64,000 nucleotides of DNA from assembly GCA_040751815.1 (NCBI GenBank), contig JBFMHQ010000002.1, positions 5,577-69,576 on the forward strand. The letters are read 5' to 3'. Shown here piece by piece: positions 1 to 64,000 of this stretch. The notes beneath the pieces were generated by a model that saw only the letters and a program-made list of their open reading frames with translations, was not told the DNA's origin and made no database searches. Position 1 is the first letter of the stretch, and every line of letters starts with the position of its first letter. Source of the DNA: Bacillota bacterium. Lineage in GTDB: Bacteria; Bacillota; Desulfotomaculia; Desulfotomaculales; UBA12532. The position numbers and the translations under genes are program-made.

Positions 1-568
1 CCGGAAGGGTCCGTATCCACCGGTCGCGGGCGATTTCCGGGTTGTAAAAGAAGAGTGCGCCGTTAGTAGGGTCCCTCCCGTGCAATGCTTCGATGGCGGC
101 CCGTATGGCTTCCTCATCGGGGTCAAGGTTGATACTCCCGTCAGCTACCGGGGTGAACTGATATACACCATTGGTTTTTTCGTAAATAACATCCCGGATC
201 GTCTTAGGAAAAGCCGGATTCCGGGTCCTGTTTAAAATAACGGCGCCAACCGCCACCTTCCCTTCAAAGCTTTCCCCGCGCGCTTCGGCGTGGATAATTC
301 GCGCCAGGAGCATCACGTCGTCCTGGTTGTAGTTCTCCAAAAAAACGTGGCGCCGCGGGATAATCAGTCTTTGTCCCGGGAAAATCAGGGCACCTTCAAG
401 ATTGTTGACGTTCATCAGCACGGCCAGCTGGACCCCGTATTGCCTGCTGATGCCGTACAGGGTATCACCGGGATTAACGGTGTGGGCCACATTTTGGCCC
501 GCCTGGGCTGCTACCGGTAAGGAAAGAATGGCGGCCGCCCAGAAAACCCCGATTAACCTTTTAAACAT
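1..568 (-). CDS. LysM-domain cell wall hydrolase, SleB/CwlJ (Hydrolase_2) type; 3' end cut by window edge
   Basis: Not in the ORF track because it runs off the edge. Reverse translation from ATG 568-566 (RBS AGGGAGG at 573-579) gives MFKRLIGVFWAAAILSLPVAAQAGQNVAHTVNPGDTLYGISRQYGVQLA..., a signal peptide plus a LysM motif. This is followed by ...ARIIHAEARGES.EGKVAVGAVILNR..., typical of the spore-cortex-lytic hydrolase fold. Confidence 0.8.
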   Translation of the reverse strand, partial: MFKRLIGVFWAAAILSLPVAAQAGQNVAHTVNPGDTLYGISRQYGVQLAVLMNVNNLEGALIFPGQRLIIPRRHVFLENYNQDDVMLLARIIHAEARGESFEGKVAVGAVILNRTRNPAFPKTIRDVIYEKTNGVYQFTPVADGSINLDPDEEAIRAAIEALHGRDPTNGALFFYNPEIARDRWIRTLP

Positions 569-644
569 CGAAACCTCCCTTCAGAGCTATTTTTCATGTC
601 TAAGGATGCGTCGTATACCACCATTTTTATACGCTTAAGGCAAC

Positions 645-675
645 ATTTAAAAATTAAACCGGGCCTATGGCCCGG
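645..675 (-). terminator. Intrinsic terminator after the helicase-loader gene
   Basis: Stem CCGGGCC-ata-GGCCCGG (659-675), followed on the minus strand by TTTAATTTTTA. It lies 5 nt after the stop at 680. Confidence 0.6.
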
Positions 676-679
676 AACT

Positions 680-1408
680 TCAGGGTCCCTGCACCTCCCG
701 GCGGGCAGCAATGCGTATATCCACATCCACAGCCAGCCGACAGACCCGGCACATTTGCACCAGACGCGAGGTGGTACGCTCCCCGAGATAAGTATTTAAT
801 TCCTCCAGGTCCAGATTGGTGGTCACTACCGTAGGTAACCGGTAATTAAGCCGGTGGTTGAGGATTGAATACAGCTTCTGTTGCGCCCAGGGGGTATATT
901 GATGCGCTCCAAGGTCGTCCAGAATTAGTAGCTGCACCTCACGGGCCGTGTCTAAAAGATCGCGCTCCGTTAATTCGTCCTGTCCTCCGTCGTAGGTCGC
1001 ACGGATGCGATCCAGAAAATCCGGTACAACGAGAAATAGAGCTTCTTTGCCGGCGTCGAGAACGGCGTTGGCGATGCAGCAGGCAAGAAACGTCTTGCCA
1101 CTACCAACGCGGCCCGTAATAAGAAGACCATCGCACGGTTCACCCGCCTTGATCCGGTCCGCCACGGCCTGCGCTGCTTGAAACGCCAGGCGGGCCGTTT
1201 CGTAATAAGAGCGTCCCTTATCTGTATCGTAGTGGTGCCGGGAGTAATACTTAAAGTTAAAGTTCGAAAAGGTATACGTACGCATCAGGGGGCTTAATTG
1301 CGCTTCCGAAAAAAGATTTGCCAGGGCGCGTTGCCGCGCACAGGCACAGCGGATGGCAGTCGTGCCCCGCAAGATAATCCCTCGGTCCTGGCAAAGAGGA
1401 CAAGACAT
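680..1408 (-). CDS. DnaC/DnaI-family replicative helicase loader ATPase
   Basis: N-terminal CPLCQDRG zinc motif, Walker A GRVGSGKTF, Walker B LLILDDLG. Sits immediately downstream of a DnaD-domain gene. Confidence 0.85.
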   Translation of the reverse strand: MSCPLCQDRGIILRGTTAIRCACARQRALANLFSEAQLSPLMRTYTFSNFNFKYYSRHHYDTDKGRSYYETARLAFQAAQAVADRIKAGEPCDGLLITGRVGSGKTFLACCIANAVLDAGKEALFLVVPDFLDRIRATYDGGQDELTERDLLDTAREVQLLILDDLGAHQYTPWAQQKLYSILNHRLNYRLPTVVTTNLDLEELNTYLGERTTSRLVQMCRVCRLAVDVDIRIAARREVQGP

Positions 1409-1441
1409 TGAAACTATCGCCTCACTTAATTGCTTGAGATG

Positions 1442-2209
1442 CTAGAGGTAAAGGCTTCTAAGGATGGCCTTTTCCCTGGCCCTCCCCTGGCGAGTTCCCT
1501 TTTTACGGCGCTCCTGGAAGGAGCGCTCGTAGGCGTCTACTTCTTCCAGGGTGCGGATATTGTTTTTCTGCCATTCCAGCAATATACTGTCGATATACTT
1601 GAAGTTATGTTTGCCCAGTAAAACGGCACGGCGCAATGCTTCCTGGACGAGTACGGCGCCACTCTCGCTCTGCCACCGACGGATCTGTTCGACTTCCAGC
1701 GGCGAGAGCGGACGTCCAAACTCGCTGGCGAAAAGACGGTAAAGGTCTGCGAGTTCCGGGTCGGTTGGTCCTTCTTCCTGCTTCTGTAACATTTGCTGTG
1801 CTTTTTCGATCTCCTGTAGCTTGGAGAAAGCCCAGAGCTCAGATAATTTCTCAAAAAGGGGTTCAAGGTCATACCCCTGTACAACGGCTCCACGTCCCTC
1901 ATGGTAATACTGGGTTACGGCCAGGACCTGTTTCCGGGCAAGGCTGGCAAGCTCCTTGGCCGCTTGCTCGGCCCCGCCGGAAAGGTATTCACCGAGTTGC
2001 TTTTCGGAAGGAAAAAGTTCGCCTTCCTGGCGTAGACGCAGCAGGTGCATAAGGAGCATTACTTCCCCTTCGGTCAACCCCATCCGCCTGTAACATTTGA
2101 GGAGAATGCCGGGTACGGCAACAATCCCCTCGGTAAAGAGGTCCGTACCAAAAGCGGCAGTAATATTCCCTTCCCGGTACTTCTTAAAGGCGTTTGTGTT
2201 GCGGCCCAC
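1442..2209 (-). CDS. DnaD/DnaB_2-domain replication initiation protein
   Basis: 255 aa, GTG start. The C-terminal region ...FGRPLSPLEVEQIRRW...VLVQEALRRAVLLGKHNFKYIDSILLEWQKNNI is the DnaD-like repeat. Paired with the helicase loader. Confidence 0.8.
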   Translation of the reverse strand: MGRNTNAFKKYREGNITAAFGTDLFTEGIVAVPGILLKCYRRMGLTEGEVMLLMHLLRLRQEGELFPSEKQLGEYLSGGAEQAAKELASLARKQVLAVTQYYHEGRGAVVQGYDLEPLFEKLSELWAFSKLQEIEKAQQMLQKQEEGPTDPELADLYRLFASEFGRPLSPLEVEQIRRWQSESGAVLVQEALRRAVLLGKHNFKYIDSILLEWQKNNIRTLEEVDAYERSFQERRKKGTRQGRAREKAILRSLYL

Positions 2210-2351
2210 TATACCGTATCCCCCATTCGGAACTATATTCTATGTGAGCCGGGAGTAAGTGTCCAACACCTGTACAGGGGCAGGGGTCCCGCGAAGCGGC
2301 CTTTACGGCCTTGCCTGGCAGGACGTACAACCCGCGCGGCGTTTCTCGAAC

Positions 2352-3086
2352 TTAGTTATCGGCGATGGATTTAACAACTGAAATGCCGTTTAACGCCATA
2401 TGGTATAAAGCCCAGATATGGTTGGCGTCGGCCGGGTGGGGTAGGGCCCTGACACTTCTGGCGGCGGTTACAGGGAGGTCGTACGTTGTCACGGCGTCCT
2501 CCGGGACGACCACTTCTACCGGCAGGTCGAGGCTGTTGCCCAGTAGCTTAAGGGACAAGGCGCACTGCAACACGCAGAGATCGGTGCAGTTGCCGACCAC
2601 TATAAAGAGCGTCACTTTACGTGTTCGCAAAAGGTCTCGGACAAACGGCAAGTAGTCTTTCTCGGCGCCATCCGGATACCTTTTACCACGGGCGCTGAAT
2701 ACGGCCGTGGTGGCATTTTTACCGAAAACGTAGCTTCCCTGCAAATAGGATTCCAGTTCCTCCACAACATCGCCTTCGGCCGTCCCAGAAAGACAATGCG
2801 GGGGAAAAACGGCAAATTCGGCGGCTTCCGCCGTATGCGCATCGTTCAAGAAAAGCAGGTAGCGGCCCCCACGGTCGCGGTACTGCCCGGCAAGCCGTGC
2901 AATGACCGGAATCAGACCCGCGATACGCGGGCTGGCGAGGGGCCCTATCCGGCAAAAGCCGTTTATCATATCCACAACTGCGAGCGCGATCTTCTCCATG
3001 CCGCCGGCTTGCCGCGCCAGGTCATGCCAGGACACCGACTGGAGTGTATCCTTAAACGTTTTGAGAACAGCAACAATTTCTTCCAT
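2352..3086 (-). CDS. Isochorismatase-family cysteine hydrolase (nicotinamidase-like)
   Basis: ALAVVDMINGF..., FPPHCL, FIVVGNCTDLCVLQCALSL (catalytic Cys motif). Start refined to ATG 3086 (MEEIV...) with a GGGGGG RBS; the track ORF extends to 3116. Confidence 0.8.
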   Translation of the reverse strand: MEEIVAVLKTFKDTLQSVSWHDLARQAGGMEKIALAVVDMINGFCRIGPLASPRIAGLIPVIARLAGQYRDRGGRYLLFLNDAHTAEAAEFAVFPPHCLSGTAEGDVVEELESYLQGSYVFGKNATTAVFSARGKRYPDGAEKDYLPFVRDLLRTRKVTLFIVVGNCTDLCVLQCALSLKLLGNSLDLPVEVVVPEDAVTTYDLPVTAARSVRALPHPADANHIWALYHMALNGISVVKSIADN

Positions 3087-3109
3087 CACAACTAACCCCC
3101 CGCGATTTC

Positions 3110-3391
3110 CTACCATACCTCTAAAAGGTGGGAGGTAACCTCTATTTCCGGTATAGCCTCGATATACTGCAGTACCCGCGCAAGCAGGCGTTCCACGTGC
3201 CCGGCAGAGTTGCTTATAGTTACGATCCCAACGGTAACCGCCTTCCAGCTTCCGTTTCCGCCCACTTCGGCAGAGGCAACGTTATAGCGGTTGCGCAACC
3301 TGTCCAGAAGTCCGCGCAATACCCGGCGCCTATCCTTAAGGGACGCCGCTCCGGGCAAAAAAAGGTCTACGGTCAGAACGCCGACAAACAC
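3110..3391 (-). CDS. DUF503 (YlxP-like) small protein
   Basis: VFVGVLTVDLFLPGAASLKDRRRVLRGLLDRLRNRYNVASAEVG...W..VTVGIVTISNSAGHVERLL matches the DUF503 pattern. Start refined to GTG 3391. The N-terminal 67 codons of track ORF 3110..3592 are Arg/Pro-rich and overlap the divergent DUF456 gene. Confidence 0.7.
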   Translation of the reverse strand: MFVGVLTVDLFLPGAASLKDRRRVLRGLLDRLRNRYNVASAEVGGNGSWKAVTVGIVTISNSAGHVERLLARVLQYIEAIPEIEVTSHLLEVW

Positions 3392-3500
3392 CTTTTTCCC
3401 CTGGATAGGTGGCAGTTGACAGAGTACCCCTTCTCTGGTATGATGCACCGGAAAGCCCGTCCCCTTTCCCGCATCTCCTCTGCTGGAGGACGGTTGCGTT

Positions 3501-3980
3501 ATGGCTATTCTTGCCCTCGCCCTTGCCGTGGTCTGTTTCGCCGCCGGCGTGGCCGGAATTATTCTCCCTGTTCTTCCCGGCCCGCCCCTCATCTGGTTAG
3601 GAATGTTACTGTACGGACTCCTGACCGGATTTGAGCATATCTCCTGGATGTTTCTCCTGCTTCAGGCTGCCCTGGTCGCCCTGACCTTTGTTGTCGATTA
3701 CCTGGCCAACGCGTGGGGCGTCAGGCGCTTCGGCGGTTCCCGCGCCGCCATCTGGGGCGGCGGCATCGGCCTTCTCCTTGGCGCCTTTATTTTCGGCCCC
3801 GCAGGTATTGTCCTGGGTCCGTTTGCAGGTGCCTTCCTGGGGGAGCTTCTTACCGGCCGTCACCCTGCACAAGCCTTTCGGGCAGGTATCGGTACACTCC
3901 TCGGCTTTGCCGGTGGCACAGCCATAAAACTCTGTATCGCCGCAGGGATGATAACCTGGTTCTTCATCACCGCTTATTAA
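3501..3980 (+). CDS. DUF456 family membrane protein
   Basis: 159 aa, 4 predicted TM helices. GIILPVLPGPPLIWLG and WGVRRFGGS motifs; GGAGGA RBS upstream. Confidence 0.75.
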   Translation: MAILALALAVVCFAAGVAGIILPVLPGPPLIWLGMLLYGLLTGFEHISWMFLLLQAALVALTFVVDYLANAWGVRRFGGSRAAIWGGGIGLLLGAFIFGPAGIVLGPFAGAFLGELLTGRHPAQAFRAGIGTLLGFAGGTAIKLCIAAGMITWFFITAY

Positions 3981-4746
3981 CCGCGCTCTGTGCCAGGAGA
4001 GCCGCCCCGAGGGCGCCGGTTATCTGCGGCTCCGGCGGCAACAGCAAGCGTTCTCCAAGCTTATTTTCTATGGCTCGAACGACCCCGGCGTTCTTGGCCA
4101 CGCCGCCCGTCATAACCACCGGCGGCGCCAGGCCTACCCGGTGTACAAGGTTGGCCGTTCGCTCGGCAACCGCGTTGCACAGGCCGTGGGCGATTTCTTC
4201 CCGGGAGGTACCCCGGGCAATAAGGGAAACCACCTCCGATTCGGCAAAGACGGTGCACATACTACTAATGGCTGCGGCCTTCCGTGCCTTTAGGGCGAGC
4301 CCTGCAAGCGTCTCCAGGTCAACCTCCAGCGCACGGGCCATAACTTCCAGGAATCGCCCGGTACCCGCAGCGCACTTGTCGTTCATGGCAAAATCCAGTA
4401 CCTTACCGCCGGGAGCCATCCGGATAACTTTACTGTCCTGACCGCCGATATCAATTACCGTTCGCGCGTCCGGAAAAAGATGGGCCACACCCCGTGCATG
4501 ACAGGAAATTTCCGTTACCTGGCGCGTCGCGAAGGGCACGCTGACCCGCCCGTAACCGGTGGCCACGATAGCAATAATATCCTCCCCGGCCACGGCCGCC
4601 TTGGTCAGTGCGGCGTCCAGCACCTTTTCCGCAGCTGTGCGACTATTTGCGCCGGTAGGCATGATGGCGTAAGCCAGAATGTTCCCTTCACGAAGCAGGA
4701 CGGCTTCGGCCGAAAGGGATCCTATGTCGATACCCGCAAAAACCAC
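3967..4746 (-). CDS. HgdC-type activase: BadF/BadG/BcrA/BcrD-family ATPase (2-hydroxyacyl-CoA dehydratase activator-like)
   Basis: FAGIDIGSLS, ATGYGR, IDIGGQDSK, NDKCAAGTGRFLE, VMTGGVAKN. Start refined to GTG 4746, one nt after the upstream TAA (4750-4748), giving 259 aa, the usual size for this family. Confidence 0.85.
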   Translation of the reverse strand: MVFAGIDIGSLSAEAVLLREGNILAYAIMPTGANSRTAAEKVLDAALTKAAVAGEDIIAIVATGYGRVSVPFATRQVTEISCHARGVAHLFPDARTVIDIGGQDSKVIRMAPGGKVLDFAMNDKCAAGTGRFLEVMARALEVDLETLAGLALKARKAAAISSMCTVFAESEVVSLIARGTSREEIAHGLCNAVAERTANLVHRVGLAPPVVMTGGVAKNAGVVRAIENKLGERLLLPPEPQITGALGAALLAQSAVNKR

Positions 4747-4747
4747 G

Positions 4748-6016
4748 TTATACCACCGTCCGGTCCTCGAGCATTTCAAGAAAGGCGTCCAGGCGCGTTC
4801 GCAATTGTTCCGGGGCGTAATCGCGCCGGTCGATACAGTCCCCCTGCAGAGCCAGAAACGGCAGACCTTCCTGTTGCACCAGCCTCCCCAATAAGTGTAA
4901 TGCACCCGTGGTGGCACGGCAACCCTGATGGGCAAACATTACCACCCCATCTGCACGGTAGCACCGGGCGAGGCTTACAAGAACTGCAGCCCGTTCCGTC
5001 GTCGTGTGGTAGGCATGGTGGGCCAGCGTCTTTCTTGCCAGACCGCGCCAGGGAGAGACGCCTGCCAAGGAAGGCCAGTAAACGTAATTCATCTCCTCGA
5101 AGACGATAGCCGCGCCTCTTTCCTCCTCAAGGTAGTTAAGAAGGGAGGGGTCGAAGTACGGTTTGAGATGCAACCATAGCAGCCGCGGCTTTCTCGTTTT
5201 TTCTCGTGCAGGTTGGCGTGCTGCTTCCCGGGCCAGGTCGGTATAAACGGCAGCGGCCTGGGGGTCGCCCTGCCCTACGAAAAGGAGGTAAACAAAGTTC
5301 AGCATGTCACTCCCGCGCCAGGGGACATCCCCCACCCGGGCAAGGTTCGCCGCCACCGCGGCATTGCGAAACCGCTCCGAGGCTTCTACAGCGTGCACCA
5401 GCCTTTCTGGATGCCACGTCAGACGGCAAACCGCGGCCAGTTCCCGGGCTATGTCACGTAACTGCGCGGCGATGTATGCTTCGGCCTCCGGCGTGCGCTC
5501 CCGCGGTACGTCGAGAAAAAAAGTTCTGGCCCCCGTGAGGCGCCCTACAGCCTCGAAGGTTTTCGGTGCACTGTCGCAGATGTGTCCGGTGGCAAGCAAC
5601 GCCGTTGGGGACGGGAAATATCCTTTGAGGGTAGCCCCAAGAACACAGCGGTGAAAGGAACAGAGGTCCCTGTCGTACCAGAATCGCTCCGCCGTGTCTA
5701 GACATTCTTCGGCCAGGCCCAAAGAGGCCAGGAGAGCGGCTGCAACCTCAGGGGAGAAAACCGTCAGGCCGAGGGCGTGCGGGATTTCCGTTGGGAAAAA
5801 GGCGCTGGTCCACACTACAGGCGCCACCCCCGTGTAGGCGCGCTCGGTCTGCTGCAGCGCGTAAAGCGCCATTTGCCGGCTCGTTTCGAGGGGGAAATGG
5901 CTGTGCCGGACCGCCCCGCGGAGGAGACGATAAGTCCACGGGGACCTCAGAACCCGGGTCTTAAGACCGTCCTTGATCTTTACTGCCAGAGCCTCCTGAA
6001 GGTTCAGGATCGCCAC
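4748..6016 (-). CDS. 2-hydroxyacyl-CoA dehydratase / benzoyl-CoA reductase family subunit (HGD-D domain)
   Basis: 422 aa. Motifs FFPTEIPHALG, DLCSFHRC, TGHICDSAPK, FAHQGCRATTG, LQGDCIDRRDY. GTG start overlaps the upstream subunit by 13 nt. Confidence 0.8.
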   Translation of the reverse strand: MAILNLQEALAVKIKDGLKTRVLRSPWTYRLLRGAVRHSHFPLETSRQMALYALQQTERAYTGVAPVVWTSAFFPTEIPHALGLTVFSPEVAAALLASLGLAEECLDTAERFWYDRDLCSFHRCVLGATLKGYFPSPTALLATGHICDSAPKTFEAVGRLTGARTFFLDVPRERTPEAEAYIAAQLRDIARELAAVCRLTWHPERLVHAVEASERFRNAAVAANLARVGDVPWRGSDMLNFVYLLFVGQGDPQAAAVYTDLAREAARQPAREKTRKPRLLWLHLKPYFDPSLLNYLEEERGAAIVFEEMNYVYWPSLAGVSPWRGLARKTLAHHAYHTTTERAAVLVSLARCYRADGVVMFAHQGCRATTGALHLLGRLVQQEGLPFLALQGDCIDRRDYAPEQLRTRLDAFLEMLEDRTVV

Positions 6017-7068
6017 CCCCTGTGCAGCAATTCCGCAAAGGCCTCAACCCTGGTCCGCATCTGGCCGGTTGCGGCATCGCCATATTCACCTTGCAAAAAA
6101 ATTGCCGGAAGACCTGCTTCTTCAAAAACGGCCCGCACCTGCGGGAAATCATGCATGGCGAAGTCGCAGAACTTCAGGGCGAAATAGATCATTCCCGCGC
6201 AAGGGATGGATTTAATTATGCTGCGCAAATACGCCAGCCGGCTCTCCAGGGTCATGCGCGGGCACGGCGCGCGGTTGAGGTACCGGCGGGCCAGATTAAA
6301 GAAAAGGTCCTCTTCCCCCGACGGTGCAGCCTCGTCACCGACTTGCAAAGGCCGGGAACCGGCGCAGCTATCGTCCATAGCCACGCGAAGGCCGCATTCC
6401 TCAACCAGAGAAACGATGTCGTCCGGGACCACGCAACCCGTTAGAAATATGGCGGGCCCGGCGGGAGCCGGGGGGTAGCACTCGTTCGGCGGCGCGGTCG
6501 GCAGTTCCGCAGGCGCCCTCTCGGCTGCGCGTAATACGGCACGCCTGTAGACTGCCCCTGCACAGGACAAGGGCCCGCAAAGTTCACGGAGCAGGATGCG
6601 CTGGCGAACGTATCTTTCTACGGCCTCCCGGAGCAAGACCTCCCCTGCGCTTCCGGACGGTAGCCCCAGTACCGAAGCCAAACGGCGTAACTGCGCAGCA
6701 AAGAAGGTGGCTGCCTCCTCCCCGCTCCGGCGGGGTACATCGAGGAAGTAGACGGGCGGGGATGGCAGAGTGGCACGCCAGGCGCTGTACAAATGGACCA
6801 TCGCCGTACAGGATCCTGCTACTACTATAAGGTCGAGTTTACCCCATACTCCGCGCACGCCTCCGGTCAGACAGGCGCGGGCAAAGGAACAGAGATTGGC
6901 GGCCAGATAAGGAGGCAATTCATCCCCCGCCGCCTGCGGGGGTTCCAGACGCAGCGGTGCAAAGCCCGCCGCTGCCAGAATTTCCACCGGGGTGTAGGTA
7001 CAGAAATACCCGGCCCGTTTGCGGGGCGCCGGTACGCCTGAAGATCCATCATAAAAAGAGGGGATCAT
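6004..7068 (-). CDS. 2-hydroxyacyl-CoA dehydratase / benzoyl-CoA reductase family subunit (second, divergent paralog)
   Basis: GYFCTYTPVEILAAAGF, ANLCSFARAC, AGSCTAMV, LTGCVVPDD, DDSCAG, YFALKFCDFAMHDF. Start taken at ATG 7068 (MIPSFYDG...). The track ORF to 7203 would overlap the TPR gene. Confidence 0.75.
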   Translation of the reverse strand: MIPSFYDGSSGVPAPRKRAGYFCTYTPVEILAAAGFAPLRLEPPQAAGDELPPYLAANLCSFARACLTGGVRGVWGKLDLIVVAGSCTAMVHLYSAWRATLPSPPVYFLDVPRRSGEEAATFFAAQLRRLASVLGLPSGSAGEVLLREAVERYVRQRILLRELCGPLSCAGAVYRRAVLRAAERAPAELPTAPPNECYPPAPAGPAIFLTGCVVPDDIVSLVEECGLRVAMDDSCAGSRPLQVGDEAAPSGEEDLFFNLARRYLNRAPCPRMTLESRLAYLRSIIKSIPCAGMIYFALKFCDFAMHDFPQVRAVFEEAGLPAIFLQGEYGDAATGQMRTRVEAFAELLHRGWRS

Positions 7069-7163
7069 AAGGTCCCTCGCTCCAGCCTGGCTGGCCTGGC
7101 CAACCTTTACCGGATAGTGTATAGTGCAGGTTTTTTCCAGGAATGTGGCTCTTGGAATACATT

Positions 7164-7547
7164 TCAATCCTGGCCGACTTCTACCAGATGGCTGATTAAA
7201 CACCTGGCCTGGAAACGCTTTAGTTCACCAAAGAGAGGTTCCAGGTTTCCGCCACCCTCTCCGGCGCAATAGCGCTCCAGGTAGTACAAAACGGTTTCGA
7301 TTTCGGCGGCCAGTTCCTTGTCTTCGGTAAGGGTGGCGAATTCACTTAAGCATTCGTAGGCTTCCTCTACGTTTCCCTGCCAGAGGGCGATCAACCCGAG
7401 GCCGTACCACGCCGCGCCGCACACCTCGTCTATGGCGATAATTTGCCGGAAAAAGGCGCGTGCCGCGGGGTAGTCCTCGCGCTCGACCGCCAGTTTCGCC
7501 TGTTCCAGGTAGTTTAAGATTTCCCTGCCTCTGGCCTGCTCCGCCAC
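7164..7547 (-). CDS. Small TPR-repeat protein
   Basis: 127 aa. AKLAVEREDYPAARAFFRQIIAIDEVCGAAWYGLGLIALWQGNVEEAYECL reads as two TPR units. First gene of the co-directional four-gene block. Confidence 0.6.
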   Translation of the reverse strand: MAEQARGREILNYLEQAKLAVEREDYPAARAFFRQIIAIDEVCGAAWYGLGLIALWQGNVEEAYECLSEFATLTEDKELAAEIETVLYYLERYCAGEGGGNLEPLFGELKRFQARCLISHLVEVGQD

Positions 7548-7656
7548 GGCACCGGCCTCCGCATGCTACATTCGCGGTATGTTAATTCTGTTCCTTCCAG
7601 GGCAAAGGAATCGGCTTGCGCGTACAGAATAAGGGTACGGAGGAGGCTTCAAGGGT

Positions 7657-8871
7657 ATGCGCCATATTATACAAGTGCTCGCCGCCGCAGCCCTGGTCGG
7701 GCTGGTTTCTTTCGTTTTCCTCCTTCGCCCCGGTCCCCCGCAGGTTACGGCGCCCCTTACCGCCGCGGAAACTGAGCACCCTGCCGTAATCACGCTAGCC
7801 GCTGTGGGTGATTTGCTCATGCATATGCCGGTCGTCAACGCGGCGCGTGACGGACAGAGCGGGACTTATGATTTCAGCGCGATATTCGCACCGGTCAGGC
7901 CGTACATAAGCTTTCCCGACTTCGCCATTGCCAACCTCGAAACCCGGCTCGCCGGGGCTGCGAGGGGCTACTGCGGCTACCCGCTCTTCAATACACCCGC
8001 ACAGTTAGCATATGACCTGCGGAAAGCAGGCGTGGACCTTGTAGCTACGGCTAACAACCACAGCCTGGATATGGGGTGGGACGGAATTGTGCAGACCCTG
8101 GATAATCTGGACGCCGCCGGCGTGGCCCACGTCGGTACCTATCGCAACGCCACAGAAAAGGCCACCCCCTTTATCGCCGACGTCCACGGCGTCAGGGTGG
8201 CCATCCTCAACTACACCGCCAGCACCAACGGGCTTCCCGTCCCGCCCGGCAAGGATTTCGCGGTGAACATCCTTGACCCGCAAGTTGTCGTGGCCGAGGC
8301 CAGGGCGGCGCGCCGGATGGACGCCGACCTAGTCGTAGCCATTCTCCATTTTGGTAACGAGTACCAGCGTTGGCCAACCCAGGAACAGCGGCAACTGGCC
8401 AGGGAACTGTGTGCGGGAGGCGTGGACGTCATTATCGGCTCCCACCCCCACGTGGTCCAACCTATCGAGCGTCTTACCGTGATGCGGAACGGCAAGACAT
8501 ACGGGTGCGTAGTCGCTTACTCGCTTGGGAACTTCATCTCCAACCAGCGCTGGCGGTATTCCGACAGCGGCATCGTCCTCTACCTGCGCATTGAAAAGGA
8601 CCACCATGGTACACGGATACGGAGTGTGGAATATCTTCCCGTCTGGGTGCAGAAAAAGGCAGTTGCCGGTCGCTGGATATACCGTGTACTGCCGGTAACG
8701 CCGGATATCCCTGCCGCGGCGACCTCCCTCACGGACCCCGAGCGGCAGCGTATGGCGGAAGTCTGGGAGGAACTTACAACGCATCTGAACAATCCGGCCC
8801 AGGGAATTTTCCCTTACGTGGCCGCTGTTTCCACAGAGCCTCAAGGCGCACGTTCTCCAGGGAAGCCCTAA
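7657..8871 (+). CDS. CapA/PgsA-family metallophosphatase-fold protein (poly-gamma-glutamate capsule synthesis-like)
   Basis: N-terminal TM helix, then LAAVGDLLMH, ANLE, ATANNHSLDMG, HFGNEY, GSHPHVVQP. GGAGGAGG RBS. Confidence 0.8.
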   Translation: MRHIIQVLAAAALVGLVSFVFLLRPGPPQVTAPLTAAETEHPAVITLAAVGDLLMHMPVVNAARDGQSGTYDFSAIFAPVRPYISFPDFAIANLETRLAGAARGYCGYPLFNTPAQLAYDLRKAGVDLVATANNHSLDMGWDGIVQTLDNLDAAGVAHVGTYRNATEKATPFIADVHGVRVAILNYTASTNGLPVPPGKDFAVNILDPQVVVAEARAARRMDADLVVAILHFGNEYQRWPTQEQRQLARELCAGGVDVIIGSHPHVVQPIERLTVMRNGKTYGCVVAYSLGNFISNQRWRYSDSGIVLYLRIEKDHHGTRIRSVEYLPVWVQKKAVAGRWIYRVLPVTPDIPAAATSLTDPERQRMAEVWEELTTHLNNPAQGIFPYVAAVSTEPQGARSPGKP

Positions 8872-9547
8872 ACATCTTGTAGAAATCAGGGTAGCGCTCG
8901 GCCAGGAGGGCGACGATCTGCCGCACCTCGTCCCGTTTTGTCCGGCCGCTGTACGGGCAAGGGTTTGGGATAACAGGAAGCCGGTGGGCCGCCGTGATAG
9001 AGGCTACCACCTTCCCCGGGAGGTAGATAAGCGGCCTTATCAGGGTTACACCGCTACGGTGCAGGTATGTGCGCGGCATGAAGGTTTTAATCTGCCCGGT
9101 ATAGAGCATATTCAAGAAGAAGGTTTCGGCGACGTCGTCCAGATGATGCCCGAGGGCAACTTTGGTTGCGCCAAGCCGGCGTGCCGTTGTGTTGAGGATC
9201 CCGGAGCGGAGTTTGGCGCAAAGGGAGCACGGGCCGCGTTTGGCTTTTTGCTCCACCGCCCGGGCTATAGGATAACTACGGTGGTAAAGGGGGATGCCGT
9301 AGCTCTGACAGAGGTCGGCCAGCGGCCCCACGTCCACCTGGCCCCAACCTGCGTCCACGTACACGGCCAGCAGGTCAAAACGCAGGTGTGAGTGGTGGCG
9401 CAGCAGGTTCAGCACGAAGAGGAGCGCCGCACTGTCTTTCCCGCCTGAGAGACCGACGGCCACGCGGTCGCCGTCAACAACCATCTCGTAATCCTTTATG
9501 GCCTGTTTTACCCTGGTGAGAAACCATGTCCCGTAGTTTCTGGTCAA
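8774..9547 (-). CDS. PP-loop ATP pyrophosphatase, TtcA-like tRNA 2-thiocytidine synthase family
   Basis: VAVGLSGGKDSAALL PP-loop, LGHHLDD, CSLCAKLR / NPCPYS cysteines. TTG start. Confidence 0.8.
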   Translation of the reverse strand: MTRNYGTWFLTRVKQAIKDYEMVVDGDRVAVGLSGGKDSAALLFVLNLLRHHSHLRFDLLAVYVDAGWGQVDVGPLADLCQSYGIPLYHRSYPIARAVEQKAKRGPCSLCAKLRSGILNTTARRLGATKVALGHHLDDVAETFFLNMLYTGQIKTFMPRTYLHRSGVTLIRPLIYLPGKVVASITAAHRLPVIPNPCPYSGRTKRDEVRQIVALLAERYPDFYKMFRASLENVRLEALWKQRPRKGKFPGPDCSDAL

Positions 9548-9568
9548 GGCACTCCAGCACCACCCGCG

Positions 9569-9597
9569 TTGACTCTATTCGACGCCACCATTATAAT
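9569..9597 (+). promoter_or_regulatory. Sigma-A-type promoter of gapA
   Basis: TTGACT (9569-9574), 17 nt spacer, TATAAT (9592-9597), about 95 nt upstream of the gap ATG. Confidence 0.6.
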
Positions 9598-9675
9598 TTT
9601 ACCACTGAGAACGCCCCCGGGTGTGACGCGCATCGGACCAGGGGCTGCCGGGTATACTTTTAAGCGCCTGAGTAA

Positions 9676-10761
<1,086 letters not shown>

Positions 10762-10789
10762 AATAGGGCTCCGTTTCCGGAGCCCTATT
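10762..10789. terminator. Hairpin shared by convergent gapA and acsD (weak bidirectional terminator)
   Basis: AATAGGGCTCCG-tttc-CGGAGCCCTATT perfect 12-bp stem. U-tracts are poor on both strands. It overlaps the acsD stop. Confidence 0.4.
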
Positions 10790-11723
10790 CTACTGCCAGC
10801 CTTTCCATTTGATTGCGAAAGGAAGCGGCGGCTTCCGGATGGCGGAAAACCAGAAGCGAGGCCCCGGCTACGGCCAGGACGCTAGCCGTTACGGCCTCCC
10901 AGAGTATGGCAAGGCGACTGGGTTCTTTTCGGGTACGGTCCTCCCCGGCCTGGGCCTCCCTGGTGCGCCAGGCCTCTTCCCCCACCATGCAAAGGACCGG
11001 GGAAGCAAGCATGCGGTCGCCGGCCAGAGCGGCGGTACGCATACGTTCGATTACCGAATATGCGTATTCGATGCCGTATCCGAGGGGCCCTATAGACGGG
11101 TCCATCGCGATACGTTCGGGCGGCAGGTTCATCTCGCCAATAAGAATATTGAGCTGTTTGGCCAGGTTAACGTCGAGGGGCGTACGCGCGATCACGTTAT
11201 GTCCGTGGGCGAGGCACGCGGCGGTCAGGGTCCTGTAGTTATCCTCCGTGGCCGGGCCCAGGAGATAGTTTCGGCCTGTAAGGGCAGCAGCCACCTCGGG
11301 GAGCACCGCAGCGTCTGTGGCGGCGTCACCGCATCCAAGGATCACAAGGGGCACGCGTACCGCCGCTGCGACCTTCAGGGCAGTTACGGCAGCTTCGTCG
11401 GGCGGTGTACCGCGGGCATCGGGATGGATACTCGCCAGCCGAAGGGCCACGAGATCTGCGCCCAGGTCCGCGCACTTCTCCCCCCAGCGCGCCACGTCTT
11501 CCGTGAGACCTCCCCAGTATTCCCTGAGTGGCGCCGGCCAGCTCCCGTCAAGAAAATCTGTTATCTCGAGGGCCACTGCCGGGCGATTTGGGATTTTAGC
11601 TTCGAAGTGATGAAAAGGTAACCCCATATCACCCCCAACCCGGACGCAATACGGTCCCGACCCCAGGGTCATCTCAAGCACCCGTCCCGGCCATTTTTCC
11701 CGGATGACTTCGAAGTCTACCAT
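10785..11723 (-). CDS. acsD: Corrinoid iron-sulfur protein small subunit (AcsD / CdhD-like)
   Basis: 312 aa. VRVGGD..LPFHHFE, ALEI.D, DLVALRL, PLVILGCGD TIM-barrel motifs. Last gene of the acs block; 7-nt overlap with cooC. Confidence 0.85.
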   Translation of the reverse strand: MVDFEVIREKWPGRVLEMTLGSGPYCVRVGGDMGLPFHHFEAKIPNRPAVALEITDFLDGSWPAPLREYWGGLTEDVARWGEKCADLGADLVALRLASIHPDARGTPPDEAAVTALKVAAAVRVPLVILGCGDAATDAAVLPEVAAALTGRNYLLGPATEDNYRTLTAACLAHGHNVIARTPLDVNLAKQLNILIGEMNLPPERIAMDPSIGPLGYGIEYAYSVIERMRTAALAGDRMLASPVLCMVGEEAWRTREAQAGEDRTRKEPSRLAILWEAVTASVLAVAGASLLVFRHPEAAASFRNQMERLAVE

Positions 11724-12493
11724 GCATCAATCCCCCCCTGGCCGGCATGGTGCTTGAGCAACGTCCTTACGATGGCCTGTACCGCCGTCGCGGCCGGCGC
11801 CGCGTCCGGGAGTTCGGCCAGGGGGCGCCCCGCCATGTCGTACTCCGCCACGGTCCGGTCGTACGGTACGGTGCCCAGGAATTCCAGGCCGGTGCGGCCA
11901 ATTTCCTGCCGCAGGGCGGCACACGCCTCCGCAGGCGCCCTGTTGACCACTAGAAACGACCTGCTAATACCCAGGCCGAGCGTTTTAACAAGGCCGGCGA
12001 TACGGGCTGCCGAAAGCAGGCCACGTACCGTGGGGTCGCTTACCACCACCAGCGCATCGGCCTGTCCCGTCGTGCGCCGGCTGAAATGTTCCAGGCCTGC
12101 CTCGTTATCCAACACCACACATCTGTATGCGGCGCCTAGAGAGGCCACACACCGCCGCAGCACGCTGTTGGCATAGCAGTAGCATCCAGGCCCCTCTGGC
12201 GCGCCCATGGCCAGGAGATCGATATCACGGCCCTCAGCCAGTGCCTGATGGACGCGAAACTTAACGTACTCGTCTTTGGACATACCGGCGGGTACGCCTT
12301 GTCCTGCCATCTCACCCACAATCCCCGCTACGGTTACCGGAGCCTGAAGCCCGAGCGCCTCTCCCAGATTGGCGTTCGGGTCGGCGTCAATGGCCAGCAC
12401 GGGTTTATACCCCAATTTCACCAGGTAAACAATTGCCAGAGCGGCGAAGGTGGTTTTCCCGGATCCGCCCTTGCCTGCCACTGCCAGACGCAA
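11717..12493 (-). CDS. cooC: CooC/AcsF-type nickel-insertion accessory ATPase
   Basis: MRLAVAGKGGSGKTTF deviant Walker A, CYCYAN (CxC metal motif), VLDNEAGLEH. Confidence 0.85.
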   Translation of the reverse strand: MRLAVAGKGGSGKTTFAALAIVYLVKLGYKPVLAIDADPNANLGEALGLQAPVTVAGIVGEMAGQGVPAGMSKDEYVKFRVHQALAEGRDIDLLAMGAPEGPGCYCYANSVLRRCVASLGAAYRCVVLDNEAGLEHFSRRTTGQADALVVVSDPTVRGLLSAARIAGLVKTLGLGISRSFLVVNRAPAEACAALRQEIGRTGLEFLGTVPYDRTVAEYDMAGRPLAELPDAAPAATAVQAIVRTLLKHHAGQGGIDAW

Positions 12494-12496
12494 GCG

Positions 12497-14377
12497 TTAC
12501 CCCTCCCCGGCAAGAGAAGGAAAAAGCTCTTTATTTGTATGGGGCAGAAAAAGGGCCGCCGTAAACTCTTCCATGAAGCGGTTACCCACGCTCAGTTCCA
12601 GGTAAGTCATGCTACGGGCTACGACCGCCATTTCCTGCCGCGCCTGCGCCGATACCAGGGCGGCAGCGGCCCCCTTGAGGGCAGTGTTCCCAACGAAATG
12701 GTAGCGCTCGGGCGGCAAGTCGGGAAGCAAGCCGATACTAACTGCGTCCCTGATGTTGATGTGCTGGCCAAATCCTCCGGCAACGTAAACTTCTTCGACC
12801 GCAGTGAGGTCTAACCCGAGGGTTCCCAGCATGGTCCTCACACCGGCGAAAACGGCAGCCTTCGCGCGCACGAGATTCTCCACCTCCGCCTGGGAAAGAG
12901 CTATGGGGTTGCCGGAACCGGTTTCTTTTTCCCAGGCAAGGACAAACTCCGGTCCACCATCCCCCTCGCGCAAGCGAGGCGTGGCGGCATCCCGCCGGAA
13001 GTTGCCGCTGCGCTCCAGTATCCCAGCAGCGAGAAGGCTGTTCAGAGCGCTGATCAGGCCCGAGCCGCAAATGCCCAGGGGAGGTTTACCCCCGATGGTG
13101 CGGAGGAAAACCTCATATCCCCCCGGCAGTACCGTAACCTCTTCTATGGCCCCCGGAACGGCACGCATCCCCGCCCGTATACCGCCCCCTTCGAAAGCGG
13201 GCCCGGCGGAGCAGGCGCAGGCAACGAGCCAATCGCGGTTGCCGAGGACCATTTCTCCGTTGGTGCCGATATCAACGAAGAGGGTTATCCCCTCCTTACG
13301 GTGCAACCCCGTAGCCACGATGCCCGCCGTGATGTCACCGCCGACGTAACTGGCCACACCGGGCACAACGTACACCGCCGCCCGCGGGTTAATGGCGAGG
13401 CCCAGGTCCTCCGCGTGCAGGCCCGGCCACTCATTTGCCGCCGGCGTATAGGGTTCGAGGCGGATGAATCGCGGCTCCACACCCAGTAAAAGGTGCACCA
13501 TGGTGGTGTTGCCGGCGAAGGTTGCGGCCCACACCCTATCCGGGGCCACCTGGGCGGCGGCAAGCACTTGCCGGAGCAACCCGTTGACGGTTTCAACCAC
13601 CGCATCCTGCAGGATCCTGCGGCCTTCCGGCTGCTCCGTGGCATAAATAATGCGGGTAACGACGTCATCGCCAAAGGCTGCCTGGCGATTGAAGGTTCCC
13701 GAGTCAGCCAGGCGGCGGCCGGAAACTAGATCCCACAACTCTACGGCCACCGTAGTAGTGCCCACGTCAATGGCCACGCCAAAGGCCGGCTGCGGCTCGG
13801 TTCCGGGAACCACGCTCAGGATCTCCCTCCGGCCCTTATTCCCGCTGTAACCAACGGTTATCGCCCAATCCCTTGCGCGCAGTACTGACGGTAGTTCTCG
13901 CAGCACCTCCAGCGGGACGTATACCTCCCCCTGATCCTGTTCCTTCAGGGCACGCAGCAGGCGTGAAAGGTCATCCCCGGGGTCATCGAGGGAAGGGCGC
14001 TCGAGTTGCAGGCTTGTCTGGGAAAAGAGCGGGGCGTCTACCGGAAAACGGCTCTCTTCCTCGCCGAGGCGCCCCGCAGACCGTGCGGACAGCAGCACAC
14101 GATGTTCTTCAAGGCGTGCGGTGGCGGGAATCTCCACCCGGAGATCGGATGCAGGTACGGTCTGGCAGGCCGCGACTTCCAGGGGAGCCACCTTTTTCTC
14201 CCCACCAACTGTCACCCTGCCCCCGGTTACCATAACCCGGCAACGGCCGCAGGTCCCCGCCCCGCCGCAGGCCCCTCTTAAGGTTATACCGGCCCGCGCC
14301 GCGAGCGTTACCAGGTCCTCGCTTCCTTCCGCAGTTACCTCAATCCCATCCGGTAGGAATTGCACACGATAACTCAT
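12497..14377 (-). CDS. Reductive activator of CoFeSP (RACo/AcsV-like): N-terminal [2Fe-2S] ferredoxin domain plus ASKHA ATPase domain
   Basis: MSYRVQFLPDG...CGGAGTCGRCRV, then GVAIDVGTTTV, DIGTNGE, AGGFG. Start refined to ATG 14377, which forms an ATGA overlap with the acsC stop. The upstream 70 codons of the track ORF lie inside acsC. Confidence 0.8.
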   Translation of the reverse strand: MSYRVQFLPDGIEVTAEGSEDLVTLAARAGITLRGACGGAGTCGRCRVMVTGGRVTVGGEKKVAPLEVAACQTVPASDLRVEIPATARLEEHRVLLSARSAGRLGEEESRFPVDAPLFSQTSLQLERPSLDDPGDDLSRLLRALKEQDQGEVYVPLEVLRELPSVLRARDWAITVGYSGNKGRREILSVVPGTEPQPAFGVAIDVGTTTVAVELWDLVSGRRLADSGTFNRQAAFGDDVVTRIIYATEQPEGRRILQDAVVETVNGLLRQVLAAAQVAPDRVWAATFAGNTTMVHLLLGVEPRFIRLEPYTPAANEWPGLHAEDLGLAINPRAAVYVVPGVASYVGGDITAGIVATGLHRKEGITLFVDIGTNGEMVLGNRDWLVACACSAGPAFEGGGIRAGMRAVPGAIEEVTVLPGGYEVFLRTIGGKPPLGICGSGLISALNSLLAAGILERSGNFRRDAATPRLREGDGGPEFVLAWEKETGSGNPIALSQAEVENLVRAKAAVFAGVRTMLGTLGLDLTAVEEVYVAGGFGQHINIRDAVSIGLLPDLPPERYHFVGNTALKGAAAALVSAQARQEMAVVARSMTYLELSVGNRFMEEFTAALFLPHTNKELFPSLAGEG

Positions 14378-15714
14378 GTTTTCCAATGCTCCTTGATAAA
14401 GGCGGGAATGGCACTTGATTCCCTTGGCCCGACAAGAATCTCCCACCCCGAAAGGTCGGCAAGTTTCCCGCTGAGAACGGCTACACTTCCTGGAATAATG
14501 AGGCGTCGGTGCTTTACCCGCTCGCTTACTCCGGATGCCTGAAGGGCGGCAACAATCCTCTCGGGCGTTAGTTTGCCGGCCGCCCATGCCGTCAGTACCG
14601 AGGTGCCCTCTGTGTCAACAGCCAGAATATAAGCCGGAACACGCGCGGCCTCTACATCACCTGCGACGCAAAAATATGTAAGGGAGAAATTGGTAGTAAG
14701 AAAGACCGGCGCGTCGGAACCCGGGTTGCCGATTGAATATAGTTTTGGCTCGACGGCCACCGGCTTCTGGGGGTCGGCGTAAAGATTCATGCGCCAGGTA
14801 ACCAGCGGCAAAATGGCCGCCGGGTCAGTGGTGTCCACCACAACTACTGCCGCATACTTGGCGATGGCCATTGCGGCATCCAGAACATTCTGTACTGGAT
14901 CGTCGCCGGCGATCGTACAGAAAGTCGGAAAGCCGAAGGGCCGGAAGCGCTTGCGTACGGCTAGCCGCCGGATACGTGTCTGGTCGGCAAGAAGCTGCGC
15001 AATACTTGTCGCGCCGGTATCCAGAAGTAACTCCCGGTGACCGAGTTCTGTAACCTTGGCGACAAGGGCAGCCAGCTCCTCCAATCCTGCCGCTTGCACC
15101 ACCAGCGGGACGCCGTAGCTCGCGGCCAGTGGTACCAGGCGCGCGTAGTTATCGGCGGTAGCCGCCCAGACCAGGGGCCGGCCGTCTTTTACAGGTTCCA
15201 GGGCAGCTTCCAGGCAGGCCGTGTCTTCGGACATCAACACCAGGGGTAACCGCGCCTCGCGGGCTGCCGCCAGGACCGCAGCCCGGAAAAGATCGGGGCG
15301 GGCCGACAACCCGCGGACGGCCACCAGATCCACACGGCAAGTTTGCCCCATGCGCTCGAAAACCAGGTTGTTTATCGCCCGTACCCTGCCCGCCAGGGAT
15401 GCGGGCGGCAAGGTATCATCCACGGTGACGCCGATGGCGGTGGGGTTTTCGAAGCGCTTTTCATGCCGGAAAAGCACCGTTTCGTTTCCCACCCGCACCG
15501 CATGCTCTCCGGCGCCGATGGTGATCAGGGCGATGGGTGGCGCAGCCGCGGCGGCCAGCCTTTCACGTGCCTCCTCGCCGATGTGCGGGCAGGCGTCCAG
15601 GGAAGCCTTTCCGGCAGCGAGTTGCATAGCGAAGGCCAGGCAGGTTGGTTGGCCGCAGTCCTTACAGTTTGTCCGGGGTAGCAATTTGTAAATTTCGAGA
15701 CCTGTTAAAGCCAC
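14374..15714 (-). CDS. acsC: Corrinoid iron-sulfur protein large subunit (AcsC)
   Basis: MALTGLEIYKLLPRTNCKDCGQPTCLAFAMQLA (N-terminal 4Fe-4S motif); C-terminal Rossmann corrinoid-binding region. Confidence 0.9.
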   Translation of the reverse strand: MALTGLEIYKLLPRTNCKDCGQPTCLAFAMQLAAGKASLDACPHIGEEARERLAAAAAPPIALITIGAGEHAVRVGNETVLFRHEKRFENPTAIGVTVDDTLPPASLAGRVRAINNLVFERMGQTCRVDLVAVRGLSARPDLFRAAVLAAAREARLPLVLMSEDTACLEAALEPVKDGRPLVWAATADNYARLVPLAASYGVPLVVQAAGLEELAALVAKVTELGHRELLLDTGATSIAQLLADQTRIRRLAVRKRFRPFGFPTFCTIAGDDPVQNVLDAAMAIAKYAAVVVVDTTDPAAILPLVTWRMNLYADPQKPVAVEPKLYSIGNPGSDAPVFLTTNFSLTYFCVAGDVEAARVPAYILAVDTEGTSVLTAWAAGKLTPERIVAALQASGVSERVKHRRLIIPGSVAVLSGKLADLSGWEILVGPRESSAIPAFIKEHWKT

Positions 15715-15726
15715 GCAAGGGCACTC

Positions 15727-17931
15727 CTATAACAGTGGTTCCATAGTGAGGGCAGGATGGGCTACCTTCTCCAAGAAGGGAAGGATCTCGTCGACCGTCG
15801 TCCCCACTCGTTCATCAGCAATTTTATTGAGGAACCCTTCCCCGAGACCCGCGGCAATTGCCGCACGGCCCAGAGCCTGATGCATCTGTTCCTTTAGATC
15901 CGCGGGCATCCAGACAACCCGCGCCATGCCTCCTTCTGCCTGGAGAAACTTGCGTGAGCCGAGAAAAGCCTTAGCCACACCCATAAACCCTGGTGTCTGT
16001 ATACCCCCGCCGATTGATCCGGCAAGTGTGGAAAAGGTCATGCCTGCCGGGGTCATGCCGTTATATTCGCGGTTGACAACCAGGAAACCGTTGCATTCGG
16101 GCAAAAGACTGACGATAGCTTCAAAACAACCGCAGGAGGTGTGGGGTGCATCCATAACACTGTAGAGACAAACCCTCGCCACGGCGCCGCGCGAATGCTC
16201 GTACACAAATGCATTGCAGGATGCCCATTCACCACGCCGGGCGTTGATGAGCCCTTTCTTCGGCACCGGCCGATTGCTCCCGTGCGGGTTTATCTCGTAG
16301 GCGGCGCGGGCATCAAGCCAGCTCACGGCGCCGCAAAGCCCGGTGCGCTCCGGGAGGACGAGGCAAACGTGCGACGGCGCGAAGGTCTGGCACAGGGTGC
16401 AAGAATAGAAGAAGTCCACGTTCTCGTCCCGGAGGTCGGCGAGCCGGAGGTCGCGCCGGGCATACTCCGCCCGTGCCGCCTCCCGCAGGCGAAGGACGTC
16501 CTCCTCCCGGGTATAAAGCTCGACCTGCACCCGGTCAACGATGTTGGCAAATTCCTCCTTAAGGCTCGCGCAAATTATCTCACCCAGGTGGCGCAGTCTG
16601 AACCCCTGGGAGAAGGCATTCCGGCTGATACGCAGCCAATTAAGGTCCCGCTGGCCGATATGCCATACGCCCTGGGCGTAATTTATGTAATGGTGCAGGC
16701 GGCGCTCCAGCACCGGCTCGAAATCCTCATGCATCCGACGCCCGTACACATCAACTACGATACCCAGAGGCAGGTGCCCACCCGGTGTTATGGCGTCGAT
16801 ATCCGGGCCGAAAAGTGTAATCCGACCATCCGCCACTTCATCTTTCGAGACGGCGCGCAGTAGTTCGAACGCCGGTGTGCGCTGCCCGCCGAACTCCGCT
16901 TGGACGTCGGCACGGCGGACCGACTCGCCCTCAAAGGCCGGACCGAAGGCCACGGGCAGGGAGACCTTCCTGGGCTTGATTTTTAAGCCCCGTACCTCAA
17001 GGGCACGTCTTACCAGACGGTCATAGGAAATTCCCCCTACAACGCTTTCATACGCACATATCCCGGGCATAAGAATTTCGGGAACGGTTGCCGTAGCGAT
17101 GGTGGGGACACCGAAATTCAATGCGCCCGCCGCCTGAGCAATGGTGCGTGCATCGCTTTCCCCAAGCGCCAGCACAAAAGCATGCACCCGCTCTTTAACG
17201 TAAGATACAAGCTGTTTCATGTTACCTGGGTTGAGGGCACCGAAGGAAAGGGCCACCCGCACGGCAAAACCTACGGCGAAAACCGCTGCGGTAACTTCTT
17301 TACCCAGGGGTACAAGCCTGGTTTCCCACCCCAGTTGGACACCTCGAGCCGCTAATTGTTCCGCCAAGCTAACGCCGCCGGCGGATGACCCGGCCATAAA
17401 AACATAAAGGTCGCTTTCCTGCAATTCCCTTATCAGCCGCAGCGCCGTCTCCTCATCAGGAGCCGCACCTACACATATGGCGAACCCTGGTGCCCTTCCG
17501 TCAACAAACTGGATACCCAATTGCCGCAGGACAGCGTCGTCTGCCGCACCCAACCAGGTTACGCCTGTATCCGGCGCCGGCCGTCCGTAGTACCCCGGTT
17601 GCCGCAGGTACCTTGCAGCTTCGGTAACCTCACCGGCAAACAACGCAGCCATCCCCGCCGCAAGGGCGTCCTGCAGGTCCGGGGGTGACTCCGTGGTTGC
17701 CATAAATTCCCGGGCCCGGGCCAGGGCCGTAACGGCGTCTTCAAGGCGTTCAACCTTCAGGCCGGTCGTGCCGTAAATTATGGGCAGAAAATACCCCGTG
17801 TTAGGAAAGCCGACTGCTGCGTTCGGGCCGTAAACACGTACTGCTTCGGCCAGGGCCTGCCCGGCATCCGCAACGATCTGCTCCGCGCCGCTGCGCGCCA
17901 GTGTGGCGATCTGCCGGCACAACCTGTGCAC
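15727..17931 (-). CDS. acsB: Acetyl-CoA synthase catalytic subunit (AcsB, A-cluster)
   Basis: 734 aa. FYSCTLCQTFAPSHVC and HTSCGCFE A-cluster cysteine motifs. The true start may be TTG 17922, which has better spacing from GGGGGG. Confidence 0.95.
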   Translation of the reverse strand: MHRLCRQIATLARSGAEQIVADAGQALAEAVRVYGPNAAVGFPNTGYFLPIIYGTTGLKVERLEDAVTALARAREFMATTESPPDLQDALAAGMAALFAGEVTEAARYLRQPGYYGRPAPDTGVTWLGAADDAVLRQLGIQFVDGRAPGFAICVGAAPDEETALRLIRELQESDLYVFMAGSSAGGVSLAEQLAARGVQLGWETRLVPLGKEVTAAVFAVGFAVRVALSFGALNPGNMKQLVSYVKERVHAFVLALGESDARTIAQAAGALNFGVPTIATATVPEILMPGICAYESVVGGISYDRLVRRALEVRGLKIKPRKVSLPVAFGPAFEGESVRRADVQAEFGGQRTPAFELLRAVSKDEVADGRITLFGPDIDAITPGGHLPLGIVVDVYGRRMHEDFEPVLERRLHHYINYAQGVWHIGQRDLNWLRISRNAFSQGFRLRHLGEIICASLKEEFANIVDRVQVELYTREEDVLRLREAARAEYARRDLRLADLRDENVDFFYSCTLCQTFAPSHVCLVLPERTGLCGAVSWLDARAAYEINPHGSNRPVPKKGLINARRGEWASCNAFVYEHSRGAVARVCLYSVMDAPHTSCGCFEAIVSLLPECNGFLVVNREYNGMTPAGMTFSTLAGSIGGGIQTPGFMGVAKAFLGSRKFLQAEGGMARVVWMPADLKEQMHQALGRAAIAAGLGEGFLNKIADERVGTTVDEILPFLEKVAHPALTMEPLL

Positions 17932-18005
17932 CCCCCTTTGGGACCTACACCTTAAGATATAACGAAAGAGGGAGGCTTGTAAATAGAATAACCCTGTTGT
18001 CGGGG

Positions 18006-18031
18006 GTCCGGGTTGGAGGAGTCCGGGTTGG
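18006..18031. repeat. Tandem direct repeat GTCCGGGTTGG-AGGA-GTCCGGGTTGG between the AP-like gene and acsB
   Basis: Exact 11-mers at 18006-18016 and 18021-18031 (15-bp period), 75-100 nt upstream of the acsB start. Confidence 0.6.
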
Positions 18032-18054
18032 CGACAGTGATGGTTTAAAAAGGT

Positions 18055-19200
18055 TCAGAAGAGGAGGAATCTCCTTTTAAGGATGCGATATTCGATAATA
18101 TACCCTGCACCAAAAATAACAACCAGCACGATAGACAAGGCTTCCAGCGCTCTGATACGCCATGTTAAGGCCCTGATACGGGCATCGCGTTCGCTTACGG
18201 TACGCCGGGAAACCTCTTTCTCTCTGGCGATCGCCGCCCTTTCTTCCTGAACCAGTCGACGTTCTCTGTGGAGCGCGTTGATTTCCCGCCTTGCGTGAAG
18301 GTAAGCCTCGCTCAGGTCCTTAACCCTTGCTTCCAGGAGATATTCCTCGCTGTGGTACGGTCCGGCGGCCAAGGCGTTCCAAAGGACCAAACCCGTGGGA
18401 GCGGAAAGTTTCAGTCCGGTGACGTACGCGAGGGTCCGGCCCGCGTCCGTAAGCCCCGCCGGTGGAAGACGTACGCCGCTTTTAAAGGCCAAACCCTTCA
18501 GGATGAGGGCCGGGTTTTCTCCGGTACCGGCAATGACAAAGGTACTCTGTTCAAAGAGGGCCTCCTGATAGAGGTACTGCAACAAACGCCCAATGAGTAC
18601 ATCCGCCTGTGCAACCGCTTCCAGGTATCGCCCGCTTTGCGGACCCTTTTGGAAGTGGGAGGACCCGGGACCGCGCAAAACCAGTACGGAGAAATAAGGC
18701 CGCCGCTCCCGCAACACCTTGAGAAAAGCTTCTAGCGCATCTGGATCCCGCGCAGGACCGCTATAGCGCAGCGATACCCCCCGTGACAGACCCGAAAGGG
18801 AACGGCTGGCGTCGAAAAAGGCCGTGACTATCCCCTGCTTCTCCATCAGGAGGGGCAAAGATGGTACGCGCAGTGTCTCACCGCCGTGTAGGCATCCGTG
18901 TCGCGAAGGGTCGGTACCCGTAAGTACCGAGGCTGTTGCCGCGGCCAGGGTAGAGGGTTGCACGCCGGTAACGGAGGGGACGCTCACACCGGCAGCAGCC
19001 AGTCCTTCGAGATTCGGCACTCGCCCGCTTTCCAGGACCTGCGCTTGCAAGCCCTCGATGACCACCACGAAGACGTGCCTGGTAACCGGGGGCGGCGTAG
19101 GCGCCTGCCCCTTTTTGACTTCCGGCTCGGTACCGGTGGCCCGGCCGGACAGGAAGAGGAAGCAGATAAAAAGAACGCAGGCGAGGCGCCGCCGCAACAT
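18055..19200 (-). CDS. Alkaline-phosphatase-superfamily (nucleotide pyrophosphatase/phosphodiesterase-like) exported protein with C-terminal coiled coil and TM anchor
   Basis: Signal-like MLRRRLACVLFICFLFLSG. VFVVVIEGL...VPNLEGLAAAGV...QPSTLAAATASVLTGTDPSRHG resembles the NPP N-terminal core. The C-terminal REINALHRERRLVQEERAAIAREKE... heptad-like region is followed by ALSIVLVVIFGAGYIIEY. Confidence 0.6.
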   Translation of the reverse strand: MLRRRLACVLFICFLFLSGRATGTEPEVKKGQAPTPPPVTRHVFVVVIEGLQAQVLESGRVPNLEGLAAAGVSVPSVTGVQPSTLAAATASVLTGTDPSRHGCLHGGETLRVPSLPLLMEKQGIVTAFFDASRSLSGLSRGVSLRYSGPARDPDALEAFLKVLRERRPYFSVLVLRGPGSSHFQKGPQSGRYLEAVAQADVLIGRLLQYLYQEALFEQSTFVIAGTGENPALILKGLAFKSGVRLPPAGLTDAGRTLAYVTGLKLSAPTGLVLWNALAAGPYHSEEYLLEARVKDLSEAYLHARREINALHRERRLVQEERAAIAREKEVSRRTVSERDARIRALTWRIRALEALSIVLVVIFGAGYIIEYRILKRRFLLF

Positions 19201-19271
19201 AACGACCCTCCTCGAGGAGAATGCTATAATACTATACTCGCCGGGAGGGTGATCGTATACCTTGTGCCATC

Positions 19272-19637
19272 TCAGATGGGCGGCGATTCAGTTACCGGTT
19301 GTTCATCTACTCCGGTGGCTGGCTGGGCTGGCTGTGTCGCCGTCCCGAATACCCGCTCTTCAAGGCGACGCACCCGGGCCTGCAAGTCGAGAACCTCGCT
19401 GCGGCGCGCCAGGTCCCACTCGTCACGGTACCTGCCGATCTCGCTGGCCATCCTGGAGCGCAGTTCTTCACGCTCTTTCTGCCCTCTCTCCATCAACTCC
19501 TGAATAAAGTGCCTGGCTTCTTCTGCCGAAGCCTGTCCTTTCTCCGCCAGTTCCTTTGCCAACTGCTCGGCCTTTTCCTTGGTTAGAGATAGCGCGCCGA
19601 TACCCACGAGGGTCATTTTGCGCAGTAGTTCAAACAC
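19272..19637 (-). CDS. Phasin-like / coiled-coil small protein (COG3937-type)
   Basis: MFELLRKMTLVGIGALSLTKEKAEQLAKELAEKGQ...ARHFIQELMERGQKEREE; GTG start with AGGAGG RBS. Confidence 0.55.
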   Translation of the reverse strand: MFELLRKMTLVGIGALSLTKEKAEQLAKELAEKGQASAEEARHFIQELMERGQKEREELRSRMASEIGRYRDEWDLARRSEVLDLQARVRRLEERVFGTATQPAQPATGVDEQPVTESPPI

Positions 19638-19768
19638 GCTGCCACCTCCTGGTGTATATGTTATACATAGTATACCACACTAGTCGTTTTCTTTTCACGA
19701 GCCGAGTCACCGTACCTCCTCAGTCTGGTAAACCGGCGCGTGCACGGCCTGCCCGGCAAACCTTTTTC

Positions 19769-19797
19769 TTGACGCAGGGAGCGGTTTCCGCTATAAT
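19769..19797 (+). promoter_or_regulatory. Sigma-A-type promoter of the tRNA cluster
   Basis: TTGACG (19769-19774), 17 nt spacer, TATAAT (19792-19797), 16 nt before tRNA-Pro. Confidence 0.6.
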
Positions 19798-19813
19798 AAC
19801 TTTTGCAGCCTGC

Positions 19814-19891
19814 CGGGATGTGGCGCAGGTGGGCAAGCGCGCTTGCCTTGGGAGCAAGAGGTCGGGGGTTCAAGTCCCCCCATCCCGACCA
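19814..19891 (+). tRNA. tRNA-Pro (anticodon TGG), CCA encoded
   Basis: Acceptor CGGGATG/CATCCCG (C1:G72 as in bacterial tRNA-Pro), anticodon loop CTTGGGA, T-arm GGGGG-TTCAAGT-CCCCC. Confidence 0.9.
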
Positions 19892-19987
19892 GTTTCGAGG
19901 TCGGAGGCAGGAAGTCAGAGGTAAGGAATTCGCCTGGCGAACTACGATAGGCAATCCGTTTCCGATCTTTGCATCGACTACTGTTAC

Positions 19988-20072
19988 GGAGGGGTTCCCG
20001 AGCGGCCAAAGGGGGCAGACTGTAAATCTGCTGGCGCAGCCTTCGCTGGTTCAAATCCAGCCCCCTCCACCA
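19988..20072 (+). tRNA. tRNA-Tyr (anticodon GTA), long variable arm, CCA encoded
   Basis: Acceptor GGAGGGG/CCCCTCC, anticodon loop CTGTAAA, T-loop GGTTCAAATCC. Confidence 0.9.
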
Positions 20073-20129
20073 TAAACGGAAGCAACAAGAGTCAGGAGGT
20101 CCTGTTATCTGACGTCGGACCTCCGATGC

Positions 20130-20205
20130 GGGCCACTAGCTCAATTGGTAGAGCAGGCGACTCTTAATCGTCAGGCTACAGGTTCGAGTCCTGTGTGGCC
20201 CACCA
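20130..20205 (+). tRNA. tRNA-Lys (anticodon CTT), CCA encoded
   Basis: Acceptor GGGCCAC/GTGGCCC, D-arm TAGCTCAATTGGTAGAGC, anticodon loop CTCTTAA, T-loop GGTTCGAGTCC. Confidence 0.9.
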
Positions 20206-20220
20206 GTTTGCACAAGCGGT

Positions 20221-20252
20221 GCCGGTTGTCAGCGCAACCGGCCTTTGTTTTT
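20221..20252 (+). terminator. Intrinsic terminator of the tRNA cluster
   Basis: GCCGGTTG-tcagcg-CAACCGGC followed by CTTTGTTTTT. Confidence 0.7.
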
Positions 20253-20359
20253 ACCCTTGTACGTCTACCCGCCGTTCCTTCCCTGCCGAGTTACAGGGCT
20301 AACAGGGTGTGCTTACTAGCAGACGTGATCTTTTCCCCGGCGCTAGGATGACAAGTACT

Positions 20360-20659
20360 TTATCGGTCCTCTTCTTTTTGTTCGATTTTAAAGACCACCG
20401 TGCCCCCTCCGGTCCGTTCACAGGGGTCCGGGCATTGAACATAAGCGGCCCGTCCCTCCCTGCCCAGGCCGAGTTCCACCGGGTTGATGCCCCGGCTCAG
20501 GGCGACGTAATATGGCATAAGCGTAACCAACCCGTGCAAGCAGAGTGGAATATCGGTGGCCAGCCTGTATCCGCCTACAACCTTGAACATATCCCCTACC
20601 CGGTAGACCGGGCAGCGGCCTTTAATTTCAACAACACGGATAATCAGGTTCCATGGCAT
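20360..20659 (-). CDS. TIGR04076-family small Cys-rich protein (function unknown)
   Basis: MPWNLIIRVVEIKGRCPVYRVGDMF...CLHGL..LMPYY.AL...VQCPDPCERTGGGTVVFKIE. Start refined to ATG 20659; the track ORF goes to 20737. Confidence 0.65.
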   Translation of the reverse strand: MPWNLIIRVVEIKGRCPVYRVGDMFKVVGGYRLATDIPLCLHGLVTLMPYYVALSRGINPVELGLGREGRAAYVQCPDPCERTGGGTVVFKIEQKEEDR

Positions 20660-20846
20660 ACAGGTGCCTCCTGGAAGCTTTTTAACAAGTGTTGAATAGC
20701 GAAGCCGGTAAGGCCGATTAATCTTCGGGCAGTACATTCGACCTGCGGAGGACTATTTCCTGTTTCCTCGGATTCTCCGGCATGAAACAAGGACTGTTAA
20801 AGCCGCTGTCGAATTCATGAACCAATCTAGAAGGAGGGGACAAATC

Positions 20847-21047
20847 ATGTTCCACATCGGTGTGCCCGAGTTTCTCCTTATTTTGGCCATCGTTCTCTTG
20901 ATCTTCGGAGCCGGAAAACTGCCTGAGGTCGGACGGGCCATGGGTCAGGCACTAAGTGAATTGCGCCGTTCGTCCCGGGAAAAGGAGGGCAAAAACGACC
21001 ACATTCCGGCACTCGAGGCTCCGGAAAAAGAACACCGTGAGGCCTGA
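20847..21047 (+). CDS. tatA: Twin-arginine translocase TatA/E-family subunit
   Basis: MFHIGVPEFLLILAIVLLIFGAGKLPEVGRAMG. AGGAGGGG RBS 6 nt upstream of ATG 20847. Confidence 0.85.
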   Translation: MFHIGVPEFLLILAIVLLIFGAGKLPEVGRAMGQALSELRRSSREKEGKNDHIPALEAPEKEHREA

Positions 21048-21085
21048 AGTGGACATCGCGAAGAATGCCTGCCCTTCACGGGAGA

Positions 21086-21113
21086 TTGACGCGGGGAAAA
21101 TTGGCGCTATAAT
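21086..21113 (+). promoter_or_regulatory. Sigma-A-type promoter upstream of thi4
   Basis: TTGACG (21086-21091), 16 nt spacer, TATAAT (21108-21113). Confidence 0.5.
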
Positions 21114-21159
21114 GGATAGCATAAAAAGGGCTGTACTAAACCGCGGAGGGTGAAGGGCA

Positions 21160-21945
21160 TTGCCAATCGATGAGCGGGTGATTTCACACGCAATCATTAA
21201 CAGGTTTATGGACCGCCTCCTGGCAAACCTTGAAACGGACGTTTGCGTGGTCGGTGGCGGACCCTCAGGCCTCGTAGCCGCCCATTACCTTGCGCGGGCC
21301 GGCCTGCGGGTGGCCCTTTTCGAACGAAAGTTGAGCCTTGGCGGGGGTATGTGGGGCGGTGCCATGATGATGAACGAGATCGTCTTTCAAGACGATGCCC
21401 GGCCCGTATTCGAGGAGATGGGTATCAACCCGCATCCCTTTGCGCCTGGCTATTACACCGTTGCGGCACCAGAAGCCGTCGCCGCCCTTATCGGTGCCGC
21501 GGTAAGGGCAGGAGCAGCCATCTTCAACCTTATCGGAGTTGAGGACGTAGTTTTGCATGACAACCGGGTGACCGGTCTGGTACTGAATTGGTCGGCCGTA
21601 ACGATTGCCGGGCTACACGTTGACCCCCTTGCCACACGGTGCGCGTACGTCATTGACGCCACCGGGCACGACGCCGCCGTGGTGAACGTTTTAGCCCGCA
21701 AAGCTGGGGTTACCCTGGCTACACACCAGGGTGCCGTTCTAGGCGAGAAACCTATGTGGGCAGAAGTTGGCGAAACGCAACTGATGGAGAATACCGTCGA
21801 GGTATACCCGGGTCTTTTTGTCGCCGGCATGGCGGCTAACGCCGTGGCCGGCGGCTACCGTATGGGCGCCATTTTCGGCGGTATGGTGCTTTCGGGTCGC
21901 CGGGCGGCCGAACTGGTTGCTGCCCGGCTGGGAAAATCCATTTAA
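21160..21945 (+). CDS. thi4: Thi4-type thiazole synthase (sulfide-dependent ADP-thiazole synthase class)
   Basis: VCVVGGGPSGLVAAHYLA, LGGGMWGGAMMMN, and IDATGHDA, which has His at the position occupied by the suicide Cys in yeast Thi4. TTG start. Confidence 0.9.
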   Translation: MPIDERVISHAIINRFMDRLLANLETDVCVVGGGPSGLVAAHYLARAGLRVALFERKLSLGGGMWGGAMMMNEIVFQDDARPVFEEMGINPHPFAPGYYTVAAPEAVAALIGAAVRAGAAIFNLIGVEDVVLHDNRVTGLVLNWSAVTIAGLHVDPLATRCAYVIDATGHDAAVVNVLARKAGVTLATHQGAVLGEKPMWAEVGETQLMENTVEVYPGLFVAGMAANAVAGGYRMGAIFGGMVLSGRRAAELVAARLGKSI

Positions 21946-21968
21946 GAGGATCCGCTTAAAGGGTCTTT

Positions 21969-22478
21969 ATGTATGGACGCAGGCTTACAAGCTTCCCCGC
22001 CCCATCCGGCAAAAACTCGATGTGGCTTTGGACCAGGGCCAAAAACCCCCTGCGTGTTATTTATAACTTCCTCCTGATTTCATTTGCCCGCTACGTGCCT
22101 TCCCTCACCCTCAGGATCTGGCTGCTGCGCGCCACGGGGATGCGCGTGGCACCGAACGTGGGCGTGGGCATGCTTGCCATGTTCGATTTCTTTTTTCCGG
22201 AATTGATAACCCTTGAAGAGAACTGTCTCATCGGGTATAACGCAACCATTCTCTGCCATGAGTTCCTGCCTGAAGAATACCGCATCGGTCCCGTTGTCAT
22301 CGGGAAAAACGCCCTGATCTCGGCAAATACCACCGTCCTTGCGGGGGTACGCGTTGGCCCCAATACCATTGTTTCCGCAGCGTCCCTGGTCAACCGCGAC
22401 CTGCCACCCAACGTCCTGGCCGGCGGGGTACCCGCGCGGGTTATCAGGCGACGGATGTTTCCCGCGACCGGAAACTGA
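21969..22478 (+). CDS. Left-handed beta-helix (hexapeptide-repeat) acyl/acetyltransferase
   Basis: IGYNATILCHE...IGPVVIGKNALISANTTVLAGVRVGPNTIVSAASLVNRDLPPNVLAGGVPARVI. The true start may be ATG 22020. Confidence 0.75.
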   Translation: MYGRRLTSFPAPSGKNSMWLWTRAKNPLRVIYNFLLISFARYVPSLTLRIWLLRATGMRVAPNVGVGMLAMFDFFFPELITLEENCLIGYNATILCHEFLPEEYRIGPVVIGKNALISANTTVLAGVRVGPNTIVSAASLVNRDLPPNVLAGGVPARVIRRRMFPATGN

Positions 22479-22481
22479 CCG

Positions 22482-23087
22482 ATGCAGCAGGGTGAGGAGA
22501 GTATTTTTTTGCGCCGGCCGACCTTATATTCTCTTACCCTGGTAAACGCAGCCGGCGCCGTATACGGGTTCTACTGGTATCGCTTTCAACTGGCGGCAAC
22601 CCCCTGGTGGTTCTGGCCCTTCGTTCCGGAGTGCCCCATCCAGGCGCTCCTTTTCGCCGTTGTGGCCTGCCTTCTGCTGGCGGGCAGGCGCAGCCCTTTT
22701 CTGGAAACGGTGACTTACCTCGGGCTGGTCAAGTACGGCAGTTGGACCGTTATGGTGCTTTCCCTCTTTAGACTGACGGGTGGGCAGCTTGACGGGGAGA
22801 AGCTGTTTCTTTTGTTTTCCCACGTCGGGATGGCCCTGGAAGGGCTTCTCTTTCTCCGCTTCGTGCCCCGCCCCGGCCGGCTGCTGCTGTTCGGCGCTCC
22901 TGCCTGGTTCGGAGCCATGGACTTCCTGGATTACGGCGCGGGAATTCACCCCTGGCTGCCCAACCCTGCACAGTTGCCGGCAGCGCTTTTCTTTGCCCTC
23001 CTGGGAACAGCCTTTGCATTGCTCTGGCTCCTATTGCGGGTTTTGCAGCCTGCCGAGAGGCCCGAGGGTAGTGTTGACAGCCTCTAA
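22482..23087 (+). CDS. DUF1405 family integral membrane protein
   Basis: LVNAAGAVYGFYWY..QL...WWFWPFVPECP; about 6 TM helices. Confidence 0.7.
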   Translation: MQQGEESIFLRRPTLYSLTLVNAAGAVYGFYWYRFQLAATPWWFWPFVPECPIQALLFAVVACLLLAGRRSPFLETVTYLGLVKYGSWTVMVLSLFRLTGGQLDGEKLFLLFSHVGMALEGLLFLRFVPRPGRLLLFGAPAWFGAMDFLDYGAGIHPWLPNPAQLPAALFFALLGTAFALLWLLLRVLQPAERPEGSVDSL

Positions 23088-23124
23088 AGGAGCATGTTAA
23101 GATAATTTTTGCTGTAAGGATTGT

Positions 23125-23210
23125 GCGGCAGTGGCGGAACGGCAGACGCGCTAGATTCAGGATCTAGTGGGGAGACCCCCGTGGAGGTTCAAATCCTCTC
23201 TGCCGCACCA
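23125..23210 (+). tRNA. tRNA-Leu (anticodon CAG), long variable arm, CCA encoded
   Basis: Acceptor GCGGCAG/CTGCCGC, anticodon stem-loop CTAGA-TTCAGGA-TCTAG, T-loop GGTTCAAATCC. Confidence 0.9.
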
Positions 23211-23219
23211 TGAAAAGAT

Positions 23220-23249
23220 GGGCTTCCGGTTGGAAGCCCTTTTCGTTTT
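23220..23249 (+). terminator. Intrinsic terminator after tRNA-Leu
   Basis: GGGCTTCC-ggtt-GGAAGCCC followed by TTTTCGTTTT. Confidence 0.7.
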
Positions 23250-23354
23250 CCGGAGAATGTTTTTGCCCGGCTGCAAAAGATTTGTTGTAGAACCTATTAA
23301 TTTTTACATTAATGTTACGCAAGTTTAACCGATAAAGAAAGTAAAAAATCGGGG

Positions 23355-24692
23355 GTGGGGGTTGTGGCTAAGAAGAACTGCTGGGAACTCAAAGATTGTC
23401 CGGAGGAACAGAAGCAAAAATGCCCGGCCTTTATGGAGAATCTCGGGCGGCGCTGCTGGCGGGTCCCCGGCACATGGTGCGGTGGGCAGAAGCAGGGAAA
23501 TATTTTGCAGAAACTGGCCACCTGCCATACCTGCGACGCCTACTACCGCATAAACTCCCTCGTCTGGTACCAGACGTCTTACTCCCGCTTCCTGGTTTTC
23601 GTCACACTCCCGCTTATGATCTTGTTCGCCGGGTTTCTGTTTTATATTGTTTATTTCAAGACTTCCACCCCGCCCTTCTTCAGTGCCGCCGCCGGCATCT
23701 ACCTGGCCGCCATTCCGTTTTTCACGCTGGCCGCCGCTTTCCAAATGACCAAGCCTGTCCGTATCCTGCGCGAGAAATTGATGCAGGTAGGCCAGGGCGA
23801 TCTTGCCGGAGGGGAGGCTATAGTACCCCGCAGAGACGAGTTTATGCTTCTGGCTATAGGTTTTAATGATATCGTACAAATGCTTCAGGATACCGTTAAA
23901 CAATTGAGCGAAAAAGCCGGAATCCTTTCTTCATCAGCCGAACAGCTGACGGCCAACGCCGAGCAGACATCTGCCGGCGCCGGGGAAACTGCCTCAACCG
24001 TAAACCAGATCGCGGCTACCGCAGACAACGTCAGCCAGGAAGTCGGTTCTGTAGCCGCGACCGCGAGGGGCGTTGCTGAACAGGCGGCACAGGGGGGACG
24101 GGACCTGGCCGAACTCCGTTCCCACATGCAATCTATCGAAGGAGCAACCCGTAACGTGGCAACCGTGATTCGGGAATTGGAGCAAAAATCTACCGAAATT
24201 ACGCAAATCGTTGATTTGATTACGCAGATAGCCGATCAGACCAACCTCCTGGCCCTTAATGCGGCCATCGAAGCCGCCAGGGCCGGAGAACAGGGCCGCG
24301 GCTTTGCCGTTGTGGCCGAAGAGGTACGCAGGCTCGCGGAACAGTCGGGAGGCGCGGCGGATGAGATACGCCGGCTGATCGCCGGGATGCAAGCACAAAG
24401 CCAGCGCGCCGTGGGAGCCATGACCGAAAGCGTCAAGCTGGTCCAGGCCGGGACGGGTGTCGTCGGGCGAGCCGCCGGGTCGTTTCAGGAAATAATTAAC
24501 GCGGTACAGGACCTTACCGCCAGGCTGCAAGGCGTCGCTACGGCTGCCCAGCAGATGGCCGGGGCCGTTGTAAGCGTAGCCGCCACCGCCGAAGAACAAA
24601 GCGCGGCTACCGAAGAGGTGACTGCCGCAGCCGAAACCCTGGCCAGGCTGGCTGGCGAGTTACAGGCGATAGCCGCCAGATTCAAGTTATAG
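23355..24692 (+). CDS. Methyl-accepting chemotaxis protein with N-terminal cytoplasmic Cys/Trp-rich (two 'CW') sensor module, 2 TM, HAMP and MA domains
   Basis: [37 protein letters not shown]...CHTC, two TM helices with a very short outer loop, a HAMP-like segment, and the signalling hairpin [35 protein letters not shown]. The true start is probably GTG 23364 (MAKKNCWE). Confidence 0.85.
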
Positions 24693-24774
24693 TGCGGGCA
24701 CTATCCAATGCGGTGAACGGGGTAGATCAAAATTAAAGGCGCTAGTAGCCAGATTTAAGTGGTAGCGGCCGCAA

Positions 24775-25809
24775 CTACTCTCCAACCGGGTTATCAACCT
24801 GCCCGGTAAGCGTAACTCCCGGGTTCAGGTTGGCCAGTTCTCTTATTTTTTTCTCAATCTCCTCCGCAAGCTCGCGATGCTCTTTCAGGTACTCCCGGGC
24901 GCTCTCCCGCCCCTGTCCAAGGCGCTCTTCCCCATAGCTGTACCAGGCTCCGGCCTTGCTTATAATCTTCAGGTCCACTCCGAGATCCAGGATGCTACCC
25001 TCTCGGGATATACCCTCCCCGTATAGAATGTCGAAATCGGCTTGTTTGAAGGGCGGAGCCACCTTATTTTTTACAACCTTAGCCCGTACACGGCTGCCAA
25101 TCACCTCGGCGCCCTGTTTCAGCGCCTCCAACTTGCGAACTTCCAGGCGCACCGAGGCATAGAACTTGAGTGCCCTGCCTCCCGGCGTGGTTTCCGGGTT
25201 CCCGAACATAACGCCGACTTTCTCCCTGATCTGGTTGATAAAAATGGCACTGGTACGCGATTTCGAAATGACGCCGGTAAGTTTGCGCAGGGCTTGTGAC
25301 ATAAGACGGGCCTGCAATCCCACATGGATATCCCCCATCTCACCTTCCAGTTCGGCACGGGGTACCAGAGCTGCTACACTATCCACGACGATAACGTCGA
25401 TGGCGCCGGAACGGACCAGAGCCTCAGCGATCTCCAGGGCCTGCTCGCCGGTGTCGGGCTGGGCAACCAGCAGGTTATCGATATCTACGCCTACCTTGCG
25501 GGCGTATAACGGGTCGAGGGCATGCTCGGCATCGATAAAGGCGGCCGCACCACCCGCCTTCTGTGCCTCGGCGATCACGTGGAGGGCTACCGTAGTCTTG
25601 CCCGACGATTCTGGTCCAAAGATCTCAATTACCCTTCCCCGTGGAATTCCCCCAACACCCAGTGCCAAATCCAGGGCGAGGGACCCCGTCGGAATCACCT
25701 CCACGGTCAGACGCGATGACGCCTCACCCAGTTTCATTATTGCTCCTTTGCCAAACTGTCGTTCTATCTGCGCTACCGCAATATCGAGCGCCTTCTGCTT
25801 ATCGAGCAA
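24775..25809 (-). CDS. recA: Recombinase RecA
   Basis: [54 protein letters not shown]. Start refined to TTG 25809 with a GGGAGGG RBS; the track ORF goes to 25860. Confidence 0.95.
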
Positions 25810-25848
25810 CCCAATCCCTCCCAAGGATATTAGGATATTATCGCTAAT

Positions 25849-25876
25849 ATTGTAAGGCAAATACCGGTATTTGCAA
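25849..25876 (-). promoter_or_regulatory. recA promoter with embedded 18-bp palindrome
   Basis: Minus strand: TTGCAA (25876-25871), 16 nt spacer, TACAAT (25854-25849). The perfect palindrome GCAAATACCGGTATTTGC (25857-25874) spans the -35 and spacer. Confidence 0.55.
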
Positions 25877-25904
25877 AGAAAAAACGCGGGAATTTATCCC
25901 GCGT
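25876..25904 (-). terminator. Intrinsic terminator of cinA (stop codon inside the loop)
   Basis: 8-bp stem ACGCGGGA/TCCCGCGT (25884-25904), loop contains the cinA TAA (25896-25894), followed on the minus strand by TTTTTCTT (25883-25876). Confidence 0.65.
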
Positions 25905-27150
25905 CCGTATCTTGAAGGTACCTTTTGAGCAGGTTAAGAGCCGTATTTACCGTTCCCTCCCGTACTGCAGCCCGGTGGCCGGGTAGAACAAAGCGGCGGC
26001 AATCAAGGTAGTTTGTACCCGCAAGGGCAATATAAACAAGTCCCACCGGCTTCTCAGGCGTTCCTCCACCCGGCCCGGCTATTCCGGTAACGGCCAGGGC
26101 AACATCTGCGCCTGTGACAGAGCGTACGCCGCGGACCATGGCCACGGCGGTTTCCTCGCTTACCGCGCCGTGACGCGCCAGAGTTTCCGCCGGTACTCCC
26201 AGCAAACGCTCTTTAAGGGCGTTGCTGTACGCAATGACCCCGCCGGCAAAGTAGGCAGAGCTACCCGGTACGCTTGTGATGCGTGCGCCGAGCAGTCCGG
26301 CCGTACAAGATTCGGCTACTGCGAGAGTCAACCCCTTTGCCTGCAGCAAGTCCCCCACGGTTACTTCGATCTTTTCATCGTTAACGGCAAAAATGTACGG
26401 GCCGAGGCGGCGGCGAATTTCCTCGCCTACTCCGGCGGCCGAGTTCTCCGCCTCCAGCATATTAGCGCCGCGCGCAGCCACACGCACGTGCACCTCACCG
26501 GGCCGCGCCAGGAAACCTAGCGTGGGATTCTTCAAGGTAGTAAGGTCGCGCAGGGCCTCGTGCACGGCGTACTCGGGGATAGCTGTAAGCCTGTAAACGC
26601 GGTGGTAAATGACGGGCCCGTGCCCGGGCAGGGACTTCAGGTACGGGATAACCGAAGCCTCGAACATGGCCTGCAACTCCCTGGGTGGGCCCGGAAGAAT
26701 TATAATGGCTTTACCATCGATTTCCAGAATAGCGCCGGAGGCTGTACCGACCGGGTTGGGGAGTACCCGGGCTCCCGCCGGGAAATAGGCCTGACGAATA
26801 AGCACCTCGGGAAGTTCTTTTCCCTGCACCGCAAAATGAGACTCCATCCCGCTCACGGAGGCCCTATCAAGGACCATGGGCCGCCCCACTACTTCAGCCA
26901 CAACCTCTTTGGTAATGTCATCACTTGTAGGACCAAGCCCTCCGGTGGTAAAAACCAGATCCGCCCTCTGCAGGGCGTCCTGGATGGCCCGCTTCATTAC
27001 GGCCCGGTCGTCGCCAACCGAAGTGTGCGCCGTTACCTCAATTCCCAGCTTTACAAGTTGATCGCTCAGATACTGGGCATTCGTATTAACTATATGTCCG
27101 AGGAGGATCTCGGTGCCTGTAAATATCAATTCGGCCTGCAAAAGAATCAC
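25894..27150 (-). CDS. cinA: Competence/damage-inducible protein CinA (MoCF-binding domain plus PncC-type NMN amidohydrolase domain)
   Basis: AELIFTGTEILLGHIVNTNAQYLS, TTGGLGPTSDD, C-terminal LAVAESCTAGLLGARITSVPGSS. Canonical cinA-recA pair. Confidence 0.9.
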   Translation of the reverse strand: MILLQAELIFTGTEILLGHIVNTNAQYLSDQLVKLGIEVTAHTSVGDDRAVMKRAIQDALQRADLVFTTGGLGPTSDDITKEVVAEVVGRPMVLDRASVSGMESHFAVQGKELPEVLIRQAYFPAGARVLPNPVGTASGAILEIDGKAIIILPGPPRELQAMFEASVIPYLKSLPGHGPVIYHRVYRLTAIPEYAVHEALRDLTTLKNPTLGFLARPGEVHVRVAARGANMLEAENSAAGVGEEIRRRLGPYIFAVNDEKIEVTVGDLLQAKGLTLAVAESCTAGLLGARITSVPGSSAYFAGGVIAYSNALKERLLGVPAETLARHGAVSEETAVAMVRGVRSVTGADVALAVTGIAGPGGGTPEKPVGLVYIALAGTNYLDCRRFVLPGHRAAVREGTVNTALNLLKRYLQDTDAG

Positions 27151-27230
27151 CCTTGAGCTCGTACTTTATTTCACTTATTCGGCGGGCAGAAAGAAAAACC
27201 TTCTCGGGGTAAAAATTTTGCATACAAAAA

Positions 27231-28703
27231 TTAGTTTTCCCCTGCTAACAGGTGGCGAAACTCCTGTCCGGAAAGCTTTTCAGAGGTCAATAACTTTTCT
27301 ACGACCGCGTTTAGCACATGGTGACGTTCCTGGAGGCAGGCCCTTACCCGTGCTTCCTGTCTTTTGAGTATGCTGCTTACGGTGCGGTGCTTTATCTCTT
27401 TGGGTAACGTACTTGTCGCTACAATCCCAATCTCCGACATGCCACCCTTAACAAGGGTTTCGGCATACTGCACGGCCTGCTCGAAATCGTTGGCGGCACC
27501 TGTGCTGCGGCTGCCTAGAACCAGCTCTTCCGCCACGGCCCCAGCCAGGCAAACCGCGATGCGATCCTCCAGATACTCCTGCGTGTGTAAGTATTTATCG
27601 TCCTCCGGAACCTGGCGTATATATCCCAGGGCGCTACCCCGCGGCGTAATGGTTATGGAGGAAACCGAACCCGGTTGCAAGATTTCGCTCATTATAGCAT
27701 GTCCGGTTTCGTGTACGGCAACCCGTCTGATCTCCTCCCGCGACGGGCGGCGATCAAGCTTGCCACCCATAATCACCTTTTCAATGGCCTCCAGGAAATG
27801 CGCCTGTCCTATTTCCCGTGCACCTTCGCGCATGGCCAGAATGGCGGCCTCGTTAGCCAGACTTTCCAGGTGGGCCCCTGAAAAACCAAATGTCTCTCTG
27901 GCAATGACGTCAAGATCTACATCGCCGGCCAGAGGCTTGTTCCTGGTATGTAGACGCAGGATCTCCAGCCGTCCTTCGCGGTCAGGGAGTTCGACACGTA
28001 CCTGGCGGTCAAAGCGGCCCGGACGGAGCAGCGCCGGGTCCAACATGTCCGGCCGGTTGGTAGCGGCAACCACCAGGATCAGGACGTCGTCATCGATGCC
28101 CAGACCGTCCATCTCCACCAGCAACTGGTTGAGGGTCTGATCGTACTCGAGATGGCTCGTCGTCTTCCCACGCGTGTTTCCTAGGGCGTCGATCTCGTCG
28201 ATGAAAATAACGGCGTACTTCTTGCCGCGCTTTCGCGCCGCCTCACGCGCTTCCTGAAATAACCGGCGTACCCGCTGGGCTCCCACCCCTGCATACATCT
28301 CGATAAATTCGGACCCGCTGACCGAAAGGAAGACGGCGTCGGTATAGTGAGCCGCCGCCCTTGCCATCAGGGTCTTGCCGGTACCCGGTGGCCCGGTCAG
28401 GAGGATTCCCTTCAGGGGTCTGATGCCCAACCTCTTAATTTCATTATGGTTGCGGATAAAATCCAGGGCTTCCCGCAATTCTTCGACCGCCGAGGCCTGT
28501 CCACCTACGTCGGCAAAGGATATACTGGTATCCCCTTCAGATGTTACCCTGCTGAAAGTCTTAACCAGGCCCCGCGTCTGGGCTAGGTAATACAGGCCGA
28601 CACCCAGAAGCCCGAGGAGTATGAGAGGTCCGATATTATAGCCGTTGGCCAGGAGAAAAACGGCAACTGCGAGGCCGACCCCGATGCTAATCTCTTTGTA
28701 CAT
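27231..28703 (-). CDS. FtsH-like AAA+ / M41 zinc metalloprotease paralog lacking a periplasmic domain
   Basis: Two N-terminal TM helices separated by only a few residues, [51 protein letters not shown] (HExxH). Start refined to ATG 28703 (MYKEISIG). Confidence 0.8.
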
Positions 28704-29241
28704 AGAGCCTACCTCCGTTCGCCTCGCCGTAGACGGAAGGGGCAACTCTGGGTATCACTTCGACCAGGTAACGGTCGTCCTTCCACATATAAACGTAGAC
28801 GTGTTGGCCATCTAGCCAGACCCTGGCCTGGGCTCCGACGGCCGCAGCATTTTCTTTAACTTTTTCTGCCATGTTCTCGAAATTACCACCGGCGATGGCC
28901 GTATAAATGGCGAATTGACTCCGGTAAAAGGCCTCGTTCAAGGCCGCCGACCGCCGGTCCTCAACAATCAATTGATAAGGACGGTCGCGCAAAGCCGAAC
29001 GCAACTTTTCGTCCAGCTCCCGGTATTCGTGCATCAGGTCGGACGGCTTTTTCAGACGCACGTAAACCTTTAACGTCGCCCCGTCCTCGACCCGGTAGGT
29101 TATGCTATCCGCAGCCATAATTTCCCGCAGGGGCTGCTGCAGGCTATATTTGAGGTAAAGCCACTGCCCGCCAAAAAGGACGGCAAGGGTAGCGAGAAGT
29201 GACGCCAGGATAACTTTAAAGCGCAGCCTGTACCATTGCAC
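28687..29241 (-). CDS. Hypothetical membrane-anchored protein
   Basis: 184 aa, GTG start with GGGAGG RBS, one N-terminal TM helix (VILASLLATLAVLFGG). No family recognised. Its 3' end overlaps the FtsH-like start by 17 nt. Confidence 0.5.
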   Translation of the reverse strand: MQWYRLRFKVILASLLATLAVLFGGQWLYLKYSLQQPLREIMAADSITYRVEDGATLKVYVRLKKPSDLMHEYRELDEKLRSALRDRPYQLIVEDRRSAALNEAFYRSQFAIYTAIAGGNFENMAEKVKENAAAVGAQARVWLDGQHVYVYMWKDDRYLVEVIPRVAPSVYGEANGGRLYVQRD

Positions 29242-29307
29242 GTCCCTGTTCCTCCCGCCATCACTCTTGACAGTTAATGATTATACCACGGGGCAACTGC
29301 CATTTCC

Positions 29308-30675
29308 TTATGAAATGGATGGCATGGAAGGGCCTACGGATTCACCCTCAAGATCATAAGGATAGGCTTTGGTAATATGCACGACCGCAAAATCACCGGG
29401 AGAGAAATACCCGGATCCCCTGAAGAAGACCCGACCGTCCACTTCAGGCGCGTCGGCTTCGCTACGGCCCAGGTAGCGTTTTCCCCGCCTCCCCTCAACG
29501 AGTACCGTTATATTTCTTCCCGTCTTTTCCCTGTTAAGAGCAAAGGTTATTCTTTTTTGCAACGCAACGGCCTTTTCGAGACGCTCCTGCCGTACCCGGG
29601 ACGGCACCTGGCCCGGCATCCTGGCTGCCGGAGTACCTTCCTGGGCCGAAAAAACAAAAAACCCGGCACGTTCAAGGCGCATTTCCTTAAGAAAGGCAAG
29701 CAATTCTTCAAAGTCTTTTTCCGTTTCACCCGGATACCCAACCATAAAGGTGGAGCGAATGGTAATTCCGGGAACCACCGCGCGCACACGGGCTAACAAT
29801 TCCCGCAAGTCGGCCTGGGTTGTTGGACGGCCCATAGCCTTCAGGACCTTGTCGCTGGCATGCTGCATAGGAATATCCAGATAGTTGCAGACGGCTGGCT
29901 CTGTCGCAATAACTTCCAGGAGGTCGTCAGTTATCCCAGTAGGGTAGCAATAGAGAATACGCACCCACCTTACCCCGGGCAGGCGTGCCAGGGCTTTTAC
30001 AAGGTATGCCAGACTGATACCGTTGCCCAGGTCGGCGCCGTAACGTGTGGTATCCTGCGCAACAAGGACGATTTCTCGGCAACCGCAGGCAACGGCACGC
30101 CGGGCTTCTTCAAGGATGGTATCCGGCGGCCGGCTCCGAAAGGGACCCCTAAGGCGGGGAATAATACAGTAACGGCAACAATTGCTGCATCCCTCGGCAA
30201 TCTTGATAAAGGTGGTATACGGAGGACGGGTAGCAAGACGCGGTACGGGGGTGGCCGGGGCGTAGCCAGGGGCGCCAACTTCTACTACCTTCTCGCCGGC
30301 CAGGCAACGCCCGGTCACCTCGGCGATTCGGTCAAGCTGGCCGGTACCTACCAGGCCGTCTATCTCAGGAATTTCCTGTAGAAGGGTTGGCCCGTAACGT
30401 TGCGCCAGGCACCCTGTGACGACCAGTGCCCGGCAACGCCCGGTGCGTTTGTAGGCTGCCAGATCCAGAATCGTGTTGACCGCTTCTTCCTGGGCAGCGT
30501 CTATAAAGGCACAGGTATTGACAAGAATAACGTCGGCCAGGGATTCCCGGCCGGTAAATTCATAACCCGCCTGGCTTAGAAGGCCAAGCATGGTTTCGGT
30601 ATCCACTCTATTTTTGTCGCATCCCAGACTGGCTACAGCTACCTTAACCCTGGTCTCCCTGGGCGGCAAACTCAT
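29308..30675 (-). CDS. rimO: Radical-SAM methylthiotransferase, RimO type (ribosomal protein S12 Asp88)
   Basis: VAVASLGCDKNRVDTETMLG, NTCAFI, EGCSNCCRYCIIP (CxxxCxxC), C-terminal TRAM-like segment. Confidence 0.85.
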   Translation of the reverse strand: MSLPPRETRVKVAVASLGCDKNRVDTETMLGLLSQAGYEFTGRESLADVILVNTCAFIDAAQEEAVNTILDLAAYKRTGRCRALVVTGCLAQRYGPTLLQEIPEIDGLVGTGQLDRIAEVTGRCLAGEKVVEVGAPGYAPATPVPRLATRPPYTTFIKIAEGCSNCCRYCIIPRLRGPFRSRPPDTILEEARRAVACGCREIVLVAQDTTRYGADLGNGISLAYLVKALARLPGVRWVRILYCYPTGITDDLLEVIATEPAVCNYLDIPMQHASDKVLKAMGRPTTQADLRELLARVRAVVPGITIRSTFMVGYPGETEKDFEELLAFLKEMRLERAGFFVFSAQEGTPAARMPGQVPSRVRQERLEKAVALQKRITFALNREKTGRNITVLVEGRRGKRYLGRSEADAPEVDGRVFFRGSGYFSPGDFAVVHITKAYPYDLEGESVGPSMPSIS

Positions 30676-31351
30676 GGGTTACCACATCACCGGTTTTCCC
30701 CAGGTACCCGATTTCTTTACCATTAAACTCAATGTGTACCGCACCCGCGTTACCCAACTTAATCCATACCTTTCTCCGTCCTTGAAATTCCTGCCGGTCA
30801 CCGCTGGTCAACATCCCCTCAAAGGCCGGTTCGTCGTCAACACGTACCTGCGCCCAGCAGGCATCACCTGTTACGGCTAGTTTAAGGTTAACACCTTGTG
30901 GTTTCTGTACTGCGCCGCTGGGTTTCTGCTTCGGTGTGTCAACCAGACCCGAGGAGGTATCTTCCGGCGGGGGCGTGTTCTCCCTTGGCATCTGGAGCGC
31001 CCGGTAAGCGGCGTTGAAGATCAAAAGACCGGCAATGATACACAGGACCACTACGTAGTTTGCGTAACGCGGGCGTCGGGCTACCGGGCTGTGTTTTATT
31101 TCAACGGGTTCGCCTTTCTCTGGAGGAAAAATCTGGTCGAATTCCCGGGCAAGCTCTTCCGCGTCCAGACGCAGAAACCTGGCATATGTTCGAAGAAAAG
31201 CTTTACCGTATACCCGACCGGGGAGGTCGTTAAAACGTTCCTCTTCAAGGGCCGACAGGTACCTAGCCCTGATTTTCGTGCTTTCTTCTACGTCGTCAAG
31301 GGTATAACCCAGGGCTAATCTTGCTTCTTTTAGCCTGCGCCCTACATCCAC
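30644..31351 (-). CDS. RodZ-like HTH (XRE) membrane protein with C-terminal DUF4115-like domain
   Basis: VGRRLKEARLALGYTLDDVEESTKIRARYLSALEEERF..LPG.VY.KAFLRTYA, a central TM helix, and C-terminal ...WAQVRVDDEP.FEGML..GD...F. Confidence 0.75.
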   Translation of the reverse strand: MDVGRRLKEARLALGYTLDDVEESTKIRARYLSALEEERFNDLPGRVYGKAFLRTYARFLRLDAEELAREFDQIFPPEKGEPVEIKHSPVARRPRYANYVVVLCIIAGLLIFNAAYRALQMPRENTPPPEDTSSGLVDTPKQKPSGAVQKPQGVNLKLAVTGDACWAQVRVDDEPAFEGMLTSGDRQEFQGRRKVWIKLGNAGAVHIEFNGKEIGYLGKTGDVVTHEFAAQGDQG

Positions 31352-31422
31352 CGCCTCACCTCCCCCAAAGACCTTTTCGCAAGCCTAATATACCATAGCC
31401 CCATACCCCGGTCAACGCAGCC

Positions 31423-33597
31423 TCAACGCCCCTTGGAGCCAATTTTCTGGTACTGTTCCCAGGTCATAAGTACCGCCCGCGGCTTGCTTCCTTCGTATCC
31501 CCCTATGATGCCGCGCCTCTCCATCATATCGATAAGCCGCGCCGCCCGCGCGTAACCGATATGCAGCCGCCGTTGCAGAAGGGAAATGGAAGCGTGGCCT
31601 GTACGCAGGATGATCTCCACGGCCTGCGGAAAAAGCTCGTCGTCGCTCTGTGTATCGTTTTCGCCGTTGTCGCCACTGAAGATCTCGTCCTGGTAACTCG
31701 GCATGGCCTGCCGCCTCCAGAAGGCGGAGAGCGCCTCCACATCCTTGTCTGAAAGGTACGCGCCCTGCAGGCGCACGGGCTTGGCCGCGCCTACAGGCAG
31801 GAACAACATGTCGCCCCGCCCGAGGAGCTTCTCAGCACCTCCGGCATCCAGAATGGTCCTGGAGTCGGTTTGTGAGGATACGGCGAAGGAAATGCGCGAG
31901 GGAATGTTGGCCTTAATCAGGCCGGTAATCACGTCTACCGAAGGTCTCTGTGTAGCCACCACAAGGTGGATACCGGCAGCCCGGGCCATCTGTGCCAGGC
32001 GGCAGATGGCGTCCTCTACATCGGTGGGCGCCACGAGCATGAGATCGGCGAGCTCGTCGATAACCACAACGATGAGGGGGAGAGCCGCCTCCCCGGGTTG
32101 TTCCCGCATCCTGAAAACGCTGTTGTATCTGGTTATGTCCCGCACGCCGGCGGCCGCAAAGAGTTCGTACCGGCGCTCCATTTCGCGCACCAGCCACTTC
32201 AGGGAAAGGGCCGCCTTCTTGGGATCCGTAACCACAGGCGCGATCAGGTGCGGTACCCCATTGTACGTTGTGAGCTCAACCATTTTAGGGTCGACCAGCA
32301 GGAATTTAACTTCTTCGGGAGTGCTCTTAAACAATATGCTGGCGATAATGGTATTAAGGCAGACGCTTTTTCCTGCGCCCGTGGCACCGGCAATTAGGAG
32401 GTGCGGCATCTGCGCCAGGTCGGCTACTACCGCGTTTCCGGCAATATCCTTGCCCAGAGCGATGGTCAGGCATGAAGCCGACTGGACGAATTCTTTTGTT
32501 TCCAGGAGTTCCCGCAGGTGCACGGGAGCGATTTCTTTATTAGGTATTTCAATACCGAGGGCTGCCTTGCCCGGTATGGGCGCCTCGATGCGTACGGCCG
32601 GCGCGGCCATGGACAGGGCGATATCGTCGGCAAGACTTACGATACGGCTTACCTTGACGCCCGCCGCCGGCTGCAATTCATAACGGGTAATAGCCGGGCC
32701 ACGGGATACCTGAAGGACCTTTGCCTTAACCCCAAAGTTCTCCAGGGTTTCCTCGAGGATACGGATGTTGTCGGCGATATCCTTATGGCTGCGTGTGGTC
32801 TTTGGGCGCGGCGGTTTGGAGAGAATCGTTACGGGCGGCAATTGAAAAGAGGCCACCTCTTGCAGCGAAAGCTGGTGGACTTCCTGACGCGGTGGGCGGC
32901 CCAAGGCAACCTTCGGGGTCTCGTCCGCCGGTCGAGGCGTTTCTTCCTCGGGAGGCGTTTCCCGCTCCTGGGTTACTGTGTGGTCAATAATTACCGGTGC
33001 CGGGGTAACTTCCCTTTCTTCCGCCGTAAAAAGGAAGCCGTCGAGAACCCGCCCTGTTTTTTTTATCACGCCCCCGGCCCGCGCAGCCACCCGCTGTGCC
33101 AGTTGGACCATGGGGGCTTCGGTAAAAAGGATGACTCCGGCGATCAGGGCCATCCCCAGAATGATGTGTGAACCTGCGTAGCCAAAACACCGCCATGCTG
33201 ACCATGCGGCAATTGCCCCTATAAGCCCGCCGCCATCGCCTGCCAACCCAGCAGCCAGCGTGTCACGGAAGGCAAGGTCCAGAGGTACGAGTAGCAGGTG
33301 GGCCCAGGTAAGCAGCACAGCGAGGACCACGGTGCCGCCGTACAATTTCTGAAGAAACTGAGAAGGGTTACGCTCCTTGATCAGCCGCCAGCCGTAATAC
33401 CCCAGGAAGAACGGAATCAGATAGCGACCTTCGCCTGCTGCGCCCAGGCAAAGGCGGGCAAGGCCCCGGCCAACCGCACCGGCTCCGGCACCACAAAGGC
33501 TGAGAAGGGTAAAGAAGGCCAGAGCGAGAAGACCCAGGCCGAAAATTTCGTATTTCAGTTCTTTGCGCAGTCCGCCGCTCGCTCCCATGTCCGCCAC
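31423..33597 (-). CDS. ftsK: DNA translocase FtsK/SpoIIIE
   Basis: N-terminal 4 TM helices, [14 protein letters not shown] Walker [25 protein letters not shown]-terminal gamma winged helix ([20 protein letters not shown]). Confidence 0.9.
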
Positions 33598-33639
33598 CCA
33601 AAATTTATTTTCGCCGGAAATTTGCCAAATCCTTTCCTG

Positions 33640-33668
33640 TTGTTTATTACCTGTTGTCCTGGTATAAT
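33640..33668 (+). promoter_or_regulatory. Sigma-A-type promoter for the zinc-ribbon/nuclease genes
   Basis: TTGTTT (33640-33645), 17 nt spacer, TATAAT (33663-33668) preceded by TGG. Confidence 0.5.
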
Positions 33669-33744
33669 CAAACCATAAGGTACAATAATAGTTAACATCA
33701 AGGATTCAACCTTATACGCATCCTGTTCAGGAGGTTTGTTATCG

Positions 33745-34020
33745 GTGAAATGCCCGCTTTGCGAGGTTAGTATGAAGGAAGTGGAACGTCGCGGCGTACT
33801 GATCGACGTTTGTCCGGAATGCAAGGGGGTTTGGTTGGACAAGGGAGAACTTGAAAAGCTCCTGTTAGCATCCAGGGAGCACGTTGCCGAGAGGCATTCT
33901 ATCGAGCCCGAGGAATACCGGCCCCAGACGGAACACTATTACAAAGACGATTATTATTACAAGCATAAGAAGCACAAGCGGAAGTCATTCCTTGAAGATA
34001 TTTTTGATATTTTCGATTAG
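33745..34020 (+). CDS. TFIIB-type zinc-ribbon small protein
   Basis: KCPLCEVSMKEVERRGVLIDVCPECKGVWLDKGELEKLL with a Tyr/Lys-rich tail ending FLEDIFDIFD. Start refined to GTG 33745 (CAGGAGG RBS). Confidence 0.7.
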   Translation: MKCPLCEVSMKEVERRGVLIDVCPECKGVWLDKGELEKLLLASREHVAERHSIEPEEYRPQTEHYYKDDYYYKHKKHKRKSFLEDIFDIFD

Positions 34021-34061
34021 GGGTCTTATAACCGGCTTCTGGAAAAAGGGAGGTGAAGACG

Positions 34062-34529
34062 GTGATCCCCGTCCGTGTAAAGGAAATCGCCTTTGACGCC
34101 GGCATGAACCCTGTTCTCTTGCTGATTGACGAGGAAGGATCCCGGGTTTTGCCTATCTGGATCGGACCATTCGAAGCCCACGCAATTGCTTTGGCCCTCG
34201 AAGGGGCGCAGCCAGCTCGCCCCCTGACCCATGACCTCCTGAAATCCGTTTGCGAAAAATTGCAGGCTAGGGTTATCAGCGTCACCATCTCAGATGTTCA
34301 GGATGGAACGTATTTTGCCGAACTTCGCCTGGAACGGAATGGTACGGAAACGGTACTCGACGCCCGCCCAAGTGATGCTGTAGCCCTTGCCCTGCGCACC
34401 GTGGCGCCGATCTTCATTACCGATAAAGTCGCCAACTATACGGTAGCCGTTGAAGATCTCTTCCGGCGGGAAGTGGCGGAACCCGACCTGGAGCAGAATG
34501 ATCCGGAATTGAAAAAACGGTTGCATTAG
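34062..34529 (+). CDS. Bifunctional nuclease family protein (DUF151/BFN)
   Basis: PVLLLIDEEGSRVLPIWIGPFEAHAIALALEG...RPLTHDLL...DARPSDAVALALR. Start refined to GTG 34062. Confidence 0.75.
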   Translation: MIPVRVKEIAFDAGMNPVLLLIDEEGSRVLPIWIGPFEAHAIALALEGAQPARPLTHDLLKSVCEKLQARVISVTISDVQDGTYFAELRLERNGTETVLDARPSDAVALALRTVAPIFITDKVANYTVAVEDLFRREVAEPDLEQNDPELKKRLH

Positions 34530-34532
34530 GGT

Positions 34533-34560
34533 GGCGGGTCGTTCGACCCGCCCCTTTTTT
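34533..34560 (+). terminator. Intrinsic terminator
   Basis: GGCGGGTCG-tt-CGACCCGCC followed by CCTTTTTT. Confidence 0.7.
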
Positions 34561-34561
34561 C

Positions 34562-35350
34562 TCAAGAGCGCGCCAGGGTTACGGCAAGAACCAGTCCACC
34601 AAGAAGGAAGCGGTACCAGACGAAGATATTGAAGTTCCTCGTGGACACGTAGCGCAGGAGAAACCAGATAGCCAGAAAACCGGTCACGGCCGAGACAACG
34701 ACGCCTGTCAGAAAAGGAGTCGTCAAGTCGGCCGGTGTGAGGTCTTTGAGCTGGAAAACCCCTGCCCCAAAGATGATAGGCGTCGATAAGAGGAAGGAGA
34801 AACGGGTCGCCGCCTGGCGGTCAAGGCCTAAAACCCTGGCAGCCGTAATTGTCGCGCCCGAGCGGGAAACACCCGGCACAATGGCCAAGGCCTGCGCGGC
34901 CCCAATAAGCAACGCGTTAACTAGCGTAATATCGTTAAGACTCCTGGTTCGTTTTCCGAAACGGTCGGCCAGGTAGAGGATGACACCCATTACGATGAGC
35001 ATGGTGCCGACCAGAAAAGGCGCCCGAAAAACGGTGGCCGCGTAATCTTCTAGAAAAAACCCGGCCACGGCACCCGGTATGGTCGCTACCACCAGGTACC
35101 AGAATAGTGCCCCCTCCCTCGAGCGCCTGTGGGTTAGCCCGTGGTGCAAGAGTACCAACCAGTCGCGCCAGAAGTAGGCCACCACCCCGATAAGGGTACC
35201 GGCGTGCAGGGCAACGTCGAAGGCAAGGCCGGGGTCGTTCCACATGAAAAACCACGGTACCAGAACCAGATGCGCCGAACTTGAGATAGGCAGGAATTCG
35301 CCCAGCCCCTGGACAAGGCCGAGCACGGCGGCCTGAAGAATCTCCAACAC
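34562..35350 (-). CDS. uppP: Undecaprenyl-diphosphate phosphatase
   Basis: ILQAAVLGLVQGLGEFLPISSSAHL, PGVSRSGATI. Start refined to GTG 35350 (GGGGGGAGA RBS). Confidence 0.9.
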   Translation of the reverse strand: MLEILQAAVLGLVQGLGEFLPISSSAHLVLVPWFFMWNDPGLAFDVALHAGTLIGVVAYFWRDWLVLLHHGLTHRRSREGALFWYLVVATIPGAVAGFFLEDYAATVFRAPFLVGTMLIVMGVILYLADRFGKRTRSLNDITLVNALLIGAAQALAIVPGVSRSGATITAARVLGLDRQAATRFSFLLSTPIIFGAGVFQLKDLTPADLTTPFLTGVVVSAVTGFLAIWFLLRYVSTRNFNIFVWYRFLLGGLVLAVTLARS

Positions 35351-35384
35351 AGTATTTTCTCCCCCCCCTGCCCAATTAGGTTTA

Positions 35385-35654
35385 TTATAGCACGACTTTC
35401 TCGAGTTCGGCGAGTACTTGATCCGGATCCTTGCCGGTGGCGTCAATCACCGGTGCGTAAGGGGCATGGGCCAGGGGCCTGACGGGCAGGAAGGTCGATC
35501 CTTCGCCTATCCCCTTGTTTTCTGTAACTCCTGTGGTAACAATAAAGGCCTCCGCACCCTGGGGGTTGGACGGGTGCACCACCTCGTACCCCAAAGCTGC
35601 TAGTTTTTGCTTGATTTCCGAAAGGTTTTCCTGGACGGCAATTTTCCCTGCCAC
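35385..35654 (-). CDS. YkuS-like (UPF0180) small protein
   Basis: MAGKIAVQENLSEIKQKLAALGYEVV resembles the YkuS N-terminus. Confidence 0.6.
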   Translation of the reverse strand: MAGKIAVQENLSEIKQKLAALGYEVVHPSNPQGAEAFIVTTGVTENKGIGEGSTFLPVRPLAHAPYAPVIDATGKDPDQVLAELEKVVL

Positions 35655-35677
35655 CGTATTTCCTCCTTCCGTTAGCG

Positions 35678-35902
35678 TCAGGTTTCATCCCCGTGCAGGA
35701 CAACCCGTGTGCCTGGCGCCAGCTCGGGCCTCAGGTAGTCGAAGGCGTCGGTGCTCAAAAGGCGCACAATTTCTCCCTCGCCGAACCCCGTCTCCCGGAT
35801 AACGGCCGGCACCTCGTTAACAACGACCTCCCGCTCGGGGCGCGTCTCCTTTTCGCCTCCTGCCAGTACCAGTTCGAGTTGCATTGGCGTCCAGATGATC
35901 AC
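35678..35902 (-). CDS. YlzJ-like small protein
   Basis: 74 aa, ...[21 protein letters not shown]... motif. 4-nt overlap with the upstream ClpP-like gene, as in the tepA-ylzJ pairs of Bacilli. Confidence 0.6.
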
Positions 35903-36681
35903 TGGACGGGCGCCTCCCTTTTTTGCTTATAGGCTTCCGCCATTTGCTTCAGCTTTGCGGTAGCCGCGCCGATACCTCCCACTTCGTCTATAAGACCGCA
36001 CTCCACCGCCTCTTTCCCGATAAGGACGGTGCCGATATCGCGTGCCAGTTCGCCCGTGCGGAACATCAGATCGCGAAAACGTGCTTCGCCGATACGGGAG
36101 TGCTTGACAACAAATTTCACCACGCGATCCTGCATTTTTTCCAGATATTCAAAGGTTTGTGGTACACCGATTACCAGTCCATTCAGGCGAATGGGATGAA
36201 TGGTCATGCTTGCCGTCTCGGCAATAAAGGAGTATTGCGCCGCCACGGCAATGGGCACGCCGATGCTATGTCCTCCGCCAAGGACCAGGGAAACTGTGGG
36301 CTTAGAAAGGGAGGCGATCATTTCGGCGATAGCCAGGCCCGCCTCTACATCACCGCCTACCGTGTTGAGGATTATAAGTACGCCGTGGACCTGCGGGTGT
36401 TGTTCCAGCGCCACGAGTTGCGGGATGATATGTTCGTACTTGGTGGTCTTATTCTGCGAGGGAAGGACCATGTGGCCCTCGATCTGACCGACAATGGTCA
36501 GGGTCTGGAGGGGCGACCGTACAGCAGGCAGCGCAAAAGTTCCGAGTTCCCGAAGGCTGCGCATGCGCTGGCGCTGATCGCCAGGAGCCGGCCCCTGGGG
36601 CTGCGACTCCGGTTCGTGCATGGCATCGGGTAACTGGTAGCCGAAAAGGGCGTCGGGGAGACGATAATCGCCGCTGCTCAT
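35899..36681 (-). CDS. ClpP-family serine protease, TepA-like
   Basis: [47 protein letters not shown]. Confidence 0.8.
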
Positions 36682-36857
36682 CTTGAGGGCCTCCGTCGCC
36701 GGTTTTCGACGTTATTATGCACCGGAGGGGGCGATGCTAACCAAGGGACATGGAACCATCTCAGACATAAAAAAAGAAGCGCCGGCAGCTCTCCCGATGC
36801 GTAGACGGCGCACGAAGTAACGTCCCTGCGGAAGGGAAAAGGGGGAAAGAAACGCTG

Positions 36858-37118
36858 TCAGTGGGTCAGGGCCGCGCCGAGATCTACCACCTTCGCCCGT
36901 ACGCCCTCAATGCGCTCCAGTTCCTCCTTCAGAGCCCGCGAGCCCGGCGCGTCACTTTGCAGGGTAAGGGTAATAATACCCCGCGTTCGCGACGGGTCCG
37001 GGATACCATTGCGACTGAGAATAAGCGAGCCGTAGCGGGTCAAAACTTCCTGGACGGCAGGCGCACGGTCGGCACGCTGGTCGACCAGGATGCCCATAAC
37101 ATAAATGTGCTCCGCCAA
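36858..37118 (-). CDS. TM1266-like ACT-fold protein ('iron-only hydrogenase system regulator' family)
   Basis: IYVMGILVDQRADRAPAVQEVLTRYGSLILSRNGIPDPSRTRGIITLTLQSD...L...L..I.GV.AK matches the remembered family pattern. Start refined to TTG 37118 (AGGGAGGAG RBS). Confidence 0.6.
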   Translation of the reverse strand: MAEHIYVMGILVDQRADRAPAVQEVLTRYGSLILSRNGIPDPSRTRGIITLTLQSDAPGSRALKEELERIEGVRAKVVDLGAALTH

Positions 37119-37174
37119 CGGTGAAGCTCCTCCCTTCAGAACCTGCTGGGTATAATATTCCCCTGCATACGGCG

Positions 37175-38926
37175 TTAAGTACGTCCGGCTGGAGAAGTGC
37201 GGATTTCCTCCAGCCTGCTTTCGAGTTCCGCAGCCTGGGTCGCGGGCGCCAAACACGTCCCCGCCCGACAAACAAGGGCGCTACTGGCCTCCTTCGGACG
37301 GGCCGCTACCGGGCGTACAACCTTTGCCGGAAGATAGGAGGCCAGAGCCGCCTCGTGCAGGGAAAGGCCTGCCGGGTCCTGCGGCCGTAGGCGCACCTCA
37401 ATCGTGGTCCACGGGACGGTGGCCTCGTAAACCGCCAGGGCATAGCCTGCGGCGAGAAGCCCCGCGCGCTTGTAATCGGCACCGAAGGCCCGCAGGATCT
37501 CGCCCGCGACCTCGGCAAGTTCCGCCCGTCCGGTCAGGGCCGCCTGTTCAAGAAACCACCTTGCGGCTGCGGCGTTTTCCGTCAGATCGCGAACCGGTAC
37601 TGCCAGGGCGCCGACGGCCCGCCGGTCGGGTGGCCCGTCATAAAGAGCGCCGTTCGGAGCCCGCAGGTGCTGCAAGCAGAAATCCACAAGGGCCTGGGAG
37701 CGGTCGAGCCATTCGCCGGCGCCAGTCGTCTGGTAAAGGGCAAGGCAGGCCCGCCCGACACGCATCTGGTCTTCAAGGCGCCCGAAGAGTTTGCGTTCTT
37801 CACCCTCTACAAAATGCGCCAGCCCTCGCTCTCTATCGTAGGCGCGCTTCCAGAGAAAGTCGACCGTCTCGGCCGCCAGGCGTGCCCACCGTTCCTCCCG
37901 CAGAACCCAGCTGGCGACACACAAGGTACGGGCCATCAGGCCGTTCCAGCCCACGTAAACCGTTCGGTCGATGTAAGGGGCCGGGCGCGCGCGGCGCTCT
38001 TCTAGGGTCAGACAGTAATATTCTTCGTCGGCGTCCTGGCTGCCGCCCCAGCCGGCGCCCTCCCCGTTATAGAGATTCTCCTCCAGATAGTGGAGAACAT
38101 CCCGGGCCACACCGAGAAAAGCGGCATCCCGGGTAACGCTTGCTGCCTGCAGGTACACCTCGACCAGGCGGGCGTTGTCCTCCAGCATTTTCTCGTAGTG
38201 GGGCATCCGCCAGTCCCGGCTTGTGCTATACCTAAAAAAACCTCCCTCCACCGGATCGTAAAGCCCTCCCCCGGCCATGGTCTTGAGGGTAGCAACGGCG
38301 ATCCCGAGCAAATCTTTGTCCCCCATGGCACCCTCCAGGAGGGCCAGTTCCAGGGCATCGGGCAAGGGAAACTTGGCCTGGCGTCCGAAGCCGCCATAAA
38401 TTGGGTCATAGGCTCCTTTGATGGCCGCTACCGTTTCCCGGTAAAGAGAGAAATCAAGGGTCTCCACCGGCGCGGACACTTCCTCGCGGAGCGAGTGCTT
38501 CATCTCCGCTTTGCGCAGGGCATCCCGGCGTGCGCGATAAAGCTCCAGGACCTTAAGGAGCATTTCCTTAAGCCGCTCTGGTGGAACGTATGTGCCACCG
38601 GTAATAATCCGCCCCGTAGGGGTAAGGAGGGCCGTTGTCGGCCAGCCTCCCATGTTATAGCGGACGTTAATATCGGGGCGCCGGTCGGTGTCAACCCGCA
38701 CCGGAATGAAGTGTTCGTTCAAAAGTCGGATTACCTCGGGATCCGAATAGCTCGTTTCGTCCATTACATGGCACCAGTGGCACCAGACGGCGCCGATGGC
38801 CAGAAGTACCGGCTTGCTCTCGACTAACGCCTCGGCGAAGGCCTCGTCGCCCCACTCCCGCCACCTGATCTCCGCCGCCCTGTTAGGCCGCGGCGAAAAG
38901 TGAAAGCTGCTTTCCAGCGCCATCAC
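37175..38926 (-). CDS. Thioredoxin-domain protein of the DUF255/YyaL family (thioredoxin-like N-domain plus six-hairpin glycosidase-like domain)
   Basis: WREWGDEAFAEA..SKPVLLAIGAVWCHWCHVMDETSYSDPEV...N..FIPV.VD...RPD. Confidence 0.85.
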   Translation of the reverse strand: MMALESSFHFSPRPNRAAEIRWREWGDEAFAEALVESKPVLLAIGAVWCHWCHVMDETSYSDPEVIRLLNEHFIPVRVDTDRRPDINVRYNMGGWPTTALLTPTGRIITGGTYVPPERLKEMLLKVLELYRARRDALRKAEMKHSLREEVSAPVETLDFSLYRETVAAIKGAYDPIYGGFGRQAKFPLPDALELALLEGAMGDKDLLGIAVATLKTMAGGGLYDPVEGGFFRYSTSRDWRMPHYEKMLEDNARLVEVYLQAASVTRDAAFLGVARDVLHYLEENLYNGEGAGWGGSQDADEEYYCLTLEERRARPAPYIDRTVYVGWNGLMARTLCVASWVLREERWARLAAETVDFLWKRAYDRERGLAHFVEGEERKLFGRLEDQMRVGRACLALYQTTGAGEWLDRSQALVDFCLQHLRAPNGALYDGPPDRRAVGALAVPVRDLTENAAAARWFLEQAALTGRAELAEVAGEILRAFGADYKRAGLLAAGYALAVYEATVPWTTIEVRLRPQDPAGLSLHEAALASYLPAKVVRPVAARPKEASSALVCRAGTCLAPATQAAELESRLEEIRTSPAGRT

Positions 38927-39086
38927 CCCCTAAGTTAGCTGTAAACAGGGGTTGCCTTACTTATCCCTGTAAGTAACTTTTACCTTATGGAACGTATTTC
39001 CTGCGGCAGGAGAGAAATTTTTGTGTATGGAAGTTCTCCGGCTGGCGCATCTTGATAAAAAAGTAATTGGCAGGAGGCGTCATGCG

Positions 39087-39338
39087 ATGGAGCACATATC
39101 CCTTGAAGCGTTCCCAAAGGAACTCGCCGCCAAGATTCAAGAAGGGCAGCGGGCCGGGTTAAGCGATGAGCAGATTGTACAGGGGATCGTCAACCTGGGC
39201 AACGTGATGTCGCGGTTCGTCAAGCCCGACTCCCCCGAGGAAGCCCTTATGAAGGAGATGTGGAGTATCGCCACCGATGATGAGAAGAGAACCCTGGCCG
39301 GCATAGTGCTGCGCATGGGGAAGCGGGCCGTCCACTAG
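39087..39338 (+). CDS. DUF3243 (YmfJ-like) small protein
   Basis: ...LSDEQIVQGIVNLGNVMSRFVKPDSPEEALMKEMWSIATDDEKRTLAGIVLRM resembles B. subtilis YmfJ (from memory). AGGAGG RBS before ATG 39087. Confidence 0.55.
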   Translation: MEHISLEAFPKELAAKIQEGQRAGLSDEQIVQGIVNLGNVMSRFVKPDSPEEALMKEMWSIATDDEKRTLAGIVLRMGKRAVH

Positions 39339-39444
39339 CAGGCGTGGCAAAAGGCGAGGCCGTAAACTTATACCACCGCTTCAGGACGGGCCGGAATCAC
39401 GCCCTTTCATTCCGTGGTCTGTATAGTCCTCGGTCGGCAGCGTT

Positions 39445-39477
39445 GGGCGCCGGAAGCCAGGTGCCGGCACCCTTTTT
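39445..39477 (+). terminator. Intrinsic terminator-like hairpin in the region between the DUF3243-like gene and copA
   Basis: GGGcGCCGG-aagccaggtg-CCGGCaCCC followed by TTTTT; about 107 nt after the stop at 39338. Confidence 0.55.
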
Positions 39478-39662
39478 GCTACGATGCCCGCATACAACCT
39501 CGGATTGCGAAACGGCAGCTTACCGGCCCGTCCACCGCCAGCTTCTGACAAAGCTTGTGCACTTGTGAACGGTTCTTAAAAGGCCCGCTCTTCCTTTTCT
39601 TGCCCCGCGTGGCCAACCGTGCTAAATTATACTGGAGACGCACCAGCGGGGGTGTTCATTTG

Positions 39663-41846
39663 GCCGGTGATGCCGCGCAGGTTGCCAGGATTGACCTTGA
39701 CATAACCGGTATGTCTTGCGCTGCGTGCGCCGCCCGCATTGAAGGGAAACTGGCGCGTCTTCCAGGGGTACAGGCCGCAAACGTGAACCTTGCGACCGGG
39801 CGGGCGACCGTCATTTATAACACCGGTGTCATCAAGATTGAGCAAATTGTTGCCGCCGTCCGCGAGCTGGGTTATGGTGCCGATGTCCACGCCCCACAGC
39901 AGCCGACTGCGGGGGAATACGATCCGGAAACGGCCTGCGAAACGCTCCTTTTTCTCTTTTCGGCCATATGCGCCTTGCCCCTTCTTTACAACATGGCCGC
40001 GGATTTTCTACCACTTCCTGCCATACCCCTCTTTCACAACCACCTTTTACAGTTCGGCCTCGCCTCCCTGGTGCAGTTTGTGCCCGGTTTTCACTTTTAC
40101 CGCCGCAGTTACCTGGGCCTGCGCCATGGCGCGGCCGGTATGGATGTGCTGGTGGCCCTCGGGACCACTGCGGCCTATGGCTATAGCGTGGCAAGCACCT
40201 TCCTGGGTCGGGGACAAGTTTATTACGAAACCTCGGTAACCATTATCACCCTGGTTCTTCTTGGACGCGTTCTGGAGGCACGGGCCAAGGGCCGCGCCTC
40301 CGAGGCCATCAGGAGGCTGGTTGCCCTGCAGCCCAGGACGGCAAGGGTGCGCCGCAATGGCGCCGAAGTGGACATCCCGGTAGAAGAGGTGCGGGTGGGT
40401 GACCTGGTGGTGGTACGTCCGGGCGAGAAAATTCCGGTAGACGGAATCGTCCGCGAGGGCCATTCCTCCGTTGACGAATCCATGCTTACCGGCGAGGCCC
40501 TGCCGGTGGACAAGGGACCCGGGGACCCGGTCACCGGGGCAACTATTAACCGCCACGGCAGCCTGGTTTTCGAAGCCACCCGTGTCGGGACGGAAACCGC
40601 CCTGGCCCGGATTATCCGCATCGTCGAAGAGGCGCAGGGAAGCAAGGCGCCCGTGCAGCGTTTTGCGGACCTGGTTGCCGCCCGCTTCGTACCGGCAGTG
40701 GTCGGCCTGGCTTTGCTTACCCTGGTAGTCTGGCTGCTGCTGACCGGGGACCTGGGCCGGGCTCTGATCAACATGACCGCTGTCCTCGTAATCGCCTGCC
40801 CCTGTGCGCTGGGCCTGGCCACGCCCACGGCCGTCATTGTCGGCACGGGCGTTGGAGCCGAGTTAGGCATCCTGATTAAAGGGGGCGAGCACCTGGAAAA
40901 GGCTCACCGGGTGACCGCCGTCGTGCTGGACAAAACCGGTACCATCACTACAGGGCAACCTGCGGTAACCGACGTTATACCCCTGGGAAACATTGAGGAG
41001 GGGGAGTTGCTGCGTACGGTGGCGGCCGCAGAACGTTACTCTGAGCACCCGCTGGCCCGCACCATAGCCGAACGTGCCGCGGCTATAGGCCTGCAGATCC
41101 CCGAACCCGGCGCCTTCGTTGCTCTTCCAGGACGGGGAGTGAGGGCCGAGGTGGCCGGCAAAGAGGTGCTCGCAGGCAACCGCCGCCTTCTTGAAGAAGC
41201 GGGAATTCCGGTGGGGCGAGCCGAGGAACAGGTAGCCGCCCTGCAACGCAAGGGGAAGACGGTAATATTTTGCGCCGTCGGCGGCCACCTTCAGGGACTG
41301 GTAGCCGTGGCGGATACCGTAAAGGAACATGCCCGGGAGGCCATCCATGAGTTGCAGGAAATGGGACTTGCAACGGTCATGCTCACCGGCGACAATACCC
41401 GAACGGCCCAAGCCGTTGCCGCCCAGGTGGGGATTGCGCGGGTAATAGCCGAGGTCCTTCCCGAGCACAAGGCGGCTCAGGTGGCCTGTCTGCAACGGGA
41501 AGGGCACACTGTGGCCATGGTAGGTGACGGTATCAACGACGCACCGGCCCTGGCCACCGCCGACCTGGGAATCGCCATCGGTACGGGGACCGACGTGGCC
41601 ATCGAAACAGCGGACGTTGTCCTGATGCGCGGCGATCTGCGGGCGGTTGCACAGGCCATCCGCCTCAGCCGGTCTACCATGCGCAAGATTCGGCAGAACC
41701 TGTTCTGGGCCCTCTTTTACAACGTTCTGGCCATCCCTATCGCCGCCCTCGGATTGCTCAACCCCGCCCTCGCCGCCGGCGCTATGGCCTTAAGCTCCGT
41801 CTCGGTGGTCAGCAACTCGCTACTCCTGAAGCGGTTTTCGCCGTAG
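39663..41846 (+). CDS. copA: Copper-translocating P1B-type ATPase
   Basis: One HMA domain ([12 protein letters not shown]), CPC (IACPCALG), [15 protein letters not shown]. The start is uncertain (TTG 39663 proposed). A TTGCCC-17-TAAATT promoter-like element lies inside the longer track ORF beginning at 39555. Confidence 0.9.
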
Positions 41847-41885
41847 TTCTTCCCGGGTTGACCAACCCAGCATATCCATAAAAAC

Positions 41886-42056
41886 TCAGTATCCGGTAAT
41901 ACCCGATTCGAGCAAGGCAAAGCCCGCCAGGGCCACCGCCGCGGCCGCTATGGGGTGGAGCAGGCCGCCTGCCGCCATGACCAGGAGAGCAACCCCTGAC
42001 GGTACCCGGATTGCCCGGTCGCGTCGGCCAACGTTACGCCGGTAGGTCAGGCGCAC
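41886..42056 (-). CDS. DUF2892 (YgaP-like transmembrane) small protein
   Basis: From GTG 42056 (GGGAGG RBS): VRLTYRRNVGRRDRAIRVPSGVALLVMA...GFALLESGITGY, which fits the NvgxxDRxiR...G motif. Confidence 0.55.
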   Translation of the reverse strand: MRLTYRRNVGRRDRAIRVPSGVALLVMAAGGLLHPIAAAAVALAGFALLESGITGY

Positions 42057-42366
42057 CGCCCGGGCCTCCCTGCAACCTGCCGCCCTCCAGGAAAAGCTCA
42101 CCGCCTCCGTCCAGGCGCACCAGGAGGGTGTTGTTTTGGGGTCCGGGGCCAACGGCGGCGATCTCCCCTTCCTCCAGTGTTACCGCCGCGCCCGTCGCCG
42201 GTGAAACGAGGATAAACGTGGCGCCCCTCTGGTGCGGCTTGTAGGGACCTACCTGCTCCACCACCATGCTCAAAGTGCTGCGCAACCCGCCCGGTAAGGT
42301 CGTGGTTACCCGCACCGGGCCACCGCCAGCCATAAAGCGCCTGATGGTCTCGTAACGCTCGCCCAT
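42034..42366 (-). CDS. Hypothetical protein (about 110 aa)
   Basis: ATG 42366 preceded by GGAGGG. MGERYETIRRFMAGGGPVRVTTTLPGG...; no family recognised. Overlaps the DUF2892 start by 23 nt. Confidence 0.4.
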   Translation of the reverse strand: MGERYETIRRFMAGGGPVRVTTTLPGGLRSTLSMVVEQVGPYKPHQRGATFILVSPATGAAVTLEEGEIAAVGPGPQNNTLLVRLDGGGELFLEGGRLQGGPGGAPDLPA

Positions 42367-42487
42367 TTCCGTTTTCCCTCCGCTTTTCCGTGTACTTTTA
42401 CCCGGTTGGCATCCCTGTATGTAACGCGCGTTGACGTGGCATGAAAAACGGCTTATGCTATAGCCAAACCGTTTGGGAGGGAACGCA

Positions 42488-43717
42488 TTGAAATACGTGG
42501 TAATTCTGGGTGACGGCATGGCCGACTACGCATATAAAGAGCTGGGCGGCAAAACACCCCTGCAATACGCGCGGACTCCCTGGATGGATTCGCTGGCCAT
42601 GCGGGGCACCGTCGGGTTGGTCCAGACCATCCCCCCCGGCATGGCCCCGGGGAGTGACGTAGCCAACCTCGCCGTGCTGGGATACGACCCCCGGCGGTAT
42701 TATACCGGTCGCGCCCCTTTAGAAGCTGCCAGCCTGGGTCTTGAACTTACCCCGGCGGACGTAGCTTACCGCTGCAACCTGGTTACCCTTTCGGATGACG
42801 AACCATACCATGCCAAGCGCTTGCTGGACTATAGCGCTGGAGAGATCGATACCGCCGAGGCCGCGGAACTGATAGCCGCGGTGGATCAGTACCTGGGTGC
42901 ACCGGGCCGGCACTTTTACCCCGGGCTTAGTTACCGTCACGTACTGGTCTGGCAGGAGGGGCCCCTGAACGTGCGCCTTACACCACCTCACGATATTTCG
43001 GGCCAGGTGGTCGGTCCTTACCTCCCCGAAGGGGACGGCGCCACTGCGGTCCTCACCCTTATGGAAAGAAGCCATTCGCTCCTCTCCGCCCATCAGGTCA
43101 ACCATGCAAGGCGCGCCAGGGGCTTGTCTCCTGCCAACTCTATATGGATCTGGGGCGCGGGTAAAAAGCCGGTGCTTCCGCTGTTTCGCGAGCTTTACGG
43201 CCTCGAGGGTGTGGTGGTGGCGGCTGTGGACCTGGTGCGCGGCATAGGCCGCTGTGCGGGTCTTGAAGCTCCTGTTGTACCAGGGGCTACGGGTAACATC
43301 CATACCAATTTTCGCGGTAAGGCGCGCGCCGCCCTAGACGCCCTGTCTGCCGGTTATGACTTCGTCTATCTGCACATCGAGGCTCCAGATGAAGCCGGAC
43401 ACCAGGGCAATCTGGAACTTAAGGTGCGGGCCATCGAGGCCATCGACCGGGAGGTTCTCTCTGAGATCCTGAAAGGGCTGGAGGCCTATCCCGACTACCG
43501 CCTTCTTTTGCTTCCGGATCACACCACGCCCGTTTCCACGCGCACCCACGGCACCGATCCCGTCCCCTTTGTCATTGCTGCAAAAGAGCCGCTTAACGGC
43601 GGTGCGGGAACCTTTGACGAGCCGGCTGCCGCCGGAACAGGCCTCCGGATTGAGCCCGGATTTGAGCTTCTCCCCCGCTATTTCCTCCGCCCGGGGTTGA
43701 GAAACGGCCCATCGTAA
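42488..43717 (+). CDS. apgM: Cofactor-independent phosphoglycerate mutase, archaeal ApgM type
   Basis: KYVVILGDGMADY, TP.MD.LA..G, HIEAPDEAGHQGN, LLLPDHTTP. Start refined to TTG 42488 (GGGAGGG RBS). Confidence 0.85.
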   Translation: MKYVVILGDGMADYAYKELGGKTPLQYARTPWMDSLAMRGTVGLVQTIPPGMAPGSDVANLAVLGYDPRRYYTGRAPLEAASLGLELTPADVAYRCNLVTLSDDEPYHAKRLLDYSAGEIDTAEAAELIAAVDQYLGAPGRHFYPGLSYRHVLVWQEGPLNVRLTPPHDISGQVVGPYLPEGDGATAVLTLMERSHSLLSAHQVNHARRARGLSPANSIWIWGAGKKPVLPLFRELYGLEGVVVAAVDLVRGIGRCAGLEAPVVPGATGNIHTNFRGKARAALDALSAGYDFVYLHIEAPDEAGHQGNLELKVRAIEAIDREVLSEILKGLEAYPDYRLLLLPDHTTPVSTRTHGTDPVPFVIAAKEPLNGGAGTFDEPAAAGTGLRIEPGFELLPRYFLRPGLRNGPS

Positions 43718-43917
43718 AAATCGGGGTTTCCCTCTTTCCCTGCGCCCCGGGTAACAACAGGGCCGGTGCCTGGGCCGGGTTGTTCGACTGTCCGTTACCG
43801 CCTTGTGCCGGGGTGTAAGGGACGGCCCGCCCAAAGACCCGCGGAAAAAAGCGAGACCACGGATGCCGTTTAAAAACTATGGATTATATTTCTTCGGCAA
43901 GTTGCGGCCTACCCTTC

Positions 43918-44310
43918 CTAAACAACCTGAACGACCAGCCTGCGGCGACGCGGTCCGTCAAACTCGCAGAAGAACACCGACTGCCAGCTTCCCAGCACCA
44001 GCCGGCCGTCCTTTACCGGCACCACCTGGGAGGGGCCCAACAGGGCGGCCTTGATGTGGGCGTCGGCGTTTCCCTCGCGGTGATGGTAGGGGGCATCGAC
44101 AGGTGCAAGTTGAGCCAGCCTGTTAAGGATGTCCTCGGCCACGGAGGGGTCGGCTCCCTCATTGATGGTTACAGCCGCCGTGGTATGGGGTACGTAGATT
44201 ATACACAAACCTTCTTGCACCCCGCTGGCGGCTACCGCCTCTTTCACGCCGGCGGTTACGTCAAGCATCTGGGTTCTCGCGCCGGTACGGATCTCGAGTA
44301 TCCTGATCAT
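43918..44310 (-). CDS. YjbQ-family (UPF0047) protein
   Basis: GLCIIYVPHTTAAVTINE.ADP.V..D...L..L.P....Y.H.EGNADAHIKA.L.G.S...PV..G.L.LG.WQ...F.EFDGPR.R. Confidence 0.85.
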   Translation of the reverse strand: MIRILEIRTGARTQMLDVTAGVKEAVAASGVQEGLCIIYVPHTTAAVTINEGADPSVAEDILNRLAQLAPVDAPYHHREGNADAHIKAALLGPSQVVPVKDGRLVLGSWQSVFFCEFDGPRRRRLVVQVV

Positions 44311-44972
44311 CCCACTTCCCGCTCCCGGGTTCCAAGGTGATCGTGGAGGGCGGCCAGCACCAGGCGCAGGTCCTCGCCCTCCAGGGCTACATGGGCCAGG
44401 GCTGCCACCTCCGGCGGGGCGTTGAAGGCGATACCCAGCTTTACCAGGGGGAATAATGGGGCGTCGCCGACACCGTCACCTACCGCCGCCGTCTCCGCAG
44501 GATCAGTGCCGAAATAACGGCAGATATCCCGCAGGCCCTCAGGCTTGCCGTGCCAACCTACTTTAACCTCGACCTCTCCGGTCAGCGTGTCATCACGAAA
44601 AACCAGACGATTGGCCAGGGCAAAATCACAGCCGCAAAGTCTTCTTACCCGTTCCGCAAGAATGTCAAGGCCCGAAGAAAGAATGGCCACCCGGCACCCC
44701 AGGCGCCGCAGGGCGCACACGGTTTCATACGCCCCGGGGCGCAGGGGGATACGGGCCACAAGTTCTTCGATATGCCGGCGGCTGATACCCGCCCACGCTG
44801 CCGCGTCGCGCTGCGCAAATTCGAGATAGTCGATCTCCCCGGCAAGGAAGGCCTGCAATGACGGGTAGCCGTGGGAATCCCACGTACCGAGTTCCTCGTG
44901 GATGTACTGCCAAACGCTCCTAACCGGCGTCAGCGTACCGTCGAGGTCGAAAATTACCGCTTTCAAACCCAC
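44307..44972 (-). CDS. HAD-superfamily hydrolase (SerB/phosphatase-like, subfamily IB)
   Basis: KAVIFDLDGTLTP (DxDxT), ILSSGL, GDGVGDAPLF. Start refined to GTG 44972. 4-nt overlap with yjbQ. Confidence 0.75.
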   Translation of the reverse strand: MGLKAVIFDLDGTLTPVRSVWQYIHEELGTWDSHGYPSLQAFLAGEIDYLEFAQRDAAAWAGISRRHIEELVARIPLRPGAYETVCALRRLGCRVAILSSGLDILAERVRRLCGCDFALANRLVFRDDTLTGEVEVKVGWHGKPEGLRDICRYFGTDPAETAAVGDGVGDAPLFPLVKLGIAFNAPPEVAALAHVALEGEDLRLVLAALHDHLGTREREVG

Positions 44973-46758
44973 CGGAATATTCCTTCTCCTTAAGCACCCA
45001 AACGGTTTGCAGCAACTCCTCGTGGGAAAAAGCCTGTGGGAAGTTACCCCATTGCTCTCCCGTCTCAGGGTCAAAGTGCTCCGCCATCAGGCCGAGGGTG
45101 GTCGTATTGTCAAGGCACGTTTTCAGCAATGCCCAGCCGCGTTCGTTGTTCCCTACCATAAAATAATACCTGGCCAGCCAGAAAGTAGCAAGATAGAACG
45201 GAAGAGGGGCACATTCCCACCGGGCAATGCCCCCGCGCACCAGGCACCCGGGGGTGCGATCCAGGAGCGCAACCGTGCGCCGCATACGCTCGTCAGAAGG
45301 ATCAACGAGCCCGTAAAAGGCGAGGGCCAGGGTTGAAACATCAAGGGCCCCGTCTTCCCCGTAATGCCGCACGAAGGCCTGACGGCGCTCCGACCAGCTT
45401 TCGCCCAGCACCTGAAGCAAAACCTGCTGGGCGGTAGCTCGCCAGATCTCGGCCAGGTGGGGCTGTCCGAGTTCCAGCCCTATCCTGACGGCAGCCATCA
45501 ACCCGCCGTAGGTGACGGCCTTTCCGTAGGTCCACTGACTTACCCGCTCCCGGAACTCCCAGATGCCGTGTTCCGGGCGGAACCAGTTGTTGCTCAGCCA
45601 TGTTGCGGCTCGCCTGACGGCGTCCCAGCGCCGGGCAAGGTATTCCCGGTCTCCGGTATACATGTAGTGCACCCACAGTCCATGCAGCATGCTGCCCTCG
45701 TTGTCGAGCTGTAACTGGGCACCCGCCAGGTTACCCATCCGCACAGGCCGTTCGCCTCCCGGCCCTGCCAGATCTGTCACCACCATTTCACACGGGTAGC
45801 GCCCGTCAAGGGTGTAGAGGGGCTGCCGCCAGTTGCCGTTCTCCCCCTGTAACGAGTAAGCGAAGTCGTAAAAGCGGTGCGCCTCGTGGTGGAAACCGGC
45901 TTTATCGAAGGCAAGCGCCGTGAAATACCCGTCGCGCAGCCAGCAATAGCGATAATCCCAGTTATCGCTGCCACCGGGCGTGGCCGGGAAGGAAGACGTC
46001 GGTGCCGCGATTATGGCTCCGTTTTTCTCGTAGGTCAGGAGCTTGAGCACTAACAAACTGCGGTAGTAAGCCTCTTCAAGGTCGGGCGCGCCCAGATCCA
46101 CAGGATACGCGCGGCGCAGCCAGTTCTGCCAGAACAGCGCACACTCCTCGGCCGAAACGGCGAGGCCAACAGCCAGGCTTTCTTCGGCCTCGGCTACAGA
46201 CGTGCCGTAGGCCACCACTAAACGCAGGGTCCGTTCCTCTTCCGGTTCGAGCCGGCACCGCGCCTCAAGGGAACCGCTATCAAAGGCGGGCCCACCCACA
46301 AGGAGGTGCCCCGCGCTGCCGGAGACGCGCCGGCCACAGGAATGGGGGACCGCATGGAACCTGTGGGCCGCCGTTTGCACCGGCTCGGGTTCGACGCGCA
46401 GGGAAAGGGTCCGCCCTTCGCCGGTGGTATTTTTCACGGCAATGAGACGAACCAGGCAACGCTGCCGCCACGGCATAAAGTCCGTGATATGCACGGTGAT
46501 GCCGCTGCCTACCAGTTGCGTTTCCAGCACGTTCGTACGGCCACGGTAACGCTGCCCGTGGGGAGTAAGGGTTTCACTGAAATGGAGGCGGAGTCCACCG
46601 CCCCGCCGGGGGTCGAGAGCCCCGGCAAAAACCGGAAAACTGTCGAAACGCGGTATACAGAGCCAGGCAACGGAACCCTGCGGGTGTATCAGGGCGACCG
46701 TTTCCCCGTTACCTACAATTGCGTAGTAAGCTTTTCGCGGCACAGACCTCATCCCCAA
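44920..46758 (-). CDS. Glycoside hydrolase family 15 (glucoamylase/trehalase-like)
   Basis: YYAIVGNGETVALIHPQGSVAWLCIPRFDS..VF, NWDYRYCWLRDG, EHGIWE, (alpha/alpha)6 C-terminal region. Confidence 0.85.
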   Translation of the reverse strand: MGMRSVPRKAYYAIVGNGETVALIHPQGSVAWLCIPRFDSFPVFAGALDPRRGGGLRLHFSETLTPHGQRYRGRTNVLETQLVGSGITVHITDFMPWRQRCLVRLIAVKNTTGEGRTLSLRVEPEPVQTAAHRFHAVPHSCGRRVSGSAGHLLVGGPAFDSGSLEARCRLEPEEERTLRLVVAYGTSVAEAEESLAVGLAVSAEECALFWQNWLRRAYPVDLGAPDLEEAYYRSLLVLKLLTYEKNGAIIAAPTSSFPATPGGSDNWDYRYCWLRDGYFTALAFDKAGFHHEAHRFYDFAYSLQGENGNWRQPLYTLDGRYPCEMVVTDLAGPGGERPVRMGNLAGAQLQLDNEGSMLHGLWVHYMYTGDREYLARRWDAVRRAATWLSNNWFRPEHGIWEFRERVSQWTYGKAVTYGGLMAAVRIGLELGQPHLAEIWRATAQQVLLQVLGESWSERRQAFVRHYGEDGALDVSTLALAFYGLVDPSDERMRRTVALLDRTPGCLVRGGIARWECAPLPFYLATFWLARYYFMVGNNERGWALLKTCLDNTTTLGLMAEHFDPETGEQWGNFPQAFSHEELLQTVWVLKEKEYSGGFESGNFRPRRYADAG

Positions 46759-48278
46759 TACTTCTGGTCTAGTGTGCGGTACTGAAGCGCTTCACCAACG
46801 TGCTCTCCTGTAATACGGTCGCTCCCGGCCAGATCCGCGATGGTACGGGCCACCTTGAGGACGCGGTCGTAGGCCCGTACGCTGAGGTTCCAGCGTCGGA
46901 AGGAGGCCTCCAGAAACTGTCTTGCCTCACGGGTAAGGAGGCAGAATCGCTTAACGGCCCGCGCATCCATAGCCGCGTTACAAGGTATGCCCTCGGCCTG
47001 CAGGCGCTCCCGCTGCCGCCAGCGTGCCGCCTTGACCCGCTCCCTTACGACGGCCGAACTCTCTCCCTCCGCCCTGGTTTCCAGTTCCTCGTACTCCAGG
47101 CGAGGCACCTCCACCTGAAGATCGATGCGGTCCAGAAGTGGCCCCGAAAGCCGGGCCTGGTAACGTTTGATCTGCCAGGGCGAGCAGCGGCACTCCTTGA
47201 CCGGGTCGCCAAAAAAACCACAAGGACAAGGATTCCCGGCCAGAACCAGAATGAAACGCGCCGGGAACGTGGTTGCGGCGTTGGCCCGGGAAACTGTTAT
47301 AGCCCCGTCTTCGAGGGGCTGCCGCAGAGCTTCCAGCGCGTCACGGTTAAACTCGGCAACCTCGTCGAGGAAGAGAACGCCATGATGTGCCAGGCTTACC
47401 TCGCCGGGTCGCGGAATACGTCCGCCGCCCGTAAGGGAGATTGTAGACGCCGTATGGTGGGGCGCCCGGAAAGGTCGCCGTGTAACCAGGTGCTGGCCCG
47501 GCTGGAGCAGGCCGGCAATGCTGTGAAGCATGGTGATCTCGAGGGCCTCCTCGAGGGTCAGATCAGGCAGGATACCCGGCAGACGGCGGGCCAGCATGGT
47601 TTTGCCCGACCCGGGCGGACCCACCAGCAGCACGTTGTGTCCACCGGCGGCTGCTACCTCGAGGGCGCGTTTTGCCGCCGCCTGTCCCCTGACGTCCAGG
47701 AGGTCGGGCACAGCTCCGTCGCTTCGCGCCAGTAAGGCCTGCGGGTCCGCTGCGGCGGGAGTAATGGCGACCTCCCCGCGCAGAAACCTTACGGTTTCTT
47801 CGAGGTTCGTGACCGGGTAGGCCGCGATGCTCCCGGCCAGAGCCGCCTCCGCAGCGTTGGCCGACGGAACGATAACCGCCCGCATCCCGGCCCTGGCCGC
47901 CGCGATGGCTGCCGCCAGCACCCCGTTAACCGGCCGTACCGAGCCGTCCAGGGAAAGCTCGCCGAAAAAGGCGTAATCTCCCCCCGGCAGGGGTACCTGC
48001 TCCGTGGCCGCTAGAATGCCCACCGCAAGCGGCAGGTCAAACCATGTGCCTTCCTTGCGGACGTCGGCAGGGGCAAGGTTAACCGTGATACGCCTGGCCG
48101 GAAACTCAAAACCGGCGTTTCTGATCGCCGTGCGTACCCGGTCTTTTGCCTCCCTCACCGCGGTGTCCGGAAGGCCGACAATCTCCCAACCGGGAAGCCC
48201 GTTGGCGACATCCACCTCCACGTGCACGATTGCCCCGTCCAGGCCGCTCAAAGCCACGCTATGTGTTACGGCTAGCAT
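46749..48278 (-). CDS. comM: YifB/ComM-family Mg-chelatase-like AAA+ ATPase
   Basis: Lon-like N-domain (VEVDVANGLP...VGLPD.AV.E.K.RV), LLVGPPGSGKTM, GVLFLDE, NPCPCG..G.....C.C. Confidence 0.9.
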   Translation of the reverse strand: MLAVTHSVALSGLDGAIVHVEVDVANGLPGWEIVGLPDTAVREAKDRVRTAIRNAGFEFPARRITVNLAPADVRKEGTWFDLPLAVGILAATEQVPLPGGDYAFFGELSLDGSVRPVNGVLAAAIAAARAGMRAVIVPSANAAEAALAGSIAAYPVTNLEETVRFLRGEVAITPAAADPQALLARSDGAVPDLLDVRGQAAAKRALEVAAAGGHNVLLVGPPGSGKTMLARRLPGILPDLTLEEALEITMLHSIAGLLQPGQHLVTRRPFRAPHHTASTISLTGGGRIPRPGEVSLAHHGVLFLDEVAEFNRDALEALRQPLEDGAITVSRANAATTFPARFILVLAGNPCPCGFFGDPVKECRCSPWQIKRYQARLSGPLLDRIDLQVEVPRLEYEELETRAEGESSAVVRERVKAARWRQRERLQAEGIPCNAAMDARAVKRFCLLTREARQFLEASFRRWNLSVRAYDRVLKVARTIADLAGSDRITGEHVGEALQYRTLDQKYWG

Positions 48279-48361
48279 TAACCTAATCCCGCCCCCAAAT
48301 ACCCCGGATATATTCGCCCGTTAAGGTCGTTTTCCTTCTTGACCATACTAAAAACGCCAAG

Positions 48362-48391
48362 TTGACAAGCTAGCATTTTCACGATTAGAAT
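48362..48391 (+). promoter_or_regulatory. Sigma-A-type promoter of the ABC transporter operon
   Basis: TTGACA (48362-48367), 18 nt spacer, TAGAAT (48386-48391). Confidence 0.55.
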
Positions 48392-48429
48392 TTTTCCATC
48401 TAAGAAGCAACAGAGGTGGGACTTAGAGG

Positions 48430-49437
48430 ATGCCTCCGAGCATCGAGGCTGAAGGCCTCACCAGGATCTTCCCTGGTAATGTTGTCGCCGTAGACGGCAT
48501 TTCCTTTACTGTCGGCGAGGGTGAGATCTTCGGTTTCCTAGGTCCGAACGGAGCAGGGAAATCCACAACCATCATGATGTTAACCACTCTGTTACGGCCA
48601 ACCGCCGGCAGCGCAAGGGTTGCAGGTTTCGACGTGGTCCGCCAGCCGGAGCGCGTACGTGCCGCCCTCGGGTATGTTTCCCAGGACCTGGCGGTTGACG
48701 ACAACCTTACCGGGATGGAAAACCTCGTGCTGCAGGCGGCCTTTTACCACCTTCCCCCGCGGGAGGCGCGCTGCCGGATCGCCGAAGTACTCGAATTGGT
48801 GGGATTGCAGCACCGCGCCGGCGACCGGGTGGAAACCTATTCCGGAGGCATGCGGAAGCGCCTGGATCTCGCCGCAGGCCTCCTGCACCGGCCGGCGGTT
48901 CTGTTTCTCGACGAACCCACCCTTGGCCTGGATATCCAGACGCGACGTGAGATCTGGCGCTACATTACCACCTTGAGGCGAGATGCGGGAATGACCGTAT
49001 TCCTTACCACCCACTACATGGAAGAAGCGGATGCCCTGTGCGATCGCGTCGCCATCATCGACCGGGGACGGATCAAAGCCGTGGGTAGCCCGGCCGAGCT
49101 TAAGGGAAGACTTAAGGGAGACGTGATCACGTTCTCCCTGGACGGCCACACCCCCCTGGCAAAGGTGGAGGCGGCCGTGCGCACCATACCCGGGGTACGC
49201 GAGGTACGGTTTTCCGGTGGAGAGTACCTGGTGGCCACGGCGGATGGGGAAAAAACACTGCCCCTTCTCTTCGCCGCGCTGCAACTAACCGGGGCGCGGA
49301 TTACCGCCGTAACCCTGAAGAAGCCTTCCCTGGACGACGTCTACCTGGCCATCACCGGGAAAGGATTACGGGACGAACCGGAAAGCCGTGAGGAAGCCGT
49401 ACGGCGTCGCATCCGCCTGCGGAGGGCCAGGGCGTGA
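48430..49437 (+). CDS. ABC transporter ATP-binding protein (DrrA/ABC-2 exporter type)
   Basis: GFLGPNGAGKSTT, YSGGMRKRLDLA, LFLDEPTLGLD; C-terminal accessory domain. Confidence 0.9.
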   Translation: MPPSIEAEGLTRIFPGNVVAVDGISFTVGEGEIFGFLGPNGAGKSTTIMMLTTLLRPTAGSARVAGFDVVRQPERVRAALGYVSQDLAVDDNLTGMENLVLQAAFYHLPPREARCRIAEVLELVGLQHRAGDRVETYSGGMRKRLDLAAGLLHRPAVLFLDEPTLGLDIQTRREIWRYITTLRRDAGMTVFLTTHYMEEADALCDRVAIIDRGRIKAVGSPAELKGRLKGDVITFSLDGHTPLAKVEAAVRTIPGVREVRFSGGEYLVATADGEKTLPLLFAALQLTGARITAVTLKKPSLDDVYLAITGKGLRDEPESREEAVRRRIRLRRARA

Positions 49438-50222
49438 GGTTTCCCGTCCTCCTGGTCGATACCTACTGGGTCCTCTGGCGCGAGATAAAGCGTCTCCTTG
49501 TGCAGCGGACCAGGATTGCCCTGGCAGCCGTGCAACCGTTGATCTGGCTTATCCTTATGGGAAACTCTATGGGCGGCCTCACCGCAAATCCCGCCGCCGC
49601 ACGCCTTCTCGGTACGCAAAACTACCTGGAATTCATGACCCCGGGGATTATGGTCATGTCAACTCTTTTTGGGAGCGTTTTCGGTGGGGTTTCTATTATC
49701 TGGGATCGCCGTACCGGCTTTCTCAACAAGATGCTCGCCGCACCCATTAAGCGCGTTGCCATACCCCTGGGCAAAATATCCGCCATCGCGCTACAAGGTG
49801 CCGTACAGGTTACCTTCATCGCCGTCATTGCCGCAGCCCTGGGCATAAGGCCGGCTACCGGATTACCCGGTTTTCTCTTGATCCTTGTTATCCTTGGGCT
49901 CTTCTCCTACGGTGTTGCAGGCATCTCATTCGCCCTCGCCGCGGTAATTAAATCCCACGAAGCCCTTATGGCCGTAACCAACCTCCTGACCCTGCCTATG
50001 ACCTTTGCTTCCAACGCCATTTTTCCCCGCGCGGCCATGCCGACCTGGCTTAAAGCCGTCGCCGCGTACAACCCCCTGACCCACGCGGTGACGCCGGTAC
50101 GTGTCCTGGTTATGGAGGGCTGGGTCTGGGAGAAAATCTGGCCGGGCTTTTTGGCCGTAACGCTCTTTGCCATAGCGGCCGTTGCCCTTTGCGCCAGGCA
50201 TTTCGCCCGCGCGGAGAGCTAA
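49434..50222 (+). CDS. ABC-2 type transporter permease
   Basis: 262 aa, 6 TM helices. 4-nt overlap with the ATPase gene. Confidence 0.85.
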   Translation: MRFPVLLVDTYWVLWREIKRLLVQRTRIALAAVQPLIWLILMGNSMGGLTANPAAARLLGTQNYLEFMTPGIMVMSTLFGSVFGGVSIIWDRRTGFLNKMLAAPIKRVAIPLGKISAIALQGAVQVTFIAVIAAALGIRPATGLPGFLLILVILGLFSYGVAGISFALAAVIKSHEALMAVTNLLTLPMTFASNAIFPRAAMPTWLKAVAAYNPLTHAVTPVRVLVMEGWVWEKIWPGFLAVTLFAIAAVALCARHFARAES

Positions 50223-50223
50223 A

Positions 50224-51219
50224 TCAAAAGGCGTTCTTAAAGTGCTCGATGTGGGGAATGCCGTCGGGATTCCAGGTAACGGCGAGAACATCGAATCGGA
50301 AGCCGGCTGCCGGCACCCGATTTTCGGCCAGGAAAAGCTTCGCCAGCCGCCGGAGCCTGGCCTGTTTCCGGGGCCCGACACTCTCCTCTGGCAGGCCAAA
50401 GGCCAGACTCCGCCGCGCCTTAACCTCGGCAAAAACCAGGATGTCCCCGTCAAGGGCCACCAGATCAAGCTCCCCCTCCCGACACCGGAAGTTGCGGCAG
50501 AGAATGGTGTACCCGCGCGCCTCGAGGTAGGCGGCCGCCGCTTCTTCTCCAACCTGTCCGGTACACCGCCGGGGTACGTACGACCCCTGACGGGTCAAGA
50601 GTTCCCCGACCGGTCTGAAGCCCGTCCGGTGAACAGGCGACGGACCGTACCTGTTTAGGGCCTCCAGGTGCTCCGGGGTCGGATACCCGCGGTGACGTTT
50701 AAAACCGTAAACCGGGTAACGGCGATCTAGTTCGTCCATAAGGCGATCCCTGGTTACCTTCGCCAGGACGGAGGCCGCCGCAATGCACGCGCTGATTGCG
50801 TCACCCCCGGTTACGGGGGTCTGCGGTATGGCCAGGTCCCGCAGCGGGTGCGGGCCGTCGATAAGCACCCAGTCGGGAGGTACGGTGAGGGCGGCCAGCG
50901 CGCGCAGCATCGCGAGGCGCGTGGCCTGAAAAATGTTCAGGGCGTTAATCTCTGTGACGGTTGCCCCTCTGACCGACCAGGCCACCGCCACCCGTCTTAT
51001 ACAGCATGCCAGCCTCTCACGCTGTGACGGTGTCAGGCGCTTGGAATCGTCAAGGCCTTCCAGTCCCTGTACGTCGCGCAGGATGACCGCAGCCGCGACC
51101 ACCGGGCCGGCCAGCGGGCCGCGCCCTGCTTCGTCTATCCCGCATATCAGCCGGTATCCCCTGGCGATCAAATTTCCTTCGTAGCCCCATAGCCGCGCCG
51201 GGTTTGTCGGTTTGGGCAT
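50224..51219 (-). CDS. rnhB: Fusion protein: RNase HII (N-terminal, about 210 aa) plus YraN/UPF0102 endonuclease-like domain (C-terminal, about 115 aa)
   Basis: ICGIDEAGRGPLAGPVV, DDSKRL, HRGYPT..H...L..YGPSPVHRTGFRPV, then in the same frame GEEAAAAYLEARGYTILCRNFRCREGELDLVALDGDILVFAEVKAR...(YraN motif)...FDVLAV. Confidence 0.85.
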   Translation of the reverse strand: MPKPTNPARLWGYEGNLIARGYRLICGIDEAGRGPLAGPVVAAAVILRDVQGLEGLDDSKRLTPSQRERLACCIRRVAVAWSVRGATVTEINALNIFQATRLAMLRALAALTVPPDWVLIDGPHPLRDLAIPQTPVTGGDAISACIAAASVLAKVTRDRLMDELDRRYPVYGFKRHRGYPTPEHLEALNRYGPSPVHRTGFRPVGELLTRQGSYVPRRCTGQVGEEAAAAYLEARGYTILCRNFRCREGELDLVALDGDILVFAEVKARRSLAFGLPEESVGPRKQARLRRLAKLFLAENRVPAAGFRFDVLAVTWNPDGIPHIEHFKNAF

Positions 51220-51230
51220 TTCCCCTACCC

Positions 51231-52067
51231 TTACCCCCCGAATTCACCCGGGAGGTCCAGGGTTATCCGCCCCAAACGCCCCTCCCGGAGGTCTTTAAGA
51301 ACGGCCAGGGCAGCCCTCTCCTCGTCCGGCTCTCCGCCCGCCAGCAACAACCCACGCCGGTGGGCAATGCGGCGCAACATGTCATCGCCAGGAACGCCGG
51401 AGATTCCGTAGCGCTCCTGAAGGCACCGGGGATAATGCACCGCAAGCCAACTTATCAGCCAGAGGACCACCTTCTCGGCAGGCAATACTTCGTCCTTAAT
51501 GGCACCCACCGCGGCCAGCTTGTACCCCACTTCGACGTCACCCAGGCGCGGCCAGAGGATACCGGGGGTATCCAGTAGTTCGAAGTGGGGGCCGACCCTG
51601 ATCCACATTTTCCCCCGTGTAATACCGGGGCGCCGTCCCGTCGGCGCGACGTGCCGCGCCGCGAGGGCGTTGATAAGGGCCGACTTGCCAACATTAGGAA
51701 TACCCACGACCATCACCCGCGGGAGGCGCCCCTGCGGAACGCGGTCGGCTTCCTGCAGCACCTGCCGCATATGCCGTACAAGCTCCTGTATGCCCCTCCC
51801 GTCGCGGGCCTGCACCGGAACCGCTGGGTAACCCTGCCGGGAGAAAAGCTCCACCCAGCGGCGGGTGGCAACCGGGTCGGCGAGGTCGGCCTTGTTCAGG
51901 ACCACCACCCGCGGCAGGCATCCCAAAAGCTCCGCGAGGTCGGGATTCCGGCTCGCCTCCGGCACCCGCGCGTCCAGCACCTCGAACGCCCCGTCACACA
52001 GCCGCAGGTGCTCGCGGATGGTGCGCCGTGTTCTGCGCATGTGCCCGGGGTACCAGTTAACGGACAA
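51231..52067 (-). CDS. rbgA: Ribosome biogenesis GTPase A (YlqF/RbgA)
   Basis: WYPGHM, circularly permuted GTPase motifs VLNKADL ... GIPNVGKS ... LLDTPG. Confidence 0.9.
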   Translation of the reverse strand: MSVNWYPGHMRRTRRTIREHLRLCDGAFEVLDARVPEASRNPDLAELLGCLPRVVVLNKADLADPVATRRWVELFSRQGYPAVPVQARDGRGIQELVRHMRQVLQEADRVPQGRLPRVMVVGIPNVGKSALINALAARHVAPTGRRPGITRGKMWIRVGPHFELLDTPGILWPRLGDVEVGYKLAAVGAIKDEVLPAEKVVLWLISWLAVHYPRCLQERYGISGVPGDDMLRRIAHRRGLLLAGGEPDEERAALAVLKDLREGRLGRITLDLPGEFGG

Positions 52068-52101
52068 ATTCCCACCGGCCGCTTCACCAATAAGGGTGTT
52101 T

Positions 52102-52641
52102 TTACCCGTGGCCTATGATCCGCAGGCGGTCCAAAGGCCAGTAAATGGCCACTGCCTTGCCGATAACAAGATCGCGATCGAGAAAGCCCCAGACCCGGCT
52201 GTCGTCGGAGCTATTGCGGTTGTCGCCCAACATGAAGAGACACCCGGTGGGTACACGTACCGGCCCGAAATCGGGAAAGCGAAGGCCGGGTGGCAGGTAT
52301 GGTTCGGAAACCTCCCGGCCGTCCACGTACAGGTGGCTGTTCCGCAAGGCCACGGTCTCCCCCGGGAGACCGATAACTCGCTTGACGAAGACGCGACTCG
52401 GGTCCCTCGGGTACTTAAAAACGATCACGTCACCGCGTTGCGGCGTGCCGAAACGATACGCGAGCTTGGAAACAATAATCCGGTCTCCTTCGAATAGGGT
52501 CGGCTCCATAGACCCGGACGGTATAAAGAAGGGTTCGATAACGAAAATCCTGATGATAACAGCCAGGACCAGCGCAATGAGCAGCGACTCGAGAATTTCG
52601 CCAAGGATCGCGCCTCGTTCCTGGCTCATAGGCACCCCCAT
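52102..52641 (-). CDS. lepB: Signal peptidase I
   Basis: IPSGSMEPTL, GD.I.V.K, VKRVIGLPGE, GDNRNSSDDSR. Confidence 0.9.
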   Translation of the reverse strand: MGVPMSQERGAILGEILESLLIALVLAVIIRIFVIEPFFIPSGSMEPTLFEGDRIIVSKLAYRFGTPQRGDVIVFKYPRDPSRVFVKRVIGLPGETVALRNSHLYVDGREVSEPYLPPGLRFPDFGPVRVPTGCLFMLGDNRNSSDDSRVWGFLDRDLVIGKAVAIYWPLDRLRIIGHG

Positions 52642-52656
52642 TTCCGGTCCTCCGGT

Positions 52657-52998
52657 TTAGCGTCTTTCCTGGATACGCGCTGCCTTTCCCCGCAGTCCCC
52701 TGAGGTAGTAAAGGCGCCCCCTGCGAACCCGCCCGTGCCGCAGCACCTCGATACGCGCGATGCGCGGCGAGTGTAAGGGAAAAGTGCGCTCCACGCCCAC
52801 ACCGTACGATACACGCCTTACGGTAAAGGTCTCGCCGAGGCCGCCGCCTCGCCGCCGGATGACCACGCCTTCGAAGGGCTGAATCCGCTCGCGGCCGCCT
52901 TCGACCACCTTCACGTGTACCCGCACCGTATCTCCCGGCCTGAACTCCGGAAGGTCCTTTTTCTTCTGCTCTTCCTCCAGAGCTTTAATAAGGTTCAT
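52657..52998 (-). CDS. rplS: 50S ribosomal protein L19
   Basis: [57 protein letters not shown]. Confidence 0.95.
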
Positions 52999-53039
52999 TA
53001 TTCCGGCTCCTCCTTACAGCACAACCTTAACACCAGGCG

Positions 53040-53819
53040 TTATTGTACCATGTCCTTCCGCCGGCCAGCAAGCAACTCCTCGATCCGCCCGGCAACCTCC
53101 CTCAGCACCTCACGCTCCCAGACGGCAAGCTCCCGGGTCGTTAACAAATCCGGACGACGCACGAGGGTGCGCAACAAGGCCTCCTCGCGGCGCCAGCGCT
53201 CGATAACACCGTGATGCCCGCTGAGAAGTATCTCGGGGACCTCAAGGCCGCGGTAGGCGCGCGGTCGGGTGTACTGGGGGTACTCGAGCAGGCCGGAGGC
53301 GAACGAGTCGTCCCGGGCGGCTCCCGCCTCGCCCAGCACACCCGGCACCAGGCGGGCCACTGCGTCAACCACCACCATCGCCGGTAGTTCGCCGCCCGTA
53401 AGGACGTAATCCCCTATGGAAATCTCCCGCGTGACCAGGTGCTCCCGCACGCGTTCATCCACGCCTTCATAGTGCCCGCAGATCAGTACCAGGTGGCTCT
53501 CCCGGGCCAACTCCTGCGCCAGTCGCTGGTCGAAACGCTCACCCTGGGGATCCAGGAGAATGACCGGGCCGCCCGGGGCCCGTTGCCGGCATACGAATTC
53601 CACCGCCTCAAAGATCGGCCCCGGCTCGAGCACCATCCCACCTCCACCGCCGAAGGGCGCGTCATCCACGGTCCGGTGCTTGTTCCGGGCAAAATCGCGA
53701 ATGTCAATAAGGTTAATCTCGATCAGGCCGCGCGCCTGGGCCCTCTTCAGGATACTCGACGAAAAGGGACCTGAAAACATCTCCGGGAACAGGGTAAGGA
53801 TGTCAAACACCAGGCTCAC
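53040..53819 (-). CDS. trmD: tRNA (guanine37-N1)-methyltransferase
   Basis: [52 protein letters not shown]. Confidence 0.95.
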
Positions 53820-54322
53820 CGCAACCCCTCCGGCAAAGCCACCACCATCCGGTGCGCGTCAAGATCGATCTCTCGCACAACCGCCTTAAGGGCGGGTAGG
53901 TAGATCTTCTTTCCCGCCCCCTCTACCACATACACGTCGTTGGCGCCGGTTCGCAAAACCTCACGTACCACGCCCAGCGGCTCACCTTCCACGGTGAAGA
54001 CCTCCAGGCCGGTAATGTCAAAAATATAGTAATGCCCCGGAGGAAGCGCCACGGTCTCTGCGCGGGTAACCTGAATGAGACCTCCCTTAAGGGCCAGGGC
54101 CGCGGCCATATTGTTTATTTCGCGAAATTTCATTATCACGAACCGCTTATGCGGAAAGGCTTTTTCAACGGTAAAGGTGTGGTACGCCCCTGCCAGGTAC
54201 ACCCTTGCCTTAGACATGGAGGCAAAGCGCTCGGGAAAATCGGTAGCAGGCAAGACACGTACCGCTCCGTCTACGCCGTGCGCGCCGACGATCTCTCCCA
54301 CGGTGATCAGCGTGTCTCCCAC
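53816..54322 (-). CDS. rimM: 16S rRNA processing protein RimM
   Basis: [21 protein letters not shown]-barrel C-terminus. 4-nt overlap with trmD. Confidence 0.9.
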
Positions 54323-54729
54323 AGGTTCTCTTCCTCCGCCTCGCGGATGGCCACAATACGGCCCTCCTCAACAACCACTTCCACAGGTAAGAGACGTCGC
54401 CAATCGTCGCCTATGCGCACCTCAACGAGGCTCTCCGCCCTGCCCCGGATAACCTCCTGACCCACCTTTAGTTCACCTGCCGCCCGCAACTGTTCGAGGA
54501 GGTTATGGCGGAAATCAACCCGCCGTGCCCGTTCCTCCTGCAAGTGCCGCTCTACCTGGGCCAGCCGCTCCCCTGCAGCGCGCGCCCGCCTGATCTCGAA
54601 GTCGAGTCGCTCAATGTCCCTTTCCACATTCTTGAGGCGGGCTTCGATCTCCCCGATGAGGGCACGCTTGAATCCATCGGTTGCCCTCACCTTAACGATC
54701 ACGGGGCGTGTAATCGTCACACCTTCCAC
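54307..54729 (-). CDS. YlqD-family protein
   Basis: 140 aa in the conserved position between the KH gene and rimM. VKV.AT..FK......IE..L......I..LDFE. Confidence 0.65.
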   Translation of the reverse strand: MEGVTITRPVIVKVRATDGFKRALIGEIEARLKNVERDIERLDFEIRRARAAGERLAQVERHLQEERARRVDFRHNLLEQLRAAGELKVGQEVIRGRAESLVEVRIGDDWRRLLPVEVVVEEGRIVAIREAEEENLWETR

Positions 54730-54752
54730 CGTGTAACCTGCCCTCGGCTTCC

Positions 54753-54980
54753 TTACATAATTTCCAATGTTACCTTCTTGCGCCGCCTGGCGGCCGCCGC
54801 CCTTACCACGGCACGGATAGCCTTGGCAACGCGCCCCTGCTTGCCGATGACTTTGCCCATGTCTTCGGAAGCGACCTTGAGCTCAATAACCAGGCGCCGG
54901 TCACGCTCAAACATTTCCACACTGACCTCTTCCGGCCGGTCTACCAGCGCCTTGGCCAGGATTTCCACCAGTTGCTTCAC
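54753..54980 (-). CDS. KH-domain RNA-binding protein (YlqC/UPF0109)
   Basis: MKQLVEILAKALVD.PE.V.V........V.EL.VA.EDMGKVIGKQGR.AKAIR.V. Confidence 0.8.
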   Translation of the reverse strand: MKQLVEILAKALVDRPEEVSVEMFERDRRLVIELKVASEDMGKVIGKQGRVAKAIRAVVRAAAARRRKKVTLEIM

Positions 54981-54983
54981 GGT

Positions 54984-55250
54984 TTAACCCCTTTCCTCCA
55001 ACCGGTCGGCCAGCACGCCGGTCCGTTTGAAAAGCGCGCGTACCGTTTCCGTAAGCCTGGCTCCCTTCGCGAGCCACCCGCGGGCCTTTACCTCGTCAAT
55101 CTTAATTTCGGGTGGTTCCCGCAAGGGGTCGTAGTACCCGATTTCCTCGATAAACCGCCCGTCACGAGGGGAGCGGGCGTCGGCTACCACGATACGGTAG
55201 AAAGGGTCGCCCTTGGCTCCCATACGCTTTAAACGTATCTTCACCGCCAT
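54984..55250 (-). CDS. rpsP: 30S ribosomal protein S16
   Basis: [42 protein letters not shown]. Start refined to ATG 55250. Confidence 0.95.
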
Positions 55251-55289
55251 TGCACCTTCACCTCCCTTCACAATAACTGGCACCAAGCT

Positions 55290-56636
55290 TTAAAAGGGGA
55301 ACCGTGGGATACCTTTCAATTTACTCTTTCTGGCCCCCTTTTCCAGGTCGCGCAGTTGCCTGATCATTTTCCTGGTTTGTTCGAACTGCTTGAGGAGGCG
55401 GTTCACGTCCTGTACGGTAGTACCACTACCGCGGGCAATGCGCCGCCGCCGGCTGCCGTCAATTATCTCCGGGGCGCGGCGTTCCTCAGGCGTCATAGAG
55501 TTGATAATGGCCTCCACCGTGACGAGTTCCTTCTCGTCCAGCGCAAGCTCCGGCTTCAGTTTTTTCAGGTTGCCGAAACCGGGAAGCATACCGAGGATTT
55601 CGTCCAGCGGGCCCATTTTCCGAAACTGCCGAAGCTGCTCGCGGAAATCATCCAGGTCGAACTCGGCCCGCCTCAACTTCTTCTGCAGGGCGGCAGCCTT
55701 TTCGGCGTCGAAGGCAGCCTGGGCCTTCTCGATAAGGGTTAGAACGTCGCCCATACCGAGGATCCGGTCCGCCATCCGGTCCGGGTAGAAGGGCTCCAGG
55801 GCGTCAAGCTTTTCTCCGACGCCGACAAACTTGATGGGGCAACCGGTGACCGCCCGCACGGATAGGGCCGCACCGCCACGCGTGTCGCCGTCCAGCTTGG
55901 TCAGGATAACCCCATCGAGACCCAGGCGGCTATGGAAACTTTCGGCAACCCGTACCGCATCCTGGCCCGTCATAGCATCGACCACCAGCAGAATCTCGTG
56001 GGGCCGCACGGCATCTTTGATACGCTCGAGTTCCCCCATCATCTGGTCGTCGATGTGGAGGCGGCCCGCGGTATCAATTACCACCGCGTCAAGCGCTGAA
56101 CTACCGGCATGGGCCACCGCCGCCCTGGCAATGGCTACCGGATCCGCATCACCCACGTGAAAGACTTCCACGTCGATCCGCTTTCCGAGAAGCTGCAGTT
56201 GCTCCACCGCTGCCGGCCGGTAAATGTCGGCAGCCACGAGGAGAGACCGCCGACCCTGCTTCTTAAGGTAATTGGCCAGTTTGGCCGCGGTGGTCGTCTT
56301 GCCGGAGCCCTGCAAACCCACCAGCATGAGCACGGTGGGGGGTTTCGGCGCCAGATTCAGGCGCGCGTTCACCCCGCCCATGAGTTCCACGAGTTCCTCG
56401 CGTACGATCTTGACGACCTGCTGGGCCGGCGTCAGGCTGTTGAGGACCTCCTGGCCCACCGCACGCCGGTGTACACCCGCAACAAAATCCTTGACCACCT
56501 TAAAGTTAACGTCGGCCTCCAGGAGCGCCAGGCGCACCTCCCGCAGGGCCACGTTCACATCCTCTTCGGTGAGTTTTCCCTTACCGCGTAACTTCCGAAA
56601 GGTTTCCTGTAACCGTTCGGTCAGGTTGCCGAACAT
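55290..56636 (-). CDS. ffh: Signal recognition particle protein Ffh
   Basis: MFGNLTERLQ..F.KL.GKG.L, GLQGSGKTTT, DTAGRL, TKLDGD.RGGAALS, M-domain. Start refined to ATG 56636. Confidence 0.95.
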   Translation of the reverse strand: MFGNLTERLQETFRKLRGKGKLTEEDVNVALREVRLALLEADVNFKVVKDFVAGVHRRAVGQEVLNSLTPAQQVVKIVREELVELMGGVNARLNLAPKPPTVLMLVGLQGSGKTTTAAKLANYLKKQGRRSLLVAADIYRPAAVEQLQLLGKRIDVEVFHVGDADPVAIARAAVAHAGSSALDAVVIDTAGRLHIDDQMMGELERIKDAVRPHEILLVVDAMTGQDAVRVAESFHSRLGLDGVILTKLDGDTRGGAALSVRAVTGCPIKFVGVGEKLDALEPFYPDRMADRILGMGDVLTLIEKAQAAFDAEKAAALQKKLRRAEFDLDDFREQLRQFRKMGPLDEILGMLPGFGNLKKLKPELALDEKELVTVEAIINSMTPEERRAPEIIDGSRRRRIARGSGTTVQDVNRLLKQFEQTRKMIRQLRDLEKGARKSKLKGIPRFPF

Positions 56637-56665
56637 GCCTTCCACCTCCCTTTAGCGGCCGCACC

Positions 56666-57013
56666 TTATTCTTCTCCACCCAGCAATTTGCCGATCCTTT
56701 TAAGTTCCGCGGCGGCTTCGCATGCCCCGGGAAGACCGTCGATCAGGCGCGCGGCGCCCTCGATTTTCTCTCGCAGGGTGGTAAATCGGCGCACAAGACC
56801 GAGCTTTTCCTCGTACCCCTCCAGCGCCGCCTCGGCACGCCTCAGGATATCGTGTACCGCCTGTCTCGTAACCCCGCATTCCGCGGCAATCTCCCCCAGG
56901 GAAAAGTCATGCTGGTAGTGCAGCTCCATTATGCGCCGCTGGCGCTCGGTTAGAAGGGGACCATAAAAATCGTACAGCAGGTTAACCCGTGCAAACCGCT
57001 CCAGTTCCAGCAT
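56666..57013 (-). CDS. ylxM: YlxM/UPF0122 putative DNA-binding protein (sigma-70 region 4-like)
   Basis: NLLYDFYGPLLTERQRRIMELHY..D.SLGEIA.E.GV.RQAV.D; precedes ffh. Confidence 0.8.
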   Translation of the reverse strand: MLELERFARVNLLYDFYGPLLTERQRRIMELHYQHDFSLGEIAAECGVTRQAVHDILRRAEAALEGYEEKLGLVRRFTTLREKIEGAARLIDGLPGACEAAAELKRIGKLLGGEE

Positions 57014-57099
57014 CCTTTTTGCGCCCTATCTATCAAGGGGAAATACTTTACACCCAGATTGTATCCGGCGCGGCCCCCGGTGTCAAGCCGCACCAGGGC

Positions 57100-57128
57100 T
57101 TGGCAAGGTTCGTTTGGGGAGGTAGAAT
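57100..57128 (+). promoter_or_regulatory. Sigma-A-type promoter of the aminotransferase gene
   Basis: TTGGCA (57100-57105), 17 nt spacer, TAGAAT (57123-57128). Confidence 0.55.
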
Positions 57129-57160
57129 ACTCAATAATCCGGCAGAGAGGAAGTGGCCAG

Positions 57161-58543
57161 GTGCAGTTCTTAACCATCGAGGACGCTCTACAGATGGGGC
57201 GTGACCACATCAGGCGGCTGCACAAAGACTACCTTAACGCCGGTCTGGTCGGCATGCTGAGCCTCCTTAACTTCGACCGTCGCTTCACGCGGGCGGAGGG
57301 AATCTACATCTGGGACGCGGAGGGGAAAAGGTACCTTGACTTCCTGGGCGGTTACGGCGCCCTCAACACGGGGCACAACCATCCCCGCATCCTCAAGGCG
57401 GTAACCAGGGTACAGCATTTGCCGAACCTCCTCCAGGCCGCTTTAAACCCGCTGGCGGGGGTGCTGGCCCACAACCTGGCCCAGATCGCTCCCGGGCAGC
57501 TTAAACGTGCATTCTTCTGTAACAGCGGCGCCGAAGCGGTGGAAGGTGCGCTGAAAATCGCCCGGATCGCCACGGGTCGCACAAAGACCGTCTACTGCAC
57601 GGGCTCCTTTCACGGGAAGACCCTGGGCGCCCTGTCGGTAACGGGACGCGCCAAATACCAAGAACCTTTTCAACCGCTACTGCCGGGGTGCAGCGCGATT
57701 CCCTTCGGTGACCTTGACGCCCTGGAAAGGGCCCTGCGTGGGCGCGACGTGGCCGCCTTTATCGTAGAACCCATCCAGGGCGAGGGCGGCATCATTGTCC
57801 CCCCGGATGGCTACTTGCGCGGGGCCCGGGAACTTTGCACGCGCTACGGCACCCTGCTCATAGCTGACGAAATCCAGACCGGCCTGGGGCGCACCGGCAA
57901 AATGTTCGCCTGCGAACACGAAGGTGTGGTGCCGGATATCCTCTGCCTGGCCAAATCCCTTGGGGGCGGCGTTATGCCCATCGGCGCCTACCTCACCACA
58001 GACGAAATCTGGAAGCGCGCCTACGGGAGCATGGAGCGCGCGCTCCTACACACCTCCACCTTTGGTGGTAACTCCCTGGCTTGCGCGGCGGCCATCGCCG
58101 CCCTGGAGGTCATTCTAGACGAAGACCTGCCGGCCAGGGCCGCCGCGAGCGGCGCCTACCTCCTCTCCCGGCTGGAAGAGTTGAAGGGCAAGTATCCACT
58201 CCTGAAGGATGTACGGGGACGCGGCCTGCTGGTGGGCCTTGAATTCGCGGAAGCGCGAAGGGGTGTGACGGCCCTCGGCGTGCTGCAGCGTCTGAGCGAC
58301 GAGTTTCTCGGCAGCCTGGTTGCAGGGGAACTGCTTAACGACCACGGCGTGCTCACCGCGTACACCCTGAACAACCCAAACGTTATCCGGTTAGAACCTC
58401 CTCTCGCGGTAGACCGCGAGCATCTCGATTACGTGCTGAGCGCTCTCGAAACCGTTCTCTCCCGCCACAAGGGGTTTATCGGCATGGCGGCCGCCGGCGT
58501 TAAGACGGCCATCCGCAGCAAGCTGAAGGGCACGGAAGGTTAG
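57161..58543 (+). CDS. Class-III (aspartate aminotransferase family) PLP-dependent aminotransferase
   Basis: [59 protein letters not shown] (Lys). Start refined to GTG 57161, downstream of the promoter. Confidence 0.85.
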
Positions 58544-58570
58544 AGTGCCAGGCGCGTTAAACCGGGTGGG

Positions 58571-59617
58571 ATGCCCTTGCTGGTTATAGACGGCAGCACG
58601 CTTTCGGGGAGCGGCACCATCGTACGCCTCGCCGTTTCCCTGGCCGGTCTGTATGGGCAGAGCCTTCGTTTATATAACATCCGCGCTAGGAGGAAAAAAC
58701 CGGGGCTGAGGGCCCAGCACGTAGCCGCTCTCAACGCGTGTCGTGATTTGTGCGGCGGCGAATTAGGAGGCGCTGCCGTGGGATCCCGCGAGATCACCTT
58801 CTCCCCCGCGCACCCGCCCCGTGGTGGAACCTTCGTCTGGGATATCGGTACCGCCGGCTCCGCGGTATTGCTCCTGCTCACGGTACTTCCTCTGGCCCTC
58901 TTTGCTTCCGGACCCACGGTGTTGCGTGTGACCGGCGGCGTATTCCAGGATTTTGCCCCTTCTCCCTACCATACGGCCCACGTCTTGCTGCCCCTTCTCC
59001 GGCGCATGGGCGCCAGGGCCGAACTGACCGTACTGCGACCCGGTTATGTCCCGGGAGGCAAGGGAACGGTCGAGCTTCGCGTGTGGCCCGTGGCGGATCT
59101 GGCGCCTTTAGTTCTTGTGGAACAGGGCCAATTACAGCGCATTACCGGCGTCGCCCTGGCATCGCACCTGGAGGAACGCCGCGTCGCCTCGCGCATGGCC
59201 CAGAGCCTTGCCCGCTGCTTGCGTGGCGCGGGTGTACCGGTCTGCGTTGCGGAGAATGAGGATAAGACGGCAGCGCATCCAGGCGCGGCCCTCGCAGCGT
59301 GGGCCGAAACGGATAAGGGCGCCCTTCTGGGAGCCGACCGGGCAGGAAGCCCCGGCCGTAGTTCCGAGGCCATCGGCCGGTATGTGGCCGCCCTCCTCCG
59401 CGAAGACCTGGCCAGCGGCGCTACAACCGACCGGTTTGCGGCGGATCAACTGGTCGTATACGCAGCCCTGGCCAGCGGTACGACTAAATACCGCGTCCCC
59501 CGTTTGACGGAACATCTGGAAACCAATATTTGGCTCGTACGGCAAATTCTCAACCTTGAGGCCTCTTTTGCTACCGGAGAAAAGATCGTATGCATTACCG
59601 GCCGGGCTCCGGTATAA
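58571..59617 (+). CDS. rtcA: RNA 3'-terminal phosphate cyclase
   Basis: IDGS..SGSGTIVR.A.SL....G....L.NIRA.R..PGL..QH, GTAGS, and the His-containing motif LTEHLETNIW (CAT at 59513-59515). Confidence 0.85.
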   Translation: MPLLVIDGSTLSGSGTIVRLAVSLAGLYGQSLRLYNIRARRKKPGLRAQHVAALNACRDLCGGELGGAAVGSREITFSPAHPPRGGTFVWDIGTAGSAVLLLLTVLPLALFASGPTVLRVTGGVFQDFAPSPYHTAHVLLPLLRRMGARAELTVLRPGYVPGGKGTVELRVWPVADLAPLVLVEQGQLQRITGVALASHLEERRVASRMAQSLARCLRGAGVPVCVAENEDKTAAHPGAALAAWAETDKGALLGADRAGSPGRSSEAIGRYVAALLREDLASGATTDRFAADQLVVYAALASGTTKYRVPRLTEHLETNIWLVRQILNLEASFATGEKIVCITGRAPV

Positions 59618-59642
59618 AAAAAGCGGGTGGAGAGACACCCGC
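59615..59642 (-). terminator. Intrinsic terminator (minus strand) downstream of the ydjC-like gene
   Basis: GCGGGTG-tctctc-CACCCGC (59623-59642) followed on the minus strand by TTTTTTTA. On the plus strand it is flanked by A-runs only. Confidence 0.6.
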
Positions 59643-59747
59643 AAAAAAAGGGTGGGTAGTAAGTTGTTGCAGTTATTTTCGGCAAATCCTGCCGAAACTT
59701 TACCCCCTGGGTTCACATCCCGGCGCGCTTACCGGTACGTAACCGGC

Positions 59748-60506
59748 CTAGCCAAGATTCCTGTACGTTCCCAGGCGTACATCTTTCCCGGCCAGCCACC
59801 GGGGTAGCTCCGGGTGGCACAGAATTCGGAGTTCCCTTTCCCGTTCCACGGCGTAACCGCTGCGTTTAAAAAGTTCCTCGTCTACCTTTCCCGGGTGCGT
59901 CATCAGCTCCATCGACCGGGCGCCAATCCGCAAACCGGCGGTCACCCAGGTCTTAAAGGCCGGCAGAGATACTCCACCGGCGAACCATGCACCGCAGAAA
60001 AAATCGGGTGTCTTGAGACCCTTCAGTCGCACCACTTCCCGCATCGCGTCGTCCAGGCTGCGCAGGGGAAGCCTGAGGTTTCCGGCAACCCGCATTAGAA
60101 CGGCGAGGATGATGGGGTGCCGGTGGATGTGGTGGTGGGTATCGAGGTGCCCAACCCTTATACCGGCGTTTTGCACATAAGCAACTTGTGCGGAAAATTC
60201 TCTTTCAACTTCTTCCTGAACGAGGGCAGAGGTTAAAAGAGCGTCACGACCCTTAAAATACCCTTCGGCATCCACAAGGGAGGGTATGTCACCCGGGTTG
60301 AGCAGGGGGCGTCCCCGGGTCAAGCAGAGATGTACGCCTACACCCGCCGGCAGGCCGTTCCGGAGAATGTGCAAGGCGTCCTCGGTTCCGGGCTGATTAA
60401 CCATTAAGCTGACACTCGTAACCACTCCTTGCCTGACCGCCTGTACGATCCCGCGGTTTACCGCCGGCGTGTACCCGAAATCGTCCGCGTTCACGATCAA
60501 AAGCAT
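59748..60506 (-). CDS. ChbG/YdjC/HpnK-family carbohydrate deacetylase
   Basis: MLLIVNADDFGYTPAVNRGIVQA...G.VTS.SLMVN, HLDTHHHIH. Confidence 0.8.
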   Translation of the reverse strand: MLLIVNADDFGYTPAVNRGIVQAVRQGVVTSVSLMVNQPGTEDALHILRNGLPAGVGVHLCLTRGRPLLNPGDIPSLVDAEGYFKGRDALLTSALVQEEVEREFSAQVAYVQNAGIRVGHLDTHHHIHRHPIILAVLMRVAGNLRLPLRSLDDAMREVVRLKGLKTPDFFCGAWFAGGVSLPAFKTWVTAGLRIGARSMELMTHPGKVDEELFKRSGYAVERERELRILCHPELPRWLAGKDVRLGTYRNLG

Positions 60507-61018
60507 GCGGTCAGCCTCCGGTGGAGCGCTTCCGGCAGGGTCCCCCGGGAGGCCGGTGTTACTTCGATTATTTCCACGTCCGGCCGTCTTTTGATGGTGT
60601 CGGCAAATGAATGGTGGCCGGCAAGGATCGTAGCTACTACTGGGCGCGGATCGTCAAGCGCCTTCTCCACGGTCTCCCGGAAAAGCCGGGAAAATAGTTC
60701 CATCCTGCCGATTTCGTCAATTAGAATGCACTTTTTGCCGGGATCCGCCAGGGCAGCGTGTACCTCCTCACAAGCAATATCCAGGTTAACCGGTAGTACG
60801 CCGTACCTTCCCACCCGTAAAGGCGAAGAAAGGTCGACGTGCGCAAGGACAGCCTTCGCACCGGCAAGGGTGACGATTTCAAATCCCACCCGGCGACTAT
60901 CCCGGCGCAGTTCCCGTGTATAAAATCCCGCCGCCCTGGCACCTAGAAGTTCGGCCAGTCTCACGATCACGGTAGTTTTGCCCGCGCCCGCCCTGCCGGT
61001 AAGAAGGATGTTGGCCAC
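60497..61018 (-). CDS. THEP1-like nucleoside-triphosphatase (NTPase_1 family)
   Basis: ILLTGRAGAGKTT, GFYT.E.R...RRVGF.IV.L, RVGRYGV, ILIDEIGRMELFS. 10-nt overlap with the deacetylase gene. Confidence 0.75.
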   Translation of the reverse strand: MANILLTGRAGAGKTTVIVRLAELLGARAAGFYTRELRRDSRRVGFEIVTLAGAKAVLAHVDLSSPLRVGRYGVLPVNLDIACEEVHAALADPGKKCILIDEIGRMELFSRLFRETVEKALDDPRPVVATILAGHHSFADTIKRRPDVEIIEVTPASRGTLPEALHRRLTACF

Positions 61019-61075
61019 GCTCTCCGTCTCCTTTCTACCATTTTAAGACACGGGGACAGAAAACAAAATAGGGAA

Positions 61076-61093
61076 CTAGTGATCGCCTTCACC
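61076..61093. promoter_or_regulatory. Rex-like inverted repeat TAGTGAT-cgcc-TTCACCA
   Basis: 11 of 14 half-site positions match the remembered Rex consensus TTGTGAA-N4-TTCACAA. It lies in the divergent region between the NTPase and qmoA-like genes. Confidence 0.3.
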
Positions 61094-61409
61094 ATCACAA
61101 TTTTTTCGCACCCGGAAAGAAGGAAGTTTACCTTGTACGTCGAAAAAACCTTATGATCTTCTCTATCCGCCGGGCAGGTTGAAGCTGAGGTATCCGCCAC
61201 GAAGTTCCCCGTCGCACAAATGGGGGAACAAATAGGGCGGCTAGGGCCCACGGCCCGAGGTTATGCCTGACGGAGCGGCTCCCCGTGGTGGAGCCCCGAT
61301 GAAGCAGGAAGATAAGCCCCTTTCCGGCAGGAAAGGGGTAAATAACAGTTTATAAGAATGGGGGCTGTGAGGGTGTTAGTCAGGTACGGCGAAGGAACGG
61401 TGGTGCAAG

Positions 61410-62654
61410 ATGGGTAACAGAAGCGTTCTGGTAGTTGGCGGCGGCATCAGCGGCATTACGGCCGCAGTCGAGGCCTCAGAAGTGGGTTGCGAGGTTTTCC
61501 TTGTGGAAAGAAGGCCCTATCTGGGTGGCCGCGTAACCCAGCTCAACCAGTATTTCCCTAAGCTCTGTCCTCCCAACTGTGGTTTGGAAATTAATTTTAA
61601 ACGCATCAAACAAAACCCCAGGATCCACTGCCTGACACTGGCCGAAGTAACCGAAATTACCGGCCAGGAGGGAGATTTCCAGGTCAAGGTTACGCTTGCG
61701 CCGCGCTACGTCACCGATCAGTGTACGGCCTGCCACAAATGCGTGGAGGTCTGCCCGGCGGAAAGACCTAACGATTTCAACTACGGCATGGACAAAACCA
61801 AGGCCATCTACCTGCCCCACATTTTCGCGTTCCCCGCGAAGTACGTTATCGACAGGCAGGCCTGTCAGGGAACGGCCTGTAACAAGTGCGCCGAGGTTTG
61901 CCCCGTGAACGCCGTCGACCTCGGTATGGAACCCAAGACCCTGACCCTCAACGTCGGCTCTATTATCTGGGCGACCGGCTGGGACCCTTACGACGTCGCG
62001 AAACTGACCTATTACGGGTCGGGCAAGTACCGGAATGTGATCACCAACGTTATGATGGAACGGCTGGCCGCCCCCAACGGACCCACCGGTGGCGAAATCG
62101 TACGACCCTCAGACGGTAAACCGGTAAACAAGGTGGCTTTTGTCCAGTGCGCCGGCTCGCGTGACGAAAACCACCTGCCTTACTGTTCGGGCGTCTGCTG
62201 CCTGGCTTCCTTGAAACAGGCCACTTACATACTGGAGAAAAATCCGGAGGCCCAGGTATATATCTTCTACATCGACATCCGTGCCCTTGGACGCTACGAG
62301 GATTTCTTCAACCGGGTTAAGGGGATGCAGAACCTCCATCTTATCAAGGGGAAAGTTGGGCAGATTACAGAAGACGCAGCCACCGGTAACCTCACGTTGG
62401 TAGCCGAGGACCAGGAAACGCAGCGGCTGCTTAACGAAACCTTTGAGATGGTAGTTCTGGCCACCGGCATGGTCCCAACCACCAGGACACAACCGCCGGC
62501 TAACCTTACTTGCGATGAGAATGGCTTTGTGATCAGTGCCGTGCCCGGTGTGTACGGCGCAGGATGCGTAAACAAACCGTACGATGTAGCCTCATCGGTA
62601 CAAGACGCAACGGCTGCAGCAATGAAAGCCATTCAATCTACGGTGGGGAGGTAA
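61410..62654 (+). CDS. qmoA: QmoA-like / HdrA-related FAD and FeS flavoprotein
   Basis: VLVVGGGISGITAAVEASEVGCEVFLVERRPYLGGRVTQLNQYFPKLCPPNCGLEI, two ferredoxin-type motifs (CTACHKCVEVCP, CQGTACNKCAEVCP), CAGSRDENHLPYCSGVCC. Confidence 0.75.
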   Translation: MGNRSVLVVGGGISGITAAVEASEVGCEVFLVERRPYLGGRVTQLNQYFPKLCPPNCGLEINFKRIKQNPRIHCLTLAEVTEITGQEGDFQVKVTLAPRYVTDQCTACHKCVEVCPAERPNDFNYGMDKTKAIYLPHIFAFPAKYVIDRQACQGTACNKCAEVCPVNAVDLGMEPKTLTLNVGSIIWATGWDPYDVAKLTYYGSGKYRNVITNVMMERLAAPNGPTGGEIVRPSDGKPVNKVAFVQCAGSRDENHLPYCSGVCCLASLKQATYILEKNPEAQVYIFYIDIRALGRYEDFFNRVKGMQNLHLIKGKVGQITEDAATGNLTLVAEDQETQRLLNETFEMVVLATGMVPTTRTQPPANLTCDENGFVISAVPGVYGAGCVNKPYDVASSVQDATAAAMKAIQSTVGR

Positions 62655-62658
62655 TACT

Positions 62659-64000
62659 GTGGCGAAAAAAGTTGGCGCCTATATCTGCACCGGCTGCGGT
62701 ATCGGCGATGCCCTTGATATCGAGGCCTTGGCGAAAGTGGCCACCAAAGAAAAGAAGCTTGCTATTTGCAAGAACCATCCTTTTCTTTGTGGTTCCGAAG
62801 GATGCGAACTAATTAAGCAGGACATCCAGGAAGGCCTTGACGGTGTGGTTATCGCCGCCTGCTCGCAGAGGGTAAATACCGATGTATTTAATTTCGGTCC
62901 GTCCGTCGTTGTGGAAAGGGTAAATCTGCGTGAGCAGTGCATCTGGTGCCACCCGGCTAACGACGAGGATACCCAGATGCTGGCGGAGGACCAGTTGCGC
63001 ATGGGTATCGTCAAGGCCCAGCAAATGGAGCCACCCGAACCGTATAAGGCCGAGGATATCTCCAGGACCGTCCTCGTGGTCGGCGGCGGCCTGGCGGGCG
63101 TAACCGCGGCACTGGAAGCCGCACGGGCCGGATACCCCGTGGTGCTGGTAGAAAAAAATGCCGAACTGGGCGGTTGGGTAGCCCGGCTCCACAAGCAAGT
63201 TTCCCAGCGTCCGCCGTACAACGAACTGGAGGACGTGGATCTTGCCGACCGCATTAAGGAAGTTCGCGAAAATGCCAACATTAAAATCTACACCTCGGCG
63301 CAGATTGAGAAAATCGCGGGCGGCCCCGGTATTTTCGATGTAACCATCAGGCAAAACGGAACGACCGCGAACGAGCGGGTAGGCGCCGTTGTCCTGGCTA
63401 CCGGCGCGGTGCCCTACGATGCCACCAAACTCGGACATTTGGGCTTCGGCCGCTACCCGAACGTCATTACGGGTGACGCCCTGGAGGAAATGGCCGCCAG
63501 GGGAAAAATCGTCCGGCCCTCCGACGGCAGAGAGGTACGGAGCGTCGCCTTTATCCTGTGCGCCGGCTCCCGTGACCCGGAGCATCTCCCTTACTGCTCT
63601 TCCGTCTGCTGTATCGAATCCCTCAAGCAGGCGCTGTATGTAAAACAGCAGAACCCCGACGCGGCAGTCTACATTTTCTTCAAGGATCTGCGCGCGCCCG
63701 GAACGTACGAGTTCCTTTACAAGCGGGTGCAAACCGAAGGCGTCGTCTTCTTCCGCGGTGAGGTCGCCGCCGTGACGGAGGGCGGTAACCAGACCCTGGT
63801 TGTGGAAGCCGACGACGTTCTGGCCGGCGAAAAGATTGTTGCCGAGGATCTCGATCTCGTGGTTCTGGCCACCGGGATGGTGCCTACCACCGCTTTCGGC
63901 GAGGCGCCGGCCGTGGAGGAGGAAAAAAAGGAAGAGGAAGGGCCGCCGCCGGACGTCATTCTGAAATCAGATATCCTCAACCTGGAGTACCGGCAGGGGC
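62659..64000 (+). CDS. qmoB: QmoB-like / HdrA-related flavoprotein, 5' part only (runs off window)
   Basis: Not in the ORF track. My translation from GTG 62659 (GGGGAGG RBS 8 nt upstream) is open to the window end: MAKKVGAYICTGCGIGDALD...VIAACSQRV..DVFNF...VERVNLREQCIWCH...VLVVGGGLAGVTAALEAA..G..V.LVEK...LGG...CAGSRD.EHLPYCSSVCC. Confidence 0.75.
   Translation, partial: MAKKVGAYICTGCGIGDALDIEALAKVATKEKKLAICKNHPFLCGSEGCELIKQDIQEGLDGVVIAACSQRVNTDVFNFGPSVVVERVNLREQCIWCHPANDEDTQMLAEDQLRMGIVKAQQMEPPEPYKAEDISRTVLVVGGGLAGVTAALEAARAGYPVVLVEKNAELGGWVARLHKQVSQRPPYNELEDVDLADRIKEVRENANIKIYTSAQIEKIAGGPGIFDVTIRQNGTTANERVGAVVLATGAVPYDATKLGHLGFGRYPNVITGDALEEMAARGKIVRPSDGREVRSVAFILCAGSRDPEHLPYCSSVCCIESLKQALYVKQQNPDAAVYIFFKDLRAPGTYEFLYKRVQTEGVVFFRGEVAAVTEGGNQTLVVEADDVLAGEKIVAEDLDLVVLATGMVPTTAFGEAPAVEEEKKEEEGPPPDVILKSDILNLEYRQG

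What the first reader, a model, noticed from the sequence alone, without database searches (positions are those of the whole stretch)
3967..7547. Orphan ATP-driven radical-enzyme module: TPR protein + two divergent 2-hydroxyacyl-CoA-dehydratase/BCR-family subunits + HgdC-type activase
Four co-directional, tightly packed minus-strand genes make up this block. They are a 127-aa TPR protein and a subunit of about 354 aa from the dehydratase family (YFCTYTPVEIL, LCSFARAC, GSCTAM, FALKFCDF). Next comes a 422-aa paralog (LCSFHRC, GHICDS, HQGCRAT, LQGDCIDRRDY), then a 259-aa BadF/BadG/BcrA/BcrD ATPase (FAGIDIGS, NDKCAAGTGRF). The junctions suggest translational coupling: a 13-nt overlap at 6004-6016, and a TAA at 4750-4748 followed by GTG at 4746. 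No CoA-transferase, CoA-ligase, acyl-CoA dehydrogenase, ETF or amino-acid fermentation gene is adjacent. The flanks are DUF456/DUF503 and CapA, so context gives no substrate. Characterised relatives are 2-hydroxyacyl-CoA dehydratases, class I benzoyl-CoA reductases and the double-cubane-cluster protein of Carboxydothermus. All of these use ATP-coupled injection of a very low-potential electron. A heteromeric, TPR-associated version in an organism that also carries acs and qmo-like genes has no assigned reaction and is the best candidate here for an undescribed enzyme system.
Basis: partly seen in the sequence, partly recalled or inferred. Interest (0 to 1): 0.65.

Follow-up and report, generated by a model that had tools for sequence, protein, structure and literature searches.

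The report
Orphan ATP-driven iron-sulfur reductase cassette
Three adjacent genes encode an ATP-powered "electron injector" and a two-subunit iron-sulfur enzyme of the benzoyl-CoA-reductase/2-hydroxyacyl-CoA-dehydratase superfamily; they belong to a widespread subfamily that nobody has characterised, its substrate is still unknown, and the neighbouring TPR gene is not a conserved part of it.

Summary
On the minus strand lie a TPR gene (7164-7547), a beta-type HGD-D subunit (6004-7068), an alpha-type HGD-D subunit (4748-6016) and a HadI/HgdC-type activase (3967-4746).

The two large subunits are a canonical alpha/beta pair, not merely "divergent paralogs". Beta keeps all six cysteines, and three arginines, that bind the [8Fe-9S] double-cubane in BzdN and DCCP. 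Alpha keeps only the three cysteines of the catalytic open-site [4Fe-4S] of BzdO/HadB, the catalytic Glu, and a clade-specific Cys394.

The beta-alpha-activase cassette recurs in 98 public loci (16 deep lineages) with a nearly invariant alpha signature. None of the three proteins reaches any curated equivalog cut-off. No neighbour family recurs in more than 3-4 of the 16 lineages, and no riboswitch precedes the cassette.

The TPR gene occurs only in the closest relatives. There it is variably present and sits beside a methyltransferase gene that this window lacks.

Best reading: an ATP-dependent, ferredoxin-fed reductase wired like BzdNO, with a HadB-like polar active site and an unknown substrate, probably housekeeping. 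It is a new variant of a known kind, of moderate interest.

The parts
3967..4746 (-). Activase ('archerase', component A): a 259-aa ASKHA ATPase predicted to form a homodimer that bridges one [4Fe-4S] cluster.
   Evidence: PF01869 E 3.9e-68 and TIGR00241 at 291.6 bits against a cut-off of 125. Full-length match to HadI 4EHT (246.7 bits), MbdQ, HgdC 1HUX and DCCP-R. Both cluster-Cys motifs (SCHARG, NDKCAAGTGRF) are kept. GTG start at 4746, one base after the alpha TAA.
4748..6016 (-). Alpha-type (catalytic) HGD-D subunit, 422 aa. Predicted [4Fe-4S] with three Cys ligands (C119, C147, C366) and one open iron site. Also carries Glu90 and the clade-specific Cys394.
   Evidence: HGD-D E 7.8e-63. 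The clade profile matches HadB best (148 bits), then BzdO (111) and DCCP (107). AF2 model pLDDT 88.9; Foldseek TM 0.81-0.87 to BzdO and HadB. C119/C147/C366 align with BzdO C95/C128/C380 (Fuchs 2025) and are invariant in 130/130 relatives. C394 is kept in 13 of 16 deep lineages.
6004..7068 (-). Beta-type (electron-relay/storage) HGD-D subunit, 354 aa, predicted to bind an [8Fe-9S] double-cubane.
   Evidence: HGD-D E 9e-58. The clade profile matches BzdN best (270.7 bits), then HadC (252) and DCCP (244). C23/C60/C87/C235/C269/C301 align one-to-one with BzdN C36/73/100/263/293/327 and with the DCCP ligands; R40/R239/R266 align with BzdN Arg53/267/290. The six Cys are invariant in 28-29 of 29 homologues. 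AF2 pLDDT 80.8; Foldseek TM 0.76-0.79 to HadC and BzdN.
7069..7163 (-). 95-nt gap between the TPR gene and beta. This is where sister genomes carry a 311-313-aa Methyltransf_2 gene.
   Evidence: Sequence read. No terminator-like or promoter-like site on the minus strand in this gap. blastn/tblastn against L015 show a clean absence of the methyltransferase gene, with no remnant anywhere in the window. The methyltransferase is present in L015/16/23/24 and L106.
7164..7547 (-). 127-aa TPR protein: a lineage-specific accessory neighbour, not a conserved part of the cassette. Co-transcription with the cassette is possible but unproven.
   Evidence: TPR_16 and TPR_2 sit just above their cut-offs. 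69% identical orthologue in L015/16/23/24. Absent from L106, from Ammonifex and Desulfothermobacter, and from all other lineages.

Best explanation
The core is a three-gene, two-component enzyme.

Established by homology:
- The activase is a homodimeric ASKHA ATPase holding a bridging [4Fe-4S] cluster. It takes an electron from reduced ferredoxin or flavodoxin. On ATP binding and hydrolysis it docks on the alpha-beta heterodimer and pushes that electron to a very low potential.

Predicted from the ligand pattern:
- The electron first enters an [8Fe-9S] double-cubane in beta. All six Cys ligands and three surrounding Arg residues are kept, as in BzdN and DCCP.
- It then moves to a three-Cys [4Fe-4S] cluster in alpha. 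The fourth iron of that cluster is free to bind water or substrate, as in BzdO and HadB. Glu90 next to it acts as acid/base.

Inferred:
- Beta has kept the full, multi-electron double-cubane, as in the net reductases BzdNO and DCCP. It does not have the [4Fe-5S] remnant of the redox-neutral dehydratases. So the enzyme is more likely a stoichiometric, ATP-consuming (two-electron) reductase than a dehydratase that recycles one electron.
- The alpha pocket, which occupies the space of the lost second cubane, is lined by invariant polar or charged residues: H122, R123, D148, H283, E307/E308, R367, D393, C394 and D396. So the substrate head-group is polar, not an aromatic ring. It is most probably still a thioester (CoA or carrier-bound).
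- The cassette stands alone among housekeeping genes in many lineages. This points to a general cellular or biosynthetic role rather than a catabolic pathway.

The TPR protein is not part of the machine.
For: - Family and fold.
- Ligand mapping: beta C23/60/87/235/269/301 align with BzdN C36/73/100/263/293/327 and R40/239/266 with Arg53/267/290. HadC lacks two of these Cys (with the residue lists from Fuchs et al. 2025, PMC11971306). Alpha C119/147/366 align with BzdO C95/128/380 and E90 with HadB E55/BzdO E65.
- Conservation: the six beta Cys are kept in 28-29 of 29 homologues and the three alpha Cys in 130 of 130. The 16-residue alpha signature is essentially identical across 16 lineages that share 35% identity or less.
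- Functional unit: beta-alpha-activase order in about 100 loci. Natural beta-alpha and alpha-activase fusions exist. Overlapping or abutting stops and starts occur here and in relatives.
- Role of the double-cubane as a two-electron store in BzdNO, and its loss in the dehydratases: PMC11971306, discussion section.
- Orphan, housekeeping context.
Against: - No biochemical or expression data exist for any member.
- Cofactor content is inferred from aligned cysteines only.
- The alpha profile is closest to a dehydratase alpha subunit (HadB 148 bits against BzdO 111). The single-gene activase is 55% identical to a dehydratase activator. Both would fit a dehydratase equally well.
- The 'polar pocket' rests on sequence alignment and secondary-structure position. 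I had no access to model coordinates.
- A thioester substrate is not demonstrated. The Tyr that hydrogen-bonds the thioester oxygen in BzdO (Tyr97, also Tyr in HadB) is Phe121 here.
- One lineage (deep group 5) has lost a distal-cubane ligand, so the double-cubane is not strictly universal.
Confidence: 0.5

Rival explanations
1. It is a genuine 2-hydroxyacyl-CoA dehydratase. One electron is injected once, a ketyl radical forms, water is eliminated and the electron is recycled. The CoA-transferase and dehydrogenase it needs are encoded elsewhere.
For: The alpha profile matches HadB best (148 bits, near full length). The activase is closest to HadI (246.7 bits) and is a single gene, as in dehydratases. 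The equivalent of HadB Glu55 is invariant. Foldseek TM to HadB is 0.83-0.87.
Against: Beta carries all six double-cubane ligands, whereas HadC lacks two. HadB/HadC equivalog scores are 64.5 and 79.9 bits against cut-offs of 750 and 700. No CoA-transferase, 2-hydroxyacid dehydrogenase or acyl-CoA dehydrogenase/ETF is next to the cassette in any of 16 lineages. The hosts are acetogens, sulfate reducers, syntrophs and haloalkaliphiles rather than amino-acid fermenters. The conserved Tyr after the first Cys is Phe here.
Confidence: 0.2
2. It is a DCCP-like reductase of a small, non-thioester molecule. Candidates are a nitrogen, sulfur or selenium species, or a cofactor intermediate. Cys394 would take part as ligand, hydrogen donor or persulfide carrier.
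For: The context is orphan in all lineages. The invariant pocket is polar or charged. The thioester-binding Tyr is lost. The extra Cys394 is conserved in 13 of 16 lineages. There are links to sulfur and selenium genes in some loci: a TtcA-like gene overlapping beta in Ammonifex and Desulfothermobacter; selB ... cassette ... tRNA-Sec in L018; a Se/S carrier and TusA/DsrE near L021. Haft's reported link between double-cubane proteins and SelD is in the same direction. TudS, a desulfidase, belongs to the same superfamily.
Against: Alpha has lost the second cubane exactly as the thioester-binding subunits BzdO and HadB have. It keeps the long N-terminal helical arm typical of those subunits. Each sulfur or selenium neighbour is confined to one lineage. 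NF040772 (DCCP) scores 76 and 108 bits against a cut-off of 350.
Confidence: 0.2
3. [quoted passage not shown]
For: The beta profile matches BzdN best (270.7 bits) with all ligands and the Arg environment. The predicted cofactor arrangement matches BzdNO. The S71-A72-F73 stretch aligns with BzdO Ser44-Ala45-Trp46 (tentative). In Moorellaceae the cassette is followed by a transporter, a PaaK-like CoA ligase and indolepyruvate:ferredoxin oxidoreductase.
Against: BzdO His131 is Ala150 here and Tyr97 is Phe121. The hydrophobic ring pocket is replaced by charged residues. There is one activase gene, not the two different ATPase subunits of benzoyl-CoA reductases. No dienoyl-CoA hydratase, dehydrogenase or ring hydrolase is nearby. 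The Bzd/Bcr equivalogs are far below cut-off. The PaaK/IOR neighbourhood is confined to one family.
Confidence: 0.07
4. One reading: a four-component system in which the TPR protein is an integral scaffold or chaperone of the enzyme.
For: The TPR gene is co-directional and no terminator-like site lies in the 95-nt gap. A 69% identical TPR orthologue sits upstream of the cassette in four related loci.
Against: There is no TPR gene in L106, a 71%-identical relative with otherwise the same synteny. There is none in Ammonifex or Desulfothermobacter, and none among the immediate neighbours in the other lineages. Where present in relatives, its stop abuts the methyltransferase gene rather than beta.
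Confidence: 0.05

Closest known systems
BzdNO/BzdPQ (and MbdNO/MbdPQ): Bzd-type class I benzoyl-CoA reductase (PDB 8S02, 9G87/9GAI; Fuchs et al. 2025, PMC11971306)
   Same: Heterodimer of two HGD-D-fold subunits. The beta-type subunit has the same six Cys, with the same spacing in the N-terminal half (X36, X26), and the same three Arg around an [8Fe-9S] double-cubane. The alpha-type subunit has the same three Cys for an open-site [4Fe-4S] and the same catalytic Glu. It is powered by an ASKHA ATPase with a bridging cluster.
   Different: Alpha lacks BzdO His131 (Ala here) and Tyr97 (Phe here), and its pocket is polar rather than hydrophobic. There is one activase gene instead of two different ATPase subunits. 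There is no aromatic-degradation context. Sequence scores are far below the Bzd equivalog cut-offs. The alpha profile is closer to HadB than to BzdO.
[quoted passage not shown]
   Same: Three-gene logic (alpha, beta, single homodimeric activator). Alpha is the best profile match, with the same three Cys, the same Glu and a basic residue after the third Cys. The activase is about 55% identical over its full length.
   Different: HadC has only a [4Fe-4S]/[4Fe-5S] cluster and lacks two of the six Cys that beta keeps here. There are no partner CoA-transferase, dehydrogenase or ETF genes. Scores are an order of magnitude below the HadB/HadC equivalog cut-offs. The Tyr after the first Cys is replaced by Phe-His.
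DCCP/DCCP-R: the double-cubane cluster protein of Carboxydothermus hydrogenoformans (PDB 6ENO, 7YYL), and YjiM/YjiL
   Same: Beta shares the six ligating Cys of the double-cubane. The activase is homodimeric and single-gene. The physiological substrate is unknown and the genomic context is orphan.
   Different: DCCP is a homodimer with a double-cubane, which is also the active site, in every subunit. Here only beta has it, and alpha has been converted to an open-site [4Fe-4S] subunit. The seventh Cys of the DCCP motif is not conserved. NF040772 scores 76-108 bits against a cut-off of 350.

Membership tests
BCR-I/HAD ('FldB/C', HGD-D, IPR010327) radical-enzyme superfamily with archerase activator | Two HGD-D-fold subunits of alpha type and beta type | tested here: met
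   PF06050 E 7.8e-63 and 9e-58. The alpha profile matches HadB/BzdO and the beta profile matches BzdN/HadC. Foldseek TM 0.76-0.87.
BCR-I/HAD ('FldB/C', HGD-D, IPR010327) radical-enzyme superfamily with archerase activator | Adjacent BcrAD_BadFG/HgdC-type ATPase with the two cluster-bridging Cys | tested here: met
   PF01869 E 3.9e-68 and TIGR00241 291.6 bits against a cut-off of 125. SCHARG and NDKCAAGTGRF align with HadI.
BCR-I/HAD ('FldB/C', HGD-D, IPR010327) radical-enzyme superfamily with archerase activator | ATP-dependent reduction of the alpha-beta clusters by the activase | not testable with these tools
   Needs anaerobic biochemistry.
2-hydroxyacyl-CoA dehydratases (HadBC, HgdAB, FldBC, LcdAB) | Alpha subunit with a three-Cys [4Fe-4S] and catalytic Glu | tested here: met
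   C119/C147/C366 and E90 align with the HadB ligands and Glu55. They are invariant in the clade. The role of Glu55 is recalled from the HadBC literature and was not tested.
2-hydroxyacyl-CoA dehydratases (HadBC, HgdAB, FldBC, LcdAB) | Beta subunit with a single three-Cys cluster ([4Fe-4S]/[4Fe-5S]) and no distal-cubane ligands | tested here: not met
   Beta has six invariant Cys. HadC has Pro and Ala at the positions of C23 and C235.
2-hydroxyacyl-CoA dehydratases (HadBC, HgdAB, FldBC, LcdAB) | Curated equivalog score (NF052455 HadB, NF052456 HadC) | tested here: not met
   64.5 bits against 750 and 79.9 bits against 700.
2-hydroxyacyl-CoA dehydratases (HadBC, HgdAB, FldBC, LcdAB) | Genomic association with a CoA-transferase, a 2-hydroxyacid dehydrogenase and an enoyl-CoA reductase/ETF | tested here: not met
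   None in the window flanks or in the neighbourhoods of 98 loci in 16 lineages.
Class I benzoyl-CoA reductase (Bzd/Bcr type) | BzdN-type subunit with six Cys for [8Fe-9S] and an Arg-rich distal environment | tested here: met
   One-to-one alignment of six Cys and three Arg (residue numbers from PMC11971306). BzdN His330 is not conserved (Ala304).
Class I benzoyl-CoA reductase (Bzd/Bcr type) | BzdO-type active site: Glu65, His131, Tyr97, and the hydrophobic ring pocket Trp46/Leu302/Leu383 | tested here: not met
   The Glu is kept (E90). His131 is Ala150, Tyr97 is Phe121 and Glu381 is Arg367. The pocket positions are polar.
Class I benzoyl-CoA reductase (Bzd/Bcr type) | Two different ATPase subunits (BzdP/Q, BcrA/D) | tested here: not met
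   There is a single activase gene here and in about 100 related loci.
Class I benzoyl-CoA reductase (Bzd/Bcr type) | Curated equivalog scores (TIGR03190/03191/03192, TIGR02259-63) | tested here: not met
   59-213 bits against cut-offs of 380-578.
Double-cubane cluster protein (DCCP, NF040772) | Six ligating Cys of the 7-Cys motif | tested here: met
   Met for beta only. Alpha lacks the three distal ligands.
Double-cubane cluster protein (DCCP, NF040772) | Homodimer of one gene product, with the double-cubane as the active site; equivalog score at least 350 | tested here: not met
   There are two different subunits. NF040772 scores 108.3 bits (beta) and 76.4 bits (alpha).
Double-cubane cluster protein (DCCP, NF040772) | Physical presence of an [8Fe-9S] cluster | not testable with these tools
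   Needs metal analysis, spectroscopy or a structure.

The most novel reading that the evidence does not exclude
The cassette defines a previously unrecognised, functionally uniform branch of the BCR/HAD superfamily. It would be a housekeeping, ATP-driven reductase that combines a BzdN-type double-cubane electron store with a HadB-like active site rebuilt around an invariant Cys394 and a ring of charged residues. On this reading it catalyses a reaction of a new type for the family, on a polar and possibly non-CoA substrate such as a sulfur or selenium compound or a cofactor/biosynthetic intermediate, in acetogens, sulfate reducers, syntrophs and anaerobic actinobacteria.
Probability: 0.25. Interest if true: 0.75.

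Novelty: new variant of a known kind. Interest (0 to 1): 0.45.

Why it matters
ATP-coupled injection of electrons at potentials near -1 V is known for only a few reactions: nitrogenase-type enzymes, benzoyl-CoA reduction and 2-hydroxyacyl-CoA dehydration. The double-cubane cluster has a defined physiological role only in benzoyl-CoA reductase.

This cassette offers a well-delimited test case. It is a conserved three-gene unit with a nearly invariant active-site signature, present in cultivable organisms (Ammonifex degensii, Desulfothermobacter, Moorella/Neomoorella, Natranaerobius). It predicts a second kind of heterodimeric double-cubane enzyme outside aromatic degradation. Finding its substrate would add a reaction to this small family and could explain why many strict anaerobes keep an orphan "dehydratase".

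If it turns out to be one more acyl-CoA dehydratase or reductase, the gain is a corrected annotation.

Tried and rejected
1. Guilt by association. I collected 107 related loci, called ORFs, clustered the neighbours within 4-6 kb and counted them per deep lineage. No family occurs in more than 3-4 of the 16 lineages:
- CobU, radical-SAM/SPASM, PaaK-like ligase, PALP enzyme, class I/II aminotransferase and ADP-forming acetyl-CoA synthetase: three lineages each.
- CobC, isochorismatase-like and B12-binding protein: two lineages each.
These hints (B12, aromatic amino acids, sulfur/selenium, arginine genes) are too scattered to name a substrate.

2. Riboswitches or leaders upstream of the cassette. 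Rfam at gathering thresholds found none in the window or in 17 loci.

3. A remnant of the methyltransferase gene of sister genomes in the window: none.

4. Homologues of the recurrent neighbours elsewhere in the 64-kb window: none.

5. Swol_0412, an abundant COG1775 protein of Syntrophomonas wolfei (PMC3582634), as an expressed member. No S. wolfei protein is named among the best 120 relatives of the Syntrophomonadaceae alpha. The idea was dropped as unverified.

6. Literature searches for a described heterodimeric double-cubane enzyme other than benzoyl-CoA reductase, or for this clade: nothing found.

7. Placing Cys394 relative to the cluster. The tools give no model coordinates. I could establish only that it lies two residues after the last strand of the C-terminal domain.

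8. A formal phylogeny with HgdAB, FldBC, LcdAB and BcrBC was not built, because those sequences could not be fetched. Profile scores and curated cut-offs were used instead.

Full report
OBSERVATION

The six-frame ORF list shows four co-directional minus-strand ORFs at the stated coordinates: 3967-4935 (longest form), 4748-6016, 6004-7203 (longest form) and 7164-7547.

Pfam and NCBIfam give:
- BcrAD_BadFG (E 3.9e-68) and TIGR00241 'acyl-CoA dehydratase activase' (291.6 bits, cut-off 125) for the first ORF.
- HGD-D for the two large proteins (E 7.8e-63 and 9e-58).
- Borderline but passing TPR_16/TPR_2 hits for the 127-aa protein.

Reading the junctions confirms the following:
- The TPR gene runs from GTG 7547 (preceded by GGAGG) to TGA 7164.
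- Beta starts at ATG 7068 (preceded by GAGGGA) and ends at TGA 6004.
- Alpha starts at GTG 6016, a 13-nt overlap with beta, and ends at TAA 4748.
- The activase starts at GTG 4746 and ends at TGA 3967.
- NCBI's own calls for this MAG are the same 354-aa and 422-aa products (P0177, P0001).

The one correction is that TPR and beta are separated by 95 nt, so the TPR gene is not tightly packed. The flanks are DUF456 (convergent, 14-nt overlap), DUF503, an isochorismatase-like gene and DnaD/DnaC on one side. On the other side lie CapA, a TtcA-like PP-loop gene, GAPDH and the acs cluster.

WHAT THE THREE CORE PROTEINS ARE

Against solved structures, the 422-aa protein matches the catalytic subunits BzdO and HadB, and the 354-aa protein matches the partner subunits HadC and BzdN.

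With clade profiles the picture sharpens:
- The alpha profile scores HadB 148 bits, BzdO 111 and DCCP 107.
- The beta profile scores BzdN 270.7 bits, HadC 252 and DCCP 244.

AlphaFold2 models are confident (alpha pLDDT 88.9, beta 80.8). They superpose on BzdO/HadB (TM 0.81-0.87) and HadC/BzdN (TM 0.76-0.79).

The activase aligns end to end with HadI (246.7 bits), MbdQ, HgdC and DCCP-R. It keeps both cluster-bridging Cys motifs.

COFACTOR PREDICTION

Fuchs et al. 2025 (PMC11971306) showed that BzdN binds an [8Fe-9S] double-cubane through Cys36/73/100/263/293/327. The distal sub-cluster is surrounded by Arg53/267/290. BzdO binds a [4Fe-4S]-OH2 cluster through Cys95/128/380, with Glu65 and His131 as catalysts. 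The dehydratases have lost the second cubane in both subunits.

In the gap-free N-terminal alignment, beta C23/C60/C87 fall exactly on BzdN 36/73/100, and R40 falls on Arg53. In the C-terminal half, C235/C269/C301 fall on 263/293/327, and R239/R266 on Arg267/290. The profile alignment shows the same six columns as Cys in DCCP. HadC has Pro and Ala at two of them.

The six Cys are invariant in 19 of 19, and then 28-29 of 29, homologues from many lineages.

Alpha keeps only C119/C147/C366, which align with BzdO 95/128/380 and are invariant in 130 of 130 relatives. It also keeps E90, which aligns with HadB Glu55 and BzdO Glu65. It has non-Cys residues where the distal ligands would be.

So the predicted wiring is that of BzdNO: a double-cubane in beta and an open-site [4Fe-4S] in alpha. 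The alpha sequence itself, however, is nearer to a dehydratase alpha subunit.

Differences from both models:
- BzdO His131 is Ala150.
- The Tyr two residues after the first Cys (BzdO Tyr97, which binds the thioester oxygen; also Tyr in HadB) is Phe121, followed by an invariant His122.
- BzdO Glu381 is Arg367.
- A Cys (C394, in a 'GDC' motif) follows the last strand of the C-terminal domain. BzdO has Met and HadB has Gln at this position.

A CONSERVED, UNCHARACTERISED ORTHOLOGOUS GROUP

Word-indexed and exhaustive searches find the alpha clade in these organisms:
- MAGs of Bacillota and Desulfotomaculales.
- Ammonifex degensii and Desulfothermobacter acidiphilus.
- Moorella and Neomoorella species, and Thermanaeromonas.
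- Natranaerobius and Natranaerofaba.
- Soda-lake Syntrophomonadaceae.
- Actinomycetota, Chloroflexota and Thermodesulfobacteriota.

In the representative library, 158 clusters score better than E 1e-30, and the 150 listed all reach at least 126.9 bits. Every structurally characterised relative scores 64 bits or less with the single sequence. All source names are generic. No curated equivalog threshold is approached.

Among the 102 genome, encoding-contig and metagenome loci in hand at that step, 98 carry alpha. They fall into 54 groups at 85% identity and 16 deep groups at 55% identity. The order beta-alpha-activase is nearly universal. Natranaerobius has activase-beta-alpha. The Syntrophomonadaceae loci lack an adjacent activase.

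Natural beta-alpha fusions (785-802 aa) and alpha-activase fusions (684-711 aa) exist.

Across the 16 deep groups the alpha signature [S/T/N]71-F73-E90-C119-F121-H122-R123-C147-D148-A150-H283-C366-R367-D393-C394-D396 is almost unchanged, although overall identity falls to about 30%. This argues for a single conserved function.

The exception is deep group 5. There alpha C394 becomes His, D148 becomes Arg and F121 becomes Tyr. In the same loci beta loses C235 and R40.

THE TPR GENE AND THE SURROUNDINGS

Within the closest lineage the genes just upstream of beta vary:
- TPR plus Methyltransf_2 in L015/16/23/24.
- Methyltransf_2 only in L106.
- TPR only in this window. There is no methyltransferase remnant anywhere in the 64 kb.
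- In Ammonifex and Desulfothermobacter a TtcA-like PP-loop gene overlaps the start of beta by 26 nt, and there is no CapA, TPR or methyltransferase gene.

In L015 the TPR stop abuts the methyltransferase start (TAGATG).

Elsewhere the immediate same-strand upstream gene is heterogeneous: GerM-like 'Germane', argH, metK, a radical-SAM/SPASM gene, a periplasmic-binding protein and a polysaccharide deacetylase. No TPR family is found among them. Only 9 of 50 dereplicated loci have any same-strand gene within 300 nt downstream. The cassette is therefore usually the end of its transcription unit.

No neighbour family is shared by more than 3-4 of the 16 deep groups. No Rfam element precedes the cassette in the window or in 17 loci.

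Typical surroundings are housekeeping genes: clpX-lon-engB, coaBC-metK, argFGH, alaS-ruvX-yceG and dnaD-dnaC.

The 'TPR-associated' label does not hold.

MECHANISM

What is shown by homology: an archerase-type ATPase delivers a low-potential electron to an alpha-beta HGD-D heterodimer.

What is predicted from the ligands: the path runs from the activase [4Fe-4S] to the beta [8Fe-9S] to the alpha [4Fe-4S], which has an open iron site beside Glu90.

What is inferred:
1. Net reduction rather than redox-neutral dehydration. The complete double-cubane is retained. In BzdNO it is proposed to accumulate two electrons, and the dehydratases have lost it.
2. A polar substrate head-group. The loops that would have held the distal cubane in alpha carry invariant His, Lys, Glu, Tyr, Trp, Asp and Cys residues. 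BzdO has Trp46, Leu302 and Leu383 there.
3. Probably still a thioester. Alpha retains the overall architecture and N-terminal helical arm of the CoA-binding subunits. This point is weak, because the thioester-binding Tyr is lost.
4. A general rather than catabolic role, from the orphan, housekeeping placement.

Cys394 sits two residues after strand 387-392, and the ligand C366 follows strand 357-363. If the domain has the 2-1-3-4 strand order of chelatase-like and nitrogenase-like folds, the two loops are neighbours. That strand order is my recollection and was not tested. In that case Cys394 could be a displaceable fourth ligand, a hydrogen donor or a persulfide carrier. I could not measure this.

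COMPARISON AND NOVELTY

The module works like BzdNO/HadBC/DCCP systems. It fails a defining feature of each of the three:
- Dehydratases: it has the double-cubane ligands, lacks pathway partners and scores far below the equivalog cut-offs.
- Benzoyl-CoA reductases: it lacks His131, Tyr97 and the hydrophobic pocket, has one ATPase gene and has no aromatic-degradation context.
- DCCP: it is a heterodimer, alpha lacks three ligands and the score is far below cut-off.

The held literature describes BzdNO as the first double-cubane enzyme with a defined function, and lists no other heterodimeric type.

I therefore rate it a new variant of a known kind. The evidence is sequence-level only. Orphan HGD-D/activase cassettes are a familiar 'known unknown' to specialists, so interest is moderate (0.45).

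The most novel reading not excluded is a housekeeping ATP-driven reductase with new chemistry on a polar, possibly non-CoA substrate. I give it a probability of about 0.25.

Noticed in passing
window 7069-7163, compared with L015:7968-8903 and L106:5957-6898: Sister genomes carry a 311-313-aa Methyltransf_2 gene between the TPR/CapA genes and beta. It has only a weak match to the corrinoid-protein-associated methyltransferase CpaM (30 bits). This window has a clean 95-nt gap instead, and no remnant of that gene anywhere in the 64 kb.
   Followed up: yes
window 8774-9547 (-); L014:8327-9061; L107:4338-5063: A TtcA-like PP-loop ATPase (NF007972, 177.8 bits, below the cut-off of 272). In Ammonifex and Desulfothermobacter it overlaps the start of beta by 26 nt, which looks like one operon. 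In this window it is separated from the cassette by the opposite-strand CapA gene, with which it overlaps convergently by 98 nt.
   Followed up: partly
L003-L008, L033-L041 (Syntrophomonadaceae); L025, L029; L042/L043: An ArsR-type regulator and a roughly 460-aa radical-SAM/SPASM protein lie directly upstream of beta-alpha in three deep lineages. The radical-SAM protein's best matches, NirJ2/AhbD and peptide maturases, are all far below cut-off. In the Syntrophomonadaceae loci no activase is adjacent. This could be a maturase or a partner enzyme.
   Followed up: partly
L018:5241-12739: The cassette is embedded in a selenocysteine locus: selB, a periplasmic-binding protein, beta, alpha, activase, then tRNA-Sec. 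In the same deep group, L021 has a Se/S-carrier gene, TusA/DsrE and a cysteine desulfurase a few kb upstream, and a PALP enzyme overlapping the activase stop.
   Followed up: no
L083, L089, L090, L094, L098 (deep group 5): Correlated changes in one lineage. Alpha has Cys394 changed to His, D148 to Arg and F121 to Tyr. In the same loci beta has lost the distal-cubane ligand C235 and Arg40.
   Followed up: partly
L017 and L105: The cassette is flanked on both sides by toxin-antitoxin pairs (PhdYeFM/PIN, ParE). This suggests it sits in a variable or mobile region in those genomes.
   Followed up: no
P0137 (representative library, 2004 aa): A polyketide-synthase module (DH-KR-KS-ACP-ACP) ends in an HGD-D domain that is 28% identical to alpha. 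An HGD-D enzyme is thus fused to carrier-protein-tethered chemistry.
   Followed up: no
L005, L009, L036, L044 (Moorellaceae): Downstream of the activase, on the same strand, lie a Na+/solute symporter, a PaaK-like CoA ligase and indolepyruvate:ferredoxin oxidoreductase subunits. This operon-like arrangement is confined to this family.
   Followed up: partly
window 10785-17931 (-): An acetyl-CoA synthase gene cluster: CdhD-like small corrinoid subunit, CooC-like ATPase, AcsV/RACo-type corrinoid activator (619 bits, cut-off 800), CdhD+FeS large corrinoid subunit, and ACS beta subunit. It is syntenic with L015 and L106.
   Followed up: partly
window 19814-20205 and 23125-23210 (+): Four tRNA genes (Pro-TGG, Tyr-GTA, Lys-CTT, Leu-CAG). 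There is no tRNA-Sec in the window.
   Followed up: yes
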